A model generated the notes under the pieces. The model saw nothing but the letters and a program-made list of their open reading frames with translations, did not search any database and had not been told where the DNA came from. From the NCBI GenBank assembly GCA_018001635.1, contig JAGNHS010000006.1:2905-66904 (forward strand): 64,000 bases of DNA, written 5' to 3'. This document shows positions 1 to 64,000 of this stretch, piece after piece; positions within the stretch are counted from its first letter, which is position 1, and every line of letters starts with the position of its first letter. The DNA comes from Pseudomonadota bacterium (GTDB lineage: Bacteria; Bdellovibrionota; UBA2428). The position numbers were made by a program, and so were the translations under genes.

Positions 1-441
1 TTTTTCTAAGCTTCCTACGAGGTCGCTTTCAGAGTTTTCATAAAAATAACGAGTGCTTTCTTCGCAAAGAATTTGAAGATCGTTTTGCGTTTTAAAAAAA
101 TCTAAAAGAAGATCAAAAAGTTCCTTAGGGTAAAAGAAGCCATCGCAGATATTGGGATTACTGAGCCATACGGCTTTGAATTGATTTAAATTTAAACTTA
201 CAATTTGTTCGGGGTCTCTGGGAATTTCGATGAGTTTGATTTTTAGGGCTTGGGCAGCTTTCTCGAATATTTCGGGGTAGGGAGCAATCACTCCAACCAC
301 ATCATTTTCGGATATATTTTTAACTTTTGCCCAAGTCATTAAAGCTTCTACAGGTGTTGAATAAAAATAAACTTTTTCAGGATTTTTAACCCAGATAAGT
401 TTCTGCAAATTTTTGAGGTCCGTTGGCCATGATTGTTCCAT
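1..441 (-). CDS. hypothetical protein, C-terminally truncated by the window edge. Its start codon (ATG at 441..439) directly abuts the stop of the upstream TonB-like gene.
   Basis: The reverse-strand reading frame is open from 441 to position 1 (MEQSWPTDLKNLQKLIWVKNPEKVYFYSTPVEALMTW...). No family recognised. Confidence 0.4.
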   Translation of the reverse strand, partial: MEQSWPTDLKNLQKLIWVKNPEKVYFYSTPVEALMTWAKVKNISENDVVGVIAPYPEIFEKAAQALKIKLIEIPRDPEQIVSLNLNQFKAVWLSNPNICDGFFYPKELFDLLLDFFKTQNDLQILCEESTRYFYENSESDLVGSLEK

Positions 442-1362
442 TTAGCGATACCCCGTTCTTTGTATAGTAAATTGTACATTTTGATCAGCGTCGGCCACAA
501 GGACAAAGTCCCAACGAATACTCACTAGTCCATCGTCTCCAATCATACCTTGAGGCGGGTTGGGGAAGGGGGCAGATTGTCTGAACGCATCTGTGGCTGC
601 TCTATCAAGTCCAGCTAAGCCAGAGCCTTCAAGAATTTGTATTTTTTGGAGTTGGCCTGAAGGAGAGAGAAAAACTCGAATGCTAGTTTTACGAGTTTGA
701 TTGGAGATGGGGTGTCCTTGAGATTGGAGCAGGGGAATTTCCTCTCTGAGTTTGACTTGCCAAGTTTCGCTAAGTTTTTCGCGGATGCGAGCGTAAAAAC
801 TATAATATTTAAACTCTTTGGCGTTCAGCAGAGTTTGAGCTCCAATGGCGACATCTTGGAGATAGTCGTCAGTGGCTGATTCACCCTCGCCTTTGGGCCC
901 ATCTTCGCTAGCAGGTCTTCTTAATCGACCTGTTGGGGCGCTCGCGGGTTCGCGTCCTTTAGGAGGACTTTCAGTGCTGTCTGTGATTTTTAAAAGTTGA
1001 GAGATCTTTTTTTGATCTCCCCCATTGGGATTTCCTTGATTGAATATATTTTTAAATTTTCCAAATTTAGCGGCACGAGTTTCGTTGTCGGCAATTTGAT
1101 TATGACTCGATAAGTATTTTGCCTTTTCACTTGGGGCTTCTTCACTTTTAAGTGAAGGGTCTATTTGTACAATTTGTTTTTCTTTTGAGTTCGCTTCTAA
1201 TTCACGTTTAAGAGCTTTTTGAAAATCTGCTTCACTGACTGATTTGACTTCGATAGCAGATGCAGGAGCATAATTTTCTTCATGCTTTATGAGTGATTGA
1301 ATCACTAGCAAAAGAAATAGAATTAAGTGGCCAACAAGTGACCAAAGCAGGGATCTCTTCAC
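442..1362 (-). CDS. TonB-family energy transducer with a TonB C-terminal domain
   Basis: N-terminal transmembrane segment, then a charged/Pro-containing linker. The C-terminus (SIRVFLSPSGQLQKIQILEGSGLAGLDRAATDAFRQSAPFPNPP) matches the TonB C-terminal domain pattern. Confidence 0.6.
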   Translation of the reverse strand: MKRSLLWSLVGHLILFLLLVIQSLIKHEENYAPASAIEVKSVSEADFQKALKRELEANSKEKQIVQIDPSLKSEEAPSEKAKYLSSHNQIADNETRAAKFGKFKNIFNQGNPNGGDQKKISQLLKITDSTESPPKGREPASAPTGRLRRPASEDGPKGEGESATDDYLQDVAIGAQTLLNAKEFKYYSFYARIREKLSETWQVKLREEIPLLQSQGHPISNQTRKTSIRVFLSPSGQLQKIQILEGSGLAGLDRAATDAFRQSAPFPNPPQGMIGDDGLVSIRWDFVLVADADQNVQFTIQRTGYR

Positions 1363-1425
1363 CTAGGCTTATTCGGCAGCCTAGCTTAGGAATTAGAGTA
1401 GAAATGGCGTCAATAAATTAGGGGT

Positions 1426-2013
1426 CTATTTCTTGACGTTAGTGGCTTCAACACCGCTTACAATGGCCGTGGCGACTAAAACTTTAACAATTAGACCCGG
1501 AACAAAGGGGTAAAATCCCATAACAAGTAGGCTTTTCATAGGAACAAAAAAGCTTAGGCCCACTAAGCCGAAGCTAAAAATTATAGCTTTTCCTATTAGA
1601 GACGCCATGAGTGTGGAGCCAATGTTTTTAGTCCATCCACGATCGGCAAGAAGACCCACGACATAAGAAGCTGCAAGCATGCCCACTAAATATCCAGCAC
1701 TTGGAAACACTAAACCGCTTTTGAATTCAGCAAAAATAGGAAGTCCCGCCATACCCAAGCCTAAATAGCTAAGTGTGGTAGAAGTAGCTAAGCGTGAGCC
1801 ATAAAATAGTGCGATGAGAAGAACTCCCAAAGATTGACCTGTAATGGGAACAGGCGTGAAGGGAAGTGGAATGGAAACTTGAGCTAAAGCGCTGAGAAGA
1901 ATCACACCGCTTATGACAAAAGCAAGATTTAATAGTTTGAGTTGGCTAGCTTTTCGATTGAAAGCAATTCGTTGAATAAGAGTTTGGGGTTGTGCTTTGA
2001 CTTTGCTAATCAT
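1426..2013 (-). CDS. bioY: BioY-family biotin transporter (ECF S-component)
   Basis: About 190-aa polytopic membrane protein with BioY-like motifs (VPITGQSLGVLL..., PSAGYLVGM). Confidence 0.65.
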   Translation of the reverse strand: MISKVKAQPQTLIQRIAFNRKASQLKLLNLAFVISGVILLSALAQVSIPLPFTPVPITGQSLGVLLIALFYGSRLATSTTLSYLGLGMAGLPIFAEFKSGLVFPSAGYLVGMLAASYVVGLLADRGWTKNIGSTLMASLIGKAIIFSFGLVGLSFFVPMKSLLVMGFYPFVPGLIVKVLVATAIVSGVEATNVKK

Positions 2014-2033
2014 GAACTTAATAAAGTCGATCC

Positions 2034-3176
2034 CTAGATTTTTGGCAAGCTTTGAAGATAGTCTTGTAATTCTTTGAAGGCTCCTGCCATTTGAAGAACT
2101 TCTAAAAGCCGTGTTCTAGCAATGGGAATGTATTGGGCATATTCAGGCTTGCCGCCTTCCGTCGAAAGTCTTCCGTAGGCGCCTAAGGCCTGCATGAGTC
2201 TTTGACTTGCTGCAGGGGCAAAATAGTCGTGCTTCCAATCTGAGTAATTGAGATTTTGAGGAAGCACTTTGATTTTTTTTAGGCGCTCAAAGGAGTTTTT
2301 TAATAAATTTTCGCGAATATTTGGCGCTATCGAAACGTATGGGTCGTAAAGCAAAGAAGCAATGTCGTATTCGGGGCGTCCTAATCGCATGCCTTGATAA
2401 TCTATAAAGCCAGGAGAACGAGGTGTGGGAAAAAGTATATTCTCGGATTGAAAGTCTCGATGTAAAAGAAATCGTTCTTGGGAAGCAATTTTTTCAATAA
2501 AGGATTTTTGTTCAGCTTCGGGTAAAAGTTTGCGGGCTTTTTCTGAGCTTAAGCCCATATCTTTTTCTAATAGTTTTTCGCGAAATAAATCCTGTTCCCA
2601 GAGGTAATAATCAAAGTTAAAGGGGGGTTCCAGCGGGGCTCCTGCTAATTCACTTTCTTTGAGTTTATGCATTTTTGCCACTTCTCTTAGGACGGCCTTA
2701 TAATCGCGCTCAATGTTTTGAGGGCTTTCTTCGACTCTACGTTTGAGAAGTTGATCGCCAAAATCTTCGAGCAAAAGAAATTCTTCGCTTCCTTCTAGTT
2801 TTTCGTGGGCAAAAACTTTTGGGACTTTGACTCCATGGCTTTGGAGAAAGTCTGTGGCTTTTACAAAATTGAGATTGTCAGCACGACTGTCATTAAAGCG
2901 CATCACGATGTAGGACTTAAGCTTTCCGTTTTCACGACGTGTGATTCTATAAAATCTTCGTCCAGAGCCGCGTATGTCCATAACTTCTTTTATGGTCCAG
3001 GGAGAATTGTTGTCTTTATTGAGATTGGGGATTTGCTTGAGTTTATCGAAAACTAAATTGAGTTCTCCGTTTTTTTGACAAGCGAGTGTGAGGGCACGAA
3101 TAGCGCTATTATTCTCGGCATGACTTAATGGAATGAGGAGAAATGCAACTAAAAGAAATAAGCCTTCCAATGTCAT
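2034..3176 (-). CDS. Phosphotransferase-family kinase (APH/choline-kinase fold, AmgK-like) with a signal-peptide-like N-terminus
   Basis: Catalytic loop HRDFQSENILF, and IDYQGMRLGRPEYDIASLL typical of PF01636 kinases. The N-terminus MTLEGLFLLVAFLLIPLSHA is hydrophobic. Confidence 0.6.
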   Translation of the reverse strand: MTLEGLFLLVAFLLIPLSHAENNSAIRALTLACQKNGELNLVFDKLKQIPNLNKDNNSPWTIKEVMDIRGSGRRFYRITRRENGKLKSYIVMRFNDSRADNLNFVKATDFLQSHGVKVPKVFAHEKLEGSEEFLLLEDFGDQLLKRRVEESPQNIERDYKAVLREVAKMHKLKESELAGAPLEPPFNFDYYLWEQDLFREKLLEKDMGLSSEKARKLLPEAEQKSFIEKIASQERFLLHRDFQSENILFPTPRSPGFIDYQGMRLGRPEYDIASLLYDPYVSIAPNIRENLLKNSFERLKKIKVLPQNLNYSDWKHDYFAPAASQRLMQALGAYGRLSTEGGKPEYAQYIPIARTRLLEVLQMAGAFKELQDYLQSLPKI

Positions 3177-3240
3177 AGTTTTATTTTGAGCTATGGCAAA
3201 ATTAACTACAAGTACGAATTTAGAAGTTTTTCACTTAAGA

Positions 3241-4209
3241 CTACTTATACAAACCAATTTCACGAAGTCTTTGTGCCAAATATTCGCCTGCAGTGGTGGC
3301 GGGGTCTTTGGGGGGATTCTCGGCACTTGTGCAAGTGTCGAGAGCTGCTAATGACATGTCCGAAATGGGGTGTAGAAAAAAGGGAATAGAAAAACGAGGC
3401 TTGCTCATAGCAGAGCGATCTGTTGGATTCACGACTTGGTGTGTGGTGCTTTTAAGTCTGTAATTAGTGAGACGCTGAAGCATGTCGCCCACGTTAACTA
3501 CGATTTCATCGCGTCCACTTTGAAGTGCGACCCATTCGCCTTTGCGGTTTTTAACTTGGAGGCCGGGTTCAGATGCGCCAATCAAAAGTGTGATGAGGTT
3601 GATGTCTTCATGTGCAGAGGATCTGTAGGCTTTGGGTTCTTCATCACCCCTAAGTGGAGGGTAGTGAATGGGGCGAAGTATAGAATTTCCGTAACGGACT
3701 TTTTCAGTAAAATAATCTTCTGGAACTTCAAGTATGATGGAGATAGCTCTGAGCATGTCGATGCCAAGTTCCAGTAAACCACTATAGAGATTTCTAAGTG
3801 TTTGATCGAAGTCTTTCACATCGGATACGGAAACGTTTTTGGGATAAACTTTTGATAGTGGGTTGCTTTCGGGAACCTCAACACCAACATGAAAGAATTC
3901 TTTAAGATCAAATACAGGATTGTCTTTGGCGTGCTCTGTTTTAAAAGGTGTGAAACCTCGGGCGCCACCAGTATTTGGAATGTGGTATTTCATTTTTGTC
4001 TCATTGGGGAGAGCAAAAAAGTTTTGAACCACTTCATAACTTTTTTCTTGCAACTGTGAACTCACCTTGTGACCTTTGATGATCACAAAACCAATGTCTT
4101 CGTAGGCCGTTCGTAATCCCTGAACAAAGGCCTTTTTATCGCTAGAATTATTAGAATAAAATTGGTTGATATCGAGTGTAAGAATTTGGCTCATAGGCCT
4201 CGAATACAT
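3241..4209 (-). CDS. 2-oxoglutarate/Fe(II)-dependent dioxygenase (isopenicillin-N-synthase-like)
   Basis: HxD...H facial triad (HEDINLITLL ... TTHQVVNP) and an RxS motif (RFSIPFF). Confidence 0.65.
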   Translation of the reverse strand: MYSRPMSQILTLDINQFYSNNSSDKKAFVQGLRTAYEDIGFVIIKGHKVSSQLQEKSYEVVQNFFALPNETKMKYHIPNTGGARGFTPFKTEHAKDNPVFDLKEFFHVGVEVPESNPLSKVYPKNVSVSDVKDFDQTLRNLYSGLLELGIDMLRAISIILEVPEDYFTEKVRYGNSILRPIHYPPLRGDEEPKAYRSSAHEDINLITLLIGASEPGLQVKNRKGEWVALQSGRDEIVVNVGDMLQRLTNYRLKSTTHQVVNPTDRSAMSKPRFSIPFFLHPISDMSLAALDTCTSAENPPKDPATTAGEYLAQRLREIGLYK

Positions 4210-4292
4210 GGCTTCAAAGATTCTGGCAACTCAATAGCCCTTACATCCTGGACCCAAGGCCGCTGCCTAATAAATCTACGAAATTTAACCCT

Positions 4293-6071
4293 TTATAAAA
4301 GCTTTAATGGCCCCGCGACGAGCTCTCCACCTCTGTGAATACTCGCTTGGTTGGGGTGATTCAGAGCGATTCCTGGTGAAAGCTGTGCATAATTTTCAAC
4401 GCTAGTCATTGTTGCGCGAGTTTCATAGAGCGCTTGAATGGGCAGAATGAGGTCGGCTCTGTCTGTGTAAATGCTTTGAAAAGAATCAGCCACTATAACG
4501 AGAGGGGCGCTGGCAAGATATTGTGCGAGAGCTTCAGAGCGTTTTCTTTGCGTGCTTTGAGCAAATAAAAATATGGGGCCCTTAGCTTTTTGCCCTTGAA
4601 GAGAATTTTCCAAGTACTCAATAGGGGCGAGACCTTCATTTAGAAGTCCTCGAGAATTAGTGCCAGTCCAAAGCACAAGCTGTTGGCATTGTGCAGAGGC
4701 TTGAGACATGGCCTTGAGGTCAGTATCATTTTTAGGAGCTGATAAAAGCAATAAGTCTTCTGCGCCAAGTTTAGAAAATTCAGAAGAGTCTTTGTATTCA
4801 ATCCACTGCAATTTAGATTCTCTAACAGCTTGGGCAATTTTTAATTTTAAAATTGGAATGAGTTTTTCAAGTGTGTCTAAGGAAATTGGAGAATGAACTT
4901 TTTTGACTTGAGCCCAGTTAATTTGACCGGCACCTTGTGGAGTGGCGGCCAGAGTTTTCCAATAATTTAAGAGACTCGCCGAAGCTGGGCTCGGATTGAT
5001 GACTTCAACTTTTCGCCCTCGAGCGATCCAGGAATCTCTTAATTCTTTGGCCCAAGAAATTTCTTCGTGGGGGGCGGTGTCTTCTATCCAAAATTCCCAC
5101 GCATTTTGATTGGAGTATTCTTCAATGTTTCTTTGAATCTCTTTTAATGAAACTTCTTCGAGAGCTCCATTTTTTGATCGGCGTAACATTGGGGATTGAA
5201 GTCGAAGTTCGTCGTTATTGTGAAAGTGATATCCCCATCGTCCTTCGTCACACATCCACCAACGATTGATGTTTTGATTTTTGCGAGGAGTGAGTCGTAC
5301 AATTTTTGGATTAGGTGGAGCTTTGTCGGGGCGAACGATTCCAGGGTGGCGATGCTTGGTGTCGATTTCAACGTTGCAACCCATTGAGCATCCTGTGCAA
5401 ATAGCATCGTGGCTTTTAAGTTCCCAAGGACGCGCGGCAAATCTAAAATCCTGAGCTGTTAAGGCGCCCACAGGACAGAGATCGACGACGTTTCCTGAAA
5501 ATGCGGATTTTAAGGGAGCGTTGTTAAAGACGTCTATGACGTTGGAATTACCTCGGTTGTTGACAACAAGTTCTGCTTTGCCGTCAATTTCAGAGGAGAA
5601 TCGTACACAGCGAGTGCAGAGAATACATCGTTCTTGGTCGAGAACGATTTGGTCAGAAATGCTTTTATGTTTATCTCTCAAAACTTTTTCGTCTTCCATT
5701 CGAGAGAGTGGGGGGCCATATTGATAAGTGTAGTCTTGAAGTTTGCATTCTCCACCGCGATCGCAAATAGGGCAATCTAGAGGGTGATTGAGCAGTGTGA
5801 ATTCTAAAGACGCATTTTGTCCGCTTTGAACTTTTTCAGATTGAGTGATGACTTTCATGCCTTCGGCAACAGGGGTCGAGCAGGCTGTAGCCAATTTAGG
5901 CATGCCTTCAACTTCTACAAAACACATTCGGCATTGGCCCACTACCGTGAGGCCTTCATGATAGCAAAAATAGGGAACATGTTGTCCCGCTTTTTTGGTA
6001 GCCTTAATGATGTTGGACCCCTGGGGAACGCTAACTGGGATTCCGTCTACTGTAAGATTTATATCGCTCAC
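4293..6071 (-). CDS. nuoG: NADH:quinone oxidoreductase 75-kDa-subunit-like (NuoG-like) protein with a truncated C-terminal domain
   Basis: N-terminal 2Fe-2S ferredoxin fold (CYHEGLTVVGQCRMCFVEV), the His-Cys3 cluster motif HPLDCPICDRGGECKLQD, CILCTRCVRF and CPVGALT. It is only 592 aa, whereas NuoG is about 900 aa. Confidence 0.75.
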   Translation of the reverse strand: MSDINLTVDGIPVSVPQGSNIIKATKKAGQHVPYFCYHEGLTVVGQCRMCFVEVEGMPKLATACSTPVAEGMKVITQSEKVQSGQNASLEFTLLNHPLDCPICDRGGECKLQDYTYQYGPPLSRMEDEKVLRDKHKSISDQIVLDQERCILCTRCVRFSSEIDGKAELVVNNRGNSNVIDVFNNAPLKSAFSGNVVDLCPVGALTAQDFRFAARPWELKSHDAICTGCSMGCNVEIDTKHRHPGIVRPDKAPPNPKIVRLTPRKNQNINRWWMCDEGRWGYHFHNNDELRLQSPMLRRSKNGALEEVSLKEIQRNIEEYSNQNAWEFWIEDTAPHEEISWAKELRDSWIARGRKVEVINPSPASASLLNYWKTLAATPQGAGQINWAQVKKVHSPISLDTLEKLIPILKLKIAQAVRESKLQWIEYKDSSEFSKLGAEDLLLLSAPKNDTDLKAMSQASAQCQQLVLWTGTNSRGLLNEGLAPIEYLENSLQGQKAKGPIFLFAQSTQRKRSEALAQYLASAPLVIVADSFQSIYTDRADLILPIQALYETRATMTSVENYAQLSPGIALNHPNQASIHRGGELVAGPLKLL

Positions 6072-6086
6072 TTTTTAAAAAACCTC

Positions 6087-7793
6087 TTACCTATCAATTT
6101 CGCCTAAAACGGGATCGAGACTTGCAATGGTTGTGACCACATCGGCGATGAGTTTTCCTTTAACGAGTTCGGGAATAATTTGTACGCTTCTATAAGAAGG
6201 ACTGTGTATACGAGTGCGCACGGGTTTGTTGCCGCCATCACTTTTAATGAAAAATCCAAATTCTCCTTTGGGATTTTCAATGGCGGAATAAATCTGGCCC
6301 ACAGGAGCTTTGAAACCCTCGGAGATAATTTTAAAGTGCCAGATTAGAGCTTCCATTTGAGTGTAAACTTGATCTTTTGTTGGAATCACAACTTCAGGAA
6401 CATCGGCATTAACAGGGCCAGTAGGAAGATTGTTAATGGCTTGTTCGAGAATTTTGATACTCTCACGCATTTCAAGTTGGCGTACGAGATATCGATCGTA
6501 AGCATCGCCGTTGTCACCTAGGGGAACTTTAAAATCGAAATCTGAATAGGCCAAATAAGGCATGTTTTTTCGAAGATCCCAATTGATGCCAGTGGCTCTT
6601 AAGTTCGGACCACTAATTCCGTATTGCAGAGCTAGTTTTTGGCTTATGGCGCCTACACCGCTAGTGCGATCAATCCAGATACGATTGTTAGTAAGCAAAT
6701 GCTCCATGTCGTCGAGTGTGGCGGGTAATTGCTTTAGAAACGCTTGTAGTTCAGTAATGAATTCTTTGCTGGCGTCGCGAGCCACTCCACCAATGCGTGT
6801 ATAGCTTGTCGTGAATCGATGCCCAGCCAGTTTTTCAATGAGATCGTAAATTTTTTCACGTTCATCGAAGGTGTGGAAGAAAACTGTGCCGGCTCCAACG
6901 TCGAGAGCGTAAGTTCCAAGAGCCAATAGATGGGAACTAATTCTTGCTAATTCACAGGCGATCACTCTTACGTATTGAGCGCGTTTTGGAAGTTCAATTC
7001 CAAAAAGTTTTTCAACAGCCATGGCGTAGCTCACATTGTTAGAAAGCGGCGCTAAGTAGTCGAGTCGGTCAGTGTATGGAATAAATTGATGGAATCTTTT
7101 ATTTTCAGCAATTTTTTCGAAACCGCGATGGAGAAATCCAATATCGGGAATGCATTGAATCACTGTTTCGCCATCGATTTCTAGAATCATTCGGAGCACC
7201 CCGTGAGTGGAGGGGTGTTGTGGGCCCATGTTTAAAATTAAAGTGTCGTTATGCTTTTTTTGTATAGGAGTGCTGAGTTTTGGAAGGCTTAGCTTAACGG
7301 GTTCGTCGGATCGACTGATGGGATTTAATCCATGACTGCGCTTAATCTTTTTTTGCACCGTAAATAGAGCTTGCATGAGAGCTTCGGGACGGGGGGGACA
7401 ACCCGGAACATAAACATCTACGGGGAGAATGTGGTCGAGGCCCTGAACTACGGGATAGCTATCGAACATTCCCCCAGTGCAAAGACAGGTGCCCATGGCG
7501 ATGACCCATTTGGGTTCCATCATTTGCTCGTAAACACGTCGAACAACGGGCGCCATTTTGTATGTGAGAGTACCAGCCACGATCATAAGATCGGCTTGGC
7601 GCGGAGAGAATCGAAGCACTTCGCTTCCAAAGCGTGACATATCAAATTTAGGACCAACGGTGGCCATCATTTCGATAGCGCAACAAGAAATTCCCATAGG
7701 CATAGGCCACAGACTATTGGCCCGACCCCAATTGATGAGATCCTCCAAACGAGTTGTGATTATGGATTCGCCTAGTTTTGACTCAAGACCCAT
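6087..7793 (-). CDS. Fused NuoB (20 kDa, N2 Fe-S) and NuoD (49 kDa) complex-I subunits
   Basis: Residues 1 to about 165 carry the NuoB motifs [21 protein letters not shown] and VPGCPPRPE. After a short linker comes NuoD ([17 protein letters not shown] ... DPVLGEIDR). There is no NuoC segment and no NiFe-binding cysteines. Confidence 0.8.
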
Positions 7794-7795
7794 TT

Positions 7796-8164
7796 TTACA
7801 AAGTCTCCTCAAGATGTTCGTCTGCATCATCTTCTTCGCTCAAAGCGGCAGGTTTTTTCTTCATATCTGACTTGGATTGAAACTGTCGAATAAGGTGTTC
7901 TTCTCTTTGAAGAAGTTTGTCGATATTTTCAATTTTAATAATGAGGCGATCGATTTGCAGATCGGATATTTTGCCCTCTTTAGTGTGTTGAACTGCAATC
8001 TCACCAATTTTTTGTAAAAATTGAAGGCGCTGTTGCTGAAGTCTGGTCGCGTCATAAAGAGTTTGTGCAATTTTTCCGGTTCTAGAGAGTTCTTCGGCCG
8101 GACGAGCAAAAAATCGCCGAAAAGCATTGCTGATACTACGGGTAAAACTCTTTGATGTGCTCAT
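7796..8164 (-). CDS. hypothetical coiled-coil protein with an acidic C-terminus
   Basis: 122-aa ORF lying 2 nt upstream of nuoBD on the same strand. No recognisable family. Confidence 0.4.
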
Positions 8165-8260
8165 AGGATAGGATAGTTATACCCAGACTTGAAGCATAAC
8201 TCCAGACCAAGCTAAAATTGCTCTTAGATCTAAGATTGTCTTTAGTTTTCATCGTAGCTC

Positions 8261-8291
8261 TTGATAAAATTGAGGCTTCCACTTAGATAAT
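8261..8291 (+). promoter_or_regulatory. Putative sigma-70-type promoter for tRNA-Leu
   Basis: TTGATA (8261..8266), a 17-nt spacer, then TAGATAAT (8284..8291). The tRNA starts at 8304. Confidence 0.35.
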
Positions 8292-8303
8292 ACTTTCCAA
8301 TAC

Positions 8304-8387
8304 GGCTCTTTGGCGGAACTGGTAGACGCAGTGGACTCAAAATCCACCGCCTTCACGGGCGTCCGAGTTCGACTCTCGGAGGAGCCA
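8304..8387 (+). tRNA. tRNA-Leu, anticodon CAA
   Basis: Cloverleaf can be read directly. The acceptor stem is GGCTCTT/AGGAGCC, followed by the discriminator A. The anticodon loop is CTCAAAA flanked by GTGGA/TCCAC. There is a long variable arm (CGCCTTCACGGGCG) and a T-arm CCGAG-TTCGACT-CTCGG. No CCA is encoded. Confidence 0.85.
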
Positions 8388-8389
8388 TT

Positions 8390-9256
8390 TTAATGCAGTG
8401 GTCGCTTTTTAATCATTCCACCTCGGGTGTCTTTAATTGAATGTTGAATAATAAAAGCTTCTGGATCGATCAATTCAACTGCACTCAAAAGTTGAGTGAC
8501 CTCGAGTCGAGTGACGGCACAAAATAGAGCTTTGCGTTCTTCGGTGTCGTGACCTTTTTTTCCATAGCCACCTTCAGTTTTATAAACGGTGACGCCTCGT
8601 TGAAGCTCGTTCGTGAGCATCTTTCTAATTTTTTCAAACTTGGGCGAAATAATAGTAACCCCTATGTATTCTTCTATTCCGTTTAAAACGAAATCAACAC
8701 TTTTGGATGCGGAAACATAAGTGAGCATGGAATACATGGCTGTTTCAAAATTTAGTAAGAACGCTACGCCAATAAATAAAATAAAATTAAACAAGGCTAT
8801 AAAATCGCCAACTGAAAGGCTCGATTTTCGACTTATTTGAACTGCAAGCACTTCGGTGCCGTCAATAACAGCACCACCGCGAATAGTGAGACCTATTCCA
8901 AGTCCCAAGAAAACTCCACCGAATACAGCAATAAGTAATTTATCTTGAGTGAATGCAGGTATGTGAATTGAGTGAACGGCCAGAGCCAATATCACAATGG
9001 CGATGGCGCTTTTAAGGGCAAACTCTAATGAAATTTGTTTAATACCCATGAGTACAAAGGGAATATTCACAAGCACAATAAAAATAGAGAGATCAATATT
9101 TATAAAGTGGTTGAGTAATAGAGATATTCCCATGGCGCCACCATCAAAAAATCCGTTAGGCAGGAGAAAGCCCTTAAGACCAATAGTGGCAAAAATTATT
9201 CCTAATAAAATTAAAATATTTTTAGAAACCCATATAAATTTAAGAGGCTTAGGCAT
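8390..9256 (-). CDS. YitT-family (DUF161/DUF2179) membrane protein
   Basis: Multi-TM N-terminal part with GGAMGISLLLNHF and a soluble C-terminal domain. Overall resemblance to the YitT family. Confidence 0.55.
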   Translation of the reverse strand: MPKPLKFIWVSKNILILLGIIFATIGLKGFLLPNGFFDGGAMGISLLLNHFINIDLSIFIVLVNIPFVLMGIKQISLEFALKSAIAIVILALAVHSIHIPAFTQDKLLIAVFGGVFLGLGIGLTIRGGAVIDGTEVLAVQISRKSSLSVGDFIALFNFILFIGVAFLLNFETAMYSMLTYVSASKSVDFVLNGIEEYIGVTIISPKFEKIRKMLTNELQRGVTVYKTEGGYGKKGHDTEERKALFCAVTRLEVTQLLSAVELIDPEAFIIQHSIKDTRGGMIKKRPLH

Positions 9257-9338
9257 AGAGATTATATTTTATCAAAAATAATAATAGAGCAAGGCTCACT
9301 TTAAATTTAAGCCTTTTAAGAGAATTGCCGAAGTCTTC

Positions 9339-10040
9339 TTGATTCATATGAGTAGGAGACTTCAGATGAGATTTATCAACTTAAATTTAAAAACCTTTGG
9401 ATTTGTCATGCTAGGCTTTCTAGGTCTGTTTCAGACTCCATGGGTGCATGCGGGAAAACCTTCAAAGTCTCCTGTTGTTTTGTCTATGGATCCTAGGAAA
9501 TGGAATTTTTTATACAGTGTGGGAATGCCACGAAATCCGAGAGCAAGCTCATCGAATTCTTGGATTTTTGATTTCCCCGATATTAGCCAAGGGGAAATTG
9601 ATTATATAACTCAAAGCGTTTCTGGTGCAATTATGGGCACTCTCTTGAGAGCGGATATCAAAATTACAACTTTAGGGAATCCGGTGTTTGACTATAAAAC
9701 TGAGAGTGGAAACACGTGCGATTTTCCCGCTCATGCAAGATTCTACATTCAGCGTGCGTGGACAAATAATAATTATGATCGATGGTGGGCTAATCCCATT
9801 GCTTTCAAATTAGAATCTGCTTCTGCAACTTTGAGTGTGCCTTTAGATCCTAGCCAATGGACAGACACTTGGGGACATCGCGGAAGCGAAGATCTAGCTT
9901 CAGTGGCTGGTTTTAAGAAAGCTCTCAATGAGGTGACTCAAATTGGTTTAACCTTTGGTGGAGGTTGTTTTTTTGGACACGGGGTTAGAGTTGTTGGTGG
10001 CACCGCTGATTTTGAAGTGACTCAATTTAAAATTGAATAA
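9339..10040 (+). CDS. hypothetical secreted protein
   Basis: Signal-peptide-like segment (FGFVMLGFLGLFQTPWVHA). No recognisable domain. Confidence 0.45.
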   Translation: MIHMSRRLQMRFINLNLKTFGFVMLGFLGLFQTPWVHAGKPSKSPVVLSMDPRKWNFLYSVGMPRNPRASSSNSWIFDFPDISQGEIDYITQSVSGAIMGTLLRADIKITTLGNPVFDYKTESGNTCDFPAHARFYIQRAWTNNNYDRWWANPIAFKLESASATLSVPLDPSQWTDTWGHRGSEDLASVAGFKKALNEVTQIGLTFGGGCFFGHGVRVVGGTADFEVTQFKIE

Positions 10041-10042
10041 CT

Positions 10043-12979
10043 TCAATTTAGAGGTAGAACTAAAACGACCCAGTCTTTATCGAGGTCATTGGGTGGATTG
10101 CCCAGGTCTTTACGGGCTCCCTTAGTTTTAATTTCTCGAATGCTACCATTTTCGAAATTTCCACCACTTCGAGGATTAAACCAGAGCACTCTATATTTTC
10201 CTTCGTAGAGTTCTAGGGTGATTTTCTTAACTTTTGAGTCTTTGTAAACTACATGTTCATTGTTTGGAGTAGTTGCAATTCTAATGGGGGGATCATTTCT
10301 CTCATTTGTTGTAATTCGTAAATCCCAAAATGGGATTTTAAATTTCACAAAAAAATCATGGGCGATCTTAACTTGTTTCCAGAGCTTTTCACGTGTTCGG
10401 AAATCTTCAAGAGATAAAGATCCATCACTACCATTTGTGATTAATTCAAAGCCAGCTCCACCGGCAATGAGAGTCGGCCAAATGAATTCCTCTCTTTCAA
10501 CGTTATGGTCGGGATCAAGGCTGTCGGCAAAACCTGTACGAACAGCAGTCCCAGGTTCGTCGAGTGTTACTACCCATGGATGCTGATTTTTATTGGACCA
10601 ATATATCCATTTATAAACACTGTCAGAGCTTGAAACAGAAATTTGTTGGTTGCGATAACCTACATCGAATTCTTCAACGTTGTTTTGAAGGGAAGCTCCG
10701 TCAATGTTTTTATCTCCGAGTAAGCCAGAGTAAATTTTGTTTTTTTGCTTAGGTCCTGTGTGCACCACAATTGGGTGTTTGTAGGGATCTAAATTTTTAA
10801 TATAAGCAGCGAATTCCTTCAGGCGATCTGTTTTGTGATTAGTTTCTTCTCCTAAATTCCAAAAGAGTGCTGGATGATGAGCGAATCTTGCGATGAGTTC
10901 TCGATAATAAAGTTTTCTTTCGAGTGCTAATTTACCTGAATCAAGAACTTGGTCGACTTCACTTTCTTCAAGAACAAGATGTTGGGCGACTCCCATTTTA
11001 TCCATATGATTAAAAACTAGGTTCCATTGGGAGAGTTTACTTACGTCAAATCGAGTTTTTTCATCGGGGTTTATCCAAGGGAAAACGTCGTTGCCGTCGC
11101 CCCCATCAGAGTTATAAGTGAGAAAGTATTGAGTGTTTATTCCTTGGGAAGAAAGATAATTGATAGCGCCTATAATTCCTTTTCCTTTGCCATCGTCCCA
11201 CGTGGGGTCGCTTTCTTTCCAATCTTGAATATGGGCAGAGTAGAGGTGAGTTCTGTCTCCAGAGTTTTTCAAGTTTGGAACATGATAGGTGTTGTCGAAT
11301 TCTTTATAGGCTAAAAAATTTTCAGGATCGCTCGTGCCTGCTTTTAGAAAATATTTACCATTTGAGAATTTAAAAGCATTTTTTCCTACATATTTCAGAA
11401 ATCCATAATTACTAAAATCTAAGCTGCTATCGGTTTGTTGAGGAGTGACTAAAAATTCTCCTTTGTAGCCATGAAAGGCGAGAGTCTGAGATGGATCTTT
11501 GCTGAGTGCTTGGTCGAATTCATGAGTCAGAGCAATATTGTTTCCATATCGGAAAGTGACTGTAAAAGAACAGTTTCCTTGTATCTCTGGGCGATAATAG
11601 GCACGCCAAATTCGCCCACTGCTGGAATGAGAATTTTCACTATATCCATCGGCCGCATAAAATCCAGGGATGAGTAAATTTTGACCGCTGCAATTCATGT
11701 AGACATCCATACGATAATTGCTAAAGGGATTGTCTTCGGATTTTTCATCTAGATTGGGTCCCTGACAATCCACTTGCCAAGTTTGCCATTTCTTAACAAC
11801 TTTGGCGGCTCTGCAAAGTTTTTGTCTTTCCTCTAAATAAACTTTTGGAAATACTTTTTTAGTTTTAACTAATGTTTTTATGGGCATTGAGTGATTGAGT
11901 TTTTCAAAAAATCTATTGAGAGCTTTAGAGGCAGGAGCTTCAGTGACCTGATTTATTCTGGCGATAACCATTTTCCATTCAGGAATCACAATACAGAGAT
12001 TGTTGTTGCTTCCCATGGCCGCAAACGTTTTGGCTGGAGCTTTGTCCCATAGGGGTTTTTCTAAGCCATTAACCCACCATAGATATCCGTAGTGGCCCGG
12101 CCCGCTATCCCAATCACCCTTTTCGCTCTGTAGATGCGGTGATATCTGATTCTTTGTAGCCGCTTCAATCCAAGTTTTTGAGAGAATTTGTTGGCCTTTC
12201 CAAACTCCTTTATTTAAATAAAGGTGGCCCAGTCGAGCCAAATCCAAGGCACTGATTTCAAGCCCACGATTATTTCCAGAGGCAGAAGAAACCGGAAAAT
12301 TAAAGCCATAGTTGTCGTCTGGGGTCCAGGCGGTTTCCCAGTTAAAATTTTGCATCTCTAGGGGGCGAGCTATGCGATCTATAAAAATTTCTGCAAAGTT
12401 TTTTTGTGCGGCTGCAGAGAGTGCAAAACCCAGTATGTTGACCGAGTCGTCAGAATAAGACCATTGCTCAGCGGGAGAAAACTTTTTTTCAATGGAAAGC
12501 CAAGGGGTTTTAGATCCATCGCCACCTTCATCGACTCTATAACGACTGCCTTCAGCAAGGTATCCGGATTGCATAGTGAGTAAGTGTTCTAGAGTGACTT
12601 CGGGATAATTTTTATTCATCCAAGGCAAAAGCTCTGAAGCCTTTTGATCGATATTTATTTTTTTATCGTCGATGAGAATTCCTGCAACAGTTGAGGTGAA
12701 AGTTTTTGTGGCCGACCAAATTCGGTGTGATTGAGCCGCTTGAGATCCTTGGTAAATCAGGCGCCCATCGACAGCTATAACGGCTTCATCCATGGGAAAG
12801 GATCTTGATAATTCTGAAAGTGCATCTTTAAAAAGAATGGGGCTAATTCCAAATTTTTCCGGTGATTCTGTTATCCAATTTTTTTCTGGATAAACAACAC
12901 TGTTTTCATTGGAGAGACTCTTAGATGAATTAACTAGAAAAATAAAAAATAAGCTTATTTGATATTTTTTCAAATTCAT
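10043..12979 (-). CDS. Secreted two-module protein. The N-terminal module is a serine hydrolase of the beta-lactamase family. The C-terminal module is a putative glycoside-hydrolase-like TIM-barrel (DUF5060/DUF4038-like).
   Basis: Signal peptide. SxxK active-site motif (SATKTFTSTV) within a beta-lactamase-like N-terminal region of about 350 aa. The C-terminal region of about 600 aa has WNLGEE and a GH-like pattern. Assignment of the C-terminal domain rests on recollection only. Confidence 0.5.
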   Translation of the reverse strand: MNLKKYQISLFFIFLVNSSKSLSNENSVVYPEKNWITESPEKFGISPILFKDALSELSRSFPMDEAVIAVDGRLIYQGSQAAQSHRIWSATKTFTSTVAGILIDDKKINIDQKASELLPWMNKNYPEVTLEHLLTMQSGYLAEGSRYRVDEGGDGSKTPWLSIEKKFSPAEQWSYSDDSVNILGFALSAAAQKNFAEIFIDRIARPLEMQNFNWETAWTPDDNYGFNFPVSSASGNNRGLEISALDLARLGHLYLNKGVWKGQQILSKTWIEAATKNQISPHLQSEKGDWDSGPGHYGYLWWVNGLEKPLWDKAPAKTFAAMGSNNNLCIVIPEWKMVIARINQVTEAPASKALNRFFEKLNHSMPIKTLVKTKKVFPKVYLEERQKLCRAAKVVKKWQTWQVDCQGPNLDEKSEDNPFSNYRMDVYMNCSGQNLLIPGFYAADGYSENSHSSSGRIWRAYYRPEIQGNCSFTVTFRYGNNIALTHEFDQALSKDPSQTLAFHGYKGEFLVTPQQTDSSLDFSNYGFLKYVGKNAFKFSNGKYFLKAGTSDPENFLAYKEFDNTYHVPNLKNSGDRTHLYSAHIQDWKESDPTWDDGKGKGIIGAINYLSSQGINTQYFLTYNSDGGDGNDVFPWINPDEKTRFDVSKLSQWNLVFNHMDKMGVAQHLVLEESEVDQVLDSGKLALERKLYYRELIARFAHHPALFWNLGEETNHKTDRLKEFAAYIKNLDPYKHPIVVHTGPKQKNKIYSGLLGDKNIDGASLQNNVEEFDVGYRNQQISVSSSDSVYKWIYWSNKNQHPWVVTLDEPGTAVRTGFADSLDPDHNVEREEFIWPTLIAGGAGFELITNGSDGSLSLEDFRTREKLWKQVKIAHDFFVKFKIPFWDLRITTNERNDPPIRIATTPNNEHVVYKDSKVKKITLELYEGKYRVLWFNPRSGGNFENGSIREIKTKGARKDLGNPPNDLDKDWVVLVLPLN

Positions 12980-13064
12980 TTCGGGGCGTTTATAGCACGC
13001 CGTGGCAACTTTGTTTAAAATTTTTCAAGGCTAAAGTGATGATATTCAGAATTTTTGTGGAAGT

Positions 13065-14105
13065 TTATGATTTTACATAACTATTAAGCCATAAAGTTTT
13101 GTCTATATTGGGCTGATTGGCCATGAGCATGACTAATCTATCCACTCCAACGGCAATGCCTCCGGAGGGAGGCATACCTTCTTCCAGGGCTGCTAAAAAT
13201 TCTTCATCGATGGGATTTTTAGGAAAGGATTTTCCGTAAACTTGCTCACGCAAATTCATGTCCTCTTCAAAGCGTTTTCTTTGCTCAATTGGGTCGCAGA
13301 GTTCTTCAAAAGCATTTCCAAGTTCAAGCCCGCCGGCATAGGGCTCAAAGCGTTTTGCCCAGAAGCTTCCATCGGAGTTTTGCTCAAGCACACTTAAGGC
13401 CGCTTGAGAGGGAGGATAATGGTAAACAATAACTCCGCGATCATGGGGCAATTTGTTTTCAATAAAATTGAGCCAAATTTTAAAGTAAAGGTCGTCCCAT
13501 GTGTCAGCAGCATCAACATTGAGACCTAGTTTTTTGGCTTCTTCAGCCATGGACTCTTGGGTGCTTGCTTTTTTAATGTCGATTTGGGTGAATTCTAAAA
13601 ATAGATCGTAAACTTTTAAGCGTGTCCATGGGGCTTTGAGCTCAATGGGTTTTCCACAATATCTAATTTGGCTTGAGCCAGTAATTTGAATGGCTAGAAA
13701 TTCCATGAGTTCCTCGAAATCCTTCATGATGTCTTCATAGGAGGCATGGGCGCGATACCATTCAAGGAGTGTGAATTCAGGATGATGTTGAGGAGATTTT
13801 GGCTCGACTCTATAGGCGGGGCAAATCTGAAAAATTTTTTCTAAACCGCCTACCAAAAGCTTTTTCATGGAAAATTCTGGAGACGTGGCTAGATACTCTC
13901 CCGTGTTCAGTTGATAGGGGCGAATGTGGGTTTCCATTCCCGGTGAAACTACGATTGTGGGAGTGCGTACGTGTATAAATTCACGCATTTCAAAAAACTC
14001 ATGTATTCCCTTTTCAACCCTGCGACGAATTTTAGTGGCATGTTGGCGTTCGGGGTCTTGCACATGTTTTGACCAATAAGTGCTTTTGGGGGGCTTTTGA
14101 TTCAC
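13065..14105 (-). CDS. epmA: Elongation factor P (R)-beta-lysine ligase (EpmA/GenX, truncated LysRS-like class II aaRS paralog)
   Basis: Class II motif 2 (YRVEPKSPQHHPEFTLLEWY) and motif 3 (GGIAVGVDRLVMLM). At 346 aa it lacks an anticodon-binding domain. Confidence 0.65.
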   Translation of the reverse strand: MNQKPPKSTYWSKHVQDPERQHATKIRRRVEKGIHEFFEMREFIHVRTPTIVVSPGMETHIRPYQLNTGEYLATSPEFSMKKLLVGGLEKIFQICPAYRVEPKSPQHHPEFTLLEWYRAHASYEDIMKDFEELMEFLAIQITGSSQIRYCGKPIELKAPWTRLKVYDLFLEFTQIDIKKASTQESMAEEAKKLGLNVDAADTWDDLYFKIWLNFIENKLPHDRGVIVYHYPPSQAALSVLEQNSDGSFWAKRFEPYAGGLELGNAFEELCDPIEQRKRFEEDMNLREQVYGKSFPKNPIDEEFLAALEEGMPPSGGIAVGVDRLVMLMANQPNIDKTLWLNSYVKS

Positions 14106-14141
14106 AATTAGGACTTATAAGAGGCTTTAGCTTTATTCAAT

Positions 14142-15353
14142 GTGCTTTGTATCGTATTAAGGTTGGTCATGTATCCATCCCAAAAAAAACATCTTTTAGA
14201 TCTTTGGGTGGAGTATTGGACTCAGTCGGCCTATCAAAAATTTGATTTGTTTTTAGCTCGAGCTTTTAAAAAGCGACCCTTTATGGGGAAGCGCGATAGG
14301 GCTTGGTATTCTGAACAATTATTTACAGCTTTGCGTTTTGGTCTTTTAGCCATGGATTTAAAAACCAGTGATGAAATTTTTAAAGATGCCTCAATGTTGG
14401 CCTCTAAAGTTGCAAAAGTTGATGAAAATTTTTTTGATAAGGTCGAAGAAATTTCAAAAAATTCTCAAAATCACAGTGACTCTTCTTTTGAGAGTTTTTC
14501 TTGGCATCCTGATTGGATTCCTTTTTTTGAAAAATCTGGCTTGGATTTTAATAGACTTTCAAATTTAAACACTCGGGCTCCACTTTGGTTGAGAGCTAAA
14601 AGTCTTGCTGATTTAGAAAATATTAAAAAAGATCTTTCGCAAAGAAACATCGAATTTATAGTGGATGGATTGGCGTTGAAGGTGAGTGGAAACCCAAAAC
14701 TCCATGAGTGGACGAGTTTTAAGATGGGATCCTTCGAAATTCAAGATTGGGCCAGTCAGCAGATTTCATTGCTGGCACCCTTAAAAAAGGATGCTCTGGT
14801 GTGGGATGCTTGTGCTGGGGGTGGGGGTAAAACTTTGCAATTATCCGCGATTTTAGAAAACACTGGCGCAGTGATTGCTTCTGATGTGAGAGCCTTTAAA
14901 TTTGATGAAATTAAAGCAAGGGCCCTTAAAGCTCGAGCTCAAAACATAAGTTGTGTGGCTTGGGATGGCCGGCCTCAAATGCCGAATTTTCCTCAAGCTG
15001 TTTCTGATCATGGTGGATTTGATTTAGTGCTAGTGGATGCTCCTTGTTCGTCTTCCGGAACGGTGAGAAGAAACCCAGAGATTAAATGGCAAAGTCCTCA
15101 TTTGAAGTTGAGGACTCTTTCACAAACTCAGCTTCACATTTTAGAGGCTGTAGAAAAATCTGTAAAAACAGGTGGTCATTTATTGTATGGCACCTGTAGC
15201 TTTTTAAATGATGAAAACGAAGAGATCGCAAAGAAGTTTGCTGAAAAAATGGGAGCTCGTTGGAAGTTTTTAGAATTTAAGAAGCTCGGTTACTCGAAAG
15301 ATAATGATTCTGATTTGATGTTTGCAGCAATTTTTCAAAAGCTGACAAAATAG
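14142..15353 (+). CDS. RsmB/RsmF (Sun/NOP2) family rRNA cytosine-C5 methyltransferase
   Basis: SAM-binding motif DACAGGGGKT and catalytic LVDAPCSSSGTVRRNPE. Confidence 0.75.
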   Translation: MLCIVLRLVMYPSQKKHLLDLWVEYWTQSAYQKFDLFLARAFKKRPFMGKRDRAWYSEQLFTALRFGLLAMDLKTSDEIFKDASMLASKVAKVDENFFDKVEEISKNSQNHSDSSFESFSWHPDWIPFFEKSGLDFNRLSNLNTRAPLWLRAKSLADLENIKKDLSQRNIEFIVDGLALKVSGNPKLHEWTSFKMGSFEIQDWASQQISLLAPLKKDALVWDACAGGGGKTLQLSAILENTGAVIASDVRAFKFDEIKARALKARAQNISCVAWDGRPQMPNFPQAVSDHGGFDLVLVDAPCSSSGTVRRNPEIKWQSPHLKLRTLSQTQLHILEAVEKSVKTGGHLLYGTCSFLNDENEEIAKKFAEKMGARWKFLEFKKLGYSKDNDSDLMFAAIFQKLTK

Positions 15354-15463
15354 ATGTTTTGTTGTCTGAATCTGAATTTAAGTGGAGCAAACTTTTGGAA
15401 TATTTAAAATTCTGAGTTTTGTGCTTTGGTCTAATTTATTATTCAAATCTGCTAACCCCTTAA

Positions 15464-16048
15464 CTATGAAAACCCTGTGGAGCTAAGTTTTGTATTGTTT
15501 TCAATAAATTTAATTCTTTCATAAATTTCTCTAGCAGAAACTCTAGAGATTTTTAGATTAACTTCAATTCTATTAAGTTTTAAGTAATCAACGGCATTTT
15601 TAAAGTGACGTCCCCAGGAAATGATTCGACTCCAGGGCCGGGCGTCCCAGAATCTACGTTTTGAATCTTTCAATACAGCCGAATTTCTGTGAGCTCCTAG
15701 AACTTTTCGAGCTATTAGTGAAGATATAATTCTCAAAAACTTTCTAAATTCTCTGCGATTATGGGCTCGAAGGACCAAATGTATATGATTTCCAGCGTTC
15801 GCAATTTGGTAAATATTTACAAAAAAGCGATTGGCTTGCTTTCGTATTTCAGAATCAATTATTTTGCTTTTTAAAAGAAGTGAATACTTCCCTTTAGCTA
15901 AAGTAGATCTCAACACTACATGTTGTGCGTATTTTGAATGAAAAGGTCGTGCCACTTTGGCGTTGTTGCCGTTAAGTAGAGAGCCTCCAAATCCGTCTTT
16001 AGTCCATTTTTGTTCTTCTTTAATTAAAAAAAGCTTACGGTTTCTCAA
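15464..16048 (-). CDS. IS200/IS605-family Y1 (HUH) transposase, REP-associated tyrosine transposase (RAYT)-like
   Basis: HuH motif (GNHIHLVLRA) preceded by YAQHVVLRST, with a C-terminal Tyr-containing segment (AVDYLKLNRIE). 194 aa. No second IS605 orfB nearby. Confidence 0.5.
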   Translation of the reverse strand: MRNRKLFLIKEEQKWTKDGFGGSLLNGNNAKVARPFHSKYAQHVVLRSTLAKGKYSLLLKSKIIDSEIRKQANRFFVNIYQIANAGNHIHLVLRAHNRREFRKFLRIISSLIARKVLGAHRNSAVLKDSKRRFWDARPWSRIISWGRHFKNAVDYLKLNRIEVNLKISRVSAREIYERIKFIENNTKLSSTGFS

Positions 16049-16355
16049 TACGTTTAGTAATAATGTAGCTAATTAAATGTGTCAAATAGAAATTAAAAAT
16101 AGCTAAGGGATTTTTTGGAAGATTGAAAAGAATCGCATGCAAATAGACCCAGAAGTTCTGAGCTGAAAGATGAGCCTAGGGCACATCTATGTAATAAATG
16201 GATCTATCTTTTAGGTTCGGGTATTAGTTTTTAGTATAATCTTCATACAATATTCACATTCAAATGCCCTTATAAGAAATTTAGACAGTTTTTTAACCAT
16301 AATTTAACTTGGTCTTATTGGGCTCTGAACCGATAATAGTAAGTCGGGGGCGTGA

Positions 16356-18068
16356 ATGGGTTATACTTTTAATCTGCGTAAAATTCATGTCTCTTTAATG
16401 GGTGTCTTTTTAGCTTTGTCGACTCAAGCTGAAGTCTGTAAAAATCTGAAAATCACTCCTTCTATTATATCTACATTTAATAAATATAATAGAGCCACAA
16501 AAGACTATGAAAATCTTGGTCCTGAGGCTTTTGTAAATTCCATGGCTCTAACAAAGCTCGATTCAAAATTTATGATTTCCTTATTGAAGGGACTTCCTCC
16601 TCTTCCGAAACTTTCATGGGATCAAAAAGAGTTTTGGGTATTGCGCCTTAGAGATAAAAACAAAACAGCAGTTCTAGATTTTTGTAAAATTGATGATAAC
16701 GAAGTGAGTGTGAATGGGTATAAATTCAAAATATCCGAGAAAATGAGTGTAGAAGAATTGGCTCAGTTTTTAGAACCACTTTTTCCGAAACAAAACAATA
16801 TTGGGTTTCTTTTGTGGATACAAAATCAGATTATACCCTCTGCCGAAGCCGTAACAGTAATGGGCGGAGCCATGATTGGTGCCTTGGCGGGTCTTGCAGG
16901 TATGCTTCTTATGAATGTATTTAACGGAAATTCGTCTAGTAAAACGCAATCTCAACCCGCACCTCACATTACGGTGTCTGATGTGGGTTCAGGAGGCTCT
17001 CTACCTGGGCATACTGGCGCTGGAGCTTCTCCTGCTGGTGGAGCTCCTGCTGGGAGCGCGCCTGGAGAGGCTCCCCCAGATGCTCAAAATCCTGCTGGCG
17101 CAAATTCTGGGGGTGCACAACCTAATGGAGGAGCTGCCGGCTCAGGTGCGGGCGGAGCAAAACCCAATGCCACGCCAAACGCTCCATCAGCTAATAATGG
17201 CGAAACAAAGTGTAGCGATAAAACGACACCTATAGCAGGAGATAGAAAAGCAGAGCTCAGTAAACTTTCAGACGATCAAATCAAAAATTTTCAATGTTTT
17301 TCAAAATATCATGAATTTGGAAATTCAAAACTTCAAGTAGCCCAATGGAATGATGGTGAAGATTGGCTATCTCTAGGGGTGGGTCATTATATTTGGTATC
17401 CTAAGGAGGGAGAAAAAAAATATACTGAGAGCTTCCCGGATCTCATTAAATTTGCATGCAGTAATGGTTACACAGGCAGTCTACCCAAAGAGATTGGATA
17501 TACGGGAGGCAATCCAGTTTTAGGAGTCTGTCCTTGGAATAGCAAAAAGGAATTCGAAGATCCTAAAACTAAAAATTCAGATGAGTTAAAAAATATTCAG
17601 AACTTTTTATTAGGCCAAGATATGCAAAAGCAACAAGCGCTTTTTCAATACAACCGACTTTTAGATTTTATGGATAAGTGGAAACCAGCTAATAAAGTTG
17701 AAGAACATGCAAAAGAGTTTGCAGGTAGACTCATGCAAGATCCCAAAGGACTTTTGCAAATGATCGACTATGTGAATTTTAAAGGAGAGGGAACAGCTCC
17801 TGGTGAATACTATAAAAACAACAAGGGTGAAGTAGATCGGTGGGGTTTGAAACAGGTTTTAGAAACAGCAGTTAATGAAGGTCAGGGATTAACTTTTATT
17901 GAAGCCGCGAAAAGTACATTAAATAGAAAAATTAATACTGATCCCAAGATTTGTGAAAAACATACTAATCCTGAAGAATGTAAAAAAGACCTTAAAGCTG
18001 GTTGGGAAAAGAGAATCAACGACTATTCCAATATTGCTACGGCTCAATCGAAGTACAATTGTAAATAA
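16356..18068 (+). CDS. hypothetical secreted protein with a Gly/Ala/Pro-rich low-complexity linker and a Cys-containing C-terminal domain
   Basis: Signal peptide. A roughly 100-aa G/A/P/N-rich tract (GAGASPAGGAPAGSAPGEAPPDAQNPAGANSGG...). Its stop overlaps the next start by 1 nt (TAATG). Confidence 0.5.
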   Translation: MGYTFNLRKIHVSLMGVFLALSTQAEVCKNLKITPSIISTFNKYNRATKDYENLGPEAFVNSMALTKLDSKFMISLLKGLPPLPKLSWDQKEFWVLRLRDKNKTAVLDFCKIDDNEVSVNGYKFKISEKMSVEELAQFLEPLFPKQNNIGFLLWIQNQIIPSAEAVTVMGGAMIGALAGLAGMLLMNVFNGNSSSKTQSQPAPHITVSDVGSGGSLPGHTGAGASPAGGAPAGSAPGEAPPDAQNPAGANSGGAQPNGGAAGSGAGGAKPNATPNAPSANNGETKCSDKTTPIAGDRKAELSKLSDDQIKNFQCFSKYHEFGNSKLQVAQWNDGEDWLSLGVGHYIWYPKEGEKKYTESFPDLIKFACSNGYTGSLPKEIGYTGGNPVLGVCPWNSKKEFEDPKTKNSDELKNIQNFLLGQDMQKQQALFQYNRLLDFMDKWKPANKVEEHAKEFAGRLMQDPKGLLQMIDYVNFKGEGTAPGEYYKNNKGEVDRWGLKQVLETAVNEGQGLTFIEAAKSTLNRKINTDPKICEKHTNPEECKKDLKAGWEKRINDYSNIATAQSKYNCK

Positions 18069-19174
18069 TGAAAAGTTTATTTGTAAAATTTTTTCTATCT
18101 CTAAGAAATCTTTCTCTTCTCAATCTTATAATTGTTAGCCGTGTTTTTGCTTTCCAAGATGCCAGCGAAGAAGCCGTGCGAGCTTGGTATGTGCAAGGTA
18201 ATCCTTTTTATCCAACAGAAAGCATCAACATTCCTTCAACTGTGAATACGGGGCATCCTGAAGGGCTCGCTGTTTTTAATAATGATTATTATTTAAGTCT
18301 CATGGATGAAGATAAAACTTCTTCAAAAATTGAATGCAAACAATCTCGAATTCTTCATTTTAAAAAATTTGATTCGTCTTTAGTTTTAAAAGACGAAAAA
18401 ATTATTAGCACCAATGAACGTAATGAGTGCCATTTGGGTGGGCTTGTGTGGGGTGCTAACTATAATGAACTTTGGACAGCGTTGGCGCAATTTAAAGCCT
18501 CATCTTCGAGCACTATGCTCGCGATAAATCCTAACGATTTAAGTATTAAAAAAGAATTAAAAATAATGGATCATATCGGCTCCCAGATTTACACTCGTGA
18601 TGCTCTTTACGCTTTTAGTTGGGATTCTAGGAAGCTTTATAAAGCGGATCTCTGTGAGCATGATTTATCTAAGTGTAAGGTGTCGAAAATTTCAGAATCC
18701 AAGGCTCGCTCCAGTGCCTATCAAGATTGCAAAACATTAATCAGTGATGGGCGACCCATCACCGCATTTTGTAGTGGCTTAGACTTTGAGCCCTGGTCTT
18801 GGAACGTGATTGGCTTTTTGCGATGGGATTTATGGTGGAAAAATCAAAAGAGCTGGGAATGGCCTTTAAAATTAGAACGAACGGGCTATTTAGATTGGAT
18901 TGAAATCGACTCTAAGGGGACTCACTTATTAGGCCGCTTTAATTCGCCTAAGGTAGACGGAGTCTTTTTATCTCGCAACCCCATGGCAATATGGGAAGAG
19001 CGAAAAGATCATAAATTTAATTTAAATTTTGCTTTTGTTCCCGACGATCATCCTCGTTCTAAGCTTCTTATTTATGAAAGTGGATGGTTGGAATTTGCTC
19101 CTGTTAAAGAGAGTTCTGGCATGATTCTCCGTAATTTGTCGGGCGATGTCGATAAAATTAACAGCGATAATTAG
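18068..19174 (+). CDS. hypothetical secreted protein
   Basis: Signal peptide (MKSLFVKFFLSLRNLSLLNLIIVSRVFA). Translationally coupled to the upstream gene. Confidence 0.5.
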   Translation: MKSLFVKFFLSLRNLSLLNLIIVSRVFAFQDASEEAVRAWYVQGNPFYPTESINIPSTVNTGHPEGLAVFNNDYYLSLMDEDKTSSKIECKQSRILHFKKFDSSLVLKDEKIISTNERNECHLGGLVWGANYNELWTALAQFKASSSSTMLAINPNDLSIKKELKIMDHIGSQIYTRDALYAFSWDSRKLYKADLCEHDLSKCKVSKISESKARSSAYQDCKTLISDGRPITAFCSGLDFEPWSWNVIGFLRWDLWWKNQKSWEWPLKLERTGYLDWIEIDSKGTHLLGRFNSPKVDGVFLSRNPMAIWEERKDHKFNLNFAFVPDDHPRSKLLIYESGWLEFAPVKESSGMILRNLSGDVDKINSDN

Positions 19175-19490
19175 ACCGATAGCCTTTAAAACGCATTTAA
19201 ATGCTTATTAAGCCCCGGCACATAGCTTGCTTATGATTCAAGTGGATTTATATATTTGAAATTTTTTTGCCCTAATGGAGGATCGTTTATGGAGTTTTCT
19301 AAATATTTTAGTTTTGTAATTTCAAACACCCTTAATTTTCGAAAAAAGCCTGTAAAAAAAGATGAAAAGCCAAACTCTTCCTTGAGGTTTCATGAAGAAA
19401 GCAAAATCATGCGTAGACCTTCAATCACCGAACAGGTGGAAATATTTCGCCAAAATCTTATAAAAAAATCTACCGAAGACAAATCTTGAT

Positions 19491-19988
19491 TTATTGATTG
19501 AGTGAAATCAATTTGCCTTGAATGAGTTTGTAGTGAGCGGGGTCTTCTTCGTCGAAGGCCTCGAAGTTAATTTCTTTATTGTTAATTTTAATTTTTCGAG
19601 TTTCATCCAAAAGGGTTTTCTCGCCCTGAAATCTCAAGATTTTAAAAATATGATCATTTCCTACAGAAATCTCGCCTTTGTTTTCTGTGAATAAAAGCAC
19701 TCTTTCAATTTGGTTTTGAATGAGTGTTCCCGCAATTCCCGCGTCGTAATGTAACATGTAGACGCTCTCATCCGGACTAAATGTTTTATTTTCAATTTTT
19801 AAAAGTATGGGTTTTTCTGGACCAATAATTTGCAGGCTTCCTATTTCCTTGCCCTTCCATAACAATTTGCATGAGTTCGAAGAGCAGCTTTCGGCTAAAG
19901 TGAATTCATCAAGTTTTATTTCAGCTTGAGCAAGTGAAATAAAAAAGACTAAAAAAAGACTAATTAATATTAAATTAAAAAACTTCAT
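19491..19988 (-). CDS. hypothetical secreted protein
   Basis: Signal peptide. Its start overlaps the stop of the upstream gene (ATGA). Confidence 0.45.
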   Translation of the reverse strand: MKFFNLILISLFLVFFISLAQAEIKLDEFTLAESCSSNSCKLLWKGKEIGSLQIIGPEKPILLKIENKTFSPDESVYMLHYDAGIAGTLIQNQIERVLLFTENKGEISVGNDHIFKILRFQGEKTLLDETRKIKINNKEINFEAFDEEDPAHYKLIQGKLISLNQ

Positions 19989-21100
19989 AAAATCCCCTGA
20001 AAAAATATAAAGTCTTTAGGGGGAATCTCTTGTTCCATAAAGCTACTGGTGAGTTCTCGTAATAGAATGATCGGGTGAGTGATAAGGGCGTCTTGTGCCG
20101 ACCATCTTGGCACGAGGGCTAGAAATTTTGGTTTCTCCTGAGGAATTCTAAGAACTTTTAATCTTGGATGTTTTTTATAGAGTTCTTTGAGTTCTAATTC
20201 CTTTTTTCGAGAATAACTGAGGAGGCTGGGGGTCATATAATGTCGGGAGTCTTGCTCATTCAGAGGTTTGGGAACTTCAATATCGCCAGTGCTCATTCTA
20301 AAAAGCACTCGGGCTAGAGCTTTTAGCGCGGCTTGATCGTAGACTTTTAGTTTAGCATCATCACCTTTGCCCACCATTTTAGGCCCGAGGGCAACTTCCG
20401 CTAGATTTGGGTCGAAGGGTTCAAAGGATGTGAATTGAAAGCGTTGGGTGGCTACTTGCCATTTAGTTTTATTTTCGCTTAGGGCCTTGTCGACTTCACC
20501 TAGATTCATATTCTTTTGTGTGCGATTTCTAAGAACTTGAATCACGCTGGCCATCTTAGCTTGAAGTAGCAGGGAGTCTTCACTCATGAGTCCCCCAAGA
20601 TTTCGTGTTTCGCCCCAGGCCGTCAAGGCTTCAGGGAGAATGGAGGCATAGGCTGGAAATTTTTCTTGAAAAACAGAAACGAAATTTATGAATTTTTTTC
20701 GTGCTTTAAACTTTTGGCTTCGATTTTGCTCATTGTAATTAGCCCTAAGAGTTTTTTGTTGAGCTGAATTTAATTTTTCTTCGTTGCTGAGATTTTTTAA
20801 AAAATTTTCAGAATCTGAAGTTTCTATTTTGGCCTCTCGGAGGAGCGCATCAGAAGGTTTCTTTCCTTGGCTCATTTGCCAAAAAAGTTTTAAAGAAGCT
20901 TCTATTTGAGCTTCACTTTGAATGGAAGAATTTTTATTGGAATTAATAGAGTTATTGAGATTGGGTAGAGTGCTTTCATTGTTAGATTTTAAAATATTAG
21001 GGCGATTTTCTGTTTGAGCGTTGTGAAGGCTATCGGCGCTTATTGATTGACCCACTAAAAACAATGCAGACAAGGCAAAGTAGGCTTGCTTTTTACCCAT
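19985..21100 (-). CDS. hypothetical secreted protein
   Basis: Signal peptide (AYFALSALFLVGQSISA). Asn/Ser-rich N-terminal region. Confidence 0.45.
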   Translation of the reverse strand: MGKKQAYFALSALFLVGQSISADSLHNAQTENRPNILKSNNESTLPNLNNSINSNKNSSIQSEAQIEASLKLFWQMSQGKKPSDALLREAKIETSDSENFLKNLSNEEKLNSAQQKTLRANYNEQNRSQKFKARKKFINFVSVFQEKFPAYASILPEALTAWGETRNLGGLMSEDSLLLQAKMASVIQVLRNRTQKNMNLGEVDKALSENKTKWQVATQRFQFTSFEPFDPNLAEVALGPKMVGKGDDAKLKVYDQAALKALARVLFRMSTGDIEVPKPLNEQDSRHYMTPSLLSYSRKKELELKELYKKHPRLKVLRIPQEKPKFLALVPRWSAQDALITHPIILLRELTSSFMEQEIPPKDFIFFQGIL

Positions 21101-21165
21101 TTAATAATGATAACGGGAAAGCCTTTTCAAAGCCACCTAGTTGGGATTATTGTCGTTTGGCTAAG

Positions 21166-22239
21166 ATGAAAATTTTACATGTCATGCCTGCGCGATTTCC
21201 TATTCAACTTTACGGTGGCGCGGAGCGTGCTGCCTATAATTTAGCCAAAGGTTTGGCGGAATTAGGCCATGAAAACTATTTTTTGTGTTTAGAGGGAAGT
21301 GAAATTCCTTTTGCTAAAGTTATACCTTGGGATTTTTCCAAGGACTGGCAAAATGCTGTGCCTGATGGAATTGATATTGTTCAAGTCTACAATACGCCCA
21401 ATCGTAGGCCAGAATTTCCTTATTTAGTGTGTATCCAAGGTAATGGACGGCCTGGCGAACGGTTTCATGGCAACACTGTTTTTTTATCCGCAAATCATGC
21501 CAAAAGACATAATTGGACAGAGTATGTTTTTAATGGAATTGACCCTGCTGAATATCCCTTAGGAAAACATAAAAATCCTGGCCAGCTTCTATTTTTAGCA
21601 AAAGCATCTTGGCCCATTAAAAATCTCTATGGAGCTATGGATTTAACCGTTCAGTCTGGATGTCGTTTGGAAGTCTGCGGCGGTAAAGGAAGTTTATACT
21701 ATAAGATTTTTAGACCCTATGTTCATTTTAATGGCATGGTCGGTGGTGAGAAAAAAATTAAAATTTTACAAGAGTCCGAGGCTTTGTTGTTTCCTGTTCT
21801 TTGGCACGAGCCTTTTGGAATTGCGGTGATTGAAGCGATGGCTACGGGTGCGCCGGTTTTTGCCTCTAATCGCGGCAGTCTTCCCGAGTTGATTGATGAG
21901 AGCTCTGGGGCCATTTGTAATACCCGTGAAGAATTTATTGTGGCCATTAGTCGTCGGCATCAGTGGACGCCGGAGCAGTGTAGAGCGCGAGTTCTTAACA
22001 ACTTCACACATCGCCATCAAGCCGAACGCTATTTAGAAAAATACAAGATAATTATGAGTCAGGGACAATTGCGAGAGGGGCAAGCCTATTGTTCGGAAAA
22101 TTTCATTTCAGAAGAAATAAAATTAATCCCAAGACTGCGATCGACTTGGAAAATTGATTATAAATTGCTGAAGCAAAAAGAAGCTAAGATTGTGGCTCGG
22201 CGAAAGCGTGAAGACTTGCGTCTTTTAAAACCAGCCTAA
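21166..22239 (+). CDS. Glycosyltransferase family 1 (GT4-type)
   Basis: EPFGIAVIEAMATGAPV motif. The ATG at 21166 (MKILHVMPARFP) is preferred over the TTG at 21043, which would overlap the divergent gene. Confidence 0.7.
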   Translation: MKILHVMPARFPIQLYGGAERAAYNLAKGLAELGHENYFLCLEGSEIPFAKVIPWDFSKDWQNAVPDGIDIVQVYNTPNRRPEFPYLVCIQGNGRPGERFHGNTVFLSANHAKRHNWTEYVFNGIDPAEYPLGKHKNPGQLLFLAKASWPIKNLYGAMDLTVQSGCRLEVCGGKGSLYYKIFRPYVHFNGMVGGEKKIKILQESEALLFPVLWHEPFGIAVIEAMATGAPVFASNRGSLPELIDESSGAICNTREEFIVAISRRHQWTPEQCRARVLNNFTHRHQAERYLEKYKIIMSQGQLREGQAYCSENFISEEIKLIPRLRSTWKIDYKLLKQKEAKIVARRKREDLRLLKPA

Positions 22240-22701
22240 GTTTTTTAAAGCGCTTTGTGTTTCTTGGGCGTAATTTTTCCAAGACAACCATTTTAGAACT
22301 TTTACAATTTTTTGATTTTCGTCGATAAGAAATGTGACTCGATTCGCTTTACCTATGGGAAGTAAAACTTCATAATCTTTAGAAACTTTTTTAGAGTCAT
22401 CGGCTAAAATAGGAAAAGGTATTTTATGGTGCTCGGCAAATTCTGCGTGCTTAATAACGGAGTCCGTGCTGATTCCAATGACGGGAATTTTAGCTGTTCT
22501 AAAGGCTTCGAATTCATCTCGAAAGCTACAAGCTTCAGCTGTGCAGCCCATGGTAAAGTCGGCAGGATAAAAATAAAGAATAATTTTTTGCCCTTTAAAT
22601 TGTGAAAGACTTTGCTCGTGATTGTTTTGATCTTTTAAACAAAACTCAGGAGCTTGACTTCCCTCGGCTAAACCTTGACCTAAGAATGACATCAATCCCA
22701 T
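22225..22701 (-). CDS. bcp: Thiol peroxidase Bcp (peroxiredoxin, AhpC/TSA family)
   Basis: FYPADFTMGCTAEACSFRD with the peroxidatic Cys in its typical context. Its 3' end overlaps the convergent glycosyltransferase gene by 15 nt. Confidence 0.75.
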   Translation of the reverse strand: MGLMSFLGQGLAEGSQAPEFCLKDQNNHEQSLSQFKGQKIILYFYPADFTMGCTAEACSFRDEFEAFRTAKIPVIGISTDSVIKHAEFAEHHKIPFPILADDSKKVSKDYEVLLPIGKANRVTFLIDENQKIVKVLKWLSWKNYAQETQSALKNLGWF

Positions 22702-22718
22702 AAGAAAAATCTAGCAAA

Positions 22719-23960
22719 TCATTTATCGTTAGTCGTGAGTATAATTTTAGAAGCAAGCATTATTGTGAGAAGAGCAATAAGTGCAATACTTTGATTCACT
22801 TCAAGCCAATAGGCGGCGTTTGTTCCAATGATAGATCGAGGGCTGAGCGCAAGAAATAAACAAAGTGCCCAGATGTGTTTTGTATATTGAGATTTTTGAT
22901 CACAATAAAACAAGGCCGGTAAAATTATCCAAAAAAAACCATAAATGTGTTGCCATGGAAGTGGATTGATTAAGAGCGATAATAATATCCAAACTAGGGA
23001 GAGCGTGACCATAGAAGTTTGGTGCTTTTTGTATTGGAGGATTTTTAAAGTCCTAAATAATAAAAGTCCAACAAAGGGTAAGGCTAATAATAAAGAAAGA
23101 TTGGATCTTGAAGGAAGTCCTAAAAAGTGGCTGCCCATAGCAAAGAAACCTTGAAAATAAATGGAGCGATCTGAGAATGGAAAGAAACCCGTTGTGCTTT
23201 TAATTTGTTCTAACCAATTTTTCCATAAAATGGGATTTGGGAGGAGGGCCACACAAAGGGCTCCAGCAAAGAGCAACCCATATCTTTTATTTTTAAAGTT
23301 AAGCGATTGAGGGGTTAAGCCCAAGAGAGGAGTGAGCTTAAATATTCCTCCAAACATAAATAAGAATATTCCGAAAAATTCTCTAAAAATATTTTTAGGA
23401 TTTTTTAATAAGACTAAGGACCATACAATCAAGGCATAGGTGAGTTGATTGATGTTCTTGCTGTGAAACTCATTGTCGATAAATCTCAGGCTGGCTATGA
23501 GTCCAGCAAAACTTGTTAAGAGAAATAGTCTTCTTTGATTTGGGTTATTGGGAATAAATTCATTGTTAAACACATAATGAAGGGCCCAAGGAATGCTCAA
23601 GCAAGCGCTTAAATTGATAAGACCTAAGACCCAGCGAGCGTGATCTATGCTGACTAAGGCGAGGGGAGAAAAAAATAAAATTGTGATGGGAGGATATTTA
23701 AAGGGAAAGGCATCGCTGCTTAAGTAAATAGGATCACCCTGAAGCCAGCGGCTTGCGCATAGATAAAAGGCTTCGAAATCATTGTTGGAGGGGTCTTTGT
23801 AGCGACTTAAGAAACTTACAATAATGGGGAGACAAATTAAGGCCATTAGAGCGTAAAAAGGTTTTTCGTTTAAGGCTTTGTAAGGTTTCATTGAAGCAAA
23901 ATATCTCTCAGTCAATTTTCTATCACGAATCGATGGAATTTTGACTTTCTTAAGAAGCAT
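22719..23960 (-). CDS. Polytopic membrane protein, DUF2029/GT87-like putative glycosyltransferase
   Basis: At least 10 predicted TM segments. N-terminal DFEAFYLCASRWLQGDPIYL...FKYPP pattern resembles GT87/DUF2029. Confidence 0.4.
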   Translation of the reverse strand: MLLKKVKIPSIRDRKLTERYFASMKPYKALNEKPFYALMALICLPIIVSFLSRYKDPSNNDFEAFYLCASRWLQGDPIYLSSDAFPFKYPPITILFFSPLALVSIDHARWVLGLINLSACLSIPWALHYVFNNEFIPNNPNQRRLFLLTSFAGLIASLRFIDNEFHSKNINQLTYALIVWSLVLLKNPKNIFREFFGIFLFMFGGIFKLTPLLGLTPQSLNFKNKRYGLLFAGALCVALLPNPILWKNWLEQIKSTTGFFPFSDRSIYFQGFFAMGSHFLGLPSRSNLSLLLALPFVGLLLFRTLKILQYKKHQTSMVTLSLVWILLSLLINPLPWQHIYGFFWIILPALFYCDQKSQYTKHIWALCLFLALSPRSIIGTNAAYWLEVNQSIALIALLTIMLASKIILTTNDK

Positions 23961-24057
23961 TTTTCAGAGAAAGTTGAGAAAGGGTTTATTTTCCGATGCG
24001 CGTTTAACCTTTTTACGAAGGCTAAGGGTCTACATCAGGAAATAAGGGGGAAGAGCC

Positions 24058-24435
24058 ATGAATGCTCAAAATCTAGCTAAATATAAAAAGTTACTTTTAG
24101 AAAAGCGCGCGCAGATTCTTAACCGCGCTAATTCGAGATTCAAAGAAGCTCTTTCTATCAATCAAGAAGATTTAGTTGACGAGTCTGATCATGCGGCTGC
24201 TTTAATTCAGCAAGGCATGGCTATGGAAGTTCAAGAGCGCGATCGTTATGTTCTCCGAGAAATTGATCATGCTTTATCTAAAATGGAAGATGGCACTTAT
24301 GGAATTTGCGAAGAAAGTGAAGAGCCCATCGATGAAGCTCGTCTAGAAGCTCAACCTTGGACTCGATACAGTGTTGAAGAAGCCGAGAGAAGAGAGCAGC
24401 GAGCTAAGAGATACGTTAATCAAAAAGGTTCTTGA
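24058..24435 (+). CDS. DksA/TraR-family regulator lacking the Cys4 zinc finger
   Basis: DGTYGICEESEEPIDEARLEAQPWTRY matches the DksA C-terminal G-YG-C...RL-A-P pattern, but only one Cys is present. Confidence 0.5.
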   Translation: MNAQNLAKYKKLLLEKRAQILNRANSRFKEALSINQEDLVDESDHAAALIQQGMAMEVQERDRYVLREIDHALSKMEDGTYGICEESEEPIDEARLEAQPWTRYSVEEAERREQRAKRYVNQKGS

Positions 24436-24439
24436 AAAA

Positions 24440-25477
24440 TTACTTTGTAGGTTGATTTTTTAAATGCTCTAAAACTTTATTAATGGAAATGGCTTCGTTT
24501 TCTTTTTCAAGTTTCTTAGTATGACTTTTTTCAGCTAAGTTGTTGAGCAGATAAGCCAGGCGAATTCCAGCTTTAAAGAGTCGCTCTTCAATCACGGGTA
24601 AAACTTTGGCTACGTAGCGTTTATCTAGTGTAGGAATTTTTGATTTTTTGTAATTTGTTTCGTTAATTTTATGAGTGGATGGGTCTACGAATTTGCAATA
24701 AGCACGAAGTTTGGGGTCGGAGATTGCAATTTTGTCGGGATATACAACGGAGTGAAGCGCTTGGGATTCCTCAAACCAAATCTCGGGAGTGGCTGAGGAA
24801 ATTTTGTTGAGTTCTTCTGGGCTAAAAGTCTTTTCAAAGTTTTTTTCTAAATAAGCTCCGAGATATGGATATTGAAAATAACCCATAAGCTTTTTTTCTT
24901 TTTTGGCATTTTCAATGACGAGTTCCTTGAGCTCATCGACCATGGAATTGTCCCAAAGATTATGGAGATTCGTTTCCTTGCTTAGAAAGGAGTTGCGTGC
25001 TCTAAATTTAACGTCGCAAAGGTTGGCGCCACGATCGAGCCCATTGCCAATGTGCAGGGGTTGGTGCACGTCGCCCACTATGTGCACGAGATATCGAAAG
25101 AGCAGGGCTTTGTCGTTGTTGGAGAGGCTATTGTCTAAAAGTAAGTTTGGAACATTTTCAATGATGCTGGCGGCATCCTTTGGAGCGCGCTTTTCTGGGC
25201 TGATATCTTTGAACTTCATGCCTAAGGGAATTTCCAAGTAATGAAAGGGGGCAAAGTCTGCGAAGCGTTCATCAGATCGAACGAGGTCGGGCCAGACCGC
25301 TGATACGGCTAAGGGTTCGCTTCCCATAAAACTATTGATGAATCCTTTGGCTTTTGCTGTGAGGCGAGTTTCGGCTAAATATCCTACGGTAGAGTGACCT
25401 AAATCTCCCCAAGCGAAAATCTTTGCGGGAGCTAAGATTAAAAAACAGAGTGAAAGAATTCGAGTGTTTAGATTCAT
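24440..25477 (-). CDS. S1/P1-family nuclease, secreted
   Basis: Signal peptide followed by the WGDLGHSTVGYLA start of the mature protein, as in P1/S1 nucleases. Several His/Asp zinc-ligand positions. Confidence 0.65.
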   Translation of the reverse strand: MNLNTRILSLCFLILAPAKIFAWGDLGHSTVGYLAETRLTAKAKGFINSFMGSEPLAVSAVWPDLVRSDERFADFAPFHYLEIPLGMKFKDISPEKRAPKDAASIIENVPNLLLDNSLSNNDKALLFRYLVHIVGDVHQPLHIGNGLDRGANLCDVKFRARNSFLSKETNLHNLWDNSMVDELKELVIENAKKEKKLMGYFQYPYLGAYLEKNFEKTFSPEELNKISSATPEIWFEESQALHSVVYPDKIAISDPKLRAYCKFVDPSTHKINETNYKKSKIPTLDKRYVAKVLPVIEERLFKAGIRLAYLLNNLAEKSHTKKLEKENEAISINKVLEHLKNQPTK

Positions 25478-25538
25478 TTTTATTGATTATCGATCCGCTT
25501 AATTTTTGTCTATGCCAAGAATCCCTTTGTTCAATGAT

Positions 25539-25730
25539 CTATTGTGCGCGAGGAAACGGGCCTGGCTTATGAGCACCAAAATTTATTAATATCTTTAAAT
25601 TCAAAGACTAGAGCATCTTGGGGTGAGCGATGAGGCAGCGCCTCGAGCTTCAGGGGTCGCCCAAGCCGCTCTAGTTTTTGAATTTAAAGGTATATATAGA
25701 TTTCCAGGCCCGGTTCTTCGCGCACAATAG
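25539..25730. repeat. Nested long inverted repeat (about 190 bp) in an intergenic region
   Basis: Outer arms 25539..25565 and 25704..25730 (27 nt, 2 mismatches). Inner arms 25597..25614 and 25668..25685. Innermost arms cttggg/cccaag. Confidence 0.7.
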
Positions 25731-25748
25731 TTCTAGAGCGGGAGGGGC

Positions 25749-26552
25749 TTAATCCAAAGTCCAGGTGGCGCGGGCTTGCGATTTGCGGATTTGCTCTTTG
25801 GCTTCTTTGAGATAATGCTTCCAAGTTTGCTCCACAATTCTTGCAGCTTCTTTGGGATCATCGGTAACATGGAGATCGTCGAGATCCTTGGGATTGATCA
25901 TTCCATCTTTTACGAGAGTTTCTCGAATGAACTCGAGCAAAGGTTTCCAATATTTTTTCCCCATGAGAATGACGGGGAAGTCGCTGACTTTTTTTGTTTG
26001 AATGAGAGTGAGAGCTTCAAACATTTCATCGAGTGTTCCAAGTCCGCCCGGACAGATAACAAAAGCGTGAGCATATTTTACGAGCATCACTTTTCGTACA
26101 AAAAAGAAATTAAACATTTCGCTATCGTCGAGATAAGGGTTGAGACTGTCTTCGAAAGGCAATTTTATTCCCAAACCTATCGAATTGGCGCCAGCATCTT
26201 GCGCTCCACGGTTAGCTGCCTCCATAACGCCGGGTCCGCCCCCTGTAATTATGGTAAAACCCTTTTTCCCAAGTTCAAATCCCACTTTTCTTGCCATGTT
26301 GTAATAGGGTGAATCTCTTTTGATACGGGCACTTCCGAAGATAGAAACACCTTTTGAAACTCCATAAAGTTTATCTAAACCCTTGATAAATTCAGAGAGA
26401 ATTCTAAAAACGCGCCAAGTTTCTTGCTCGAGCGAATCTTCGCCGGAAAGGAAGCGAAACTCCTCTAATTTGGGTTTTTCAGAGGAGCGAAAATTTTTTT
26501 TTGATTTTTTTTGCATAGAGCTAAGTTTATCAAATGACAATTTTTTTACCAC
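25749..26552 (-). CDS. LOG-family (TIGR00730) cytokinin riboside 5'-monophosphate phosphoribohydrolase-like protein
   Basis: GGGPGVMEAANRGA and PGGLGTLDEMFE motifs. Confidence 0.75.
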   Translation of the reverse strand: MVKKLSFDKLSSMQKKSKKNFRSSEKPKLEEFRFLSGEDSLEQETWRVFRILSEFIKGLDKLYGVSKGVSIFGSARIKRDSPYYNMARKVGFELGKKGFTIITGGGPGVMEAANRGAQDAGANSIGLGIKLPFEDSLNPYLDDSEMFNFFFVRKVMLVKYAHAFVICPGGLGTLDEMFEALTLIQTKKVSDFPVILMGKKYWKPLLEFIRETLVKDGMINPKDLDDLHVTDDPKEAARIVEQTWKHYLKEAKEQIRKSQARATWTLD

Positions 26553-26706
26553 AATTAACCTATTTTCTTGGCACCACTGTCAAAATACTTGAGACTCAAG
26601 AATTGACGCCTGAGAGTTTTGACTTTTTAATCGATAGTAGGGGATATCGTTTTCGGGGATCGATTAACTAAGTTAATCAAGTAAAACGCCGGTCTCAAGA
26701 ACATCC

Positions 26707-28620
26707 ATGGGGGGGGAACTAGGGATGGCACACGGACACGTGAGTATTGTCTTGGGGGTTCAATCGGGCTTAGGTCCGATTGTTCACATCTTCGAGAGTG
26801 TCAAAAAAGGGATAGGTCTTAATCAGAACCTAAACTTTGCGACAAAAAACCGAAGCAGTGATTTTGACATCCACAACATTTTGGCACAGTTGCTCCAGAT
26901 GGATCAATTGTTGCGTCGTGAAGAAGTCGACGTCAGTTGGTCGCTTTTGGGATCTAATCCAAGAGTGGAACTACCGTTGCTTTTTTCATGTTTAGGAATC
27001 AGTCAGGAGACTGGGAACATCATGGGGCTTGAAAGTATTCAAGACACGCCCACCGATGCTCTCGTCTACGTGCCTGTGGACGTGCTTCAGTCACGTCAAA
27101 TCGAGCAACTGGCTCGTTTGACCATGATTTGTCCGCGCACACGACACGTGACCTTTGCAGCGACTCCACGATGGAATCACATGCAATTGATGGCTCTTAA
27201 AGAAACTTGGGAGTGGGTCGATCCTAAAGCGACTCAAGCCGTAACAAAGTTTGCTGAAGATATTATTCGAGCTAATGGTGGCATCACTCAGAAAGATCTC
27301 GATAAAGTGCAAACATTAATGTCGAATGGTGCTTCAGGCTCGTCTTCTGCTTCGTCTAAAGAAAAGTCTGTAGAACCTAATATCATTATGCACTCACCTA
27401 AAATGAAAGAGCTCATTCATTTGGTAGACGCTGTTGCTGATTCCGATAGCACCATTTTAGTTTATGGTGAATCGGGAACAGGTAAGGAGCTTGTTGCTGA
27501 AAGAATTCATGCACGCTCTAATCGCAATGGACATCCACTTGTGGCTGTGAATTGCGGCGCGATTCCTTCGGAACTACTTGAAAGTGAATTGTTCGGTCAT
27601 GTTAAAGGCGCATTTACTGGCGCTATTTCGAATCGTGAAGGACGTTTTCAAGTGGCAGAAGGTGGAACTCTTTTTCTCGATGAAATCGGGGAAATGGGCA
27701 CTTCTCTTCAGGTAAAACTTTTACGCGTACTTCAAACTCGTAAATTCGAACCTGTAGGTTCGACTCAAGCTATCAATGCGAATGTGAGAATCATCGCAGC
27801 GACAAATCGTGATCTCGAAGAGATGGTTCGTCAGGGCCAATTTCGCGAAGATCTTTTTTATCGCCTCAATGTGATTCCAGTTCACATTCCATCACTCCGA
27901 GAAAAGAAAGAAGATATTCCTTATCTCGTAGAGTATTTCGTGCGGAAGTTTAATTCCGAAAAGAAAAGACGGGTAACCGGCGTAACACGCGCCGCTCTTA
28001 GGGCTATGGTCGCCTACGACTGGCCAGGCAACATACGCGAATTAGAAAATCTAATTGAACGTATGGTGATCTTAAAGAGCTCAGGCATGATAGACGCGCT
28101 GGATTTTCCGGAAAAATATCGAAGGCAGACTTTGTCTGAGATCGAATACGAGGATCTGATGAATCCTCAAAGAAAAGAACAAGCGTTGCATCAAGTTCAA
28201 ACTAAAGCCACAGGGGGGGATATGGCTATGGACGATAATAACACGACCTTTAATTACAATTCTTCGTTGTTCCAAAAGAAGAACATCGAGCAAAGTGCTT
28301 CAAACATTGAAGGCACAGCTTCGATTTCTGCAAACAACGCAAGCACCATTGGTGGAGAAGACATGGTTCGCATCGAAGATGCCATTCGTATGCTTTCTGA
28401 CCGCCTTCATTTTCCTGTTGAAGGTTTAGATTTTAATTCTGTGGTCGATCAATTTGAAAATATTTTGATCCTTCACGCTCTTGAACGTACTGGTTGGAAC
28501 CGTAATCGCGCTGCAGGTCTTTTGCGTTTGAACCGTACAACATTGGTAGAAAAGCTTAAAAAGAAGCAATTGATTCCTCCAATGCATGCACAAGAGGGAA
28601 TGACTAGCGGAAACGCTTAG
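26707..28620 (+). CDS. Sigma-54-dependent transcriptional activator (bacterial enhancer-binding protein)
   Basis: Sigma-54 interaction domain (GESGTGKELVAE, GAFTGA, ESELFGH) and a C-terminal Fis-type HTH. The N-terminal region of about 230 aa is unassigned. An Asn/Ser-rich insertion lies before the HTH. Confidence 0.85.
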   Translation: MGGELGMAHGHVSIVLGVQSGLGPIVHIFESVKKGIGLNQNLNFATKNRSSDFDIHNILAQLLQMDQLLRREEVDVSWSLLGSNPRVELPLLFSCLGISQETGNIMGLESIQDTPTDALVYVPVDVLQSRQIEQLARLTMICPRTRHVTFAATPRWNHMQLMALKETWEWVDPKATQAVTKFAEDIIRANGGITQKDLDKVQTLMSNGASGSSSASSKEKSVEPNIIMHSPKMKELIHLVDAVADSDSTILVYGESGTGKELVAERIHARSNRNGHPLVAVNCGAIPSELLESELFGHVKGAFTGAISNREGRFQVAEGGTLFLDEIGEMGTSLQVKLLRVLQTRKFEPVGSTQAINANVRIIAATNRDLEEMVRQGQFREDLFYRLNVIPVHIPSLREKKEDIPYLVEYFVRKFNSEKKRRVTGVTRAALRAMVAYDWPGNIRELENLIERMVILKSSGMIDALDFPEKYRRQTLSEIEYEDLMNPQRKEQALHQVQTKATGGDMAMDDNNTTFNYNSSLFQKKNIEQSASNIEGTASISANNASTIGGEDMVRIEDAIRMLSDRLHFPVEGLDFNSVVDQFENILILHALERTGWNRNRAAGLLRLNRTTLVEKLKKKQLIPPMHAQEGMTSGNA

Positions 28621-28663
28621 TCCTTAGGGCTGCAGGCCCTAATAAATTTTGGTTCCTATGGAA

Positions 28664-28707
28664 AAGGGTTTCCAAGCAAGTTGCGCTTGGAAACCCTTAG
28701 TTTTTTA
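28664..28707. terminator. Bidirectional rho-independent terminator between convergent genes
   Basis: Perfect 14-bp stem (28664..28677 and 28685..28698) with a 7-nt loop. Preceded by GAAAA and followed by TTTTTTAT. Confidence 0.7.
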
Positions 28708-29817
28708 TGAGTCAATGTCGGCCGGGATTAATTCAGAGTCGCAGTGTAGAAGGCTTGGTGCGCTGAGGCGATGCCCGATTTCATTGGGCTTGAGTTTGAC
28801 CTGAAAAAGCAAAAAGTAATTAGGAAAAGGAATTTTTGTAAATTCCATAGTGGCTAAATACGAATCTGTGAGTTGAAAGATGTCGGCTATTTCGACTTTC
28901 ATTCTTTGAAAGAGTTCATGAAGAAAATAAATTCGGTCTCTGAGTGAACGATTGCGAAGTTCATTCTGCCAAATTCGGGATCGGGTTTGTTTAAAGAAAT
29001 TGTCTGAGTCTGTTAAAATCAAAAATCGATTTGGGTTTCTAAAAGAATCTTCAAGGTCGACAAGACCATTTCTTTGCCCGCGATTAATGTCAAGAGTCTT
29101 AATGTTAAGCAGTGCTTGTCCATGTTCGGCGAAAGAAGCCGCATAGAGTTCGGCAAATAATTTACGGAATAATTGCATCACGTGATTGGCTAAATCGTAA
29201 CTATTCATGAGTTCATTGTTTTGTAAGAAGCCGTCTAAAGTTTTTAAATGACGTGATCTTTCTTCTTTGGCAATCGTTAGGTTGGCAATAAGATCGTCAT
29301 TGTCCTCGGGTTTGCCGGGAGCATTTGAAAACAATTTAAAATTTTTATTGTATTCATGTTCTGCCAATCTTAAATTTTGTTGGGCTTTAACAATTTTGTA
29401 GTAACTTTGATAGGTCCTGGAAACTTCAAAGCCATTATTGAGGATTTCAGAATCAAAGAGCGCTTGTCCCAGTGCAGTTAGGTTGAGAATCATTTCTGGG
29501 CTTAAAGCCTTTTCGGCGTTAGGAATTCTGATTTTTTTATCTAGGGTGACCGTTAATTCACCAGGCCTCGACTGAACTGATCTGGGATTGTTCTCAACCT
29601 TTAAATAAAGATTGTTTTTAAGCTTAAAAGGTTCTGAGAGAAATAAAATATGTTCCAGCTGCCGTTGTATTAGGTGGGCTTTAGTTTTGTTGACTTCGTG
29701 AGAGGGGAAGAGAGTGTCGATAAAGGGCCTCGGGTGAGCGCTTATGGCCCTTGGGGCTAAGCAAAAAAGTATTAAGGCGCCTATGTAGCGCAATAAGGGG
29801 GGCTTCCTTAAAGTCAC
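28705..29817 (-). CDS. hypothetical secreted protein
   Basis: Signal peptide (LLRYIGALILFCLAPRAISA). No family recognised. Confidence 0.45.
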   Translation of the reverse strand: MTLRKPPLLRYIGALILFCLAPRAISAHPRPFIDTLFPSHEVNKTKAHLIQRQLEHILFLSEPFKLKNNLYLKVENNPRSVQSRPGELTVTLDKKIRIPNAEKALSPEMILNLTALGQALFDSEILNNGFEVSRTYQSYYKIVKAQQNLRLAEHEYNKNFKLFSNAPGKPEDNDDLIANLTIAKEERSRHLKTLDGFLQNNELMNSYDLANHVMQLFRKLFAELYAASFAEHGQALLNIKTLDINRGQRNGLVDLEDSFRNPNRFLILTDSDNFFKQTRSRIWQNELRNRSLRDRIYFLHELFQRMKVEIADIFQLTDSYLATMEFTKIPFPNYFLLFQVKLKPNEIGHRLSAPSLLHCDSELIPADIDS

Positions 29818-29879
29818 TTGGGATCTTTAGCATCCGAGCTCTAGTCTCATCCCCTTAATAAGCCTTAATTATTAAAAGC

Positions 29880-30854
29880 TTATAGTAGTGATATATCGCA
29901 GGCTTCAGTTGGGTTGATGGCTAAATTAATCTCAGATTCTTCATCGGGGCTGATGGGGCGAGTTTTCATGTCTTTTAATAAGAAAAAATTATGATGAACT
30001 AACTCGTTACGTTTGAGGCCTGAATATCTTATGGCGATGTTGACGTTGGGCCAGCGATTCTTTTGAATTTCCGCCATGAGACCTTGAGAGACGTGACTGA
30101 TATAGGCGTAGCTATCGTCGGAGAATTCAAAATAATGCAAATCATTCCATTTTATTGCTTTGCTTTGTGCTTTAAGGGGTTTGGAATTTAAATTGTCGAG
30201 TAAGTCCATGAGAACCCATAGTTTTGCATCTGGAGCCATAAGCTTTGCCGTGGGCCCATATTGATAGGCAATGGTGTGAATGTTTTCTAATTTTGGAAGA
30301 TCCGTAATGATATTTTTATCTAATAGATACTTTAAACCTTCTAGAAATTGTTCAGGCGAATGACCTCTGGAGGTGACGATGTTTAAGGTCTCTAAGACTT
30401 TGGGGTTTTTTAATGCACTATAGAATCTTCGAAATGCAGGGCCCCTAAAGCTTTCATCATCGATATTAGTTTTGAGTAGAGCTTCTAAAAAATAATTTTT
30501 ATCGAGTGCATCCGTGAATCTATAAGATCCGGCAAAAGGATTGTCGGGATCCCTTCTTATTTCGTAGCCAGGATAGGCATCAGAAATTCTATCGCGGTGA
30601 AGGGCCAATTCAGCTGAGCTGATAATTAACTCTTCAGTATGAGAGTTAGAAATAGGAAAAAGAACAACTGGAGCCTCTAAGTGGGCAATGTGCAAATCCC
30701 AATCCATGGCGAGCACAATAAGATTGTCGCTTTGAGCATGGCTATTGCTAAGACTTAGTAAACTCATAAAGAAAGTCATTAAGCTTTTGCACACGAGATT
30801 TCTCGTGTATATAGATAAAACTCTTTTCACAAGGAATATTTGTATGAACTTCAA
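29880..30854 (-). CDS. hypothetical protein. The true start may be the internal Met near 30779.
   Basis: An internal signal-peptide-like segment MTFFMSLLSLSNSHAQ suggests a later start. Confidence 0.4.
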   Translation of the reverse strand: MKFIQIFLVKRVLSIYTRNLVCKSLMTFFMSLLSLSNSHAQSDNLIVLAMDWDLHIAHLEAPVVLFPISNSHTEELIISSAELALHRDRISDAYPGYEIRRDPDNPFAGSYRFTDALDKNYFLEALLKTNIDDESFRGPAFRRFYSALKNPKVLETLNIVTSRGHSPEQFLEGLKYLLDKNIITDLPKLENIHTIAYQYGPTAKLMAPDAKLWVLMDLLDNLNSKPLKAQSKAIKWNDLHYFEFSDDSYAYISHVSQGLMAEIQKNRWPNVNIAIRYSGLKRNELVHHNFFLLKDMKTRPISPDEESEINLAINPTEACDISLL

Positions 30855-31854
30855 AAAGATTGTTATTATTCTCTCCGTTACTCTAAATTTTCAATCTAAT
30901 GCCGCGCTCCCGATGCCCGATCCTAGTGCTCCTGAGTTTTGTTCTTTCTATTTAGAAGCAGAAACAAGAGAGTTAACAGAAGATGATGCCCCTTTGATTC
31001 AAAGTTTAAAGGCTCAAGTCGAGAGTGTTTGGACAAGATTTAAAGAGCTTCATAAGGGCCCAGTGACTTTTAGTGGTCTTGATCCTGTTTTTAGAGATGA
31101 AGTTAATCAACTCAGTATAAAGTTAATTGAATTAGAGAGCGTCTTTGGTTTTGATAAGGTTGTTGAATTAGGTTTGCATGGAGCCACTCTTGCCCAAATT
31201 TCGAACTATGCGGGATTTCTTCCTACAAAAGACGATCTTATTCAGCTCCAGAGAGATTTTTTTTCAGGTGCGGAAAAGGCCCTCAATCCAAGTTTAAGTG
31301 CAGACAAGGCTTATGATTTGCTGGCTGAGGGGCTTTGGCAAATGGGAGCTCAATTGCAGCAACTTCCTACTCTATATAATGAAGTGTTTCCGGAAAATTC
31401 TTTTGAAAGAGATTATGAATATGAACAAAAAATTATGGGACAACTCATTGCTAAAATGCGATTGAGTGCGATTAAAGAAAATCAGTTAACCAGCATATTT
31501 AATAAAATTTGGAGCGCAGAAACTACAGCTTCTCCTTCTGATTGGACAGAAGAAAATCCTTCTTGGGGTCAGTGTGCAGTGACGGCTTTAGTGGTTCAAG
31601 ACATTTTAGGTGGTGAGATTGTTTGGGCTGAGGCAGAATTAGCCGATGGTCGTAAAATTTCTCATTATAAAAATCTCGTGGATGGACGAGAAATTGATTT
31701 TACGAATCAACAATTCCCGCCTGATACGACAATCCCTGCAGGTGTTCCAAAAACTAAAACTTACTCTAGCACTCGTGACTATGTTCTATCTTACGAGCCC
31801 ACACGAAAGCGTTATGACCTTTTAAAATCACGCCTTATGGAAACATTAAATTAG
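30844..31854 (+). CDS. hypothetical secreted protein with a C-terminal Cys-containing domain
   Basis: Signal peptide at the internal Met (MNFKKIVIILSVTLNFQSNA). The ORF-track start at 30745 would overlap the divergent gene. Conserved-looking SWGQCAVTALVVQDILGG. Confidence 0.45.
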   Translation: MNFKKIVIILSVTLNFQSNAALPMPDPSAPEFCSFYLEAETRELTEDDAPLIQSLKAQVESVWTRFKELHKGPVTFSGLDPVFRDEVNQLSIKLIELESVFGFDKVVELGLHGATLAQISNYAGFLPTKDDLIQLQRDFFSGAEKALNPSLSADKAYDLLAEGLWQMGAQLQQLPTLYNEVFPENSFERDYEYEQKIMGQLIAKMRLSAIKENQLTSIFNKIWSAETTASPSDWTEENPSWGQCAVTALVVQDILGGEIVWAEAELADGRKISHYKNLVDGREIDFTNQQFPPDTTIPAGVPKTKTYSSTRDYVLSYEPTRKRYDLLKSRLMETLN

Positions 31855-31862
31855 GTGAAATA

Positions 31863-31995
31863 GTTGCAAAGGGCCTGAAATAAATAAATTCTTAGCAACA
31901 ATCCGCAGATCCATACCGTTTTAAGCATTTGTTAAAAGTGTATTCTTGGATCGAGGACGTTGCTAAGAATTTGCTTCTTTCAGGCCCCTTGCAAC
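31863..31995. repeat. Long imperfect inverted repeat (37-nt arms with a 59-nt spacer), a putative bidirectional terminator or palindromic element
   Basis: Arms 31863..31899 and 31959..31995 are complementary at about 32 of 37 positions. Lies between convergent genes. Confidence 0.65.
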
Positions 31996-32002
31996 AATTC
32001 GC

Positions 32003-33211
32003 TTAAAATGCTCTCCACTGGCTGGCCGAGACTTCCATCACGTAAGACAACGCCAATTTGGCAAACATCGCTGAGTGCTCAAAATTGATTTCCGCAGTGA
32101 TAGTGTCTTGTGGCGTGTGAATGTTGGGATTGTATTCATCCATATGCGATTCAAATGGAATTACAGTAGGAAATCCATTGCGATACCAAGAAGCATGGTC
32201 GCTGCATCCATAACCACATTCACTATGAATAACTTCGCCACCTACATAGAGAGTGTTCAAATCTTCGATGAGCTTGCGAAGAGTGGGCGTTGTGAAATCG
32301 GTCATGTTTGAAAACTTAAATAGGCCACTCCCTGGAAATGAAGTCATATCTAATTGCATAACGGCCACAACATTTTTTCCTTCATTTTTGTAAGACTCAG
32401 CAATTTCCGCAGAACCCAAGAGACCAGACTCTTCTCCAGCATAGAAGAATAAATGGATACTTCTTTCGGGCGTGAATCCTGTTTCAGAGATGACATTAAG
32501 CACTTCAACAATGTCGGCTGAACCAGAAGCATTGTCGTCAGCGCCTGGTGCGTTGCCTCTAAAGCTGATGGAATCGGCGTGGCCTCCAAGGACGACAATT
32601 TCGTTAGGTCGACTGCGACCTGGAATGATCACACGGAGGCTTTTTTGCCCGGTACTATCATGCTCGATAAAGTCTTGAGTCCAGTTTGGGTGCGACACTA
32701 AGACACTATCTTGAAGTCTTTTGGCCAGAGCTTGCATAGGTAAATTTGAATCACGGCTTTTATTGTTTCTATTGGGAAAGCTGCTAAACCAAGAAACAAA
32801 ATCCTTAATACGTTCTTTTTGAACAAGCTTAAGAGCCTCTCGAATTTCTCTTCTTTCAGCGAGATTCTCAGAAATGCCAGGACCGGCTAATTTAATGTCT
32901 TTTTGTAAGAGTAAATCGCGTTTTTGAAAACTTTTAATTTTAGAAAAAATTCCGGCAATTCTATTTTGATTAAAAGTTTCTTTTTGAGAAAGCACTTCAT
33001 AGCCGCCGCAGCGTCCGCGAGCATGGGCTAATTGATGTAACCTCATTTCTTGTAATGGGTTTAAAACGGCATAAGCCACTTTTGCAGAGAGATCTTCGTT
33101 TAGCGCGGCGACTCCCATTTCTTTAAGTAACCAGGGATCGGTTAGAACCGCTGTTTGTGAAAACGCAGAGAAGCTTAATAGAAGTGTTAAACTGGCGAAG
33201 ATGTTTTTCAT
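32003..33211 (-). CDS. M28-family Zn aminopeptidase, secreted
   Basis: VVLGGHADSI, DDNASGSA, FFYAGEESGLLGS and HSECGYGCSDHASW (metal-ligand motifs). Signal peptide. Confidence 0.8.
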   Translation of the reverse strand: MKNIFASLTLLLSFSAFSQTAVLTDPWLLKEMGVAALNEDLSAKVAYAVLNPLQEMRLHQLAHARGRCGGYEVLSQKETFNQNRIAGIFSKIKSFQKRDLLLQKDIKLAGPGISENLAERREIREALKLVQKERIKDFVSWFSSFPNRNNKSRDSNLPMQALAKRLQDSVLVSHPNWTQDFIEHDSTGQKSLRVIIPGRSRPNEIVVLGGHADSISFRGNAPGADDNASGSADIVEVLNVISETGFTPERSIHLFFYAGEESGLLGSAEIAESYKNEGKNVVAVMQLDMTSFPGSGLFKFSNMTDFTTPTLRKLIEDLNTLYVGGEVIHSECGYGCSDHASWYRNGFPTVIPFESHMDEYNPNIHTPQDTITAEINFEHSAMFAKLALSYVMEVSASQWRAF

Positions 33212-33314
33212 ATTAGGTGAGTTTAACGTGGAACATTCGTATTAAATAGCTTGTTAAAAAATCTAAGAGCTTTTAAGGCAGATCATTACGAGAAAGTGTC
33301 AATGCGTTGACGTT

Positions 33315-34394
33315 TTAAGGATGAAGTGAGTTGATAAATCCTTCTGGAATGCCCGTCACTTCTAAAGCCAAAGCTTTTGGACAAGCGGCGAATTCTCCTT
33401 GGCTTAAATTTTTGATCTTTTCGCTATCTGGATTTCCAAAAACTACCGTGAATCGCCAGATGCTTTCTTCGGGTTTTGAAAAGTTTTGAGAAACTAATTC
33501 TGCAAGCACCTTTTGACCTCTGAAGAGTCGGCAATGAGTTTCTTTGATTTTTGGAGCAATTTTAAGCAGCTTTCTTTGCTCTTCGTTTAAATTTCTAATT
33601 CGAATGTTTATGAAGTTAGCGAAGATTGTATAAGTTGTTCCACTTTCAAGGCTAAAGTTAGTAGTGTTAAAGGGGTATTGATCGTTGAAAAGTTCAGAAA
33701 ACAAACGGTTGATGAAATATTCGTGGCCGTAAATTCCATTGTCTTCAATTATGGAATATTCAGGATAAAATTTTTCCCAAACTTCTAATAAAAATTTTTG
33801 ATCGCTAAAAATATAATCATCAAATCTTTCATGAAGTTCGTGAGTCAGCGCGTAGGCTGCTTGCATCACTAATGAATACTTTGTTGGGCCTAGGTGGCCC
33901 TGCCAGTCCCAATAAGTTGAGAGCATACTCATAAAAACTTCTTGAACAAGTTCTTTGGGAAGTTTTGAGTCATTGGTGAGGACTTCGAGCCAGTAAATCA
34001 TAGCCACTAGAAAGTGTTGCTGGTCTAAAAGTTGAGTTCCAAAGACTTTTTGAGCATAGTTTTTAGCGCCGTCGCTAATAGTGTTTGTGCCGCGATCACG
34101 CATGAAAAGGCGTGAGAATTTTAGTTCGCGATTAAATATTTCAAGAGCATTTCGTATGAAGATTTGGCGGTCTTCAATGTTGAATGCTTTAATTTTTGTT
34201 TCGTAGATAGTGTCTAAACCCTTGCTTAAAAAACTAAAATCATCCATTTGAGCTTGGCTTAGTGGACCGCCTGATAAATTCATTTCACATTTATCAAAGG
34301 GGCCAAAATCGAAACGGCTTGAGCTATTGGTGTCCTGATTGTCTGCCCAAGTTACTAAACAGCTTAAGGTTAAGATTAGACTTAGAGCACGCAT
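33315..34394 (-). CDS. hypothetical secreted protein
   Basis: Signal peptide. No family recognised. Confidence 0.45.
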   Translation of the reverse strand: MRALSLILTLSCLVTWADNQDTNSSSRFDFGPFDKCEMNLSGGPLSQAQMDDFSFLSKGLDTIYETKIKAFNIEDRQIFIRNALEIFNRELKFSRLFMRDRGTNTISDGAKNYAQKVFGTQLLDQQHFLVAMIYWLEVLTNDSKLPKELVQEVFMSMLSTYWDWQGHLGPTKYSLVMQAAYALTHELHERFDDYIFSDQKFLLEVWEKFYPEYSIIEDNGIYGHEYFINRLFSELFNDQYPFNTTNFSLESGTTYTIFANFINIRIRNLNEEQRKLLKIAPKIKETHCRLFRGQKVLAELVSQNFSKPEESIWRFTVVFGNPDSEKIKNLSQGEFAACPKALALEVTGIPEGFINSLHP

Positions 34395-34501
34395 CGCGCG
34401 GGACTTTAAAGGTTTTTTGGAGGCTAACGCAAATGCTATTTACTTAAAAAGCCTTACGAAAGAGTTTGACTGAAAGGGGTTAAAACGACTAAATCCTGAA
34501 T

Positions 34502-35992
34502 ATGGCGCTGGAAATTTCACCAACAAATTTCAGTCATTGTTTCGCATTCGACGACGTCTTGCTCAAACCCGGATATAGTGAATTAGTTCCTTCTGAGGTT
34601 AAAGTAGATTCTCGTTTGGGTTTAATCCCACTCAAAGTTCCTGTTTTATCGGCTGCGATGGACACTGTGACTGAGGCTCAAATGGCTATTGCTATGGCCT
34701 TGCTCGGCGGTGTGGGTGTGCTCCACAAAAACAACAGCATCGAAGAGCAAGCTTCTGATGTGAGTCGTGTTAAAAAATTCCAACATGCGGTGATCACCGA
34801 TCCTATTACTGTAAAAGCTGATTTCACTTTAGCTCAGGTCAAAGAACTTATTCGTGAAACGGGTATTACTGGATTTCCTGTCATCGATAATAGCGGGAAG
34901 TTAGTGGGCATGTGTACGGGGCGCGACATTCGTTATGCTGAAGATTCTCAGATTCGTGTTCAGGATGTGATGAGTTCTCCTGTTAAGAGTCTTCCCGAGG
35001 GAAGCGATCATAAGCAGGCCGTAGAATTTTTCCGAAAATACAAAGTTGAAAAGCTTCCTCTTGTTAATAAAGAGGGGCATTTAAAAGGTCTCATCACCTC
35101 TAAGGATTGGCGTCAGCAATCAGATCACCCTTTAGCTCTCAAAGATGATAGCGGAAGTTTGATTGTGGCCGCAGCCTTGGGTGTTGGAAATAAAGACGGA
35201 ATAGATCGAGCCATGGCATTGGTTAAAGCTAAGGTCGATTGTTTGGTTTTAGATTCGGCTCATGGTCACTCCAAAGGAATCATTGAAACTCTAAAAGATC
35301 TTCGTAAAAAATTTCCTGATGTCACTCTGATTGGTGGAAATGTGGCCACAGTTGAAGGCGCTCAAGCGCTTATTGATGCCGGTGCCAATGTCGTTAAGAT
35401 TGGTGTGGGGCCAGGTTCTATTTGTACGACTCGTATAGTGAGCGGTGCCGGAGTTCCTCAGCTCACTGCCATATACGAAATTTGCCAAAACTTAAGAGCT
35501 AAGCACCCCAATGTGAGCTTTATTGCTGATGGTGGAATTCGTTATTCGGGTGATATTACTAAAGCCCTTGCGGCTGGTGCGCACGCTGTGATGTTGGGTT
35601 CGCTTTTAGCGGGGACTGAAGAGAGTCCCGGTGAAACCATAATTTACATGGGTCGTTCTTATAAATTTTATCGTGGCATGGGTTCACTTTCAGCCATGAA
35701 AAAAGGTTCTAAAGATCGTTATCGTCAAGCCAGCGTAGAATCATCTAAATTAGTACCAGAGGGCGTGGAAGCTCGAGTGCCTTACCGAGGTAAGGTTCAA
35801 GATGTGATTTATCAACTCGTGGGTGGTCTACGTTCTGGAATGGGTTATGTGGGCGCAAAAGATTTAGAAGACTTAGTTAAGAAAGCTCAGTTTGTAAGAA
35901 TTTCTCAAGGTGCACTTAAAGAGAGCCATGTTCACGATGTTTCAATTGTGGCGGAGTCTCCTAATTACAGTGGAAGGCCCAAGGAAGAATGA
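34502..35992 (+). CDS. guaB: IMP dehydrogenase
   Basis: [13 protein letters not shown] start, tandem CBS region, catalytic GSICTTR loop and GGIRYSGDI. Confidence 0.95.
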
Positions 35993-37512
35993 TTCTTCTA
36001 TTTGATTTTGGATCTCAATACACTCAGTTAATTGCTAAAGCCTTTCGTCATATGGGTTATCCCTGTGAAGTTGTCGCCGGAAAAACTTCTGCCTCAGCTG
36101 TGGATTTATCAAAAGTACGAGGCTTAGTTTTTTCGGGTTCTCCGATGAGTGTGAATAAAGATTGGACCCCCGATCCTAAAATTCTCGATCTCAATTTGCC
36201 AATACTAGCTATTTGCTACGGATATCACTTTATTGCTTCTCATTTTGGTGGCGACATAGTGTCGCAAAAAAATCGTGAGTATGGAGAAGCCTGGGTTACG
36301 AAAACTTCTTTTGGAAAATCAGATCCCTTGCTTTCAAAGTTTCCCGAGCGTTCAAGGGTCTGGATGAGTCATGGTGACTCCGTAGGAGGATTACCTCCTG
36401 GCGCCCAACTTCTTCTTGAGTCTGGAGATAAACCAGCGGCTTTTTGTCTTCCCAAAGAAAAGGTTTGGGCCCTTCAATTTCATCCTGAAGTGGCGCATTC
36501 TCATGATGGTTTAAAAATCTTAGAAGCTTTTGCCTCTGATATTGTAGGACATAAGCCTGAGTGGAAAATGACCACGGTGCTCGACGATCTTCGTGCCGAG
36601 CTCAAGCTTCAACTTAAGGGAATCGACGAAGTTTATTGTGGCGTTTCCGGCGGTGTGGATTCAACGGTGATGGCGGCTTTGCTTTCTGAGTTCTGCAAAG
36701 TTAAAGCGCTTTTTGTGGATCATGGATTTCTACGTGAATATGATTGGTCGGATTTGCAAGGGTATTTCGCCAATTTTAAAAATGTTGAACTTCAAAAAAT
36801 TGATGCGCGCGATATGTTTTGGAAAGAGCTTAAAGGATCTTTTGATCCCGAAACAAAAAGAAAAATCATTGGGCGACTTTTTGTAGAAGCTTTTTATTCA
36901 AAGATTCCTTCCGATCGTAAAATTCATTTAGCTCAAGGAACTATTTATTCAGACGTTATAGAAAGTGCCTCTAATGAATTGGGTCCTGCTCATAAAATAA
37001 AAAGCCATCACAACGTGGGTGGATTGCCTAAAGATTTAAAATTTCATTTGCTCGAACCCCTTCGAAAATTCTTTAAAGATGAAGTTCGAGAAATTGGAAA
37101 ACTATTAGGACTTGGCTCAGAACTTTTAGATCGTCATCCCTTTCCTGGTCCTGGACTCGCCATTCGATGTTTGGGTCCTTTAGAACCTGAGCGCATTGAA
37201 TTGCTGAGGCGGGCTGATACTGTATTTCATAGAGAATTAAATAAGCGCGATCTTTATAAAAAAACTTGGCAGGCCTTCGTTGTGTTGCTCCCGATTTCGA
37301 GCGTGGGAGTTATGGGTGATGAGCGGACTTATGAGTCCACCTTGGCCATACGCGCAGTTTCTTCTCGAGAAGCCATGACCGCAGAGGCCACGGAATTTCC
37401 ATGGGAAGAACTCAAGGGAATAGCTTCAATTATTATCAATGAAGTGCGGGGAATTAATCGTGTGGTTTACGATCTGACCAGCAAACCCCCAGGAACTATT
37501 GAATGGGAGTGA
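35989..37512 (+). CDS. guaA: GMP synthase (glutamine-hydrolysing)
   Basis: GATase domain (ICYGYHF), ATP-PPase SGGVDS motif, and a C-terminal dimerisation domain ending PPGTIEWE. Overlaps the guaB stop by 4 nt. Confidence 0.95.
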   Translation: MILLFDFGSQYTQLIAKAFRHMGYPCEVVAGKTSASAVDLSKVRGLVFSGSPMSVNKDWTPDPKILDLNLPILAICYGYHFIASHFGGDIVSQKNREYGEAWVTKTSFGKSDPLLSKFPERSRVWMSHGDSVGGLPPGAQLLLESGDKPAAFCLPKEKVWALQFHPEVAHSHDGLKILEAFASDIVGHKPEWKMTTVLDDLRAELKLQLKGIDEVYCGVSGGVDSTVMAALLSEFCKVKALFVDHGFLREYDWSDLQGYFANFKNVELQKIDARDMFWKELKGSFDPETKRKIIGRLFVEAFYSKIPSDRKIHLAQGTIYSDVIESASNELGPAHKIKSHHNVGGLPKDLKFHLLEPLRKFFKDEVREIGKLLGLGSELLDRHPFPGPGLAIRCLGPLEPERIELLRRADTVFHRELNKRDLYKKTWQAFVVLLPISSVGVMGDERTYESTLAIRAVSSREAMTAEATEFPWEELKGIASIIINEVRGINRVVYDLTSKPPGTIEWE

Positions 37513-38129
37513 AGCAGCCTTGGTTTGTGTTTTCTTCTTCGTCGGGAGAAACTTTTGAGAAACTTTATAATTCTTTAAGTCATGAGGCTAAAAACTCGCT
37601 TCAAGCTTTTTATGTGGATCGTGAGTGTGGAGCTTTTGAACGAGCTCAAAAGATTTTAGGCTCCGATAAAGTTAAAAGTTTTTCTAAAAAAGAATTTGAA
37701 GCTTCGGTTTTAAATTTACTAAAAAATTCGGGTCACTCTCAGGCCATTATTTTGTTATGCGGATTTTTTGGAATTCTCACTAAGGCCTTTTTAGATCAAT
37801 GTCCATTTACAGTGCTCAACACTCATCCTTCTTTGCTCCCAGCTTTTCCGGGCTTAGATAAAAAGGTTCATCAAGCTGTTTTTGATCAAGCTCATTTTAG
37901 TGGTTTTACTCTTCATTTGGTCAACGAAACCCTGGATGGGGGCGCCATCGTTTTTCAAAAATCACTTTCGATAAAAGAAACGAAAACTTGGGAAGAATGT
38001 CGCGATAAGGTTCGCGATTTGGAGCAAACAGAGCTTCCTAAAATATGGGATAAAGTCCTAGAATTAAGTTTTCGTCCCGAAGACCGTTACTCAACGGCCC
38101 GACAACTCCTTCAGAAATATAATTTTTGA
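37503..38129 (+). CDS. purN: Phosphoribosylglycinamide formyltransferase
   Basis: Formyl-transferase motif LNTHPSLLPAFPG. Overlaps the guaA stop. Confidence 0.75.
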   Translation: MGVKQPWFVFSSSSGETFEKLYNSLSHEAKNSLQAFYVDRECGAFERAQKILGSDKVKSFSKKEFEASVLNLLKNSGHSQAIILLCGFFGILTKAFLDQCPFTVLNTHPSLLPAFPGLDKKVHQAVFDQAHFSGFTLHLVNETLDGGAIVFQKSLSIKETKTWEECRDKVRDLEQTELPKIWDKVLELSFRPEDRYSTARQLLQKYNF

Positions 38130-38142
38130 GAATTTAAATTTC

Positions 38143-39591
38143 TTATTTTGTACCTGCCAGCTTAGGGAGTGAGTCGATTGTGGCTTGTGAAATCGCATAG
38201 CCCCTAGTTTGAGCAAGTCTTGCAGAAAGTGCCGATACGTAGGGCACCATATGTTTTCCAGGGCAATCATGACCATCATTTACGTTGAGGCAAACTCCCG
38301 TTAGGCAATGTCCTTTATCTCTATGAGTTCGTACGTGTTCTATAGGATATTTCATAGCGATTTGATCTTGAAGTTTTGTGAGGAGAGTTACAACTTCTTC
38401 AGGCACGGCATCTTTATCGTAATCTCCTGCAATTGAAACTCCGATAGATCGAGCATTGCAATCAGACGCGTGACAACCGCGATAACCTAATGGAGTTCCT
38501 TCAAAAATTTTCCACTCTCCTCGAGCATCCTTCTTAATCACAAAATGATAACCCAAATCTTTAAAAGGTTTTTGAAAGCGGTGAAACAAACTCATATCGA
38601 CAAGATTGGGTGATTGAGATCCATCGGTGTGGTGAATAACTATTTCATCGTAGGTGAGTTCTTGTTTTCTTTCCTGGAACCATTTTGGGTCCTGAGAGCT
38701 GACAGTCTGAGTGCTATATTTTCTTTTTTTTCCATTCACAGAGGAAAGAGCGCGATACTTTTGTCCATGGGCTTCCTCAGACCACCATTGTGCGCGAGAT
38801 ACAATATTGACATTTGAATTTGGGCTAAATCTTCGAGAGCTCACTTTGCTTTTGGCATTTTTAAGAGCGTTTCTGTCATTTTCAACAAGGGATAGAAATT
38901 TTGAATGCTGATTTCGGTAATCACTACTAGATAAAGAGAGCCATAAACTGTCTTCAACACATTTAAATTTTTTAGAAATATTGGAATTTTTTAAGGCTTT
39001 AATGAGGGCCAATTGAGTCTGCGTGACTTCTTGTTCTAAGGAGTCATTCTTAACAAGGGCTTCTTGGTCCATTCCGTGGGTTTTCATTTTTACAAAAAAT
39101 CCCTTTTGCGAATGACTTAAAAAGAAATGTTCTTGCTTTTGAACGGCATTCAAATAATTTATAAGACTCAAGTTTAAGCTACTAATGGCGGACTTTGTTC
39201 GACTCTTTTGAGGCCCATCGCTGAGCTTAAGTTTGAGTCCTTCGATGAAAGAAATTCTTTCATCAAGGTGATCTTTGTTGATGTATATTGCAAGTTGATC
39301 GAGATCATTGACTAGACTTGAATCAGGACAGGCACCCTTGTTAAAAATAAATTCTATAGGATCTGAATCAGTTTTAATATTATTGTTTGAACTTTGAGGA
39401 GTTTTTGTGTTTTGAATTTCTTCTCTTGAGGTTGCTTTTGTTGTTGTGTTTTTGTTGCTGTTCGCCGGATTCCTGTGAAAAATTCTACTAAAAAAACTAT
39501 CTGTAGCTGAAAAAACTGCTGGTATTGAAATTAAATTCAACAAACCTAAAATAAAAAAAACAAATGAGTACTGAGTTTTTTTCATGCCCAC
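38143..39591 (-). CDS. Secreted N-acetylmuramoyl-L-alanine amidase (amidase_2/PGRP family) with a long N-terminal region
   Basis: Signal peptide. The C-terminal domain has IVIHHTDGS, GYHFVI, GCHASDCNARSIGVSIAGDY and HRDKGHCLTG. Confidence 0.65.
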   Translation of the reverse strand: MGMKKTQYSFVFFILGLLNLISIPAVFSATDSFFSRIFHRNPANSNKNTTTKATSREEIQNTKTPQSSNNNIKTDSDPIEFIFNKGACPDSSLVNDLDQLAIYINKDHLDERISFIEGLKLKLSDGPQKSRTKSAISSLNLSLINYLNAVQKQEHFFLSHSQKGFFVKMKTHGMDQEALVKNDSLEQEVTQTQLALIKALKNSNISKKFKCVEDSLWLSLSSSDYRNQHSKFLSLVENDRNALKNAKSKVSSRRFSPNSNVNIVSRAQWWSEEAHGQKYRALSSVNGKKRKYSTQTVSSQDPKWFQERKQELTYDEIVIHHTDGSQSPNLVDMSLFHRFQKPFKDLGYHFVIKKDARGEWKIFEGTPLGYRGCHASDCNARSIGVSIAGDYDKDAVPEEVVTLLTKLQDQIAMKYPIEHVRTHRDKGHCLTGVCLNVNDGHDCPGKHMVPYVSALSARLAQTRGYAISQATIDSLPKLAGTK

Positions 39592-39759
39592 CCCTACTTT
39601 GTATTTTAAAGTAAATCGCTGAGATCTTGGAATGAATGTTAAGAAATTCTCTCTCAGAAATCGATAACTTATACTTACATCATGTTTATAAGAATGACAC
39701 TTTGTCTAATAGATCTACAATTTTCTTAACAATTGAGATGAAATGAAAACACACCCTAA

Positions 39760-42700
39760 TTATTTTTTCTTCTTATTCTCTGTTTTGAATAGTTTTCTAA
39801 GAAGTTTTACAACATTCACTTTTTCTTCTTCCTCGGAGATGAGTTGATAACCTACAAAGTTATCCATTTTAGCTTTCCCGATGAGGAATTGTCCAAGGGC
39901 ATCTTCTTCGCTGTAAGCTGTAAAGTTTATAGTTCCAAAGAATCGTGAATTGCCCATAACTTTTTCAATATTAGATTGAGCTGAATCGCTAAGATCTGCA
40001 ATGAGGTCGCCAAACATGAATGTGAAACGATCGTATTCAGAATCTGGAAATTTGGCTTGCACCTCTAAGGCTTTAGCCGCGCCCACTCCATAATCTGTGC
40101 CTCCACCCAGTTGGACTTTATAGAAGTCATTTTCATGGGCTTCGTCAAAATCATAAGCCACTCCGTCAAAAGCCACGTAGGTAAAAACGATGTTTTTATA
40201 TTTGTGTTTTAAAAGTGAGCGAATGTTGAAAATGATTTCCTTCATTTTCTCTACATATCCCATCATACTTCCTGATAGGTCAGAGATAATAGTGACATGG
40301 GCAGAGATGTCGGGGTCAGGTTGCTGCCGATGATTTTTAGAATGAATGTTTTTCTTCTGTAAAAAGTCCACGCCAACTTCGAAGGGGTCAAGCTCGGAGG
40401 TATCCTCGCCCTCTTCTTCTCGAAGGTTGATCACGCCGAGTCCGAGTTTAATGGCATCGCGAACAATTTTCTTAGCCACATAGGGTTTACGGTCTAAAGG
40501 TTGAGAGCCAACAAATATTTTACGCATTTGTTCGGTTTGTCCCTTGAGTGGTCTTAGGTTGGGTAACTCAACTTCATCCTTTATGAGGCTTTGATAAAGC
40601 TCTAATGGAATTTCAATATAAGAGGGGTCGCCACCGCCGCAGCCTTGACCATTTGAGGGTTTGCCTGTGTCACTATCCTCATCGCTACCTTCGTCGGGTT
40701 CTCCGTCGCCTTCACCATCACCGTCATTTCCATCGCCAGGCTGGTTTGAGGATTTTTCAACATAGTATTCCTTGTCCTTAAGACCTTGGGGCTGCAAAAG
40801 AAGTCCATCATCAGTTACAAAGGGATTGTTGTCTAAATCATTCACTTTTGAGAGTAATCTTTTTATTCCGTTTTGCGCACGTCGATCGAAGACTATTCCG
40901 CCAACTTCAGGCAGCACTTTGAGGCTATAGCCGCTGCCAGTTCGAGTGAGGCCACCATTGTTGGCCGCTTTTGAGAATGCCGCTAAAAATCTTTCTGCAA
41001 CTTTTTGGTGATATCGATTGAGTGCTTTGAGAATTCCGTGAGGAACTTCATTGAGTGCCATAGAACCTACAACATCGTTGATGTTTTTATAAATACTACC
41101 TAGAGGATCAATTTCAATTCCTTCTTTGTTTTTGAGAGTGCTGACAATTCCCTTTGGAACTTCAGTTTGATCGATATGGTAATCTATTAAAAATTCTCTT
41201 AAATTTTTAAATAGATGACCGTAAATTTCTTTGTCTACTGTAGATTTTTCTGCAGCCTCAGGAGTCCATTCTCTAAAGCTAGGCGTTTGATGAATTTCAA
41301 TTCCTTCTTCCCAAGAAGAATTACTATCCAATATTTCCATTTTTTTAAGAGTTGAGACGTTTATTTGTCCTTCAGGGTTGACTCTTATTTTCGCTCTAGC
41401 CAAGCGATATCCAATGACTTTCATTTTAGGTTTGAAACTAAACCAGTCCCACGTCACTTCTTTTATAACATCGATGATAAGTGTGGCTTCTAATTCAACA
41501 GTTTTCCTAAGTATTTTGGCCCAACTGAGTAGAGTAGGGGCTACAGTTTTTCTATTGATGGGTGTGAAGTAACCCATTTCATTACTCACAGATAATTTCG
41601 CAACATCATCTGTCTGATTGTGCAAATTATTCCAGACAACACGCGGATAGGCGTAGGAGAGGTTCCAGTCCTGTTGCACTTGATATCGAATACGTTCAGG
41701 ATCGTGAGTGATGACCTGATAGAGGGTGCCGTCCATATAATCTTGAGGAAGAGGAGCCCCTTGTTGAGCAAGTTGGAATTTTTCTTCGTTGCTGAATTTT
41801 TTAACTAGGGCTAGGTGCCTGTTTTTGATCCATTGATCAGTCAGCTTAGAAAAAATAAACATGACATTATTGCCAAGGTTTGGATTGTTTATGATTTCTC
41901 TAGCATAATTTATAAATTTTTGATCGCGCTCCATTCCTTCCAATTTAATGTTTTCAGGGCGCCTATTGAATTCTTCTCTAATTTCTCTCCAAATTTCGAG
42001 TCCGAGAAAATAAGGATTTGTGAGTGAGGGTCGCGCTACTCTTCCAGCGAGCATCCCAATTTCAGCAGCGTCACCAAAACTTCGTGCATAGTCGGGGTGA
42101 TGTGAGAAAATAATTTCCTCAACGAGCATGGCAAAACCTTCATTGAGTAACTTTGTGTTAACGGCACCAGGAATAAAGCGATTCATTTTTTCAAATTTTT
42201 TCGCCATTTCTAATTTCCAAGGTGCGATATCGCTTGGTAGTTCACTAACAAAGGCTTGAAGAAGGCTTACCGTTTGCTTTCCTGAACTCTGACTAGTCTG
42301 AACAAGGCCATCGCGCCATTGATTGAATCCTATGGGTCTGTCAGCCTTTAAGTCTTTAGGTTCTACATAGGCACCGCTCCAAACATCTTGTGCCATTTCA
42401 AGCGAAAGTAAATGGAAAAACCAATCCTCTACTTCTCGAGGATCTTCATATTTTCCAATATCTGTCATTAGTTCATCGAGCTCAACAGAAACTCCAACGC
42501 GATCATGGGAAGTTTTGTGTTTAAAGTAAGAATTCACATGGAAGAAATTATGGCCATAGACGTGAGCCAATATGTTCATGAATAATATGGGACTTAAGTT
42601 GCTCAAGTAATAGCTATGCTGTGTGCTGTGGCCCGAGAGTACAAATTCTAAAACCCCTTGAAGATTTCGTGCTTGATTGAAAATTGCGGCCCCGTCACTC

Positions 42701-42969
42701 CAGCTGCCGACAGGGTAACGATTCACCGCCGCCATTCCAGCCACTGAAGACGGATTGAGTAATTCTACAATATGTTTTTTTATGCCATTTAGAAGACCTA
42801 ATTTATCGGCGATGTCATGAACTTCAGCTAAACGTTTATGATATTCCGCTGCGTCAGGTTGGTTGTGCGAGTCCGCTATTAAGTGCTCTTGGCAGCTGAA
42901 AGAGTGTTGGGCAAAGATGAAGCTAAGGATACTGAGAAACTTTAGAGTGTTTAATCTAATAAAGCTCAT
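39760..42969 (-). CDS. Fusion protein with an N-terminal SpoVR/YcgB-family domain and a C-terminal YeaH/YhbH (DUF444, vWA-like) domain, preceded by a signal-peptide-like N-terminus
   Basis: SpoVR motifs LAHVYGHNFFHVNSYF, NEGFAMLVEEII and NPYFLGLEIWREI. An acidic/Gly linker (DGDGEGDGEPDEGSDEDSD...GCGGGD) is followed by ELPNL and the DUF444 vWA core HVTIISDLSGSMMGY...KYKNIVFTYV...FYKVQLGGGT. Its start overlaps the upstream stop (ATGA). Confidence 0.7.
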   Translation of the reverse strand: MSFIRLNTLKFLSILSFIFAQHSFSCQEHLIADSHNQPDAAEYHKRLAEVHDIADKLGLLNGIKKHIVELLNPSSVAGMAAVNRYPVGSWSDGAAIFNQARNLQGVLEFVLSGHSTQHSYYLSNLSPILFMNILAHVYGHNFFHVNSYFKHKTSHDRVGVSVELDELMTDIGKYEDPREVEDWFFHLLSLEMAQDVWSGAYVEPKDLKADRPIGFNQWRDGLVQTSQSSGKQTVSLLQAFVSELPSDIAPWKLEMAKKFEKMNRFIPGAVNTKLLNEGFAMLVEEIIFSHHPDYARSFGDAAEIGMLAGRVARPSLTNPYFLGLEIWREIREEFNRRPENIKLEGMERDQKFINYAREIINNPNLGNNVMFIFSKLTDQWIKNRHLALVKKFSNEEKFQLAQQGAPLPQDYMDGTLYQVITHDPERIRYQVQQDWNLSYAYPRVVWNNLHNQTDDVAKLSVSNEMGYFTPINRKTVAPTLLSWAKILRKTVELEATLIIDVIKEVTWDWFSFKPKMKVIGYRLARAKIRVNPEGQINVSTLKKMEILDSNSSWEEGIEIHQTPSFREWTPEAAEKSTVDKEIYGHLFKNLREFLIDYHIDQTEVPKGIVSTLKNKEGIEIDPLGSIYKNINDVVGSMALNEVPHGILKALNRYHQKVAERFLAAFSKAANNGGLTRTGSGYSLKVLPEVGGIVFDRRAQNGIKRLLSKVNDLDNNPFVTDDGLLLQPQGLKDKEYYVEKSSNQPGDGNDGDGEGDGEPDEGSDEDSDTGKPSNGQGCGGGDPSYIEIPLELYQSLIKDEVELPNLRPLKGQTEQMRKIFVGSQPLDRKPYVAKKIVRDAIKLGLGVINLREEEGEDTSELDPFEVGVDFLQKKNIHSKNHRQQPDPDISAHVTIISDLSGSMMGYVEKMKEIIFNIRSLLKHKYKNIVFTYVAFDGVAYDFDEAHENDFYKVQLGGGTDYGVGAAKALEVQAKFPDSEYDRFTFMFGDLIADLSDSAQSNIEKVMGNSRFFGTINFTAYSEEDALGQFLIGKAKMDNFVGYQLISEEEEKVNVVKLLRKLFKTENKKKK

Positions 42970-45900
42970 TTTTTCTCCTCAGGAATCAATAAATATTCGC
43001 AACGATCGCCGAATCCAGCATGATTTCTTTCCAATTCCGGAACCTTATCTCTTATGAGATCATTACCTTCTAAAAGTTGTGTGACGTATTCAACAGTAAG
43101 AGGTGAGAGTGGAGATTCTTCAGTTTTAAAGGCAAATTCAGCGAATTCAGCTCGGGTGCTGAGCGCGGGTTCGTCTATGATTTCTTCGAGCATTTTCATC
43201 ATGAAAACGTTGGCATTGTCCCAGGGTAGATTGGCAATGGCTTGGTCTATAGCCCAAAGAAAAATAATCGCTAAATCACTTGAGCTCAAATTTCTGTGGA
43301 GTCCTTTTTGTACTTCTTTGAGTTTGGGATTTAAAAAACCCTGATTAGAGACAAACATTTGAAAGAGGTCTCTTATTTTGTCTGTAGTGCTTGCAAATTC
43401 TTCACGCACTTCTTTTGAGTTTTTCATGGAATCAAGCCAAGCTTGAGAGTTGGATTCTTGAAATCCATTGGATTGATAAAATTTGTAAAACAAATTTTTC
43501 ATGAGCGATTCAATGTTGATAATTAAGCGGCTTATGTATTCACGTTGTCCTTCTTGTTCCTGAATTGAGCCTTTAATTTTTAAAAAATCATCTAGGGAAT
43601 CGCTCTCAAGAACGCTAGACGCGGGAAGTTTGAAAGGAATAACGGGTTTTGAATTATGATGAGCATCCATGAGGTCTTGGAATTCGGAAAGGAAACCAGA
43701 GTGGTTATTTATTTTTAATCGAACTGGGGATAGATCCAAATTCCAAAATCTTAATTCTGGACGATTTCTTAAGTTGAGATAGACTCCCGTGATGAGCGGT
43801 TTGAGGTAGTACATTTCATTTTGAAGACTCGCCCTAAAAAACTTATGATTTTGGATTGAGTTTATGAAATGATTATAAAAATTGATTCTAAAAGAGTTAG
43901 AATTAAATTCTGCGAAATCAAGTCTTCCGCGAAGGTTGTCAAAGGTGACTGGTTTTACAACAACATGTTTCTTAATTTGGTTTCTTAATGTGGTTGAATT
44001 TATAGTGGAACCACCTTCTTCCACTTGATGATCATCATTGTACCATTCATCAACATTCCAATCGTCTTTGAGGTCTTTGCTGTCATGGGTATCGCTTTTA
44101 GAGCTAGTCACATAATAGAGTGGAGCGGGGGCTAGAGAGTCATCTTTAGCTTCTGTGAATAGAGAGTTAGTAACGGGCATTAAAAAGTTTCGCGCGTGAG
44201 CTTTGGGGAAAATTTGTGCAATTTCAGAAAGAATATGTGGATTCACTAAAATCAGTTTGTTTGAAAGAGTTAATTCTTGGAGACTTCGAGCTCTGATTTT
44301 TGAAATCAAACCCGAGGCTTTGGCCTCACGTGGAAAATCACCAAAGTTAATGAGATCAGAAAAACGAGCTAAGATGGAGGGCTCATATTGAGCACCTTCA
44401 ACTTGTGAAAGTGCTGCAATGATTTGTGATTCAATAGAACTAGCATCATCGATATATTGATCTCTAATTTCACGATTGGATGCAGGGTTGATGGTTACAA
44501 ATAAAGAGATATTTCTAACAGGAATTTCGATGGTCATTTTATCTTCAAGACGAGAGACTCTGACCAAGTTGTTGTTCAGTAAGTTTTGGATATAAGACAT
44601 AACTCGACTGAGAACGTTGGCGTTCTTAGCTTTGTGAAGATCGTCAATAAGTATGAAACCTCGGTAGCCGAGAGGAAGTGATAAGAAATTGTCTAAGTGT
44701 TTCAGTGCGTCTTCAACATATAAACTTTTTCCAGTGGCTTCTTCTTTTTTATCTACCAAATCTTCTACTTTTAGGAAAAAGGCTTGAGCATTTTCATCTA
44801 AAGGTCTGTTGAAGTCGTAAACTTTTATATCGAGTAATTGGATGAGCTTCTCAAAGAAAAAAGTTTTTCCTAAACTTGTTTCACCGAAAAATACGGCTGA
44901 TGAGGGAATTTGCTTTGAACTATCGGACCCTTGAGTTTGCGAAAGAATAAGCCTGAAAATTCTTTCTTTGAGATCCAGTTGACCAGCATATCCTAGTTTT
45001 GTGAGATCCACTGCGGCTCGAGCGGTGTCTTTAATTTTATGAAGAACGTCTTCGGGTTCAAGGGATTTATAATTTAAGGGGATGGGGAAAACTTTGGCTA
45101 AAAATCTTTCTACATAGTTTTCGTCAATCACTCGACTTCTTCTGAGTTTATGGTCGTCGACTAATGATTTTCTAAAAATGGAATAGGAGCGTACAAAGGC
45201 TTCGATGGGTTCTTGATTGAGTGAATTGGCAACAGCTTCAATTCGATTGGCTAAAAATTTGGTGATGTTCAAAAACGGAGCGCTGTTTCTTTCGGCGCCA
45301 GATTCGTTTCCATTGTATCGAAATGAGTAATTCAGAGTTCTAATGTCTTCTCGATAGAATAAATTTCTCAAAATGTTAGAGCGGTGCTCTACGCTTGGAT
45401 ATTCAAGTCGAACTATTTCAAAATCTTTTTGAAGATCCATAAAATGCGACTCAAGGCCTAAATCTTTTTCTAAATCTTCGATTTGTTCAGGAGTGGCTAC
45501 AATAATTTCTGAAACGCTTGGGGTAGCTTCATCTCTTAAGCGCCATTGCTTTTTTAATTTAGGTTGGATTCTTCTACCTTCGGAGGCCAACCACCACATG
45601 ATGTGAGGGAAAATTGTATTGGGTTTGTCTATGTCGCTACGAGAAGAACTGTTTCCATCTTTGTCACTGCCTTCGTTGGGGCTGTTGGCGCTCGATTGAG
45701 CCTCGGAAGCCGTTTCAGCTAATAGCTCAGTTTTTTTCATGGCCGCAGGATCGCTAATTCTAAAAGGTTTGATGTCGCTTTTTTCTCCAACTAGTGGACG
45801 TTCATTGCGTAAAAGGTCGCTCGCATCTGCTAAAAGAACAACACTATTTTCTTGGCTGAGTCTTCTCATGGCGTCTAGATTGCCAAAGATTTCTTCTTGA

Positions 45901-48900
45901 TGAACTTTTCCACCTTGTGGATATCTGAATATTGAAAGATGGGGATTTCGAAAATTCCAGGAAGTGTTTAAATTTGGATTTCCATTAGTATCTCTTTCTA
46001 GGGCCACGTTGTAGCGACTCGACCAATGAGTCATTAAAAAGCGAAGCATGAGTTTTTTGATGTTTTCAGGGACAACTATGATTCTATGTTTAGGTTTTTC
46101 AGGTTTTTTAGAGAGCTCACTCAAAATGGGTCTTAAATTTGGGAAAACTTGAAGATCGTCTGAGGTGAGCGCACTCACCGACATTCTTCTGATGTCAGGA
46201 GTGGATCTCGGAGTGTTCGGAGGCCAGTTGTACCATTGTGAGGTTAAGAATCTTGCATCGATTTCAAATAGACCTTTGTCTACTAAGCCTGCTTTGAATT
46301 CATGAGGATGAGCTTCTTGAAGTTTTAAAAGTTTTTTAGGAGTTGTTAGAACAACAGTTGTCACAGATTTGAAGGAGTCTGATGGAGAGCTTAAATCTTT
46401 AAGGTGTCGTCCTTTTCCTTCCGTGGCTAAGAGAAAAAGTCCAGAAAGTTTATGGGGCGAAGAGGGATCGTAAATGTGATCAGACGAGGTTGAGCGTGCT
46501 GATTCGGAGAAGCTTTCTTCATCGAGTTCATCGCCACCTTGGTTTGTTTCTACAACTTCTGGTTCATCTTCTTCATGCTTGTGTTTAGTTCCTTTGTTTC
46601 TGCCGTCGTTCTCTTCTTCATCCTCTTCGTCATCTTCTGTCTTTTTGTTTGAAGCTTTAGACTCGGGATCATTATTAGCGCTTACGGTTTCGATTCCCAT
46701 TTGTCTTTCAGAGTCGCTTGAGGCGTAGTCGAGTATGCTAAACGAGGATGCACTGTCACTATCTTCAGAGTTTTTGCCGTCTGTTTCTAATATGAAAGTT
46801 TGTAAAAGCTCGTCGGAGCCTGCAAATAGTACGTTTTGTGTTGTTGATTCAGAGGCAAGTTTTAATTCCTTGCGCATTTCCCGAGCATCGGATTGATGGT
46901 CAAAGAAGTAGAGTTCAAAATCGTTTCCACCGGGTTTCCATTTAAGGGACCAACCTGTTTTTTTGTTATCGAGTTTAAGGAGCATGAGGTTATAAAAGTT
47001 GGCGTAGTCTTCGTCAGACACTACAAGGAAAGTTTTTTTACCTTTTTTAGAAGGATCTACGACTAAGGAATCTAGGTACTCGTCTAAGAGTGGGTAAAGT
47101 GGTCCTTTCCCCCCAGGTCCGAAATTTAAATCTTTATAAGTTTTAGCTTGCTCAGCTTCATTTCCGTCGAGTGCTTTGGAAAGTGTTGAATTAATTGAGC
47201 GTAATCCAGTGGAGGATGAAATGCTCCATCGACTTCCTATCCAAAATAAGCGACCCTCTTTTTCGTTTTCCTGAACAATTCTTTCTTTAAGGCGAATATT
47301 AATATTTTCTTTTGAGGGAACAACAAGTTTAGAGACGTAATTAAAACATCTCATTTTATATTTTGCAGAAAAATAATCTTCATTGGGAGTGTCAACCCAA
47401 TACAGGGCACCATTGCCATCGGGAAGCACTCGGTCGCTAATGCGATTGGCGGTCACATAACTTTTTGTAAGCCAACCTGAGGAATCTGGAATGTTGTTGG
47501 CTGTGAATTCAATTTTTCCAGCTTTGAGTTGAGATTGAATTTCGTATCCTAGCAGATACACGCCACCCGTGTTCTGACGAGTCCTTTTGAGAAAGAGCAT
47601 AACGTAAATGCTGTTAGCGTGCTTTCTTAAACCTTTAAAAACTCTTACACCCTCAATTTGAGAGAATGAAAATGGAAGCTCTCGTGTGGCGAAGAAAGTG
47701 TTCTTTATGTTTTCTCCAACTCGACCCTCGTAATTAAAAAGGGTCACAAGATTGAATTTTCCTTCTAAATTAGGTTGCTGAGAGTTGTTTGGAAGCATTC
47801 CAAACAAATGGATTTTGAAGGCTTCCAATTGCTTCGAAGATTCGCTGAGTGGAAGATGAATGTCAGTGGTGTATAGAACAGCACGAATGGAATCTTTGGA
47901 AATGGATGTTCTTGAATTTTTCTTTGTCTTTGTTTTTGAGCTATTGGAATAGATAAGCTGTCCGGGAATGAATGATGAATCATCTTTGTTTAAATGCGAT
48001 GTTGAATCAGCAGGTGTTTCGTGTCGATCTGCGGAATGCGTATCCTCAAGATAGACTCCGGTTTTTTCATTGAGTTGTGATTGTTTGTCGTTATTGAATT
48101 CTCGATAAACAACATGGGGGCTCATGATTACGGGAAACTCGTTTTTAGCTTGAAGAAATACTGTTTTCTTTTTGGGGTCGCTTTCAGAGACGTTAAGATA
48201 GGCGGTGACTCGCAGTCCTCCGGGATTTTTTTGAGAATCACTTCTATAGGTTTTGGGCCCCACGCGAGGAGTGCTGTTGTCGAAAACTAAACCAAGGTTT
48301 TCCACATTCTTGATTCGTAATTCTAGTTCTTCTTTGCTGAAACTGTACGTATTCGATATAACCTGCATGTCTTTAACGCTGACGTGACCCATGGATTCTT
48401 CAAGTTCAATCGCGAAAGTTCCCCCTCCAGGATAATATTGAGTTTTTCCTGATAAAATTAAATAATGTTTTTTGTAAACCGCACCAGAAATGAGTTCGTC
48501 ATCAGGGGTGTTGTCTGAAAATCCAAAAATGGGTGCTGATTTTCTTTTTTCGATTTTAGGTTGTGGAAGATCAAAGGACTCTAGAATTATAACGTTGTCG
48601 TTGTTGAAAGGGTCGAATTTGAGTTTGGTAAATTGTTCTTGAACTTCGACAACCTGAATACTTCTGTTTCTGGATTTTAGTCTTAACAGAATGCTTTTAT
48701 CCAATGAGAATAAAACCTCAACAGAGGAATCGTTTGAGAGAGATCGAGTTAAAAACTTTTTATTGTCTTGATCCCAGCTGAGTCTTCCTTTTTGGGGTGG
48801 AGTACCTTCATATTGAAAGGAGAGCCCATCTCCTAAGGGTTCAAAGAATTGAGTGACTCCCGAAATGGCCATGTTAGAAACTTGAGGTTCGGGTCTTTTC

Positions 48901-49844
48901 TCGAGGACATCCACTAAGGGAGGATTAGTGAGCACACTCAGTTTAAGAGATTTTCCAGAATTAATATCGATGTCTCTATATCGACTTGTAAAAGTTTTTT
49001 TATCGATTTTGGAATTGGGGTCGAGATAATCCAATAAAAGCTTCACTTTTTTTAACCAAATATCAACGAGAGGGTGCTCTTTGTCGTTTTTCCATTTTTC
49101 ATAAACTGTTTTTAGAAGATAGGGGGAGTATGCTTTGTCGGGTGAATAGTCGGCAAAAAGTCTTATGAGTCCTTGGTCTGTGGGGTGAAATCTATAATCG
49201 AGGAGCACCGGTTCAGATATTTTAAATTCACCTGTTTCGATGCCTCCGTTTTTAACAATAGCAAAAGTGATTCCGTCAGAACCCATTTGAGGAATGCCTT
49301 GCTTAACTGAGATGATATACATACACGAGTTGTCTACAGGGTATTGTACAATCGTGATGTCTTTGGGGTCCTTTATGTTTTCAAGATAAATTTTACGTTT
49401 CGTGAGAGGATCGATGATTGGGACGGGAGTGGCAAATTTGTTGGGTATTTTTTGGGATTCATTAGCGCCAATAATGAGTGAGCTGGCTGCTTTTTTTTCT
49501 GAAGTGTTTTTGTTAACGATATAAATTTGTCCATCGAGAATGACTAAGGCTTCTTGATTTCCTTGTTGAGTGACAGGAGCTAAGAGTACAAAAGTTTCAG
49601 CGGATCGCTTATTCACGCCAAGCACTTCTTTTTGAATCAGTGGAGTAGAGTTTTCAGCTCCAGTATTAAAAAAATAAATTCCCTTTTTTTTGCCATTGAG
49701 TTCAGTGTTGAATACCAACTCGTATAAGGCTCTTGCATTATGAGGATGTGGAAAAATGAAAGACCCCTCGTCGGCCGCGCGTAAGGCTCCACTTTGTCCG
49801 ACAAGTAGGGCGGCAAGGGCAATATGTTTGAGGAGGTGTCTCAT
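42966..49844 (-). CDS. Giant (2292 aa) secreted protein with a Clp/Hsp100-like AAA+ ATPase domain and a poly-acidic low-complexity region
   Basis: Signal peptide (LKHIALAALLVGQSGALRA). Walker A FFGETSLGKT and Walker B GFILIDDLHKA, with ...LFVTINPASN resembling the Clp D2 core. A long Asp/Glu/Ser tract (TEDDEEDEEENDG...). The remainder is unassigned. Confidence 0.6.
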   Translation of the reverse strand: MRHLLKHIALAALLVGQSGALRAADEGSFIFPHPHNARALYELVFNTELNGKKKGIYFFNTGAENSTPLIQKEVLGVNKRSAETFVLLAPVTQQGNQEALVILDGQIYIVNKNTSEKKAASSLIIGANESQKIPNKFATPVPIIDPLTKRKIYLENIKDPKDITIVQYPVDNSCMYIISVKQGIPQMGSDGITFAIVKNGGIETGEFKISEPVLLDYRFHPTDQGLIRLFADYSPDKAYSPYLLKTVYEKWKNDKEHPLVDIWLKKVKLLLDYLDPNSKIDKKTFTSRYRDIDINSGKSLKLSVLTNPPLVDVLEKRPEPQVSNMAISGVTQFFEPLGDGLSFQYEGTPPQKGRLSWDQDNKKFLTRSLSNDSSVEVLFSLDKSILLRLKSRNRSIQVVEVQEQFTKLKFDPFNNDNVIILESFDLPQPKIEKRKSAPIFGFSDNTPDDELISGAVYKKHYLILSGKTQYYPGGGTFAIELEESMGHVSVKDMQVISNTYSFSKEELELRIKNVENLGLVFDNSTPRVGPKTYRSDSQKNPGGLRVTAYLNVSESDPKKKTVFLQAKNEFPVIMSPHVVYREFNNDKQSQLNEKTGVYLEDTHSADRHETPADSTSHLNKDDSSFIPGQLIYSNSSKTKTKKNSRTSISKDSIRAVLYTTDIHLPLSESSKQLEAFKIHLFGMLPNNSQQPNLEGKFNLVTLFNYEGRVGENIKNTFFATRELPFSFSQIEGVRVFKGLRKHANSIYVMLFLKRTRQNTGGVYLLGYEIQSQLKAGKIEFTANNIPDSSGWLTKSYVTANRISDRVLPDGNGALYWVDTPNEDYFSAKYKMRCFNYVSKLVVPSKENINIRLKERIVQENEKEGRLFWIGSRWSISSSTGLRSINSTLSKALDGNEAEQAKTYKDLNFGPGGKGPLYPLLDEYLDSLVVDPSKKGKKTFLVVSDEDYANFYNLMLLKLDNKKTGWSLKWKPGGNDFELYFFDHQSDAREMRKELKLASESTTQNVLFAGSDELLQTFILETDGKNSEDSDSASSFSILDYASSDSERQMGIETVSANNDPESKASNKKTEDDEEDEEENDGRNKGTKHKHEEDEPEVVETNQGGDELDEESFSESARSTSSDHIYDPSSPHKLSGLFLLATEGKGRHLKDLSSPSDSFKSVTTVVLTTPKKLLKLQEAHPHEFKAGLVDKGLFEIDARFLTSQWYNWPPNTPRSTPDIRRMSVSALTSDDLQVFPNLRPILSELSKKPEKPKHRIIVVPENIKKLMLRFLMTHWSSRYNVALERDTNGNPNLNTSWNFRNPHLSIFRYPQGGKVHQEEIFGNLDAMRRLSQENSVVLLADASDLLRNERPLVGEKSDIKPFRISDPAAMKKTELLAETASEAQSSANSPNEGSDKDGNSSSRSDIDKPNTIFPHIMWWLASEGRRIQPKLKKQWRLRDEATPSVSEIIVATPEQIEDLEKDLGLESHFMDLQKDFEIVRLEYPSVEHRSNILRNLFYREDIRTLNYSFRYNGNESGAERNSAPFLNITKFLANRIEAVANSLNQEPIEAFVRSYSIFRKSLVDDHKLRRSRVIDENYVERFLAKVFPIPLNYKSLEPEDVLHKIKDTARAAVDLTKLGYAGQLDLKERIFRLILSQTQGSDSSKQIPSSAVFFGETSLGKTFFFEKLIQLLDIKVYDFNRPLDENAQAFFLKVEDLVDKKEEATGKSLYVEDALKHLDNFLSLPLGYRGFILIDDLHKAKNANVLSRVMSYIQNLLNNNLVRVSRLEDKMTIEIPVRNISLFVTINPASNREIRDQYIDDASSIESQIIAALSQVEGAQYEPSILARFSDLINFGDFPREAKASGLISKIRARSLQELTLSNKLILVNPHILSEIAQIFPKAHARNFLMPVTNSLFTEAKDDSLAPAPLYYVTSSKSDTHDSKDLKDDWNVDEWYNDDHQVEEGGSTINSTTLRNQIKKHVVVKPVTFDNLRGRLDFAEFNSNSFRINFYNHFINSIQNHKFFRASLQNEMYYLKPLITGVYLNLRNRPELRFWNLDLSPVRLKINNHSGFLSEFQDLMDAHHNSKPVIPFKLPASSVLESDSLDDFLKIKGSIQEQEGQREYISRLIINIESLMKNLFYKFYQSNGFQESNSQAWLDSMKNSKEVREEFASTTDKIRDLFQMFVSNQGFLNPKLKEVQKGLHRNLSSSDLAIIFLWAIDQAIANLPWDNANVFMMKMLEEIIDEPALSTRAEFAEFAFKTEESPLSPLTVEYVTQLLEGNDLIRDKVPELERNHAGFGDRCEYLLIPEEKK

Positions 49845-49862
49845 TTTCCAGCTTTACTCAGT

Positions 49863-52463
49863 TTATTTTTTGTCGTGCTTGTTGACGTGCTCCACTAAGA
49901 ATCGAAGCGCTTGCACGAAAGATCTCTCGTTGTATCCGTATCTTTCCAAGTTGCTGAGTATCTTTTGCCCAGCCGTTTGAGTTTCAGTGGCCACGGATCT
50001 TCCTTGCATGAAATCAAGGAGGCTTTGGTAGCTGTTAGTTTTTAAGTTCTGACTCATCAACCAATCAGAAATAGCTTTTTCAAGCTTAATCCACATGGGG
50101 AGGGGTGATCCGTCAGTATTATGAAGCGCTAAATTGGCAACATAAGCTTGGAGATCTGGGGGATTAAGATCGTCGCCCCAGCGTTTTCTAAAGGCCTTTT
50201 TAATTTCAGTGAGTCTATCAAAATTGATGGCAGTAGGTATGTCGCCTTTTGATTTAGTGTGGTGTGTGGCTTTAGAGTCTTGCGCTAAGTGTGAAATTTC
50301 CGAAGTGACTGCATCGTAAATACTGCGCACTTTATTGGTGTCGTTAGCAATAATCGAGTTCACATCGTTCATGAGCTTAGGAAGTATGAGCTCTGCTGCA
50401 ATTCTCTCGGCGAGTTCGAGCCATTTAGCGTATTCAGGGCGTTCCTTTTGAAATTGGTTTTCGTGAAGGGTGAGTCTAAAGGCGTCTTTTATTTCTACAG
50501 GAGTTAAAGTGTTTGAATGTCCGGGAGATTGTGCGAGTTCAAGGGCCTTTTTAAAGACCACTTCAATATCGCGTTGTCCAATTCCATTATCGCCTTCATT
50601 GAGAAGAGCTTCCTTTGAGAATTCCGTTAAAGCCGCTAGAACTTCTTGATTCTCAACAACTTCATCTCCTGTGATAATTCGAAGACGGTCAATTGGGTCG
50701 GTGAACCATCTTAGATCGGGACGTGTGATACGAGTGAGAATGTTGGCGTCTTTGAGTTTATCGATATTTGTTTCAAGCGAAGAGCCTGCGGCAATGCATC
50801 CCAAGAAATATAGCGAATAGGGTGAAATATCGACAAAGGAACTTTTGCTAGCGCTGATTTCAGCTGGCGAATCAATTTTAACTCTTACGGCGTAATGACC
50901 CTCAGGGCCTGAAATATTTCCATTGCTGTCGGGTTCTGCATAAATTTCCTTGATGAGGGGTGAATTTGAGCTTTCGTTTAGTGTGGCGAGATTTTTGTGT
51001 TCTGTTGAATCCAATTTGCGTGCACTAAAGTTATTGGGTTTGAGAGTGAGTAAAAGTGCAAGCTCTCTCCATCTTGGATGGAGGAGGTTTTTCATGGCAA
51101 TATGTTGTAAGCGAGATAGAAGAGCGTCGGTGTCCATGCGTTTTTTGGAATCTGCAATGGAACTATAGTTTGCAGAAAACACATTAAAGGTGTCCATCGC
51201 TAAAGCGGGGGTGTCTGAACCTTTGGCGACGCCTTCTTGTAATACAGAAAGTAGGAAGTGGAGAACTACGGGGTCGTTTCGAGTAACGTCGTCCCAAATG
51301 ATCATGGAGCCATCGTTTTGAGAGAGGGGTCCGTTAAAATGGAAGCCGAGAGTGTTATTGGCGCCTTTAATTCTTGCGGCTACGTTGGCAGTTCCAATTA
51401 AAGAAGAGGTGTCGGGGGCTTCTTCCATAGGACGAATAATGGGATCGCGATTGGAGGCAAGGCTGATGTCTTTTCTTGCAATACCCACAAAATTTTCAAA
51501 TATGGCTAAATAGTCAGCTACGGTGAGAGAAGTTGCTTTTGTGGCTTTTAAAATATGTTTTTTATAAAAAGGAATGAGAAATTCTCTTAGGATATCTTCT
51601 GCATGAGAATCGCGGGCGACAGCTTGGCCAGGATTTCTTTCGTAGAAATCACCAATGTCGAAACCTAACATTTTAGAGGCGGTGGCACCTAGAGTTTTTG
51701 CGTAAGCCACTTTGAGTTCGGTGGGAAGTAGGCTGAAGGGACTTCTTTGAAGGCTTGTAACATTAAGGCGATCGCTATCTTTGACTAAGAATTGATCGAG
51801 TCTTTGACCTAATGAAGGATCAGTTTGTTTTATCATGTCCAAATTTTTCCAAAAATAGGTGTATTCCTTGAATAGAGGATCTCGAACTGAGAGGTGGGCT
51901 AGGGCATATCGAATGACGTATTCGAGAACTGTTTTTCCAGTTCCTGGAGGTCCCTTTAAAAGTGGTCCTTTACTTCCGCGCATACCTTGTGCGGCTTCGG
52001 AGATGATTTTTGCCAAGCTCGAGCTAGCTTCATATTGGCCTACGAGAAAAAGTCCGCCAGTTGCGGGCAAGGCATCATGATAGACTTTGGGAACATTATA
52101 ATATTGGTGCTTGTAGACGGGGTCTAAAACTCGGCGATATCCAAAATTATTCAAGACCGCTAATTGTTTTTGATCAGCATTCATTAAAAGTAAGGGATGC
52201 TCTTTTATGAGATCGGGTAATTTTGAAAAAGGATACTCTACGGCGTATTCTTCGGTGCCGGCAATAGCTAGTTGAGCCACTGTTTCGGGCACTAAAAGAG
52301 TTGAGCATAATTTTGGATCAACATGAAAACTTTTAGGAGTGCTAGTTGTTGATTTAGCCGCGGATGCTTTTTTGCTTTCTGCTGCAAATGAAAAATTTTC
52401 TAAGCTCATTAAAAAAATAACGACGTGTGTAATTTTTAGAATTGTAGGTAGGCTTTTTCTCAT
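49863..52463 (-). CDS. Divergent PrkA/YeaG-like AAA+ serine protein kinase homolog with a signal-peptide-like N-terminus
   Basis: Walker A LLKGPPGTGKT. The region LIGTANVAARIKG...GPLSQNDGSMIIWDD...VLHFLLSVLQEGVA parallels PrkA LVGKVD...GALCRANQGIMEFVE...LHPLLTATQEGNY. The C-terminus GYNERSFVQALRFL parallels PrkA GYTRKQVRLLCEW. Homology assignment is from recollection of YeaG. Confidence 0.55.
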   Translation of the reverse strand: MRKSLPTILKITHVVIFLMSLENFSFAAESKKASAAKSTTSTPKSFHVDPKLCSTLLVPETVAQLAIAGTEEYAVEYPFSKLPDLIKEHPLLLMNADQKQLAVLNNFGYRRVLDPVYKHQYYNVPKVYHDALPATGGLFLVGQYEASSSLAKIISEAAQGMRGSKGPLLKGPPGTGKTVLEYVIRYALAHLSVRDPLFKEYTYFWKNLDMIKQTDPSLGQRLDQFLVKDSDRLNVTSLQRSPFSLLPTELKVAYAKTLGATASKMLGFDIGDFYERNPGQAVARDSHAEDILREFLIPFYKKHILKATKATSLTVADYLAIFENFVGIARKDISLASNRDPIIRPMEEAPDTSSLIGTANVAARIKGANNTLGFHFNGPLSQNDGSMIIWDDVTRNDPVVLHFLLSVLQEGVAKGSDTPALAMDTFNVFSANYSSIADSKKRMDTDALLSRLQHIAMKNLLHPRWRELALLLTLKPNNFSARKLDSTEHKNLATLNESSNSPLIKEIYAEPDSNGNISGPEGHYAVRVKIDSPAEISASKSSFVDISPYSLYFLGCIAAGSSLETNIDKLKDANILTRITRPDLRWFTDPIDRLRIITGDEVVENQEVLAALTEFSKEALLNEGDNGIGQRDIEVVFKKALELAQSPGHSNTLTPVEIKDAFRLTLHENQFQKERPEYAKWLELAERIAAELILPKLMNDVNSIIANDTNKVRSIYDAVTSEISHLAQDSKATHHTKSKGDIPTAINFDRLTEIKKAFRKRWGDDLNPPDLQAYVANLALHNTDGSPLPMWIKLEKAISDWLMSQNLKTNSYQSLLDFMQGRSVATETQTAGQKILSNLERYGYNERSFVQALRFLVEHVNKHDKK

Positions 52464-52608
52464 GACGCACCATTAGTGCTTTGTGAATAAATGTGTCAAA
52501 AGCATATTGCATAAAGTCAGGATGTAAGGCGAATTAAGATTTAACGCAAATCGTCACGATGGAAAACAAAAAATACAAAGTGTCATTGATGCCGACTATA
52601 TTTGCGGA

Positions 52609-53148
52609 ATGCGAGTCGTTTTTGTTTTTTCTTTTTTATGGGCTGCGCTTCTTTATTCTGCCACAACGAGTCAAGATTCTGCGAGCACTATATATTTTAA
52701 GGTGCTCAAGGGTTTTGATGTAGAAAAAAAGAAATCAAATGCTGAAGTAGACGCATTAGTCGGCAAAAAAATTCGCATTCCTGGATTTATGGTTCCTCTT
52801 GAATATAAATCTCAAAAGGTGACTGAGTTTTTGTTAGTACAGTCTCTTCCCTCTTGCATTCACGTACCTCCCCCCTCTCCTAATCAAACCATTATGGTGA
52901 AGATGAAGGATAAAAAAACAGTGTCTTTGAGTATGGATCCCATTTGGGTGACAGGAATCTTAAAATTGGTCAAACAAGACAAATATACATTTGGTGATGC
53001 CGTTTATAGCATTGAGGGCGAGTCTTCTGCTCCTGTAGATTCAAAAGACTTTAATAAAGTGGGTTTATTTATGGGAGATCAGGTGGATATGGCTCCTTTA
53101 GAGGAGAATCCTTTTGGTGGTGAGAGTAAAACTAAGAAAAAGAAATAG
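52609..53148 (+). CDS. DUF3299-like periplasmic protein
   Basis: Signal peptide. The FLLVQSLPSCIHVPPPSPNQ motif is characteristic of DUF3299 (assignment from recollection). Confidence 0.5.
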   Translation: MRVVFVFSFLWAALLYSATTSQDSASTIYFKVLKGFDVEKKKSNAEVDALVGKKIRIPGFMVPLEYKSQKVTEFLLVQSLPSCIHVPPPSPNQTIMVKMKDKKTVSLSMDPIWVTGILKLVKQDKYTFGDAVYSIEGESSAPVDSKDFNKVGLFMGDQVDMAPLEENPFGGESKTKKKK

Positions 53149-53185
53149 AAATAGTTTAAGAAATAGACTTAAAGGGTACGACATT

Positions 53186-53761
53186 ATGAAAAAGCATTTT
53201 TTAAAATCCCTAACATTAAGTTTGTGTCTCTCAATAACTTTGATGGCCAAAGAAAAACATCATCATCATGAGTCTTTGGCAAAGCATATTCACGGTGAAG
53301 CTAATCTCAATTTGATACTTGAAGATGATAAAAAGGGTGAGCTTGAATTTGAGGCCCCTGGCATGGATGTCGTTGGATTTGAATACGATGCCAAAACACC
53401 CAAGGAAAAAGAGAAGCTCAATCAAGTTTTGTCAGAATTTAAAAGCAAAGCTCAAGAATTATTTGTTTTGGATGCAAGTCTAAAATGCGTTTTAACTCCT
53501 AAAGAGGTGGCCTGGGAATCGGAGGATCACGAAGAGCCTGAAGGCGTTCATAGAGATCATGAAAAACAGCCCGTCGCAGAACATCATGCGATTGAAGCTT
53601 CTTACTCTATAAATTGTCAAAAGCCTCTTAAGGGGACTCGTTTTAATTTGGAGCTTTTCAAAAAATTTAAATCGTTAAAAAAAGTCAATTTTCAGTATAT
53701 GGGCAGCAATCTTCAGCGGGCCAGCGAGTTGTCTGCTGGAAAGTCTAGCATTGAGCTCTAA
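53186..53761 (+). CDS. His-rich periplasmic metal-binding protein, ZrgA/DUF2796-like
   Basis: Signal peptide. HHHHE, HIHGE and HRDHEKQPVAEHH tracts. The start is set at the internal ATG at 53186 (MKKHF). Confidence 0.5.
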   Translation: MKKHFLKSLTLSLCLSITLMAKEKHHHHESLAKHIHGEANLNLILEDDKKGELEFEAPGMDVVGFEYDAKTPKEKEKLNQVLSEFKSKAQELFVLDASLKCVLTPKEVAWESEDHEEPEGVHRDHEKQPVAEHHAIEASYSINCQKPLKGTRFNLELFKKFKSLKKVNFQYMGSNLQRASELSAGKSSIEL

Positions 53762-54455
53762 AGAGTCCATTTCTGTAGAGGCTTTAGAGTTTTCATATGT
53801 AAGAAATTCTAAGCCCTTGTTAAAAATTCCTGATTTAAAAATATTAAATGGAGATAGAGTTTTTTTATTTGGCCCAAGTGGTTCCGGAAAAAGCACCTTG
53901 CTTTCATTGCTCACTGGAGTTTTGAAACCTCAAAAAGGCAAGATAACACTTTTAAATAATTTTGAAATATCTCAGGCTAATACTATGGCGGCCGATATTT
54001 TTCGGGGGGCGCATATGGGGTATATATTCCAGCAGTTTAATTTGCTTCCTCATTTAAGCGTGCGCGAAAATATTTCATTAGTTTTGGATTTAAATCCTCT
54101 CCGATTAAATAAAGTTTTAAAATCAAGCACTGTTGAATTGGAAATTAAAAGATTAGCTCAACATTTAGAGATTGAAAATATCTTAGATCGCTCTGCAATG
54201 GCTATTAGTGTTGGTCAGCAACAACGAGTTGCCGCTGCTCGTGCCTTAATTGGTGCTCCGGACATTATTATTGCTGATGAACCCACATCTTCTTTGGATA
54301 CAGATCGCCGAGATCTTTTTATGAAAATGATTCTTAGTGAAGTTGAATTGAGTCAAAGCACTTTGATTTTTGTGAGTCATGATCAAAGTTTGATGAAGCA
54401 TTTTAATAAGCATTTTTCTATTCTGGATTGGAGTGCAGAGGGAGTCGTGCAGTGA
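53751..54455 (+). CDS. ABC transporter ATP-binding protein
   Basis: Walker A GPSGSGKST, Q-loop, signature VGQQQRVAAARAL and Walker B IIIADEPTSSLD. Confidence 0.85.
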   Translation: MSSKESISVEALEFSYVRNSKPLLKIPDLKILNGDRVFLFGPSGSGKSTLLSLLTGVLKPQKGKITLLNNFEISQANTMAADIFRGAHMGYIFQQFNLLPHLSVRENISLVLDLNPLRLNKVLKSSTVELEIKRLAQHLEIENILDRSAMAISVGQQQRVAAARALIGAPDIIIADEPTSSLDTDRRDLFMKMILSEVELSQSTLIFVSHDQSLMKHFNKHFSILDWSAEGVVQ

Positions 54456-55711
54456 TTTGGTGGCGTTTGGCGATTCGTTCTCTTGTCTTTCGTTGGCAGG
54501 CTTCATTACTAACTGTAGTTTCTATGGCGCTCAGTGTGGCGCTTTATTGTTCGGTTGAATCTCTGCGGTTGGGGGTTCATGAAACTTTTGAACAAACTGT
54601 AAGTCAAACAGATCTTATCGTGGGTGCTCGAAGCTCACCTCTGAATATTATTTTATACACCCTTTTTCATATGGGCGATGCTACGAACAATCTTCGTTAT
54701 GAAACTTTTAAGAAAATTTCATCGCATCCCGTAGTTCGATGGAGCATTCCTTTTTCTTTGGGTGATTCCCATCGTGGCTTTAGGGTGATGGCCACTAATG
54801 AAAGTTTTTATGAGTTTTTTCAATTTCGTGGGAATTGGCATATTGAATTTAATTCTGGAACTTTAGCCAAAGATGTTTTCGATGTTGTTTTAGGTTCCGA
54901 AGTGGCGGCCCGCTTGAATTACAAACTGAATGACAGAGTTGTGATTGCCCATGGAATGAGTTCAGAGAAGGGTGCTTTTTCAGAGCACAGTGATAAACCA
55001 TTTCATGTGGTGGGTATTTTGAAGCGCACAGGGACACCGGTCGATCGGGCTCTTTTTATAACTCTTGAAGGAATGGAAGCTATTCATATTAATTGGAAGG
55101 ATGGCTCAGCAGATGAATCTTCAACTCCTAAAGCGATAACAAAAGATCAGATTAAGGTGACACAAATCACATCTTTTCTATTGGGGCTGAAGTCGCGTGT
55201 TGCAGTTTTACATATGCAAAGGATGATTCAAAATTATGCGGATGAGTCTCTTGAGGCGGCTATTCCTGGTTTTGTACTGAGCCGCTTTTGGGAAAGTCTT
55301 GGAGCCTTTGAGCGCACTTTAAGTTTAATGACTCTAGCTATCTTTATAGTGGGGCTTATAGGTATGTTGATTGCATTGCTGACGTCTTTGGATCAGAGGC
55401 GAAGAGAAATGGCTGTCTTGAGGGCTTTGGGTTCTAGGGCTTTTCAAATATTTATTTTACTTTTAAGCGAAGCTTATTTTTTGATGGCTTCTTCTATTGT
55501 TGCAGGTTTGGGTCTCTATTCTCTTTTGTTCTTTCTCTTTCGTGATTTTGTTGAGTCAAAATATGGTGTGGTTTTAGTCTTGTGGCCCTTTGATTCTGAG
55601 AATCTCTATATTCTTTTAGGTCTCTTTGTGGCGGGAACTATCGCGGCATTAATACCTGCAGCTGTTGCCTACCTTAGAAGTGTTTCAGATGGATTGCAGC
55701 AAAGAACTTAG
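54428..55711 (+). CDS. ABC transporter permease, FtsX/MacB-like. A likely GTG start at 54452 overlaps the ATPase stop.
   Basis: N-terminal TM segment, a large periplasmic domain and three C-terminal TM helices, the typical FtsX-like architecture. Confidence 0.7.
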   Translation: MECRGSRAVIWWRLAIRSLVFRWQASLLTVVSMALSVALYCSVESLRLGVHETFEQTVSQTDLIVGARSSPLNIILYTLFHMGDATNNLRYETFKKISSHPVVRWSIPFSLGDSHRGFRVMATNESFYEFFQFRGNWHIEFNSGTLAKDVFDVVLGSEVAARLNYKLNDRVVIAHGMSSEKGAFSEHSDKPFHVVGILKRTGTPVDRALFITLEGMEAIHINWKDGSADESSTPKAITKDQIKVTQITSFLLGLKSRVAVLHMQRMIQNYADESLEAAIPGFVLSRFWESLGAFERTLSLMTLAIFIVGLIGMLIALLTSLDQRRREMAVLRALGSRAFQIFILLLSEAYFLMASSIVAGLGLYSLLFFLFRDFVESKYGVVLVLWPFDSENLYILLGLFVAGTIAALIPAAVAYLRSVSDGLQQRT

Positions 55712-55865
55712 TTTAAAAAGTATTTGGTTTAATAGAAAAGCATGTCATAATAATTTTGCTTAGGTTCATAATTACAGGATTTAAATGATATGAAGTTTTT
55801 CATTAATTTAAATAGTGAAATTCTTTTAGAATTTAAAATTGTCTGTTCAAAGTTTTAGGTGAGAG

Positions 55866-57881
55866 ATGAATGTGGGGAGATTGTTGAATTTTAACTTTGT
55901 ATTGCAAGAAAAGTCATTTTCATTTTTAAAAAAAATTGTTTTTAACATCTCCTGGTGTTTATTGTTGACGCTTTCAGCCTCTTCTTTAACCTATTATTGT
56001 CAGGATGGAGTTAATTGCTATTTGTCCGATGGAGCCACTACAACTTTTCATAATTATGGCACAGACTGGAAGGCTAGTGCTAGCACTGGTTATGCCGGAG
56101 ACATCGGTGTCATTTCGACTGACGGAAGCATAAGAGTGACGTCTTCGGTGGCTTTAGCTGGTGCAGTGGCTTCTATTCAGTTCACTTCAGGTTCTTATAT
56201 AGTTGAATTGATATCGAGCGGAGGTCATGGTTCTGCGTTTCAACATGCAGCACATATGTGGGGTGAATGTGGTTTTGCCACTGAATGTGATAATCCAACG
56301 GAAGCAGGTTCGTTGGATGATGACTTCACTAAAGATCCCAGTACTGGGTTAGCCAAAAAAGAAACTTGGGGCGATCCAGTAAAAGCAAATTTATTGTCAA
56401 CGAAAGGGTTTCATGGGGTTGAAGGTTCTACAGATGGCTCGTCTAGTAGCCGAATTCATACATTTGAAGTTTTGCAAAATCCAGATACGGGTGCACAAAA
56501 TAGAATTCACTCTATAGTAAATATGGCTAATTTTGTAGCCCCCGATGGACGATCGGAATATAATTGGTGCAAGCCAAAACATTTATTGAATGTGCCTTCA
56601 ACTCAACCCATGGGGGATTGGTTGGAGAAATGGGTTGATGTTGGTGTGAATTTAAACGGCACACTATACCCTGATATCATTAGAACCAAATCTCGTTTTG
56701 TACCAGGTAGAGGAGCTCCGTTTGCAGATAATCGATTGATTGCTTATTTGAATGCTGGAGTTTTTACATGGCAAGCATTGTATAATCCTCGCACTGATAA
56801 ATATGTTGACCTTTTAGCTATAAGTCGTGACCTTGGATATTATGATTATTTATATAAATTAAATAAAGATTTTCAGGATACAGCACTTTGGCTTTCAACT
56901 GCTGTAGCAAGCGGAGTCAGTGCGGCAGATATTGAACTAGGAAAATCTTATCAAGAAACTCGCATCAAGCAATTAACGGATCTTCATCAAGCTTTCGAAA
57001 CTGAAAAATATGAGCGTATGAAAAAGGCGACACCTCCATCGGAGCTTGATAATTTTATTTATCAACCCTGGGTTGCTATAGCTACCAATCCTGATGGAAA
57101 TGTTGCAATGGGAATGATGGTTATGCCAACGTCGAGAGACGTGAATCATGTTATTTGGCAAGTGTCTTATACCGACGCCTCTTGGCAGATTGCCAATCCC
57201 AACTACCCTTATAGTTATGTTACTTTGAATGCACATGATTTTTACCGTAATGTAAAAAAAGATCAGGAATATATTATGAATTCCTATGCATTTGTTGGAA
57301 CTTTTGATCGTGTTAAAACCTTAGCTAAAGCAGTCTGCAAATCAAAAAATCTTTGCGGTTCAGATACAAGTTTATTGCAAAAACCCCCTGAAGACCCGAG
57401 CTTTTTTACCTCAGATAGTAACACTCTACCAGTTTGTCGGTACTATAGTGTAGATACGGGAAGATATACCGAACTTTCTTACGGGCGATATGGAAGTGGA
57501 AGTTCTTGGTTTGGGGGAAATTGGTATATTGGAATACCTGGAGATATTTACGCTGGAGGTTATTCCATTGCTAAATTGGCAAATCCTGATGATGGTAAAT
57601 TCGCCATTGTTGGTGCAGATATTCCACTTTATCGTTGTCTTTATGGTCATGCAAAAAGTGGGACTTATTTTACATTTGTTTCTAAAGATGAAAAATGCGA
57701 AGGCCAAGTGAAGCAAGATATTTTAGGATATGGCTGGTCCTCCAATACGGGAGGGTTAAAAGAGTTGGCTAGGTGCTTTAGGTCAACGCCTTCACAGACT
57801 TCGATATTAACTACTAACCCCGGATCTGATTGTTCTGGATGGAGTGAAATTATACATTTAGGGGTGTGGGCTATACCATGA
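55866..57881 (+). CDS. Large hypothetical secreted protein (671 aa) heading the pilin-like gene cluster
   Basis: Hydrophobic N-terminus, Cys pairs and Gly/Tyr/Trp-rich repeats. Its stop overlaps the next start (ATGA). Confidence 0.45.
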   Translation: MNVGRLLNFNFVLQEKSFSFLKKIVFNISWCLLLTLSASSLTYYCQDGVNCYLSDGATTTFHNYGTDWKASASTGYAGDIGVISTDGSIRVTSSVALAGAVASIQFTSGSYIVELISSGGHGSAFQHAAHMWGECGFATECDNPTEAGSLDDDFTKDPSTGLAKKETWGDPVKANLLSTKGFHGVEGSTDGSSSSRIHTFEVLQNPDTGAQNRIHSIVNMANFVAPDGRSEYNWCKPKHLLNVPSTQPMGDWLEKWVDVGVNLNGTLYPDIIRTKSRFVPGRGAPFADNRLIAYLNAGVFTWQALYNPRTDKYVDLLAISRDLGYYDYLYKLNKDFQDTALWLSTAVASGVSAADIELGKSYQETRIKQLTDLHQAFETEKYERMKKATPPSELDNFIYQPWVAIATNPDGNVAMGMMVMPTSRDVNHVIWQVSYTDASWQIANPNYPYSYVTLNAHDFYRNVKKDQEYIMNSYAFVGTFDRVKTLAKAVCKSKNLCGSDTSLLQKPPEDPSFFTSDSNTLPVCRYYSVDTGRYTELSYGRYGSGSSWFGGNWYIGIPGDIYAGGYSIAKLANPDDGKFAIVGADIPLYRCLYGHAKSGTYFTFVSKDEKCEGQVKQDILGYGWSSNTGGLKELARCFRSTPSQTSILTTNPGSDCSGWSEIIHLGVWAIP

Positions 57882-58525
57882 AATTAAAAACTAATTATTA
57901 CGGATTTACTATTGTAGAAGTTGTTATGAGTGTTGGAATCGGGGCTATTGCTTTGGTTCTTTTGGCGACGATCATAAACAATGGAATGAAATCTTTAAAT
58001 AAGATTGAAGTCAGTCAAGACCGAGATGAGGCTTTACGTTTAGCAAGGTTGGTATTATTGCAGCCAGGCCAATGTCGATGCAATTTTAAGGAATTGGTGT
58101 TGTCTGATACGGCACCAACACCAGTTAGCGCTATATCTCTATTTGCCAACACTCAAACGTGTGCCAATCCTACGGTAATTTTAAAAATAGGGCAAAAAGT
58201 GGGACAAGCAACTAAAAATATTTCTTCGATGGAATTACGTAAAATGGCTAATTTTGGAATTAAATCTACTTTAGCAGAGTTAAATGTTTTAATTTCTGGG
58301 GAATCTAATCCTGATACAGTTTTGTTCGGCGTTGACTATGGACCGTCCGGTATGAAAATTGCTCGATGTTACTTGGATCACCCCGCTACAGTCTCTAGAA
58401 TATGTAATACTTTTGTTAGCTCTACAGTCAACTCAAGCACTTGCCAAACAGGATGTACGCCCTTTGTTACTTCAGATGCCGGTGGATTGAAGTCAGGAAT
58501 TTGCTTGGAAGCTGCTACATTTTAA
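57878..58525 (+). CDS. Type IV pilin-like protein with a prepilin-type N-terminal cleavage/methylation domain
   Basis: MKLKTNYYG|FTIVEVVMSVGIGAIALVLLATII matches the class III signal peptide (G followed by F-T-[IL]-[IV]-E). Confidence 0.65.
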   Translation: MKLKTNYYGFTIVEVVMSVGIGAIALVLLATIINNGMKSLNKIEVSQDRDEALRLARLVLLQPGQCRCNFKELVLSDTAPTPVSAISLFANTQTCANPTVILKIGQKVGQATKNISSMELRKMANFGIKSTLAELNVLISGESNPDTVLFGVDYGPSGMKIARCYLDHPATVSRICNTFVSSTVNSSTCQTGCTPFVTSDAGGLKSGICLEAATF

Positions 58526-58533
58526 AAAATATT

Positions 58534-59181
58534 ATGAGAATGAAAAATAATTCAGGATCAATTCTAATGGCGGCGATTTTTACGGTAATATTTTTAGGAA
58601 TAATTGGATACACATTGCCCATTATTATTAAAAATTTTTCCACTAATAGATTAAACGAGGTCAAGGTACAGGCAGTAAAAGATTTGCATAGGCAACTCGT
58701 TTTGATCAGTACCTTAAGATCCAGTAAAGATTGTTGGATTAAGGATGTTCCAGATTCAAGCATTTTAAATTGGACCGATTTAAAAATTTACTCAGACAAT
58801 ACGTGTAGCTCATTTCAAAAATTATGGGAAGTTGGAAAAAATATTGGTTACTTAAAGTTAGAAAAAATCCAATGGAAGTTTAATTCTTTAGTCAATGGAT
58901 TTAGGGAAGGTAAATTAGTGCTTTCAGTATCTTCGAGCGCGTCCCCAAACTTGACCAAAACAATTGAATTAGATCTTGTTGCAAGGGTGGTGAGTGCTAA
59001 GTTTGTGTCTCTAAAATTAAAAAAAGCTCCTGATGGAGGTGGTGTTTGTCGAAGCTTCGCGCAAAATGCTTCAAGCCCTTTTACAATTTCTTGCCCCTCT
59101 GAATGCTTTCCATTTGTCACGCAAACAATAAACTCTGGTTTGAGTAATAAATTTTTTCGTGGACTGTGTTTAAGGTTATAG
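58534..59181 (+). CDS. Minor pilin/PilX-like protein
   Basis: N-terminus SGSILMAAIFTVIFLGIIG resembles the PilX N-terminal hydrophobic domain. Start placed at the internal ATG at 58534. Confidence 0.4.
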   Translation: MRMKNNSGSILMAAIFTVIFLGIIGYTLPIIIKNFSTNRLNEVKVQAVKDLHRQLVLISTLRSSKDCWIKDVPDSSILNWTDLKIYSDNTCSSFQKLWEVGKNIGYLKLEKIQWKFNSLVNGFREGKLVLSVSSSASPNLTKTIELDLVARVVSAKFVSLKLKKAPDGGGVCRSFAQNASSPFTISCPSECFPFVTQTINSGLSNKFFRGLCLRL

Positions 59182-59263
59182 GTGCTACGCGTTAGTGTTT
59201 GTGTTGATGCTTCAGTCTACTTTAAGAAAGATCAGATAAACTGTAATTGAAATTTAGATTAAA

Positions 59264-60385
59264 ATGATAAAAAAAATAGTCAGAAAAAAAAATGCATTTA
59301 CAATAGTACAAGTTATGGTCGCCCTTGCTCTGGCGGGTCTGTTGATGCTCAGTGTTTCTCAAATTGTTAGTTATATAAATAATGCGAGCGTTCAATCGAA
59401 GTCTACAGCGACACTTAATTTTCTTAAAAGCCAAGCTATTTCTATTCAAAAAGATCTTCCTTCATGGTTAGAAAAACTTCGGCTATCAAATTCATTATTA
59501 GCAAATTGCATTCCTTCTGGAAGTGTCACTCTTTTTTCTTGCCCGCCAGGAGGTGTTAATGACCCTCAAATCACGGCATTGTTTTCAGGACAAATTATTA
59601 CAAGTGTTGCATTAGTCGACTTTTTTCAAAAACCCTTAACAGGTACTGAGACTAGTCCACTTTATTTGGATATTTCTGGATCTCCTTGTATGACTACATC
59701 TTGTCAAAAGTTCTCACTTGTTGGATATATGGCTCGCGAAAATACATCTGGTAATCCAGGATCTATTGAATTTGCCTATAAAATCGTAACTTTTAAAACT
59801 CAGGTGAATGAAGTGCCAACAAAAGAAGTTATTGTAAGAATCCCTGTAGGAAAAAACTGGACAGACATGTCGGGACAATGTCCTCCAGCTGGATTCCCAA
59901 AACGAACATTAATGACTGGTATAGATTCTAATAGAATTCCAATTTGTATCGAGCCACCTCCTATTCCTCTGAGTTGTCCTCCTAACCATATATTGGCTCC
60001 CAATGGAAGTGGTGGCTTAATGTGTGCACTAATTCCACTTCCTAAAATAGTATGTACTGTGAGATCTTCTGATTTGTCGGGATTAGGATTTCCGGGCGCT
60101 ACTTGCCAAGCGGGTGAAGTATTAACAGGAGGAGGTTTTAAAGCTCACAATCCTAATGTTGCCTCGGAAACTTTTAGTAATTGTATAAAGACTTATAAAA
60201 CTCCTACAGCAGTAACTTCTGAAACAATTGGTTGGCCACATTCGATGGAGCCCATTGGTAATCAAATATGGGTAAATTTTTGGAGAGGACAGGTTGAACC
60301 AAAGGCTGATGGTGTTGGAAATACTGTTCACGAATATGATACTTGTGGAATTTCTTATGCCATTTGTTGTAAAATCTCACATTAA
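59264..60385 (+). CDS. Pilin-like protein (prepilin-type N-terminus variant), Cys-rich
   Basis: KKNA|FTIVQVMVALALAGLLML is pilin-like, but with Ala at -1 and Gln at +5. At least 18 Cys residues. Confidence 0.5.
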   Translation: MIKKIVRKKNAFTIVQVMVALALAGLLMLSVSQIVSYINNASVQSKSTATLNFLKSQAISIQKDLPSWLEKLRLSNSLLANCIPSGSVTLFSCPPGGVNDPQITALFSGQIITSVALVDFFQKPLTGTETSPLYLDISGSPCMTTSCQKFSLVGYMARENTSGNPGSIEFAYKIVTFKTQVNEVPTKEVIVRIPVGKNWTDMSGQCPPAGFPKRTLMTGIDSNRIPICIEPPPIPLSCPPNHILAPNGSGGLMCALIPLPKIVCTVRSSDLSGLGFPGATCQAGEVLTGGGFKAHNPNVASETFSNCIKTYKTPTAVTSETIGWPHSMEPIGNQIWVNFWRGQVEPKADGVGNTVHEYDTCGISYAICCKISH

Positions 60386-60470
60386 ATATAATTGATTTTA
60401 GTCAATTCTGATTTTCATTTGGATGTATTTAGAATAGCTATTTTTGTTTTGTGTCAAATACAGAGAAAGG

Positions 60471-61766
60471 CTAATTAATTTTGTTAGTCTCTTCTACATA
60501 GGAGAGAATGCTCTTTTTAATTTCATTCACATCATCGCTGTCGACAACGTTGTCTAGGGGGTTGCCGGCAATTTCTTTAGTATTAATGTTGCTTTCCTTT
60601 ATGTAAATTTCCCAAATGCTTTGATTTTCAGCGCGGTCTCTATCGATGGACTTTCCTAGTTGATTGATTTTCAGTAAACCAAGTGAGCCTGTGTGATAGA
60701 AAAAGGCATTGTCTTTTTCGTTTTGTGTTTCGTTTGTAAGATCGCCAAGATTTTTAATTCCCATAGATAATATGGTTTTATGTTTTACAAAATCGGCCGC
60801 ACCTTCAGCGTATTCAAGGTGCCGTAGCATCTTATAAGTTTCGGGATATTTTGATTTAAGCTCTTTGAGGCACCACTCAATTTTGCTGAGAGACATTTTT
60901 TCTTCTTCGGGATTGGGTTGCGGGATGGATGTGATTTTAAAAACTTCTTTTTTATAAAGTTGGAGTAACTTGAAAACCTCAGGTTTGTTGTTCACTTCTT
61001 TTAATGTGTCTTCATCGGAATAATTTTCAGTAGTTTTACCAAAAGGTGGATTTTCTTCTCTGTTTCTGTCGCCTTCTATTACATGAAAGCTTTCATGGAT
61101 AAATGTTTCAAAAAAAATATTTCCTGATCCCTTTGGAAATTGTTTTTGATAGAAACTTTCGTTGGGAAAAAGTTTGCGTATAGGAGTTTCGTCTGGGGAG
61201 TAAATCGGCATTGTCTCAGCGCCAAGAGCTACGCGTAGAGGATGTTTTTTGTCGAAGTAATTTTCGTTAAAGGGGAGTGGAACAGGGAATCTCGCCCCTT
61301 GAAGATAAGTGAAGCCTAGAATCTCTCCCGTTCCTTGTTGCGAATCAATGTTTTGAGTGTTGATATTTTTTAATTCGTAGACTTTTCGGCCCATTCTTTG
61401 AGAGAGTTCTGGATTTTCCTTCATTCCAGCAACGGGTTCTTTATCCCAATTGAAAATATAAAGTGTAGCTATACCTTTTTCAGCTTTTCCAACTAAGCCA
61501 ATGGGACTTTTGCTGAGATTAAATTCTTTAAGGGTAGGGCCCATGTAGGCTTCGAGCGGGTGTTCTTGGTGTTCTTTAAGAAGATTTAGAAAATCTTCGA
61601 CTTTTTGATTTTCGTCTTTATTTAAATTCGGAATGATAGATTTATTGTCTGAAGTTTCTTGGCGGGGAGTGCTTTCATTTACATTTTTTGAGCTTTTGTT
61701 TGCGGTGTGTTCAGCCCAAGCGCTTATGTTAAGGATCAGTGAAACAAGTATGGCAAATAGACACAT
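60471..61766 (-). CDS. Secreted protein with an HEXXH motif (putative Zn-metallopeptidase)
   Basis: Signal peptide. FIHESFHVIEG contains HEXXH. No further family assignment. Confidence 0.4.
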   Translation of the reverse strand: MCLFAILVSLILNISAWAEHTANKSSKNVNESTPRQETSDNKSIIPNLNKDENQKVEDFLNLLKEHQEHPLEAYMGPTLKEFNLSKSPIGLVGKAEKGIATLYIFNWDKEPVAGMKENPELSQRMGRKVYELKNINTQNIDSQQGTGEILGFTYLQGARFPVPLPFNENYFDKKHPLRVALGAETMPIYSPDETPIRKLFPNESFYQKQFPKGSGNIFFETFIHESFHVIEGDRNREENPPFGKTTENYSDEDTLKEVNNKPEVFKLLQLYKKEVFKITSIPQPNPEEEKMSLSKIEWCLKELKSKYPETYKMLRHLEYAEGAADFVKHKTILSMGIKNLGDLTNETQNEKDNAFFYHTGSLGLLKINQLGKSIDRDRAENQSIWEIYIKESNINTKEIAGNPLDNVVDSDDVNEIKKSILSYVEETNKIN

Positions 61767-61898
61767 TATTAATGCCTATCGGTAGCCATACTTGCTGTCT
61801 CAATGGCGGAATTAAATTAAATTTATTAGAGGAAAATCCGCGTTAATGTCTTGAGCTTAATAGGAATAATTAATTAATCTTAACTAAGTATTTTTACG

Positions 61899-62040
61899 GA
61901 TTCTACTGTGCGACGTAAAGAGTGGGGCATGTGTGGGACCTGATCAATTGAGAGGGAGAGTCGTGGCGAGGGCTCGAAGGAGATCTGCATTTTTCCTAAG
62001 CATTTTGCTTCAAACACTCTTAACGTCGCACAGTAGATTC
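61899..62040. repeat. 26-bp inverted repeat (2 mismatches) separated by 90 nt, lying 130 nt upstream of the RcnA-like transporter gene
   Basis: GATTCTACTGTGCGACGTAAAGAGTG (61899..61924) against CACTCTTAACGTCGCACAGTAGATTC (62015..62040). Confidence 0.7.
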
Positions 62041-62169
62041 TGTGCGATCTTGATGGATTGGGGTTGAATTATCATGTGATTACATGTGTTTACCGTGAGT
62101 TCATAATCTAATTGTTATCTTGGGTTGAGCGACTTTAGATTGAGACTCTATCTTTAGTCTGCTAAGGCT

Positions 62170-62907
62170 TTGTCCATGTTTGAGAGTCTTTTTGCCTATT
62201 TATCCTCGGCATTTTTATTGGGAGTCTCTCATAGTCTTCAGCCCGGACATGGTAAAACCACAGCCCTAACTTTCGGAACCGATCTCAAGCGCAATTGGGT
62301 TGATCTCGTGATTTTGTCTTTTTCAGCGGCGGCCTTTCAGTTGGCGCTGCTTTTATTTTTAGGTTTGGTTCTTCAGTGGAGCCTTTTTTCATTCTTTAAA
62401 ACAGAGACTAAAACGATTTTTGCTTTAGGTGCTGCTGGGCTTATGGCTTTATGGGGAATTGTTGAAACCATTAGGGCCTCTTTGCAGTATCATTTTAGAA
62501 ATCGTCATCCCGTGAGTCCTTCTGAGTGTTCGTTGATGAAAAAACCATGGCTTCATAAAATTCTAGAACGATCTGTGATTTCTCGTTCTCGATATTTCTC
62601 AAGTTTTTTGGTGGGACTCAGCATTGGACTTATTCCTTGCCCTGTAGCCTTTAGTGGTTTGATGACCAGTCTTTTGAGTAAAGGAATGTTTGCGGCGCTT
62701 ATTTATTCTTCTATGTTTTGTTTGGGAATCGGTTCTGTTTTGCTTTTTTGCGCGAGCTCATTGCGTTGGCCTTTGCCTTTTACAAAAAAGCTTTATGTAT
62801 CTCTTTTGCACTTTGACGATAGGCATCCTTATGCGTTGTCTTTTATGCGTGGAATTGTCCTACTTTTTACGGCACTTTCACTCTTTTTAAATCTCTCTCC
62901 TGCTTGA
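62170..62907 (+). CDS. NicO/RcnA-family nickel/cobalt transporter-like membrane protein
   Basis: HSLQPGHGKT motif in TM1, characteristic of PF03824. About six TM helices. Confidence 0.5.
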   Translation: MSMFESLFAYLSSAFLLGVSHSLQPGHGKTTALTFGTDLKRNWVDLVILSFSAAAFQLALLLFLGLVLQWSLFSFFKTETKTIFALGAAGLMALWGIVETIRASLQYHFRNRHPVSPSECSLMKKPWLHKILERSVISRSRYFSSFLVGLSIGLIPCPVAFSGLMTSLLSKGMFAALIYSSMFCLGIGSVLLFCASSLRWPLPFTKKLYVSLLHFDDRHPYALSFMRGIVLLFTALSLFLNLSPA

Positions 62908-63019
62908 GGAGCGCTACGCCCCGCAGCACTCGGGCTTAGAAAATTCACTCTGAAAAAAGTGTGGTAGAGGATAGTAGTCGTGCATGCTATCTTCGCTGCA
63001 GGGAAAGACACCTCTGAAA

Positions 63020-64000
63020 ATGAGCGAAAAACAAAAAATGACATTTAGTCCCTTGGATGGTCGCTATCGAAACGATTTGCCTTGGGAACTTTCAGAAGAG
63101 GCCTCATTATTTTTTCAACTAGAAGTTGAAAAAGCCTGGTTTAAAATACTTATTGAAAAAGGTTTAACTCCAAAAATTTCAGACTCAGATTTAAATAAAG
63201 TTTTCTCAGCCGTGACCCAAGAGAAAATAGATGAAATTGAAAAGACCACTCGGCATGCAACTCGAGCCTTGGTTGAGGCCATCGCAAATGAATTTAAAGC
63301 CCTTGGACAAGTCGATGCGGCTCGTTGGGTTCACGTAGGTCTTACCAGTTTTGATACGGTCGATACTGCGCAAAGATTGCGTTTACGGGCTTATATGGAA
63401 AAAGCCTTTCATCCCGCCTTGGATTCGTTGAAAAAAACTCTTCGCGATTTAGCTCGAAAAAACAAAGACACACTTCAGTGTGGCCGAACTCACGGACAGT
63501 GGGCCGTGCCAACCTTGTTTGGACTAGTCTTCGCAAAGGCTCACGAGCGAATTAGTCAGATTGAGGAGAATCTTAAAAAAGCTACTGAAAGCCTTACGGG
63601 TAAATCCTCTGGTGCCATTGGTGGCTATCATGCTTCGGGACTTCTTTTTGAAAATCCAATTGAAATTGAATCAGAGTTTTTAAAAAAATTGAGCTTAAAG
63701 CGACATTTGTCTTCAACTCAAATTTTACCACCGGAAGATCTTTTGAGTGTGGCTCAGCTTACTTATCAAATTGGATCGGTCGTGGCTAAACTAGCAGAAG
63801 ACCTGCGCCATCTTTCACGTTCAGAAATTGCGGAAGTTGCTGAGGGTTTAGCGCCGGGACAAGTGGGCTCTTCCACTATGCCGCAAAAAAGAAATCCCTG
63901 GAATTTTGAACATGTTTGTTCGCTTTATAAAATTTTACTGACAAAGCTTCAGCTTTTAGAGCTAGACACCATTAGTGAGCATCAAAGAGATTTAACAAAT
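63020..64000 (+). CDS. purB: Adenylosuccinate lyase (E. coli-type PurB), truncated at the window end
   Basis: SPLDGRY near the N-terminus. Fumarate-lyase signature GSSTMPQKRNP. Ends RDLTN, with the ORF still open. Confidence 0.8.
   Translation, partial: MSEKQKMTFSPLDGRYRNDLPWELSEEASLFFQLEVEKAWFKILIEKGLTPKISDSDLNKVFSAVTQEKIDEIEKTTRHATRALVEAIANEFKALGQVDAARWVHVGLTSFDTVDTAQRLRLRAYMEKAFHPALDSLKKTLRDLARKNKDTLQCGRTHGQWAVPTLFGLVFAKAHERISQIEENLKKATESLTGKSSGAIGGYHASGLLFENPIEIESEFLKKLSLKRHLSSTQILPPEDLLSVAQLTYQIGSVVAKLAEDLRHLSRSEIAEVAEGLAPGQVGSSTMPQKRNPWNFEHVCSLYKILLTKLQLLELDTISEHQRDLTN

Follow-up and report, generated by a model that had tools for sequence, protein, structure and literature searches.

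A NuoB-NuoD fusion without NuoC, encoded with NuoG in a bacterium of the Bdellovibrionota: probably part of a complex I with scattered genes

Introduction

NuoC (30 kDa/Nqo5) is ranked among the 14 core subunits that are regarded as universal in complex I. To our knowledge, the Ech-type group 4 [NiFe] hydrogenases, which are complex-I-like, work without a NuoC homologue. A fusion of NuoB, NuoC and NuoD characterizes the "NUO12" form of complex I (PRK13292) in Verrucomicrobiota, Planctomycetota (Brocadia, Scalindua), Bacteroidota and Ignavibacteria, where a protein of ~790 aa including the NuoC domain is encoded in complete A-BCD-E-F-G-H-I-J-K-L-M-N operons. In the Bdellovibrionota, a cluster of membrane-arm genes only, nuoAHJKLMN, occurs in all members studied, non-predatory ones included, while predatory members carry a second, E. 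coli-like set of 14 nuo genes (PMC13147790). Two further systems work with fewer subunits. The complex I of Campylobacter and Helicobacter keeps NuoG and lacks NuoE and NuoF, the electron donor being flavodoxin and not NADH, as cited in PMC4453560. The NDH-1 of cyanobacteria and chloroplasts lacks the N-module and has its genes distributed over several loci (PMC4758237).

Here, a locus on the minus strand of a 64-kb window (the whole stretch of DNA that was analysed) is described in which a NuoB-NuoD fusion and NuoG are encoded together. The NUO12 systems are its closest canonical relatives among the matches listed, sharing 50-59% identity in the B and D parts (55-59% in the nearest), with NuoB fused upstream of NuoD and an equally short NuoG of 545-581 aa. 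In contrast to NUO12, the fusion in the window has only 568 aa, the C part is absent, and it is accompanied only by NuoG, with NuoI in addition in other lineages. Differences from the remaining systems are also clear. The complex I of Campylobacter and Helicobacter is encoded in a single operon and includes NuoC, with two unrelated proteins in the place of NuoE and NuoF, whereas no such replacements are conserved beside the genes for the fusion, NuoG and NuoI. NDH-1 possesses NdhJ, a NuoC homologue, and has no NuoG, and the NdhH model scores the fusion at 388 bits against a cut-off of 583. The large subunits of Ech bind NiFe through cysteine motifs, which are missing from the fusion, while its quinone ligands are present. 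The lack of NuoC, and of NuoE and NuoF, in this type of operon is unusual, and no description of a NuoB-NuoD fusion without NuoC was found in the searchable literature (nuo genes of Bdellovibrio and Krumholzibacteria, absent NuoC).

Results

Architecture of the fusion protein

The fusion gene, nuoBD, lies at positions 6087-7793 (minus strand) and encodes 568 aa. The NuoB domain (aa 1-155, positions 7329..7793) is recognized by Pfam PF01058 (Oxidored_q6, aa 37-144) and by the NCBIfam model nuoB_fam (TIGR01957), at 229.6 bits against a cut-off of 142.7. The NuoD domain (aa 184-568, positions 6087..7244) matches TIGR01962 with 552 bits, above the curated cut-off of 459.35, and PF00346 (Complex1_49kDa, aa 298-568) with 375 bits. 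Between them lies a linker of ~28 aa (aa 156-183, positions 7245..7328), with the alignment of 15 fusions poorly conserved at columns ~170-215. The NuoC domain, Complex1_30kDa (PF00329), was not found anywhere in the 568 aa by Pfam or NCBIfam profiles. The model for the NuoB/C/D fusion, NF009808, aligned in two stretches with the C part skipped and gave 713 bits, below its cut-off of 1156 because the C part is absent from the fusion. The linker stands where NuoC sits in the B-C-D fusions. The direct joining of NuoB to NuoD, first read from the sequence of this locus alone, is borne out by the domain profiles, and the fusion recurs in relatives.

The ligands of the [4Fe-4S] cluster N2 are present in the NuoB domain as C37, C38, C103 and C132, including the tandem CC, in agreement with the first-pass annotation. 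On alignment of this domain to residues 17-160 of Thermus thermophilus Nqo6 they correspond to C45, C46, C111 and C140, and all four are invariant in 15 of 15 aligned fusions. The NuoB N-terminus, a stretch of 14 residues in the same alignment, is conserved as well; this segment lines the interface with NuoH. Residues 179-568 of the fusion align to residues 20-409 of Thermus Nqo4 with no net indel, placing H197, Y246 and D298 of the NuoD domain, which are invariant in the 15 fusions, at the quinone-site positions H38, Y87 and D139. NiFe-binding cysteine motifs are absent from the NuoD domain, which contains two cysteines in all (C214 and C280) and ends in DPVLGEIDR. Models for other families remained far under their cut-offs, namely FpoD (355 vs 600 bits), NiFeSe hydrogenase (21 vs 600) and NdhH as given above. 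Since the NuoD and NuoB models exceed their cut-offs and those of FpoD, NdhH and the NiFe enzymes fall far below theirs, the proteins of the window are best classified, at the level of profile matches, as genuine Nuo subunits and not as Fpo, NDH-1 or hydrogenase homologues. An AlphaFold2 model of the fusion built from the 15-sequence alignment reached a pLDDT of 61, too poor for use.

NuoG and its cluster ligands

The nuoG gene (positions 4293..6071, minus strand) encodes 592 aa from a GTG start, with a Shine-Dalgarno-like AGAGG 11-12 nt upstream; the genes of the module show spacing like that of translationally coupled genes, and Shine-Dalgarno-like sequences. In NuoG, identified by Pfam and NCBIfam models, the domains Fer2_4, NADH-G_4Fe-4S_3 and Fer4_Nqo3 score above their cut-offs, confirming the N-terminal Fe-S domains that had been noted before, and Molybdop_Fe4S4 gives a weak match. 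The ligands can be assigned to N1b (C36, C47, C50, C64), N5 (H96, C100, C103, C109), N4 (C149, C152, C155, C199) and N7 (C225, C228, C232, C274). Fifteen of the 16 cysteines of the protein fall in these motifs together with H96, and all 16 ligands are there. Over residues 4-304 the protein can be aligned with 75-kDa/NuoG chains of PDB structures (E-value about 1e-70).

At the C-terminus, the molybdopterin-like domain is short and divergent, with 22 bits for PF00384 against a cut-off of 24, and the whole protein scores 408.5 bits with TIGR01973, below the curated cut-off of 470.05. The first-pass annotation had called this protein truncated, with a shortened C-terminal domain. It is short only when set beside the NuoG of E. 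coli (908 aa) or of Thermus (783 aa); in the complete operons of the nearest canonical relatives among the matches listed, lengths of 545-581 aa are normal, so the low TIGR01973 score reflects the clade rather than decay.

Surroundings of the locus

Two tblastn searches of the 64-kb window, one with the full set of 13 E. coli Nuo proteins and one with 153 Nuo ORFs taken from 14 canonical operons that are more closely related, found only the B, D and G subunits, consistent with the earlier statement that NuoC, NuoE, NuoF and the membrane subunits are not encoded nearby. The neighbours are unrelated genes, as had been listed: tRNA-Leu, a 2OG oxygenase, an APH-type kinase, BioY and TonB. Contiguous nuo genes just outside the window, the possibility raised at that time, were absent on the left side over the ~3.9 kb visible in a 99%-identical contig (L005). 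A 128-aa 2x[4Fe-4S] ferredoxin is encoded to the left of the window. It was rejected as a possible stand-in for NuoI, because its similarity is confined to the cluster motifs (E 1e-4 to 1e-7), the N-terminal region of NuoI is missing, and the clade has a true NuoI encoded by a solitary gene.

Distribution of fusions lacking NuoC

More than 100 full-length homologues of the fusion, from several phyla, share 58-99% identity with it. Fusions of ~570 aa without NuoC form more than 120 clusters at 90% identity and a single family at 50% clustering, the MAG labels being Bdellovibrionota, Krumholzibacteria, "Nitrospirae" and "Pseudomonadota". When adjacent unfused genes are included, NuoB-NuoD pairs without NuoC occur in Bdellovibrionota, Krumholzibacteria, Eisenbacteria and other MAGs, mostly in a BD-G-I operon, and in a rough NJ tree these forms group apart from the BCD clades. 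At 13 loci the layouts comprised BD-G, BD-G-I, BD-I, BD alone, or unfused B-D-G-I. The genes A, C, E, F, H and J-N were found at 0 of the 13 loci within up to 10 kb on each side, or to the nearer contig end. In two unfused operons (L007 and L009) the NuoB and NuoD ORFs are longer, and a vestigial NuoC within them was ruled out by Pfam.

The NuoI proteins adjoining BD are true NuoI and share 40-50% identity with those encoded in full operons. In the clade of the window, NuoI is encoded by a solitary gene (P0238) between smpB and a peptidase gene. This protein was tied to a BD protein 79% identical to that of the window (P0055) by the shared largest-contig value of 1,536,195 bp. A solitary nuoI makes sense only as part of a dispersed complex.

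The first-pass annotation had proposed either a non-canonical electron-transfer module or a remnant. The former stands as far as the locus is concerned, the C-less fusion being real, recurrent and without genes for NuoC, NuoE, NuoF or the membrane arm nearby. The term orphan, which it also used, holds only for the position of the genes, given the solitary nuoI of the clade and the membrane-arm-only clusters of the Bdellovibrionota.

Membrane-arm clusters

These nuoAHJKLMN clusters belong to the same phylum and are complementary to the subunits encoded here, the subunits missing from them including B, D, G and I; with these four, the membrane-arm set amounts to 11 of the 14 core subunits. The report describing the clusters (PMC13147790) makes no mention of the B-D fusion or of a link between B, D, G or I and nuoAHJKLMN, and the pairing is a proposal made here. 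In a Bdellovibrionaceae MAG (L216), two tandem A-H-J-K-L-M-N clusters were confirmed in the sequence, their vicinity being free of B, C, D, E, F, G and I, and more such clusters were encountered in a metagenome scan. A comparison of largest-contig values, which could place NuoH and BD matches in the same genome, gave no overlap between the two. In a rough NJ tree, NuoH of the A-H-J type falls into two separate groups, indicating that the membrane-arm side is not one tidy lineage.

Discussion

The BD-G locus is an intact, widely conserved module, which most likely works together with membrane-arm genes at other sites of the genome. We consider it probable that nuoBD and nuoG encode the peripheral-arm part of a complex I, that is, its quinone-reducing and Fe-S-wire part, with genes scattered on the chromosome. 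The solitary nuoI and the nuoAHJKLMN clusters in Bdellovibrionota make the module most likely one piece of such a complex, and the retained quinone pocket and the conserved N-terminus of NuoB would not be expected unless the proteins remain seated on NuoH. Of the parts encoded here, NuoB would carry cluster N2, NuoD the quinone pocket, and NuoG the clusters N1b, N4, N5 and N7. Electrons would enter at NuoG and pass N1b, N4 and N5, followed by N6a and N6b of NuoI, supplied by the solitary gene elsewhere, to reach N2 of the NuoB domain. Quinone would then be reduced at a site where the NuoD and NuoB domains meet NuoH, and NuoA, H, J, K, L, M and N from the separate cluster would couple this reduction to proton pumping. 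We infer in this scheme that BD, G, I and the membrane-arm pieces assemble into one enzyme. The enzyme would have no NuoC and no NuoE or NuoF of its own, with a non-NADH donor docking on NuoG, or an N-module being borrowed.

A more far-reaching form of this reading is put forward tentatively, as distinctly less probable. BD-G-I and nuoAHJKLMN might constitute a distinct lineage of complex I in several phyla, lacking NuoC and the NADH-oxidising NuoE and NuoF altogether, in which 10 polypeptides cover 11 core-subunit equivalents, the position of NuoC is taken by the B-D linker or by nothing, and NuoG is fed by ferredoxin, flavodoxin or a clade-specific protein such as the product of the 122-aa ORF described below. 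The term "C-less" itself applies to the operon and not to the enzyme, for which NuoC, NuoE and NuoF might be encoded elsewhere as solitary genes.

The second full nuo set in predatory Bdellovibrionota (PMC13147790) invites another explanation. NuoBD, NuoG and NuoI could be isoform subunits, alternative parts of the Q-module and Fe-S wire that plug into the complete 14-subunit complex I of the organism and share its NuoC, NuoE, NuoF and membrane arm, for example according to the phase of growth or predation. A 2.9-Mb carrier contig (L085) with BD-G-I and a solitary canonical nuoB retaining all four cysteines indicates that paralogous, scattered sets do coexist. However, the separate AHJKLMN cluster is found in non-predatory members too and needs a B, D and I of its own (PMC13147790), subunits are rarely mixed from one clade of complex I to another (Spero et al., PMC4453560), and the BD family is only ~42% identical to NuoD of the E. 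coli type. The 28-aa linker may, in addition, leave no room for a partner of the NuoCD type. We regard the exchange of isoforms as unlikely.

Less likely still is a module working without the membrane arm of complex I, either as a soluble or peripheral Fe-S oxidoreductase or docked on another membrane complex such as Rnf. At one locus (L004), rnfA/E, rnfB, rnfC, rnfD and apbE follow the module directly on the same strand, and membrane nuo genes adjoin it at none of the 13 loci; the adjacency to rnf genes is nevertheless confined to one of the 13. H197, Y246, D298 and the NuoH-interface segment of NuoB are invariant, which would be unneeded in a protein that does not bind NuoH, and identity to canonical NuoB (~67%) and NuoD (55-59%) is as high as among true complex I orthologues. 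The existence of complementary AHJKLMN clusters also speaks against such a stand-alone role. Finally, a decaying, non-functional remnant of a lost nuo operon, to which the isolation amid unrelated genes and the TIGR01973 score of NuoG (408 vs 470) might point, is very improbable, since both genes have uninterrupted, full-length frames and every ligand is intact, full-length homologues with a conserved, recurrent B-D-G(-I) operon structure extend across phyla, the gene spacing resembles that of translationally coupled genes, Shine-Dalgarno-like sequences are present, and a short NuoG is the norm in the related complete operons among the matches listed.

If the scattered complex I lacking NuoC is real, a Q-module can be built without this subunit, and electrons can enter at NuoG from a donor that is not the NuoEF flavoprotein. 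The puzzling membrane-arm-only clusters of the Bdellovibrionota would be accounted for, and predatory bacteria would gain a model, open to testing, of a second respiratory complex I. If NuoC, NuoE and NuoF are encoded elsewhere, what is left of the finding is an operon that is scattered and contains an unusual gene fusion. In either case it is of use for annotation, as pipelines now label the fusion just "subunit D".

The gene directly upstream of nuoBD (positions 7796..8164, minus strand) encodes a hydrophilic, probably coiled-coil protein of 122 aa with no match in Pfam or NCBIfam. It is separate from the fusion, its stop codon TAA being followed after 2 nt by the ATG of nuoBD. The protein is clade-specific and could be an accessory or assembly factor. 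Over 89 aa it shares 40% identity with a 124-aa ORF at the equivalent position of another locus (L002), where the BD protein is 81% identical to that of the window.

Gene content and integrity of the NuoB-NuoD and NuoG genes

Three tightly spaced ORFs occupy 4293-8164 on the minus strand, encoding a hydrophilic protein of 122 aa without a family match (7796-8164), a NuoB-NuoD fusion of 568 aa (6087-7793) and a NuoG of 592 aa (4293-6071), the latter two matched in Pfam and NCBIfam. The small ORF and nuoBD are joined by TAA-aa-ATG, and nuoBD is separated from nuoG by 15 nt, with Shine-Dalgarno-like sequences present; such spacing fits one transcription unit. The Pfam domains of the fusion are Oxidored_q6 (NuoB) and a full Complex1_49kDa (NuoD), connected by a poorly conserved linker of ~28 residues, and Complex1_30kDa (NuoC) was not found in it. 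Against NCBIfam, the NuoD half scored 552 bits with TIGR01962 (cut-off 459) and the NuoB half 230 bits with the NuoB family (cut-off 143), while scores with the FpoD, NdhH, and [NiFe]-hydrogenase models were far under their cut-offs. Judged by these profiles, both halves are Nuo proper. The NuoB/C/D fusion model matched the protein in two pieces, its C part being skipped. The AlphaFold model of the fusion was too weak for study of the linker.

The small ORF is coiled-coil-like and fast-evolving. Its counterpart in L002, of the same clade (9615-9989, 124 aa), is 40% identical. Within this clade the ORF is always located immediately before nuoBD, and it is absent from the other lineages. An ORF of 422 aa, unannotated and lacking Pfam matches, follows nuoG in L002 and has no equivalent in the window.

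Because residues 9-152 of the fusion align with 17-160 of Thermus Nqo6, and residues 179-568 with 20-409 of Nqo4 with no net indels, the functional residues could be mapped. The N2 ligands C45, C46, C111, and C140 of Nqo6 correspond to C37, C38, C103, and C132, and the quinone-site residues H38, Y87, and D139 of Nqo4 to H197, Y246, and D298. When 15 fusions from different lineages were aligned, none of these residues varied, nor did R24, S27, W29, P30, P32, and G34 in the NuoB N-terminus. NuoG contains Fer2_4, the NuoG 4Fe-4S region, an Nqo3 ferredoxin-like domain and a weak Molybdop_Fe4S4 match, followed by a short, divergent C-terminal domain; 15 of its 16 cysteines, together with H96, make up the N1b, N5, N4, and N7 motifs. 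The first-pass annotation had considered a remnant with a truncated NuoG, and neither idea was supported: the ligands are intact, the gene spacing is consistent with one transcription unit and no sign of decay was seen. NuoG measures 545-581 aa in the nearest complete canonical operons, so that 592 aa is a normal length among these complex I relatives.

The isolation of the two genes, also proposed at first pass, was borne out. When 13 E. coli Nuo proteins and 153 Nuo ORFs taken from 14 far more closely related canonical operons were used as tblastn queries, no nuo gene beyond B, D, and G was found in the 64-kb window. Nor was any contiguous nuo gene present in the ~3.9 kb to its left, reached through L005, a contig of an uncultured Bacteriovoracaceae MAG 99% identical to the window. 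This stretch encodes a peptidase, a protein of outer-membrane type and a 2x[4Fe-4S] dicluster ferredoxin of generic character. The ferredoxin (128 aa; L005 20572-20958, ~2.8 kb before the window's first position) resembles NuoI in its cluster motifs only.

A family of operons without NuoC

More than 120 full-length relatives of the fusion (clusters at 90% identity) share its two-domain architecture at ~570 aa and 58-99% identity, and form one single family when clustered at 50%. Their carriers are MAGs labelled Bdellovibrionota/Bdellovibrionales, Krumholzibacteria, 'Nitrospirae', and 'Pseudomonadota'. Annotation pipelines name the fusion just 'subunit D' and gene callers treat it inconsistently; the entry P0061, on an 80,073-bp contig, gives this gene as a NuoD-only product of 429 aa that begins at internal M140. 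Three further proteins (P0444, P0492, and P0388; 553, 507, and 668 aa) match across B and D in a single stretch at 33-39% identity, and may represent B-D-type fusions that arose independently in other families, complex-I-like or related to hydrogenases.

Gene order was examined in 13 loci with flanks of 10 kb or less per side. The order BD-G occurs in the window's clade and BD-G-I in most of the others, with BD-I and BD alone found once each, and A, C, E, F, H, and J-N in none. Unfused B-D-G-I, also without C, occurs in two high-GC lineages, one labelled Eisenbacteria; the extended ORFs of these operons were considered as a hiding place for NuoC and contain no such domain. The I genes of these loci encode true NuoI proteins, which share 40-50% identity with NuoI from complete operons and possess its typical N-terminal segment. 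Fused and unfused C-less forms cluster together in a rough NJ tree built on the NuoD domain, apart from the BCD clades. In only one of the 13 loci (L004 10001-20212, on a 3.6-Mb high-GC contig), rnfA/E, rnfB, rnfC, and rnfD-like genes come after BD-G-I on the same strand, and apbE lies close by on the opposite one.

Among the matches listed, the nearest canonical relatives are NuoBCD triple fusions (50-59% identity) from Verrucomicrobiota, Planctomycetota, Bacteroidota, and Ignavibacteria, located in complete A-BCD-E-F-G-H-I-J-K-L-M-N operons. B-C-D fusions ('NUO12') and C-D fusions have been described (PMC4758237, PMC4453560), as have dispersed genes in cyanobacterial NDH-1 (PMC4758237) and, in Campylobacter, a complex I with NuoG yet without NuoE/F (PMC4453560). 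Full-text literature searches returned no account of a B-D fusion or of a B-D-G-I operon without NuoC. As part of a split complex I the module is ordinary; what sets it apart is that NuoC is apparently missing.

Candidate partners and interpretation

A search with a profile built from the NuoI proteins of BD-type loci found P0238, a NuoI of 160 aa whose longest contig (1,536,195 bp) is also that of P0055, a fusion 79% identical to the window's. In three assemblies the gene stands alone, flanked by smpB and a gene for an M28 peptidase, so nuo genes in the window's clade are spread out singly and in pairs. L085, a 2.9-Mb contig carrying BD-G-I, also has a solitary canonical nuoB 5 kb downstream of that operon. 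Its 166-aa product retains all four N2 cysteines and shares 56% identity with Scalindua NuoB, and the gene overlaps the beginning of one for a 502-aa FAD_binding_4/FAD-oxidase_C protein (the pair at 16745-18722), implying that a second nuo set is scattered there too.

Regarding the membrane arm, a 2026 genome paper on Peredibacter reports that a nuoAHJKLMN cluster occupies the same site in all studied Bdellovibrionota, predatory and non-predatory (PMC13147790). A metagenome scan with a degenerate DNA pattern joining the nuoH 3' end directly to the nuoJ 5' end, with no nuoI between, returned 120 loci, essentially all true junctions, nine of which are A-H-J-K-L-M-N clusters. The derived NuoH profile led to a Bdellovibrionaceae MAG (GCA_020635235.1, contig JACKAF010000001.1), in which two complete nuoA-H-J-K-L-M-N clusters lie in tandem on one strand (L216 2129-16800), their paralogues 27-45% identical; nuoB-nuoG and nuoI are all missing within 21 kb. 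NuoH sequences of this type form two groups in a rough tree, and the longest contigs of NuoH and BD matches did not overlap. Many of the metagenome loci (L096-L215) are otherwise large nuo operons, with orders such as A-B-CD-E-F-H-J-K-L without G or I (L111, L131, L165, L178, L211, L212), A-C-D-E-H-J-K-L-M lacking B, F, G, and I (L214) and ...F-G-H-J...; among bacteria of soil and sediment, nuoI and nuoG seem often to have been relocated.

Since B-D-G-I and membrane-arm-only sets complement each other, together giving 11 of the 14 core subunits, 4293-7793 probably holds peripheral-arm genes of a complex I that is scattered over the genome. Clusters with the membrane arm alone require B, D, and I. 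The quinone pocket and conserved NuoB N-terminus of B-D-G-I would make sense solely on NuoH. We infer that the two sets of products assemble together. Electrons would then pass from NuoG (N1b, N4, N5) through NuoI and N2 to quinone, whose reduction would drive proton pumping by NuoA, H, and J-N. The enzyme would also be without NuoC, E, and F of its own, unless these, like nuoI, are encoded singly at other loci. A lineage of complex I genuinely devoid of them, with another donor at NuoG, is a more tentative proposition. That the module supplies isoform subunits to a canonical complex I is unlikely, even though predatory Bdellovibrionota possess a second, E. coli-like 14-gene set, split in Bdellovibrio (PMC13147790).

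Other genes in the window

Three large co-directional ORFs at 39760-52463 (minus strand) encode a PrkA-like kinase of 866 aa, a 2292-aa protein with no Pfam domain and a 1069-aa protein with SpoVR-like and DUF444 (YeaH-like) regions, an unusual, expanded form of the PrkA/YeaH/SpoVR stress gene set. At 10043-12979 (minus strand), a 978-aa protein combines a beta-lactamase/transpeptidase-like domain, DUF5060 and a collagen-binding-like C-terminal domain.

Follow-up and report, generated by a model that had tools for sequence, protein, structure and literature searches.

The window, as we call the whole 64,000-nucleotide stretch of DNA that was analyzed, carries an operon that probably encodes a Sec-exported paralogue of the PrkA-YeaH-SpoVR module, seen so far in predatory-type lineages only. 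PrkA/YeaG, YeaH/YhbH (DUF444) and YcgB/SpoVR form one of the most widespread gene trios of bacteria, and the operon would represent a relocated, fused and extended natural variant of it. As in the canonical module, three homologous domains are encoded together and retain the PrkA ATP site, the MIDAS and ELPN motifs of DUF444 and the HxxGH, NEGFA and NPY motifs of SpoVR. Elsewhere the genes of the canonical trio show tight cofitness and in most cases share one operon (bioRxiv 10.1101/072470), and the canonical copy of B. bacteriovorus, bd0228-bd0231, belongs to the attack-phase core genes (PMC5430801). Unlike the canonical proteins, the three products, which we refer to as A, B and C, all carry predicted signal peptides and are depleted of cysteine with conserved terminal Cys motifs, SpoVR and DUF444 make up a single fusion protein in the reverse order, and a gene for a Clp-like protein of 1800-2300 aa interrupts the set. 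Partial BLAST alignments with canonical proteins show only approximately 21-32% identity. A literature search retrieved no description of an exported PrkA-SpoVR-YeaH variant with a Clp-like ATPase.

The three genes are tightly packed on the minus strand (Table 1). The ORF list agrees with the initial annotation in the sizes of A (866 aa), B (2292 aa) and C (1069 aa) as well as in both junctions: 18 nt separate the stop codon of A from the ATG of B, while B and C share an ATGA overlap that is preceded by GAGGAG. Comparison with a 96%-identical MAG gave dN/dS values of 0.036-0.038 per gene, which marks A, B and C as real genes under strong purifying selection; the three are also co-linear. Scans for promoters and terminators did not yield more sites than shuffled sequence, and on inspection by eye no sequence upstream of A looked like a convincing sigma-54 promoter. 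Neither secretion-system genes nor sorting signals nor a protease partner are linked to the operon. We rejected the idea of a defence system because a PADLOC search gave zero matches. A secreted Amidase_2 protein is encoded 168 nt downstream of the operon; this gene was rejected as a part of the module because the other loci do not conserve it.

Table 1. Genes, domains and motifs of the operon (positions in the window; aa numbering from the called start).
Feature	Position	Strand	Evidence
Gene A, PrkA-like AAA+ protein, 866 aa, predicted exported	49863..52463	-	ORF; Pfam PrkA C-terminal and AAA_PrkA; 9xip profile match; dN/dS 0.037
A signal peptide, aa 1-27 (MRK…FSFA/AES)	52383..52463	-	n/h/c pattern; present in all A orthologues
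A Cys53 (LCSTLL), conserved, N-terminal	52305..52307	-	Cys shortly past the signal peptide in every A orthologue
A Walker A GPPGTGKT, aa 171-178	51930..51953	-	G176 and K177 invariant, 8-lineage alignment
A Walker B MIIWDD, aa 387-392	51288..51305	-	D391 invariant, 8-lineage alignment
A PrkA C-terminal domain, aa 592-710	50334..50690	-	PF06798, 26.6 bits, cut-off 25
Gene B, giant protein, 2292 aa, predicted exported	42966..49844	-	ORF; family of 174 representatives; dN/dS 0.036
B signal peptide, aa 1-23 (MRHLLKHIALAALLVGQSGALRA/AD)	49776..49844	-	Heuristic; 100/114 full-length representatives alike
B N-terminal region, aa 24-850, conserved, no recognisable domain	47295..49775	-	Conservation profile
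B variable region, acidic low-complexity insert, aa 851-1200	46245..47294	-	High gap fraction in alignment
B degenerate first AAA+ tier (pseudo-D1), about aa 1240-1610, no P-loop	45015..46127	-	Foldseek, 700-800 columns aligned to two-tier Clp proteins
B active AAA+ tier (D2), about aa 1620-1900	44145..44987	-	
B Walker A GETSLGKT, aa 1654-1661	44862..44885	-	G1654, G1659 and K1660 invariant, 27-sequence alignment
B Walker B FILIDD, aa 1730-1735	44640..44657	-	D1734 and D1735 invariant
B C-terminal helical domain, aa 1950-2292, with conserved Cys2282 (RCEYLL)	42969..43997	-	AF2 model secondary structure
Gene C, SpoVR-DUF444 (YeaH) fusion, 1069 aa, predicted exported	39760..42969	-	ORF; Pfam and NCBIfam matches; dN/dS 0.038
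C signal peptide, aa 1-25, then invariant Cys26	42895..42969	-	Start fixed by ATGA overlap
C SpoVR domain, aa 100-397, HVYGH 136-140 and NEGFA 276-280	41779..42672	-	PF04293, 46.6 bits, cut-off 27
C acidic Gly/Asp/Glu-rich linker, aa 745-775	40645..40737	-	Sequence
C DUF444 vWA-like domain, aa 867-1064, MIDAS DLSGS 897-901, GGT 956-958, D988	39778..40371	-	PF04285, 60.7 bits, cut-off 27

Profile searches recovered the PrkA, DUF444 and SpoVR domains that the initial annotation had named. For A, the match to the PrkA C-terminal domain lies above the Pfam cut-off and recurs in 4/8 members of the A family; the score against AAA_PrkA (PF08298) is 20.5 bits and thus under the cut-off of 25, and all eight members match this profile at E <= 0.01. 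The A-family profile also matches a solved ‘Serine protein kinase’ (9xip) with an E value of 3e-25 in three stretches that cover the whole protein. Next to the Walker residues, N432 (sensor 1) and R451 are likewise invariant in the 8-lineage alignment. A accordingly reads as a divergent full-length PrkA-type AAA+ protein whose ATP-site residues are conserved. Weak matches to Mg_chelatase, AAA_5 and bpMoxR were seen among family members. All orthologues possess a signal-peptide-like N-terminus, unlike the cytoplasmic PrkA/YeaG proteins, and shortly after it a Cys followed by x-x-x-[LFV], which is the sole Cys in some of them.

The fusion of SpoVR to DUF444 in C was borne out by both Pfam matches. 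The SpoVR domain lies N-terminal to the DUF444 domain, and the order is therefore reversed relative to the canonical prkA-DUF444-spoVR arrangement, which we observed in control loci such as L030. In 12/12 lineages, DUF444 is the C-terminal part of a fusion with SpoVR rather than a stand-alone protein of ~400 aa encoded between prkA and spoVR. C keeps every motif common to canonical SpoVR and YeaH: E108, H136, H140, NEGFA and NPY are shared with eight canonical SpoVR proteins, and the residues of the vWA MIDAS (DxSGS, GGT and D988) are invariant with canonical DUF444 proteins included. Judged by these motifs, C comprises a complete SpoVR domain, an acidic linker and a DUF444 vWA domain whose MIDAS is intact. 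The variant constrains the function of the module, as SpoVR and vWA would act as one unit with SpoVR at the N-terminus and all shared catalytic-looking residues are kept.

B is the least recognizable of the three proteins by sequence. Pfam gives just a weak AAA_22 match, AAA_2, ClpB_D2-small and Clp_N are without a Pfam or NCBIfam match, and the B profile retrieved ClpX and ClpB from the PDB at E > 0.1 only. Pfam and PDB sequence searches with the N-terminal region (aa 24-850) yielded no match, and a search for internal repeats in the N-terminus found none. The Clp-like core that had been proposed for B emerged from the structure prediction: an AlphaFold model of the C-terminal half (pLDDT 82) matches the double-ring Clp/Hsp100 ATPases ClpC, ClpA, ClpB and Hsp104 and contains their fold of tandem AAA+ tiers. 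A single-sequence AlphaFold prediction of aa 1393-2292 reached a pLDDT of 34 and was kept out of all fold searches. In the pseudo-D1 tier, Clp-D1-like stretches (IIVATPEQ… and FEIVRLEYPSVEHRSNILRNL) are visible, and there is no GxxGxGK[ST] motif; the P-loop position reads VPxELK in the family consensus, and the sole GxxxxGK[ST] motif of B is the Walker A of D2. In D2, conservation extends to the Walker A, Walker B, sensor-1 and Arg residues, and the ATP site is invariant across 27 sequences of 22-50% identity. According to the model, B consists of a two-tier Clp/Hsp100-like AAA+ body behind an extension of ~1200 residues without a recognisable fold, with a D1 that appears degenerate and a D2 that is predicted to be ATP-competent. 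The Walker B motif ends in D-D and never in D-E throughout the B family, as it does in A of the window and of L001, which might indicate that hydrolysis is slow or absent. Conservation of C2282 is complete or at least 90%, and a Cys is present within the last 30 aa in 102/114 representatives. A reading of B as a second PrkA was rejected because hhalign of the A and B profiles paired the P-loop alone (probability 21%).

We compared the module with known AAA+ systems. The C-terminal half of B would have its two-tier architecture in common with the type II unfoldases ClpA, ClpB, ClpC and Hsp104. Unlike these, B lacks a significant sequence match to Clp families, a P-loop in D1, a Clp_N domain, an evident ClpP-docking loop and a linked protease, and adds the N-terminal extension of 1200 aa, a C-terminal helical domain of 340 aa and a signal peptide. 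The variant suggests that a Clp-like motor can be plugged into the module. A and C resemble the AAA+/vWA-MIDAS pairs MoxR-vWA, BchI-BchD of Mg-chelatase and midasin, in which an AAA+ ring is encoded with a vWA protein that carries an intact MIDAS after an acidic linker. In contrast to these systems, A is of the PrkA type, not MoxR or BchI, and SpoVR joins as a third partner; to our knowledge, all examples of AAA+/vWA-MIDAS partner systems are cytoplasmic. Signal-peptide-bearing AAA+ proteins exist in eukaryotes, namely HSP101 of the Plasmodium PTEX and the Torsins, which have other partners than those found here, and a common descent with B is not evident beyond the Clp fold.

A survey of gene neighborhoods found the A-B-C order conserved between unrelated flanking genes in about ten divergent Bdellovibrionota/Oligoflexia lineages and in one Bradymonadales genome (the window, L009, L001/2, L003, L004-6, L007, L014, L016, L017 and L089). 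One lineage (L010) encodes A and C only and lacks B. In L004, a neighboring gene encodes a D-Ala-D-Ala ligase. The predatory host that the initial annotation had assumed fits with L009, which is 96% identical and derives from an uncultured Bacteriovoracaceae MAG, and Bradymonadales are predators as well (PMC7460792). The module has so far been found only in these predatory-type lineages (Bdellovibrionota including Oligoflexia, and the Bradymonadales genome), a restriction that is based on nine GTDB genomes retrieved by one peptide pattern.

The N-termini of all three proteins had been noted as signal-peptide-like, and this description held up (A, MRKSLPTILKITHVVIFLMSLENFSFA followed by AE; B, MRHLLKHIALAALLVGQSGALRA followed by AD; C, MSFIRLNTLKFLSILSFIFAQHSFS followed by CQ). 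Using our own heuristic, which is liberal and passes 23/45 ORFs of the window, together with inspection, we found such N-termini in 28/28 family proteins and in 0/24 canonical controls; all 28 display a positively charged n-region, an h-region of 7-15 residues and an AXA c-region. Among 114 full-length B representatives, at least 100 are signal-peptide-like and the remaining 14 resemble truncated gene calls. The family proteins contain 0.23% Cys compared to 0.87% in canonical proteins, a four-fold depletion. We rejected a lipoprotein reading of the conserved Cys because a lipobox is missing and the Cys sits 1-26 residues past the AXA site. By all appearances, the family carries short, positively charged, hydrophobic signal peptides of the AXA type followed by acidic residues, which the canonical homologues lack. 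Since the signal-peptide counts and the Cys depletion separate the family from the controls, we infer that export is a conserved family property. We know of no AAA+ ATPase that functions in the bacterial periplasm, a compartment held to lack ATP, and two conserved ATP sites are for this reason hard to reconcile with a periplasmic location. If export holds true, the module contradicts the rule that confines ATP-driven AAA+ machines to the bacterial cytoplasm and would represent an unrecognised prey-directed weapon or envelope machine of bacterial predators.

How the exported proteins might act can be proposed by analogy only, as the canonical module itself has no established biochemical role (bioRxiv 10.1101/072470; PMC13001217). 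A, B and C would be translocated by Sec, cleaved by signal peptidase I and assembled outside the predator cytoplasm, either in its own periplasm or, if a further secretion step follows, within or at the prey. Going by other pairs of AAA+ and vWA proteins, C may dock through its vWA MIDAS on a ring formed by A, and A might remodel C itself or a client that SpoVR holds. For B, a function in unfolding or threading, as a motor, can be proposed. Each protein has a single conserved Cys, located at the mature N-terminus in A and C and at the C-terminus in B, and intermolecular disulfides between these residues may staple the complex in an oxidising compartment. As both ATP sites are conserved, the machine would most likely work where nucleotide is available, which for an intraperiplasmic or contact predator means invaded or permeabilised prey, and action in or on prey is plausible. 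It is a good deal more speculative, and on balance unlikely, that the predator secretes a disulfide-stapled assembly of PrkA-like ring, Clp-like motor and SpoVR-vWA effector into or onto prey, where prey ATP would drive the unfolding, extraction or translocation of prey macromolecules. Such an assembly would be a functional analogue of Plasmodium PTEX/HSP101 and the first bacterial AAA+ machinery outside the producer cytoplasm; the ATP supply of the HSP101 and Torsin compartments is established, in contrast to that of the A-B-C module.

Alternatively, the exported module might stay in the predator periplasm and work on the envelope, in peptidoglycan remodelling or the formation of a cyst or cortex-like layer, with the AAA+ proteins as nucleotide-independent or nucleotide-locked scaffolds. 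Members of the SpoVR family have been linked to formation of the cortex in both Bacillus and Myxococcus (cited in PMC5430801), and an envelope function would recall the part that SpoVR and CbgA play in forming the spore cortex. The D-D Walker B of B and the lack of a visible further secretion signal would fit as well. Peptidoglycan genes sometimes adjoin the operon (Amidase_2 in the window, D-Ala-D-Ala ligase in L004), but the adjoining genes differ between loci, and cyst formation is not known for most carriers. Scaffold AAA+ proteins are also difficult to reconcile with the Walker A Lys, the Walker B acidic pair, the sensor-1 Asn and the Arg, which are invariant at 22% identity and therefore argue that the ATP site is used. 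We regard an envelope role as improbable.

Less probable still is a cytoplasmic location. If the hydrophobic N-termini were mis-called starts, cytoplasm-facing tethers or amphipathic helices instead of export signals, the operon would encode an ordinary cytoplasmic PrkA-YeaH-SpoVR paralogue with a Clp-like partner and the ATP paradox would disappear. The liberal heuristic favors such a reading, as does L004, where the called start of C lacks a hydrophobic segment; the missing segment is, however, present in frame just upstream. Start sites further downstream, raised by the initial annotation as a way in which export could fail, do not explain the hydrophobic N-termini: such a segment recurs without sequence conservation in every orthologue, and a stop/start overlap conserved in several lineages fixes where C begins. 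Just 10/27 of the hydrophobic segments reach the length of a membrane helix, and internal ones are essentially absent. Net charge is +1.7 on the N-flank and -1.5 on the C-flank of the segment, and this positive-before/acidic-after pattern together with the short h-regions fits cleaved N-in signals rather than cytoplasmic anchors. The signal-peptide counts of the family against the canonical controls, as well as the Cys depletion, which fits extracytoplasmic proteins, point in the same direction.

Equally doubtful is a secreted translocation or unfolding machine in which a hexameric B motor like HSP101 of Plasmodium PTEX uses prey ATP to thread proteins across the prey cytoplasmic membrane or extract them from it, with A and C as its regulators or priming factors: the carrier taxa are intraperiplasmic or contact predators (PMC7460792) and both ATP sites are conserved, but the operon lacks a linked membrane pore component, the likeness is to Clp/Hsp100 in general and not to PTEX specifically, and L010 dispenses with B, which is therefore not core.

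Our preferred reading, an exported paralogue of the PrkA-YeaH-SpoVR module, concerns a family whose apparent size depends on the search used. An exact look-up of the C sequence gave no record, and a metagenome scan with the C profile was saturated by canonical SpoVR and added one locus that was already known. Word-indexed homologue searches returned six matches for C, two for A and one for B. The full HMMER scan with B revealed 174 representatives. With ~150 clusters at 50% identity, all of them metagenomic, the B family is sizeable and uncharacterised.

The three minus-strand ORFs, here termed A, B and C, together span 39760-52463. The initial annotation had described them as tightly packed, and both the 18-nt A/B spacing and the ATGA overlap at the B/C junction, which is preceded by a Shine-Dalgarno GAGGAG, were found in the ORF coordinates. 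Protein C corresponds to GenBank MBP7843660.1, encoded on an 80-kb MAG contig. The window is 96% identical to the L009 contig of an uncultured Bacteriovoracaceae MAG, and dN/dS values against it of 0.037 (A), 0.036 (B) and 0.038 (C) indicate that all three are most probably expressed, constrained genes.

Features of the module and its surroundings (positions refer to the window)
Feature	Position	Strand	Description
Gene A	49863-52463	minus	ORF, 866 aa
Gene B	42966-49844	minus	ORF, 2292 aa
Gene C	39760-42969	minus	ORF, 1069 aa
A Cys53	52305-52307	minus	just past signal peptide, mature N-terminus
C Cys26	42892-42894	minus	just past signal peptide, mature N-terminus
B Cys2282	42999-43001	minus	11 residues from C-terminus
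Acidic linker in B	46500-46800		strongly acidic, low-complexity, aa ~1040-1140, EDDEEDEEEND…
Acidic linker in C	40645-40737		strongly acidic, low-complexity, aa 745-775, GDGNDGDGEGDGEPDEGSDEDSD
Amidase_2 gene	38143-39591	minus	482 aa, secreted, C-terminal N-acetylmuramoyl-L-alanine amidase domain
Sigma-54-dependent transcriptional activator	26707-28620	plus	Sigma54_activat + HTH_8
Five consecutive ORFs	55866-61766		671, 219, 246, 373 and 431 aa, no Pfam match at E <= 0.001
Four-gene cluster	52609-55711	plus	DUF3299, ZrgA-family zinc-uptake protein, ABC ATPase, MacB/FtsX-type permease; divergent from A

Protein A had been read as a PrkA homologue, and this assignment held. The PrkA C-terminal domain scored above the Pfam cut-off, the PrkA AAA domain fell slightly short of it, AAA_PrkA was matched in 8/8 aligned orthologues, and the A-family profile matched 9xip (a solved 'Serine protein kinase', E 3e-25) in the PDB over three stretches representing the whole chain. 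Walker A G176 and K177, Walker B D391, N432 and R451 are invariant among orthologues of 21-45% identity. The proposed composition of protein C was equally borne out by Pfam (SpoVR aa 100-397, DUF444 aa 867-1064) and NCBIfam (YhbH match starting at aa 745), with both domains matched in 6/6 aligned C members. In an alignment of C with canonical proteins (eight SpoVR, seven DUF444), all columns conserved to at least 90% were kept, including E108, H136, H140, NEGFA 276-280 and NPY 318-320 of SpoVR and the MIDAS set of DUF444 (D897-x-S-G-S901, GGT 956-958, D988). The DUF444 ELPN motif is present in most C members (L802 94% conserved). Since control loci such as the canonical locus L030 read prkA-DUF444-spoVR, the N-terminal position of SpoVR makes the order of the fusion reversed, as first suggested.

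By sequence, protein B showed a weak AAA_22 match alone and no significant match in the PDB. An AlphaFold2 model of aa 1193-2292 was built on a 27-sequence alignment (pLDDT 82.4, pTM 0.74). The best 50 Foldseek matches of this model were all double-ring Clp/Hsp100 proteins (ClpC, ClpA, ClpB, Hsp104; E 7e-14 to 2e-11, 700-800 aligned columns), which argues for the Clp-like AAA+ core that had been predicted. The first tier (~aa 1240-1610) lacks a P-loop while Clp-D1-like strands and motifs persist; in the second tier Walker A G1654, G1659 and K1660, Walker B D1734 and D1735 as well as N1778, N1786 and R1827 are invariant. Neither the N-terminal ~1200 residues nor the C-terminal helical domain matched anything known. 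The idea that B is a second PrkA was rejected after comparison of the A and B profiles. B also carries an acidic linker, and the region containing it is missing from more distant orthologues.

Signal peptides were called by eye and with a simple heuristic for n-, h- and c-regions. The 28 family proteins, drawn from about ten lineages, all passed: a positive n-region leads into an uncharged h-region (8-12 residues), positions -3/-1 are small, and acidic residues follow. Of the canonical PrkA, DUF444 and SpoVR controls 0/24 passed, whichever of the first start codons was taken. The exported nature postulated for A, B and C is matched by signal-peptide-like starts throughout the family. The heuristic is liberal (23/45 ORFs pass in a window rich in signal-peptide-like starts), and we therefore place weight on the contrast between family and canonical proteins and on the fact that the feature is conserved where the sequence is not. 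An apparent exception was protein C of locus L004, where the start was mis-called and the missing segment is found in frame a short way upstream. The database call of the fusion starts there at an internal GTG (L004:10001; also at loci L005 and L006), and with the in-frame sequence upstream (…KNLLILSFCFFSIVSFS|EEEKC) the signal peptide is complete again. Among full-length B representatives 100/114 passed; the other 14 start at or past the conserved mature N-terminal motif and look like N-terminally truncated gene calls. Because the C start codon overlaps the B stop in the window and at loci L001, L003, L014 and L008, translation of C is fixed at the signal-peptide methionine. On average, the flank preceding the hydrophobic core has a net charge of +1.7 and the one following it -1.5, only 10/27 N-terminal segments reach the membrane-helix hydrophobicity threshold (19 residues), and there are practically no candidate helices further inside the proteins. 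This pattern fits N-in signals that are cleaved better than it fits anchors. Cysteine makes up 0.23% of residues in the family (B representatives, 0.17%) compared with 0.87% in the canonical controls, a four-fold depletion of the family that is typical for proteins of an oxidising compartment. We conclude from these sequence features that A, B and C share export as a predicted property, both conserved and selected.

Each protein keeps a single conserved cysteine near one terminus, and its context is alike in all three, C-[E/A/D]-x-x-[F/L]; the one near the C-terminus of B is present in 102/114 representatives. In several orthologues it is the sole cysteine, which makes an intramolecular disulfide impossible there. 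The terminal cysteines may form intermolecular disulfides stapling a complex, or may represent a common docking or modification site.

The SpoVR-DUF444 fusion was found in six 90%-identity clusters only (word-indexed database). Among loci with enough DNA, the A-B-C order recurs with differing neighbours at L001/2, L003, L004-6, L007 and L089, and also in GTDB genomes labelled Bdellovibrionales, Pseudobdellovibrionaceae, Oligoflexia and Bradymonadales; any restriction to predators is judged from few genomes and one search pattern. When the C-terminal 1200 residues of B were used in a full HMMER scan, 174 representatives at 50% identity were returned, 146 of them with E <= 1e-30; lengths are 1750-2330 aa in nearly all cases. 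B thus defines a closed, sizeable family, and all members sampled are metagenomic. In a two-gene variant (L010:884-6450, Bdellovibrionales MAG VK3_bin-0444) A is directly followed by C with no B between, and both products carry signal peptides. This makes A-C the core and B an accessory.

The canonical module is homologous to the putatively exported system in all three parts; what sets the latter apart is its localisation signal, the order of its genes and domains, and its composition. A literature search found no paper on signal-peptide-bearing PrkA, DUF444 or SpoVR proteins, on a SpoVR-DUF444 fusion or on the giant B family. In B. bacteriovorus, a canonical prkA-unknown-spoVR operon is among the attack-phase core genes (PMC5430801). 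The canonical trio acts as one functional unit, its three genes showing strong cofitness in each of six bacteria (bioRxiv 10.1101/072470). PrkA was reported as an ATP-dependent protease (PMC9512850), and the latest report describes an AAA+ ATPase whose kinase and protease activities are negligible (PMC13001217). The biochemistry of the trio is unsettled. PrkA has also been reported as a kinase. Like the module, MoxR-vWA and chelatase systems combine a ring-forming AAA+ protein with a vWA-MIDAS partner bearing an acidic linker; there, the ring is contacted through the MIDAS, and a client is remodelled at the expense of ATP. As the exported variant keeps all AAA+/vWA elements, with SpoVR hard-wired to the vWA domain, it would be expected to carry out the core chemistry of the canonical trio at a new site. 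With B, the module would gain a Clp-like motor for threading or unfolding, equipped with a large extension that binds targets. Where the module is localised, its activity as an ATPase, its assembly into a complex and any role in predation are what we infer.

The main difficulty is energy: ATP sites are conserved in A and B, yet we know of no usable ATP in the periplasm. To our knowledge, the AAA+ proteins working beyond the cytosol (Torsins, PTEX HSP101) are eukaryotic; both are among the best structural matches of B. For intraperiplasmic or contact predators the nucleotides would come from prey, and this obvious source makes a prey-directed role attractive, if unproven.

The operon is flanked by genes unrelated to the module. 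One flank carries guaB-guaA-purN-like genes and the Amidase_2 gene, which follows C on the same strand after 168 nt and is not conserved beside the module at other loci. Canonical yeaG of E. coli is under NtrC/sigma-54 control; the window encodes a sigma-54-dependent activator, and inspection by eye of the region upstream of gene A revealed no convincing sigma-54 promoter. A run of five ORFs without Pfam matches also lies in the window. The other flank, divergent from A, holds the DUF3299-ZrgA-ABC-FtsX cluster, which resembles a metal (zinc) uptake system.

Follow-up and report, generated by a model that had tools for sequence, protein, structure and literature searches.

In the window (the whole 64,000-nucleotide stretch of DNA analyzed here), one gene seems to encode both SpoVR and YeaH (DUF444). 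Few conserved gene triads of bacteria are as widespread as the one made up of PrkA/YeaG, YeaH/YhbH, and SpoVR/YcgB. This raises the questions of whether the gene is a genuine fusion or an artefact, and of what such a fusion tells us about the partnership of the two proteins. A first-pass annotation had described both proteins as joined in one polypeptide, in reversed order, and had proposed an alignment to E. coli YcgB and YeaH, a database search for further fusions, and a structure prediction.

One reading frame for SpoVR and DUF444

The gene is a single uninterrupted ORF whose ATG lies behind a GAGGAG and shares an ATGA with the stop codon of the upstream gene. Its product is registered at NCBI as MBP7843660.1 and annotated as “SpoVR family protein.” The features of the gene are as follows.

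39760..42969 (-): SpoVR::DUF444 fusion gene, 1069 aa, one ORF, both Pfam domains over cut-off
42895..42969 (-): predicted Sec signal peptide of the fusion, residues 1–25, followed by conserved Cys26
41551..42828 (-): SpoVR-homologous region, residues 48–473, aligned by the family profile to YcgB 30–469
40795..41550 (-): family-specific middle region and true fusion junction, residues 474–725, aligning to neither YcgB nor YeaH
39769..40794 (-): DUF444/YeaH-homologous region, residues 726–1067, aligned by the family profile to YeaH 78–424
40636..40746 (-): Gly/acidic disordered tract of DUF444, residues 742–778, aligning to the YeaH Gly-rich tract at ~90–112
39790..40344 (-): vWA domain, residues 876–1060, with a complete MIDAS (D897-x-S/T899-G-S901, T958, D988)

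Pfam reported SpoVR (PF04293) at residues 100–397 with 46.6 bits (E = 2.7e-12) and DUF444 (PF04285) at residues 867–1064 with 60.7 bits (E = 1.7e-16), against a cut-off of 27 in each case; the DUF444 match covered only positions 222–418 of the 418 in the profile. The alignments to E. coli YcgB and YeaH listed above were obtained with a profile of 112 family members, and the E-values of the fusion profile were 3e-36 against YcgB and 1e-52 against YeaH, while the identity of the fusion to the two proteins was ~24–25% over short stretches. The SpoVR and DUF444 hallmarks quoted in the first-pass annotation were all found in the translation, which holds AHVYGHNFF, NEGFA, NPYFLGLEIWREI, ELPNL, DLSGSM, KYKNIVFTYV, and FYKVQLGGGT.

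In the SpoVR half, the core residues (the GxxE strand, the H..GH helix, NEG[WF]A, and NPY) are common to the fusion and E. coli YcgB, and E108, H136, H140, E277, and Y320 were invariant across the 112 sequences. The SpoVR domain is probably metal-binding. Pfam did not report SpoVR_C (PF24755) on the fusion, yet the family profile reaches YcgB residue 469. A reading of the domain as an M1-type gluzincin metallopeptidase was rejected: hhalign against E. coli PepN gave a Prob of 0.2%, Pfam Peptidase_M1 reached just 14.1 bits (cut-off 27.7) on the NEGWA helix of YcgB, and the catalytic Glu is replaced by Val.

The DUF444 half was matched by the NCBIfam YhbH model at residues 745–1059, and the equivalog level was missed, with 62 bits for TIGR02877 YhbH (cut-off 468) and 20–53 bits for the PRK05325 models (cut-offs 388–467). 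From these scores, it is a distant relative and no equivalog. The C-terminal domain has a vWA fold. D897, S901, and D988 of the MIDAS were invariant in the 112 sequences, position 899 was S or T, and T958 was present in 104. A PDB sequence search with the fusion profile gave weak vWA matches only; the closest solved vWA folds were mostly extracellular adhesion domains, and the structural neighbors included vWA domains that are partners of AAA+ proteins.

AlphaFold2 with 70 homologues gave a single compact multidomain body (pLDDT 86.2, pTM 0.84), in which the two halves are predicted to pack together; this model replaced an earlier one built from 6 sequences (pLDDT 59). The middle region is modeled as a long beta-hairpin sheet (residues 490–567) and helices (573–671), with a block-mean pLDDT of up to 97 in the beta-hairpins and ~55–75 at 551–570 and 601–640. 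In the Gly/acidic tract, pLDDT was < 50. The first-pass annotation had taken this tract as the linker between the two proteins, but it corresponds in the alignment to the Gly-rich tract of YeaH itself, and the junction lies instead at residues ~474–725. From N- to C-terminus, the protein consists of a predicted Sec signal peptide, the SpoVR domain, ~250 aa of beta/helical insert specific to the family, and a DUF444/YeaH module made up of the acidic disordered tract, the ELPNL segment, and the vWA domain, whose MIDAS metal site is intact.

A conserved family of fusions

A frameshift or misjoin in sequencing or assembly could merge two neighboring genes into such an ORF. The window derives from a MAG, and the low-complexity Gly/acidic tract had been named in the first-pass annotation as the place where an error might lie. 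However, this tract is homologous to YeaH's own, and L006, a MAG assembled independently, is 96% identical and has an equal ORF of 3210 nt without a single indel. The differences between the two ORFs comprise 231 synonymous and 39 non-synonymous codons and occur in all three regions; in the junction region (474–725), the numbers were 52 and 17. At the codon level, this comparison shows that purifying selection acts across the junction. Furthermore, both halves lie within one ORF in 13 fetched loci, and the same architecture was found in ~112 full-length cluster representatives. DUF444 was also located immediately upstream of SpoVR in 68/68 loci (26 from genomes, 42 from metagenomes) at which the two were detected as separate, neighboring genes. 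Read-through between neighbors in this order therefore cannot yield a protein with SpoVR at the N-terminus and DUF444 at the C-terminus, and the description of the fusion as reversed in order holds. The phmmer screen of loci, in which weak DUF444 matches can go undetected, found no pair of separate genes in the opposite order; Pfam revealed a single unfused SpoVR→DUF444 pair, at locus L015, and no other was seen. We consider an artefact extremely improbable, and the fusion is genuine, ancient, and conserved.

The exhaustive HMM search gave 165 matches at E ≤ 1e-30, of which 112 were full-length (≥ 990 aa) fused representatives of clusters at 50% identity, and the fused architecture was kept in all homologues, even at 24% identity. 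A word-indexed protein search had returned only 6 proteins with the fusion and likewise only 6 with its 6-sequence profile, but the extreme rarity that this suggested was dismissed in view of the exhaustive search. The named matches were from Bdellovibrionota and Bradymonadales MAGs; this list is incomplete because the genome scan used the pattern NEGFA and the family consensus is NEGWA. The 70-sequence alignment held no stretch conserved enough for use as a scan pattern, and a scan of metagenome contigs added canonical loci only. Judged by sequence, the fused family diverges strongly from the canonical proteins, of which it is a paralogue. We found no description of a SpoVR-DUF444 fusion in the literature searched, and the gene represents a fused version of the PrkA/YeaH/SpoVR module that is probably exported, within a large, undescribed family of predatory bacteria.

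The first-pass annotation had drawn from the fusion an obligate physical partnership of the two proteins and a useful Rosetta-stone link. Since the fusion is conserved and its halves are packed together in the AlphaFold2 model (pTM 0.84), the Rosetta-stone argument for a SpoVR-DUF444 partnership is reasonable, whereas an obligate physical partnership is predicted. The functional coupling of yeaG, yeaH, and ycgB had already been inferred from operon structure and cofitness (bioRxiv 10.1101/072470), so that the fusion can reasonably be said to confirm the partnership rather than to reveal it. The fused family is very divergent and has signal peptides and a giant partner protein (see below); transfer to the canonical cytoplasmic proteins would therefore be by inference. 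A natural covalent fusion in > 100 divergent clusters, predicted to form one body, is independent evidence that SpoVR and DUF444 act as a physical unit. Being a single chain, it is also a convenient object for structural study of their interface.

Operon partners and predicted export

The fusion gene closes an operon, in which it follows two putative ATPase genes.

49863..52463 (-): divergent PrkA/YeaG-like AAA+ ATPase with a predicted signal peptide, first gene, 866 aa
42966..49844 (-): giant P-loop protein with a predicted signal peptide, middle gene, 2292 aa, with a 4-nt overlap with the fusion start

These three genes are a translationally coupled operon; scans for promoters and terminators at its ends gave no informative signal. 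The first-pass annotation contains neither the operon arrangement nor the export signals, and these two features are the more surprising ones.

The 866-aa ATPase matched Pfam PrkA_C with 26.6 bits (cut-off 25) and AAA_PrkA with 20.5 bits; AAA_PrkA matched in 8/8 orthologues. The Walker A motif is GPPGTGKT. The orthologue profile found E. coli YeaG at E of about 5e-24 to 1e-23 and PDB 9xip, “Serine protein kinase,” at 2.9e-25. In the giant, an AAA_22 match was obtained in 6/7 orthologues, with conserved Walker A (G-x-x-x-x-GKT) and Walker B (hhhDD) motifs, and its size across the family was 1800–2300 aa. It showed no detectable relation to YeaG, YeaH, or YcgB beyond Walker A: hhalign matched the Walker A region only (Prob 52%) and the giant profile gave 0 matches to the three, so that it was rejected as a PrkA paralogue. 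A PDB sequence search with this profile gave nothing meaningful, and a word-indexed search with the C-terminal half of the giant gave 0 matches, missing the giant itself too. The giant lies between the PrkA-like gene and the fusion in the window and at L001–L006, L011–L014, L090, and L091, and directly upstream of the fusion at the truncated loci L009, L010, L088, and L089. L007, with no giant gene between the two, was the sole exception among the fetched loci that reach far enough upstream. The giant is therefore not strictly required beside the PrkA-like gene and the fusion. As a partner of the module, it is new and looks obligatory.

Signal-peptide calls were made from statistics of hydrophobicity, charge, and length. 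A hydrophobic 10-mer (KD ≥ 2.0) was present in 87% of the 112 family members; among canonical proteins, the share was 2% for SpoVR and 0% for DUF444. In the 97 members with such a 10-mer, the median length of the uncharged run was 16 aa, and the n-region was net-positive in 90%. In the AlphaFold2 model, pLDDT was < 50 at residues 1–3 and 13–27 (mean ~45–52 over 1–30). Cys was found in the column of Cys26 in 98/112 sequences; a role as lipoprotein Cys was discarded, as in most homologues the Cys lies 5–13 residues past the hydrophobic segment. Based on these statistics, the fusion, the giant, and the PrkA-like protein are probably exported via Sec. One difficulty for this reading is that the periplasm contains no ATP, whereas two of the proteins are ATPases whose Walker motifs are intact.

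This difficulty would disappear if nothing were exported and the N-terminal segments were uncleaved anchors or mis-called starts, leaving a canonical-type module tethered to the membrane at its cytoplasmic face, where ATP is available. Both ATPases, which need ATP, retain Walker A and B, and canonical PrkA, YeaH, and SpoVR have no signal peptide. However, the uncharged run is short (≥ 22 aa in only 3% of members) and would therefore not span the membrane. The positive n-region, together with an acidic stretch past the segment, predicts N-in/C-out topology or cleavage, and in 96% the h-region is followed by a small-x-small motif. Conservation is also seen in the residues that separate the segment from the next possible start codon, with C26, L57, L59, and H66 invariant in A1, so the start is not mis-called. 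In addition, all three proteins carry the signal-peptide-like N-terminus in every orthologue although its sequence is not conserved. We thus regard a tethered cytoplasmic module as unlikely.

The explanation that we favor, and consider fairly probable, is a conserved exported-type fusion in a PrkA-like/giant operon, whose products would operate in the same way as canonical PrkA-YeaH-SpoVR. By analogy with other AAA+/vWA pairs, the vWA/MIDAS domain may serve as an adaptor that docks on the AAA+ ring, to which gene linkage and fold similarity point, and the SpoVR domain may be the effector or substrate-binding part; the covalent fusion would fix a 1:1 unit of putative adaptor and effector. In this lineage, the whole machine would be exported through Sec and act in the periplasm or beyond, outside the predator cytoplasm.

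Alternatively, the fusion might be independent of the neighboring ATPases and function as an extracytoplasmic enzyme-adhesin whose vWA/MIDAS binds a surface or prey ligand and whose SpoVR part acts on the cell envelope. Its predicted export and the adhesion domains among the nearest solved vWA folds are consistent with this, as are the exported Amidase_2 gene directly downstream in the window and the genetic link that ties SpoVR to formation of the spore cortex in both B. subtilis and M. xanthus, as cited in PMC5430801. The amidase gene is not conserved at the other loci, however, and the fusion is tightly linked to the ATPase genes, with start/stop overlap, in almost all loci; SpoVR and DUF444 also accompany PrkA in every other lineage. 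An independent enzyme-adhesin therefore seems to us quite improbable.

An extension of the favored, exported-type explanation is that predators secrete the AAA+ ATPase, the giant, and the SpoVR::vWA fusion together, and that these work, for example, in the prey cell or bdelloplast on prey ATP, perhaps disulfide-joined via the conserved cysteines after the signal peptides. We hold this to be rather doubtful. If true, it would mean an ATP-driven machine at work extracytoplasmically and would give a first cellular handle on the role of SpoVR and DUF444. Conserved ATPase motifs next to predicted signal peptides of the Sec type, in lineages that are known as predators, raise the testable question of where an AAA+ machine is able to operate.

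Comparison with known systems

PrkA is an AAA+ ATPase required for sporulation (PMC9512850, PMC13001217). All three families of PrkA-YhbH-SpoVR (B. subtilis) and YeaG-YeaH-YcgB (E. coli) have a homologue here, co-located in one operon, with conservation of both the MIDAS motif and the core residues of SpoVR. In the canonical module, prkA, DUF444, and spoVR are separate genes in this order, whereas here a PrkA-like gene and an extra giant P-loop gene precede SpoVR::DUF444 in one polypeptide with a family-specific insert. Canonical SpoVR is a stand-alone protein of ~470–510 aa without a signal peptide, and the canonical module is cytoplasmic; by contrast, signal peptides are predicted on all three proteins here. 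The divergence from the canonical module is very high, as the low identity and the NCBIfam scores far from the equivalog cut-offs indicate. In B. bacteriovorus, Bd0228/0229/0231 probably form a canonical operon, judged from very high conservation among BALOs (PMC5430801).

The fusion can also be compared with the systems in which an AAA+ protein has a vWA-MIDAS partner. Such partners are found in NorQ-NorD, MoxR/RavA-ViaA, CbbQ-CbbO, Mg-chelatase ChlI-ChlD, the Rea1/MDN1 MIDAS, and proteasomal Rpn10. In none of these is the vWA domain fused to a SpoVR domain as it is here, and the fusion differs further in that it is predicted to be extracytoplasmic and that its binding to an ATPase is putative.

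A further likeness was found in the Vampirovibrionales-like MAG operon L015 (and, by similarity, L016); the Pfam scan covered L015, and L016 is known from its PrkA-like and SpoVR ORFs only. SpoVR and DUF444 are separate genes in L015, unlike in the fusion, and long disordered N-termini take the place of signal peptides. Its cluster has two PrkA-type ATPases, which are far nearer to the models, at Pfam scores of 107 and 104 bits; the second is a PrkA paralogue and not the giant. Nevertheless, SpoVR precedes DUF444 in L015, as in the fusion, and the 749-aa SpoVR, which has PF24755, shares the beta-hairpin extension of the middle region up to window residue 596.

Two domains in one reading frame and their junction

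The fusion gene of the window starts at an ATG that follows a GAGGAG and shares an ATGA overlap with the stop of the gene before it.

39760..42969, minus strand, fusion gene, a single ORF of 1069 codons without interruption

All motifs quoted in the first-pass annotation occur in its translation. The claim made there, that SpoVR and DUF444 share one polypeptide, was borne out by this ORF and by Pfam matches above the cut-off of 27 bits for both domains: SpoVR (PF04293) at residues 100–397 (E = 2.7e-12, 46.6 bits) and DUF444 (PF04285) at residues 867–1064 (E = 1.7e-16, 60.7 bits). Residues 745–1059 matched the NCBIfam YhbH equivalog model at 62 bits, far under its cut-off of 468 bits. BLASTP matches to the Escherichia coli proteins were weak and colinear (YeaH, 24% identity over 209 aa, E = 7e-10; YcgB, 25% over 97 aa near NEGFA/NPY, E = 0.001). 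A profile of the 112-member family gave a far clearer signal, aligning YcgB 30–469 with fusion residues 48–473 (E = 3e-36) and YeaH 78–424 with residues 726–1067 (E = 1e-52). Both domains have already been picked up by automatic annotation, the protein being named “YeaH/YhbH ... / SpoVR” by JGI and “SpoVR family protein” by NCBI.

The part of the fusion with no counterpart in the E. coli proteins spans residues about 474–725. The first-pass annotation had placed the linker at the Gly/acidic tract (residues 742–778, nt 40636..40746); this tract aligns with YeaH's own Gly-rich tract and belongs to DUF444; it is not the junction. An AlphaFold2 model built with 70 homologues (mean pLDDT 86.2, pTM 0.84) fell below a pLDDT of 50 only at residues 1–3, 13–27 and 742–778. 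In the model the SpoVR core is helical, the ELPNL segment is present, and the following elements are predicted:

Residues 490–567, long beta-hairpin sheet
Residues 573–671, helices
Residues 876–1060, vWA domain

Across the 112 sequences, E108, H136, H140, E277, G278, Y320 and G323 are invariant in the SpoVR part, as are D897, S901 and D988 of the vWA part. With S or T at position 899 and T958 kept in 104 sequences, the MIDAS motif is complete. About 45% of the family carry a CxxC pair at residues 114 and 117 (about 42619..42630; e.g., PGCPEC), and the window's fusion has H and Q at these positions.

Authenticity and distribution of the fusion

The first-pass annotation named a sequencing or assembly frameshift as the explanation that would undo the fusion. 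In an independent MAG assembly of an uncultured Bacteriovoracaceae bacterium, the 96% identical homologue (L006) is likewise a 3210-nt ORF, with zero indels. Synonymous to non-synonymous differing codons between the two numbered 102:15 in the SpoVR part, 52:17 in the middle and 77:7 in the DUF444 part. A word-indexed protein search returned six homologues of 1016–1113 aa, with identity down to 24% and both Pfam domains in all six. When 1.84 billion representatives were searched exhaustively with an HMM, 1772 matched at E ≤ 1e-3, of which 165 also passed E ≤ 1e-30; 112 of these 165 were full length, at 990 aa or more, and most covered essentially the whole profile. Among 85 fetched loci, the halves lay in one ORF in 13 and in separate genes ordered DUF444, SpoVR in 26, and a metagenome sample contained a further 42 loci with the latter order. 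Because canonical neighbors are ordered DUF444, SpoVR, read-through cannot yield the fused order SpoVR–DUF444. Separate genes ordered SpoVR, DUF444 were not found in the phmmer screen, which can miss weak DUF444 matches and missed one such case (L015, described below). The indel-free ORF and the 112 full-length relatives rule out an artifact, and the fusion is genuine. Named hosts include MAGs of Bacteriovoracaceae, Bdellovibrionales, Pseudobdellovibrionaceae, Oligoflexia and Bradymonadales, an incomplete list from a scan pattern biased to NEGFA.

A conserved cluster of putatively exported proteins

The fusion is the final gene of a conserved cluster with two upstream partners:

49863..52463, minus strand, PrkA-like gene, 866 aa, very divergent PrkA/YeaG homologue with a signal-peptide-like N-terminus
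42966..49844, minus strand, giant gene, 2292 aa, predicted signal peptide

The order PrkA-like, giant, fusion was found in the window and in L001–L006, L011–L014, L090 and L091; in the truncated loci L009, L010, L088 and L089, the giant lies immediately 5' of the fusion. In one Bdellovibrionales MAG (L007, 848..6453), the PrkA-like gene is followed directly by the fusion without a giant between them, and an S41 peptidase lies ~3.4 kb downstream. Flanking genes showed no conservation across loci. Directly downstream of the fusion in the window (38143..39591, minus strand) is a 482-aa protein with a predicted signal peptide and a C-terminal Amidase_2 domain (N-acetylmuramoyl-L-alanine amidase), which is not conserved in the other loci.

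The PrkA-like protein has the Walker A motif GPPGTGKT and matched PrkA_C at 26.6 bits (Pfam cut-off, 25), and AAA_PrkA was found in 8/8 orthologues. The orthologue profile matched E. coli YeaG (E = 5e-24) and the solved “Serine protein kinase” 9xip (E = 2.9e-25). At its Walker B-like motif, the window and L001 have DD, and every other orthologue has DE. A further AAA+ protein of the window (26677..28617, plus strand) matched this profile weakly (E = 1e-7) and is probably FtsH or another AAA+ protein with no relation to PrkA.

Giant orthologues (1800–2240 aa) always adjoin the fusion. They share a P-loop module (residues ~1620–1900 in the window's giant) with Walker A GxxxxGKT (GETSLGKT in the window) and a Walker B-like hhhDD motif (LIDDLH in the window), and AAA_22 was found in 6/7 orthologues. 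For the giant itself, no Pfam family scored above cut-off, no PDB relative was found by sequence, and profile comparison detected no relation to YeaG, YeaH or YcgB. Long acidic low-complexity tracts occur at residues ~1020–1120, and a degenerate AAA-like module was seen by eye at ~1230–1500.

In all orthologues of the three proteins, the N-terminus is positively charged, then briefly hydrophobic, and carries a small-x-small motif, although these N-termini are not conserved in sequence. A hydrophobic 10-mer (KD 2.0 or more, first 50 residues) was present in 87% of the 112 fusion-family members; among canonical proteins, the share was 2% for SpoVR (n = 63) and 0% for DUF444 (n = 26). In the 97 members with this segment, the median uncharged run was 16 aa (22 aa or more in 3%), the n-region was net-positive in 90%, and the 10 residues after the segment were net acidic. 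Such geometry fits cleavable Sec signal peptides, not membrane anchors. Since the conserved residues C26, L57, L59 and H66 all precede the next codon that could serve as a start, the fusion start was not mis-called. We consider export probable, judging from hydrophobicity, charge and length statistics. Two single conserved cysteines, each in the context C-x-x-x-[LF], could possibly form an intermolecular disulfide:

42892..42894, Cys26 of the fusion, just past the predicted cleavage site, in 98/112 fusions
About 52305..52307, Cys53 of the PrkA-like protein, comparably placed, in 8/8 orthologues

Possible mechanism and comparison with known systems

Homology, architecture, linkage and conservation of the fusion system are firm. 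The behavior of AAA+/vWA pairs elsewhere provides a model for an adaptor role of the vWA domain. By this analogy, and from the cofitness of yeaG, yeaH and ycgB (10.1101/072470), the vWA/MIDAS domain may act as an adaptor engaging the PrkA-like AAA+ ring; the SpoVR domain, where an E/H/H/E/Y set is invariant, would serve as the effector or bind the substrate and is probably metal-binding, and the fusion would fix the stoichiometry of adaptor and effector. PrkA is an ATPase required for sporulation; of two studies, one reports that it also has a protease activity and the other does not (PMC9512850, PMC13001217). The interpretation in the first-pass annotation is partly supported: its Rosetta-stone logic is sound, but it put the linker in the wrong place, and other evidence had already pointed to the partnership. 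The system is of interest mostly for the puzzle of ATPases predicted to be exported and for the fusion as a single-chain target for structural work. Our literature search found no paper on the fusion or its context.

In a Vampirovibrionales-like MAG (L015, 6746..15854), PrkA (861 aa), SpoVR (749 aa), DUF444 (474 aa) and a second PrkA paralogue (890 aa) follow one another. As in the fusion, SpoVR precedes DUF444, but the genes are separate, signal peptides are absent, and the N-termini of the proteins are long and disordered. Alignment of the long SpoVR with the fusion reaches residue 596, so the beta-hairpin extension is common to both, and this arrangement looks like the unfused sister state. 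A second such MAG (L016) is seemingly syntenic, with only PrkA-like and SpoVR ORFs seen. In Bdellovibrio bacteriovorus, Bd0228/0229/0231 make up a core operon of the attack phase, with the annotations kinase, hypothetical and SpoVR (PMC5430801); because it is highly conserved among BALOs, we read it as probably the canonical operon. Compared with the canonical module of separate PrkA, YeaH and SpoVR genes, the system described here is divergent, has SpoVR and DUF444 fused, is probably exported and has gained a giant partner.

Follow-up and report, generated by a model that had tools for sequence, protein, structure and literature searches.

The giant gene at positions 42966..49844 of the 64,000-nucleotide stretch of DNA analysed here (the window) defines an unannotated protein family built around a Clp/Hsp100-like ATPase core, and the C-terminal half of its product is predicted to be a class-I Clp/Hsp100 body with the D1-linker-D2 arrangement. 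The ORF is uninterrupted on the minus strand, to which all coordinates given below also refer, and the ORF listing and translation gave 2292 codons, the length stated from the sequence in the preliminary description, and a product of ~261 kDa. An exhaustive search returned ~200 cluster representatives of the family, mostly of 1800-2300 aa, and 114 homologues of 1700-2330 aa were full length. None of the family members checked carried a named product or a significant Pfam match. The labelled members came from metagenome-assembled genomes (MAGs) of Bacteriovoracaceae, Oligoflexales and Bdellovibrionales, and the host is a predatory-type bacterium of the Bdellovibrionota.

Integrity of the giant gene

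A long ORF of this kind could be an annotation or assembly error in which multiple genes are fused via undetected frameshifts, a possibility that had also been raised in the preliminary description. No point in support of such an artefact was found, and its probability is negligible. An independent assembly (the MAG L002) contains a colinear full-length orthologue of 2291 aa that is 96% identical to the protein of the window, and the sole indel between them is one in-frame codon. Comparison of the two genes gave a dN/dS of 0.036 at a dS of 0.60, with values evenly low over the entire gene (0.07 or less in each 200-codon segment) and zero non-synonymous changes in aa 1601-1800 although dS there was 0.57. 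Additionally, the 114 full-length homologues share the same domain order, and AlphaFold2 (AF2) was confident for both halves of the protein. On these grounds the artefact was rejected, and the ORF is a single intact gene under strong selection.

Fold and profile evidence for a Clp/Hsp100 body

The AF2 model of the giant protein had a pLDDT of 85.3 and a pTM of 0.76. When it was searched against the PDB with Foldseek, the top 50 matches were all ClpA, ClpC, ClpC1, ClpB or Hsp104 (E 4e-13 to 7e-11), and the alignments of ~670-790 columns against D1+D2 chains of ~550-810 residues are read as probably spanning both Clp tiers. The alignment of the family profile to E. coli ClpA by hhalign (probability 95.4, E 1.9e-8) paired aa 1451-1840 with ClpA 323-656 and was colinear through the D1 small domain and linker and, within D2, through Walker A, Walker B, sensor-1 and the 'NR.D' segment. 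The motifs on which the Clp-like AAA+ core had originally been proposed are all present (GETSLGKT from residue 1654, ILIDDLHKA from 1731 and LFVTINPASN from 1781) and fall on the Walker A, Walker B and sensor-1 of ClpA D2, as had been suggested. The P-loop had been placed near residue 1500, ~150 residues off its actual position. The likeness to Clp D2 stands, but it extends over D1, linker and D2 alike, and the D1, which is nucleotide-dead, has a second copy upstream.

Standard profiles were far less informative. With 350-500 aa segments of the protein and E values up to 10, no match was obtained to Pfam AAA_2, ClpB_D2-small or Clp_N or to the NCBIfam ClpA and ClpB models, and NCBIfam as a whole returned nothing for the giant protein. 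Its best Pfam matches were AAA_22 (21-24 bits, cut-off 27), ATPase_2 and AAA_16, all below their gathering scores, and a search of PDB sequences with the family profile retrieved only the Hsp104 D2 P-loop (E 0.006). The initial impression that most of the protein has no recognisable family is correct for standard sequence profiles.

The nature of these Pfam matches, together with a Walker B of the form 'hhhhDDxH', which is similar to the motifs of STAND/AAA_16 proteins, would fit a P-loop domain that is an NTPase switch of STAND/AAA_22 type not derived from Clp, its likeness to Clp being that of AAA+ proteins in general. We consider this origin very improbable, as each of the matches is under its gathering score, the Foldseek neighbours of the P-loop domain among the top 50 are exclusively class-I Clp/Hsp100 proteins aligned over both tiers, and the D1 small domain, linker and D2 motifs are colinear with ClpA.

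The giant protein shares with class-I Clp/Hsp100 proteins two stacked AAA+ tiers, the D1 small domain, the characteristic D1-D2 linker and the D2 order of Walker A, Walker B, sensor-1, 'NR.D' Arg and sensor-2; like ClpA, it lacks a coiled-coil middle domain, judging by secondary structure. It differs from them in a D1 nucleotide site that is gone throughout the family, in a D1 large domain that is present twice, in the missing aromatic pore loops, and in a Walker B that reads DD, not DE. Instead of Clp_N it has a signal peptide, a ~850-aa propeller-like extension and a ~350-aa C-terminal helical domain, it reaches no Clp Pfam or NCBIfam threshold, and its gene lies in a PrkA/SpoVR/YeaH operon instead of beside those for ClpP or ClpS.

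One predicted live ATP site and two nucleotide-dead modules

The Clp D2-like AAA+ module (aa 1600-1900; 44145..45047) was found to be catalytically complete by hhalign and by family column counts, in which residue conservation was counted over 35-109 homologues. Invariant residues are K1660 in the Walker A GETSLGKT (aa 1654-1661; 44862..44885), D1734 and D1735 in the Walker B ILIDDLH (aa 1731-1737; 44634..44654), the sensor-1 N1786 (44475..44504) and R1827 (44364..44366), while the sensor-2-like R1885 in 'ARNFL' (44190..44192) is retained in 95%. With every catalytic element kept, D2 is predicted to hold a live ATP site. By hhalign, R1827 aligns with ClpA R643, which we take to be the Arg finger of ClpA D2, and its invariance suggests a ring-type ATPase, which would suit a classical hexameric motor and a switch equally.

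The D1-like module, comprising the helical small domain and the D1-D2 linker (aa 1233-1590; 45075..46148), was delimited by AF2 (pLDDT mostly >85), Foldseek and hhalign, which aligned aa 1451-1640 with ClpA 323-490 and paired 'FEIVRLEYPSVEHR' with 'FQKIDITEPSIEET' and 'IDENYVERFLAKVFPIP' with 'VNVADIESVVARIARIP'. Across 109 homologues its Walker A site, 'VLVVPEELK' in the family, is without a Gly-rich loop, and the Walker B Asp is retained in just 54 of them. Upstream lies an extra copy (aa 905-1232; 46149..47132) that is equally degenerate ('TFLVVSDEDY'). The family thus has two copies of the D1 large domain and has lost the D1 nucleotide site throughout.

Pore loops were assessed in the same alignments. 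The D2 pore loop (aa 1693-1709), which connects beta2 with the helix that follows it, is short and variable in the family alignment, with no conserved aromatic residue, and in hhalign the 'GYVG' of ClpA is without a counterpart, aligning to 'KKEEAT..' of the window protein. The D1 pore loop is shortened, Q1316 being its only conserved residue. As a negative inference from alignment, neither tier appears to retain an aromatic pore loop (KYR in D1, GYVG in D2).

A conserved three-gene locus

The neighbours of the giant gene are those initially reported. Upstream is a gene for a PrkA-like, AAA+/kinase-like protein of 866 aa (49863..52463; Pfam PrkA 26.6 bits, cut-off 25; AAA_PrkA 20.5 bits, below 25), whose stop codon is separated by 18 nt from the ATG of the giant gene; it occupies this position in every locus with sufficient flank, and its Walker A GPPGTGKT is conserved between lineages. 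Downstream is a fusion of SpoVR and DUF444 (YeaH, vWA) of 1069 aa (39760..42969; Pfam SpoVR 46.6 bits, DUF444 60.7 bits), whose ATG overlaps the TGA of the giant gene (ATGA, 42966..42969) with GAGGAG 8 nt upstream, and whose MIDAS-type D-x-[ST]-G-S-M was conserved in 10/10 lineages examined.

The arrangement of PrkA-like, giant and SpoVR::YeaH(vWA) genes was found in 12/12 lineages examined, with the complete order in window/L002, L001/L003, L004, L005/L006, L008, L011, L012, L013, L014 and L015 and a partial form in L007 and L010. All labelled records among these lineages are Bdellovibrionota. The three proteins are equally diverged, at 23-24% identity between the window lineage and an Oligoflexales lineage, and none of the genes in the conserved triad encodes a ClpP-like or pore-forming partner.

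The canonical module (yeaGH/ycgB in E. coli, prkA/yhbH/spoVR in Bacillus, bd0228-bd0231 in Bdellovibrio) brings together genes for the same three domain families, and the triad retains the AAA+ Walker motifs of PrkA and the vWA MIDAS of YeaH. It departs from the canonical module in the fusion of SpoVR (YcgB) and YeaH (YhbH, DUF444) in one polypeptide, in the giant gene encoding ~2000 aa between the PrkA-like gene and the fusion, in the signal-peptide-like N-termini of all its products, and in a PrkA-like protein that exceeds the usual length by ~200 aa and that Pfam barely recognises. The triad can also have a canonical PrkA as a neighbour: in L011, one of 694 aa (285-294 bits) is encoded 2 kb away, and from this one lineage we conclude that the triad is a diverged paralogous system. 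The proposal that the giant gene replaces or extends part of the module therefore holds for extension only, since SpoVR and YeaH are both kept, fused, in every orthologous locus, and none of the orthologous loci examined had a standalone yeaH where the giant gene would lie.

Apparent export of the triad proteins

The N-terminus of the giant protein (aa 1-23; 49776..49844), read directly as MRHLLKHIALAALLVGQSGALRA/ADEGS with the slash at the predicted cleavage site, is laid out like a cleavable Sec signal peptide. Nowhere else in the protein is a stretch hydrophobic or long enough for a membrane helix. A signal-peptide layout, in many cases with AxA-type sites, was present in 82-91 of 114-116 full-length members, as called by a crude sequence rule that also flags half of the ORFs of the window. 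Both partners have signal-like N-termini in 10/10 lineages read, and in both proteins a single conserved Cys comes directly after the signal peptide. The h-regions of these N-termini are short. Judged by sequence features, the family is apparently exported, as had been proposed from the window alone.

ATP-driven machines would be expected only inside the bacterial cytoplasm, which makes the apparent export odd; the bacterial periplasm is not known to contain ATP. The strictly conserved ATPase motifs are hard to square with a periplasmic location. The ATP might come from the prey cell or bdelloplast, be available at the cell surface, or be present in a so far unrecognised compartment.

An alternative is an intracellular protein, or one anchored on the cytoplasmic face, in which case the N-termini would not be export signals or the starts would be mis-called, and the triad would be the ordinary intracellular PrkA/YeaH/SpoVR stress module, enlarged by a Clp-like adaptor. 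Two of the three triad proteins have conserved ATPase sites, which argue for an ATP-containing compartment, the signal-peptide rule is crude, and the canonical module is cytoplasmic and is, in Bdellovibrio HD100, a core operon of the attack phase (PMC5430801). Nevertheless, we judge a cytoplasmic location unlikely, as the n-region/h-region/AxA layout is common to three different proteins in at least 10 lineages sharing only ~20-25% identity, the positive charges before the h-region predict an N-in, C-out orientation, and the h-regions are too short to anchor the proteins in a membrane. Additionally, a conserved motif directly follows the predicted cleavage sites (e.g., A/NTEE, then 'PY..V'), and the canonical PrkA encoded near the triad of L011, at a distance of 2 kb, has no hydrophobic or signal-like N-terminus.

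A proposed mechanism and its relation to threading motors

By a modest margin of belief, we favour the reading that the giant protein serves an exported PrkA/vWA machine as its ATP-switched scaffold or remodeller, as opposed to being a polypeptide-threading unfoldase. The PrkA-like, giant and SpoVR-YeaH proteins would form one complex outside the cytoplasm, in which the single live ATP site of the giant protein, flanked by pseudo-ATPase domains in a logic like that of Torsin and LAP1, would drive conformational changes. Those changes may couple a propeller-bound target to both the PrkA-like ATPase and the metal-dependent vWA domain of the SpoVR-YeaH protein. Purified PrkA had negligible kinase and protease activity (PMC13001217).

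An exported threading Clp/Hsp100 would instead be the bacterial counterpart of Plasmodium HSP101 in PTEX, using ATP at the predator-prey interface to unfold proteins or translocate them across a prey or envelope membrane. It would account for the whole D1-D2 body, for the signal peptide in a Bdellovibrionota host and for the conservation of all D2 catalytic residues, among them the Arg that aligns with ClpA R643, and it has a precedent in HSP101, a secreted ClpB-type ATPase in the parasitophorous vacuole (PMC6550532, PMC7355975). We nonetheless find such a motor improbable, given that no conserved aromatic pore loop is seen in either tier and the loop is >10 residues shorter than in ClpA, that D1 is predicted to be unable to bind nucleotide, that an Asp replaces the catalytic Walker B Glu of threading motors, and that the triad is conserved without a ClpP-like or pore-forming partner. 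In HSP101 both ATPase tiers are live, pore loops are present and cargo is threaded, whereas the giant family is without live D1 tiers or aromatic pore loops. A further point against such a motor is that one labelled lineage belongs to the Oligoflexales, whose cultured type species is, to our knowledge, not predatory.

A parallel for a scaffold or remodeller, in mechanism only, is Torsin of the eukaryotic ER lumen. Torsins have a single AAA+ domain with a non-canonical Walker A and no Arg finger of their own, which is borrowed from an activator; LAP1 and LULL1 are their nucleotide-dead AAA-like activators. The giant protein likewise operates, in our proposal, with nucleotide-dead AAA-like partner domains, but these are fused in cis, and its active domain has a canonical GxxxxGKT and itself holds the invariant Arg aligned with that of ClpA D2, which places it outside the Torsin family. 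Torsin is a Clp D2-related AAA+ protein with a signal peptide that works outside the cytosol and is not thought to thread its substrate (10.1101/567099), all of which would apply to the giant protein.

More broadly, it is possible, although we would not presume it, that members of the Bdellovibrionota possess a dedicated nucleotide-driven machine of three proteins that operates outside the cytoplasm (in the periplasm, at the cell surface or inside prey), consisting of the PrkA-like ATPase, the giant Clp-derived ATPase with its two pseudo-ATPase domains and propellers, and the SpoVR-vWA fusion. If so, it would correspond in bacteria to the lumenal Torsin system or to the HSP101 system of PTEX, and would offer a first handle on the physical role of the enigmatic PrkA/YeaH/SpoVR module.

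Terminal extensions and the acidic loop

The all-helical C-terminal domain (aa 1945-2292; 42969..44012; pLDDT ~85-95) is family-specific, with no Pfam match and no PDB sequence match, and contains the conserved residues R1986, W2136, D2200 and W2208. At the other end of the protein, the ~850 residues after the signal peptide (aa ~24-880; 47205..49775) are beta-rich and are weakly assigned as beta-propeller-like (TM ~0.1).

The acidic stretch that had been noted at roughly 60 aa is present but of a different size: the run EDDEEDEEENDG...EDEPEVVE forms a core of ~30 aa (residues 1070-1099; 46548..46637) within a 104-residue acidic and Ser-rich segment (aa 1022-1125; 46470..46781) that AF2 left disordered (pLDDT ~30). 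This insertion comes after the strand that corresponds, in the extra D1 copy, to the Walker B strand, and the acidic tract is a disordered loop belonging to that copy. The dN/dS of the insertion against L002 was 0.098, and 9/116 family members have a comparable acidic tract at this relative position.

A single gene within a conserved operon

The open reading frame at 42966..49844 on the minus strand runs through 2292 codons without interruption, according to the ORF listing and its translation. A genome-collection scan returned a colinear orthologue of 2291 aa, 96% identical, at locus L002 of an independent MAG labelled 'uncultured Bacteriovoracaceae bacterium'. Between the two genes dS was 0.60 and dN/dS 0.036, with dN/dS at or below 0.07 in all 200-codon windows, no non-synonymous change in residues 1601-1800 and a single indel of one codon. 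The colinear orthologue and the low dN/dS throughout rule out the chain of frameshifted genes considered in the preliminary description, and the giant ORF is one gene under selection. The motifs quoted in that description are indeed present, but their positions needed correction: the P-loop GETSLGKT begins at residue 1654 and not near 1500, ILIDDLHKA starts at 1731 and LFVTINPASN at 1781, and the Asp/Glu run occupies residues 1070-1099.

The giant gene lies between two others on the same strand. The stop codon of a PrkA-like gene (49863..52463) lies 18 nt upstream of the giant-gene ATG, and the giant-gene TGA overlaps, as ATGA, the start of a fusion of SpoVR with the vWA protein YeaH (SpoVR::DUF444; 39760..42969), which has a Shine-Dalgarno sequence (GAGGAG) 8 nt upstream. 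The order PrkA-like (835-910 aa), giant, SpoVR::DUF444 fusion (1016-1377 aa) was found in all sufficiently flanked loci carrying the giant gene, namely the window and L002, L001/L003, L004, L005/L006, L008, L011, L012, L013, L014 and L015, with partial forms in L007 and L010. The preliminary description had raised the possibility that related genomes have a standalone yeaH here instead, an arrangement found in none of the orthologous loci. Between the window and the Oligoflexales lineage, all three proteins of this triad were equally diverged (23-24% identity), as co-inherited partners would be expected to be. The vWA MIDAS signature D-x-[ST]-G-S-M was kept in the YeaH part in 10 of 10 lineages examined. 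A promoter and terminator scan yielded sites no more numerous than in shuffled sequence.

A Clp-derived body with one intact nucleotide site

An AlphaFold2 model of residues 1233-2292, built with a 48-sequence alignment, reached a mean pLDDT of 85.3 and a pTM of 0.76. When this model was compared with the PDB by Foldseek, the 50 best matches were without exception class-I Clp/Hsp100 unfoldases (ClpA, ClpC, ClpC1, ClpB and Hsp104; E 4e-13 to 7e-11), in alignments of ~700-770 columns that we read as spanning both ATPase tiers (D1 and D2). Profile comparison by hhalign of the giant family with E. coli ClpA gave a probability of 95.4% (E 1.9e-8), colinear from the end of D1 through into D2. The aligned rows, window first, paired FEIVRLEYPSVEHR with FQKIDITEPSIEET, IDENYVERFLAKVFPIP with VNVADIESVVARIARIP in the D1-D2 linker, SAVFFGETSLGKT with SFLFAGPTGVGKT at Walker A, ILIDDLHKA with LLLDEIEKA at Walker B, VRNISLFVTIN with FRNVVLVMTTN at sensor-1, and ILARFSDLINF with FRNRLDNIIWF; the D1 small domain, located between the first of these rows and the linker, was aligned to ClpA as well. 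The Clp D2 assignment of the preliminary description thus holds by both profile and fold but was too narrow in extent, because the entire D1-linker-D2 body is Clp-derived.

The state of the nucleotide sites was assessed by column counts over 35-109 homologues of the giant family. Within D2, K1660, D1734, D1735, N1786 and R1827 were invariant, and R1885, within a sensor-2-like 'ARxFL', was kept in 95% of homologues. R1827 aligned by hhalign with ClpA R643, which we take to be the D2 Arg finger. By these residues, D2 is catalytically complete. Three features nevertheless set the body apart from a functioning Clp motor. The Walker A position of D1 reads 'VLVVPEELK' family-wide, with no glycine-rich loop, and its Walker B Asp was kept in just 54 of 109 sequences; the D1 of the family is a dead pseudo-ATPase. 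The D2 Walker B departs from the Clp pattern, with 'DD' in place of the catalytic 'DE'. In D1 and D2 alike, the pore-1 loop region was shortened and variable and the column counts showed no conserved aromatic; nothing corresponds to the 'GYVG' of ClpA.

The body ends in a confidently modelled all-helical domain (residues 1945-2292) with conserved R1986, W2136, D2200 and W2208, for which Pfam and PDB sequence searches, and three fold searches with whole models as queries, detected no relatives outside the giant family. Cysteine is scarce in the triad, with three residues among the 2292 of the giant protein and two in each of the PrkA-like and SpoVR::DUF444 proteins; one of the three, C2282 near the giant C-terminus, is shared by 88% of family members.

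Duplication of D1 and the acidic tract

A second alpha/beta module precedes the modelled body at residues ~905-1232. In a control with the single window sequence, hhalign matched this segment to the family pseudo-D1 profile with a probability of 97.4% (E 1e-11), and the D1 profile matched two tandem places in 57 of 116 full-length members. From these matches it follows that the window protein has two dead D1 copies and then one live D2. The duplication rests on the single-sequence control in place of a first hhalign result (E 2e-32), which was possibly inflated by mis-registered rows. BLASTP self-comparison of the giant protein did not reveal the internal duplication that the profile methods showed.

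The poly-Asp/Glu tract lies inside a disordered insertion of 104 residues (aa 1022-1125; AlphaFold2 pLDDT ~30), placed after the Walker-B-equivalent strand of the first D1 copy. The second copy carries a shorter Ser/acid-rich disordered loop (aa 1380-1406) that is topologically equivalent to it. Similar acidic tracts occur in the corresponding place in 9 of 116 members, and the tract of the window, with a dN/dS of 0.098, is under purifying selection. A Gly/Asp/Glu-rich low-complexity linker (GDGNDGDGEGDGEPDEGSDEDSD...) also joins SpoVR to the DUF444/vWA part of the fusion protein (40594..40800, residues ~724-792); acidic linkers of a similar kind were present in all six lineages compared and are reminiscent of the giant protein's own acidic loops.

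Family size and database visibility

A word-indexed fast search of 5.8 billion proteins with the whole giant protein as query returned one homologue (P0001, 24% identity), and the same k-mer-prefiltered search with a 35-sequence alignment as query returned none. An exhaustive HMMER search of 1.84 billion cluster representatives, with a profile built from the C-terminal 1060 residues, found 206 proteins at E <= 1e-3 and 154 at E <= 1e-30, the majority of them 1800-2300 aa in length. The family, of ~200 clusters at the 50% identity level and ~2000 residues per member, thus came into view only with the exhaustive search. A metagenome locus scan returned only two loci.

Existing resources describe this family poorly. 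Ten members that were looked up had either no name or the name 'hypothetical protein'. On the giant protein, Pfam gave just AAA_22, below threshold (aa 1649-1760), and NCBIfam gave no match; phmmer and hmmsearch of PDB sequences with the single sequence or a 4-sequence profile found nothing, and a 48-sequence profile found marginal P-loop matches only. Labelled records came from Bacteriovoracaceae, Oligoflexales and Bdellovibrionales MAGs, and all those so far labelled thus fall within the phylum Bdellovibrionota. Bdellovibrionota genomes would be better annotated if this large, conserved and unannotated family, for which neither Pfam nor NCBIfam has a model, were defined.

Putative export signals

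At its N-terminus the giant protein has a few positively charged residues, then a hydrophobic core 9-12 residues long and a cleavage motif of small residues. This layout was shared by 82-91 of ~115 full-length members, many with textbook cleavage sites (e.g., '...AVA|NTE'), and signal-like N-termini were present on the PrkA-like and SpoVR::DUF444 partners in all lineages read. No hydrophobic segment of membrane-anchor length was found in any of the three window proteins. The canonical PrkA at L011, by contrast, has a hydrophilic N-terminus. From these sequence features we infer that the triad proteins are exported, although the hand-made signal-peptide rule applied is unspecific and flags 22 of 44 window ORFs.

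In both the PrkA-like and the SpoVR::DUF444 proteins, one conserved Cys follows the predicted cleavage site by a few residues, in a motif resembling 'C-[EQ]-x-x-[LF]'. In the window these are Cys 53 of the PrkA-like protein (52296..52316, residues 50-56) and Cys 26 of the fusion (42883..42903, residues 23-29). The motif was found in nine of ten lineages, including L004, L005, L008, L011 and L012-L015, and was missing from the L003 lineage; examples are KLCSTLL, TTCESLF, IKCEFEL and RSCEDLL in PrkA-like proteins and FSCQEHL, KQCETLF, EKCEGHL and GICENDL in fusions. Giant proteins of one clade have it too (ATCEGLF, KACQGLF). The conserved Cys could form a disulfide between the proteins, as would suit an oxidising compartment, or could belong to a sorting or docking tag that they share.

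By the crude rule, signal-peptide- or membrane-like N-termini occur on about half of the 44 window ORFs of at least 150 aa, among them an S1/P1 nuclease (24440..25477) and an M28 peptidase (32003..33211). Such a number fits the large secretome that a Bdellovibrio-like predator would be expected to have.

A possible role for the triad

We propose that the three proteins would form one extracytoplasmic complex in which the giant protein acts as an ATP-switched scaffold or remodeller. The beta-propeller-like region at its N-terminus (residues ~24-880, a weak assignment) would bind the target, and its partners would be the vWA MIDAS of the SpoVR-YeaH fusion and the PrkA-like AAA+/kinase-like protein. 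AAA+/vWA pairs of comparable kind are MoxR-vWA and Mg-chelatase. The giant protein looks more like a scaffold or remodeller than a polypeptide-threading motor, since one live ATP site stands beside two dead AAA domains, Asp replaces the catalytic Glu and the pore-loop aromatics are absent. The nearest functional analogy may be Torsin with its nucleotide-dead partners LAP1/LULL1 in the ER lumen. Torsin is described as an ER-resident AAA+ ATPase that requires an external activator and is seemingly non-threading (10.1101/567099). The main rival reading, a true exported unfoldase akin to Plasmodium HSP101 of PTEX (PMC6550532), would be an appealing role in a predator, but the dead D1 and the absence of pore loops speak against it. 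As a working hypothesis, the scaffold or remodeller model is, on balance, just on the probable side when taken as a combined statement, and its mechanism alone is less probable than that.

Since its catalytic residues are invariant, the giant protein should have access to nucleotide wherever it works, and the source of ATP is a difficulty for every extracytoplasmic reading. AAA+ ATPases in bacteria are regarded as cytoplasmic machines. The family-wide combination of Sec-type signal peptides and strictly conserved ATPase sites, seen in two proteins of one operon, would challenge this view; the alternative is delivery into an ATP-holding compartment, such as prey.

Relation to the canonical module and flanking genes

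Both the Clp/Hsp100 fold and the PrkA/YeaH/SpoVR module are already known. The module is widespread and linked to sporulation, to survival under starvation and to the attack phase of Bdellovibrio, with no accepted biochemical mechanism (PMC13001217, PMC4664914, PMC5430801). Purified PrkA of B. anthracis had negligible kinase and protease activity (PMC13001217), yeaG of E. coli matters under nitrogen starvation (PMC4664914), and the canonical Bdellovibrio operon, bd0228-bd0231, is a core operon of the attack phase (PMC5430801). Our literature search for PrkA or SpoVR with Bdellovibrio returned the canonical operon only, with no description of the giant gene, and we found no description of an exported version of the module.

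The giant protein lacks the defining D1 nucleotide site, pore loops, curated-model match and cellular location of Clp ATPases, and we accordingly class it as a new family that descends from the Clp body. We regard the triad operon as a new version of the PrkA module, and would place neither the operon nor the giant protein inside the known groups. Such a variant, with a Clp-like remodeller recruited, SpoVR and vWA fused and the whole relocated, leads to testable hypotheses on the contacts made and the kind of work done, and the giant protein gives structural access to a module that has long been puzzling.

One locus carries both forms. At L011, a canonical PrkA of 694 aa (771..2855; Pfam AAA_PrkA 1e-84, PrkA 2e-87) with a hydrophilic start lies 2 kb upstream of the triad (4871..16401) on the same contig. 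The triad is thus a diverged paralogue of the ordinary module and no replacement for it, and the L011 lineage, at minimum, retains both the canonical PrkA and the exported-type triad. A weak 'PrkA-like' match in the window (26707..28620, plus strand) was rejected; it is a sigma-54 enhancer-binding protein of 637 aa (Sigma54_activat, AAA_lid_14, HTH_8), and the false match was due to its AAA+ domain.

Directly downstream of the triad, 38143..39591 on the minus strand encodes a signal-peptide-bearing Amidase_2 protein of 482 aa, an N-acetylmuramoyl-L-alanine amidase. This position is shared by L002 and not by more distant lineages, and may hint at a cell-wall context or else be coincidence. On the other side, divergent from the triad and sharing 145 nt of intergenic sequence with the PrkA-like gene, a plus-strand cluster (52609..55711) encodes a DUF3299 protein, a ZrgA-family zinc-uptake protein, an ABC ATPase and a MacB/FtsX-type permease, and looks like a metal-uptake or export system.
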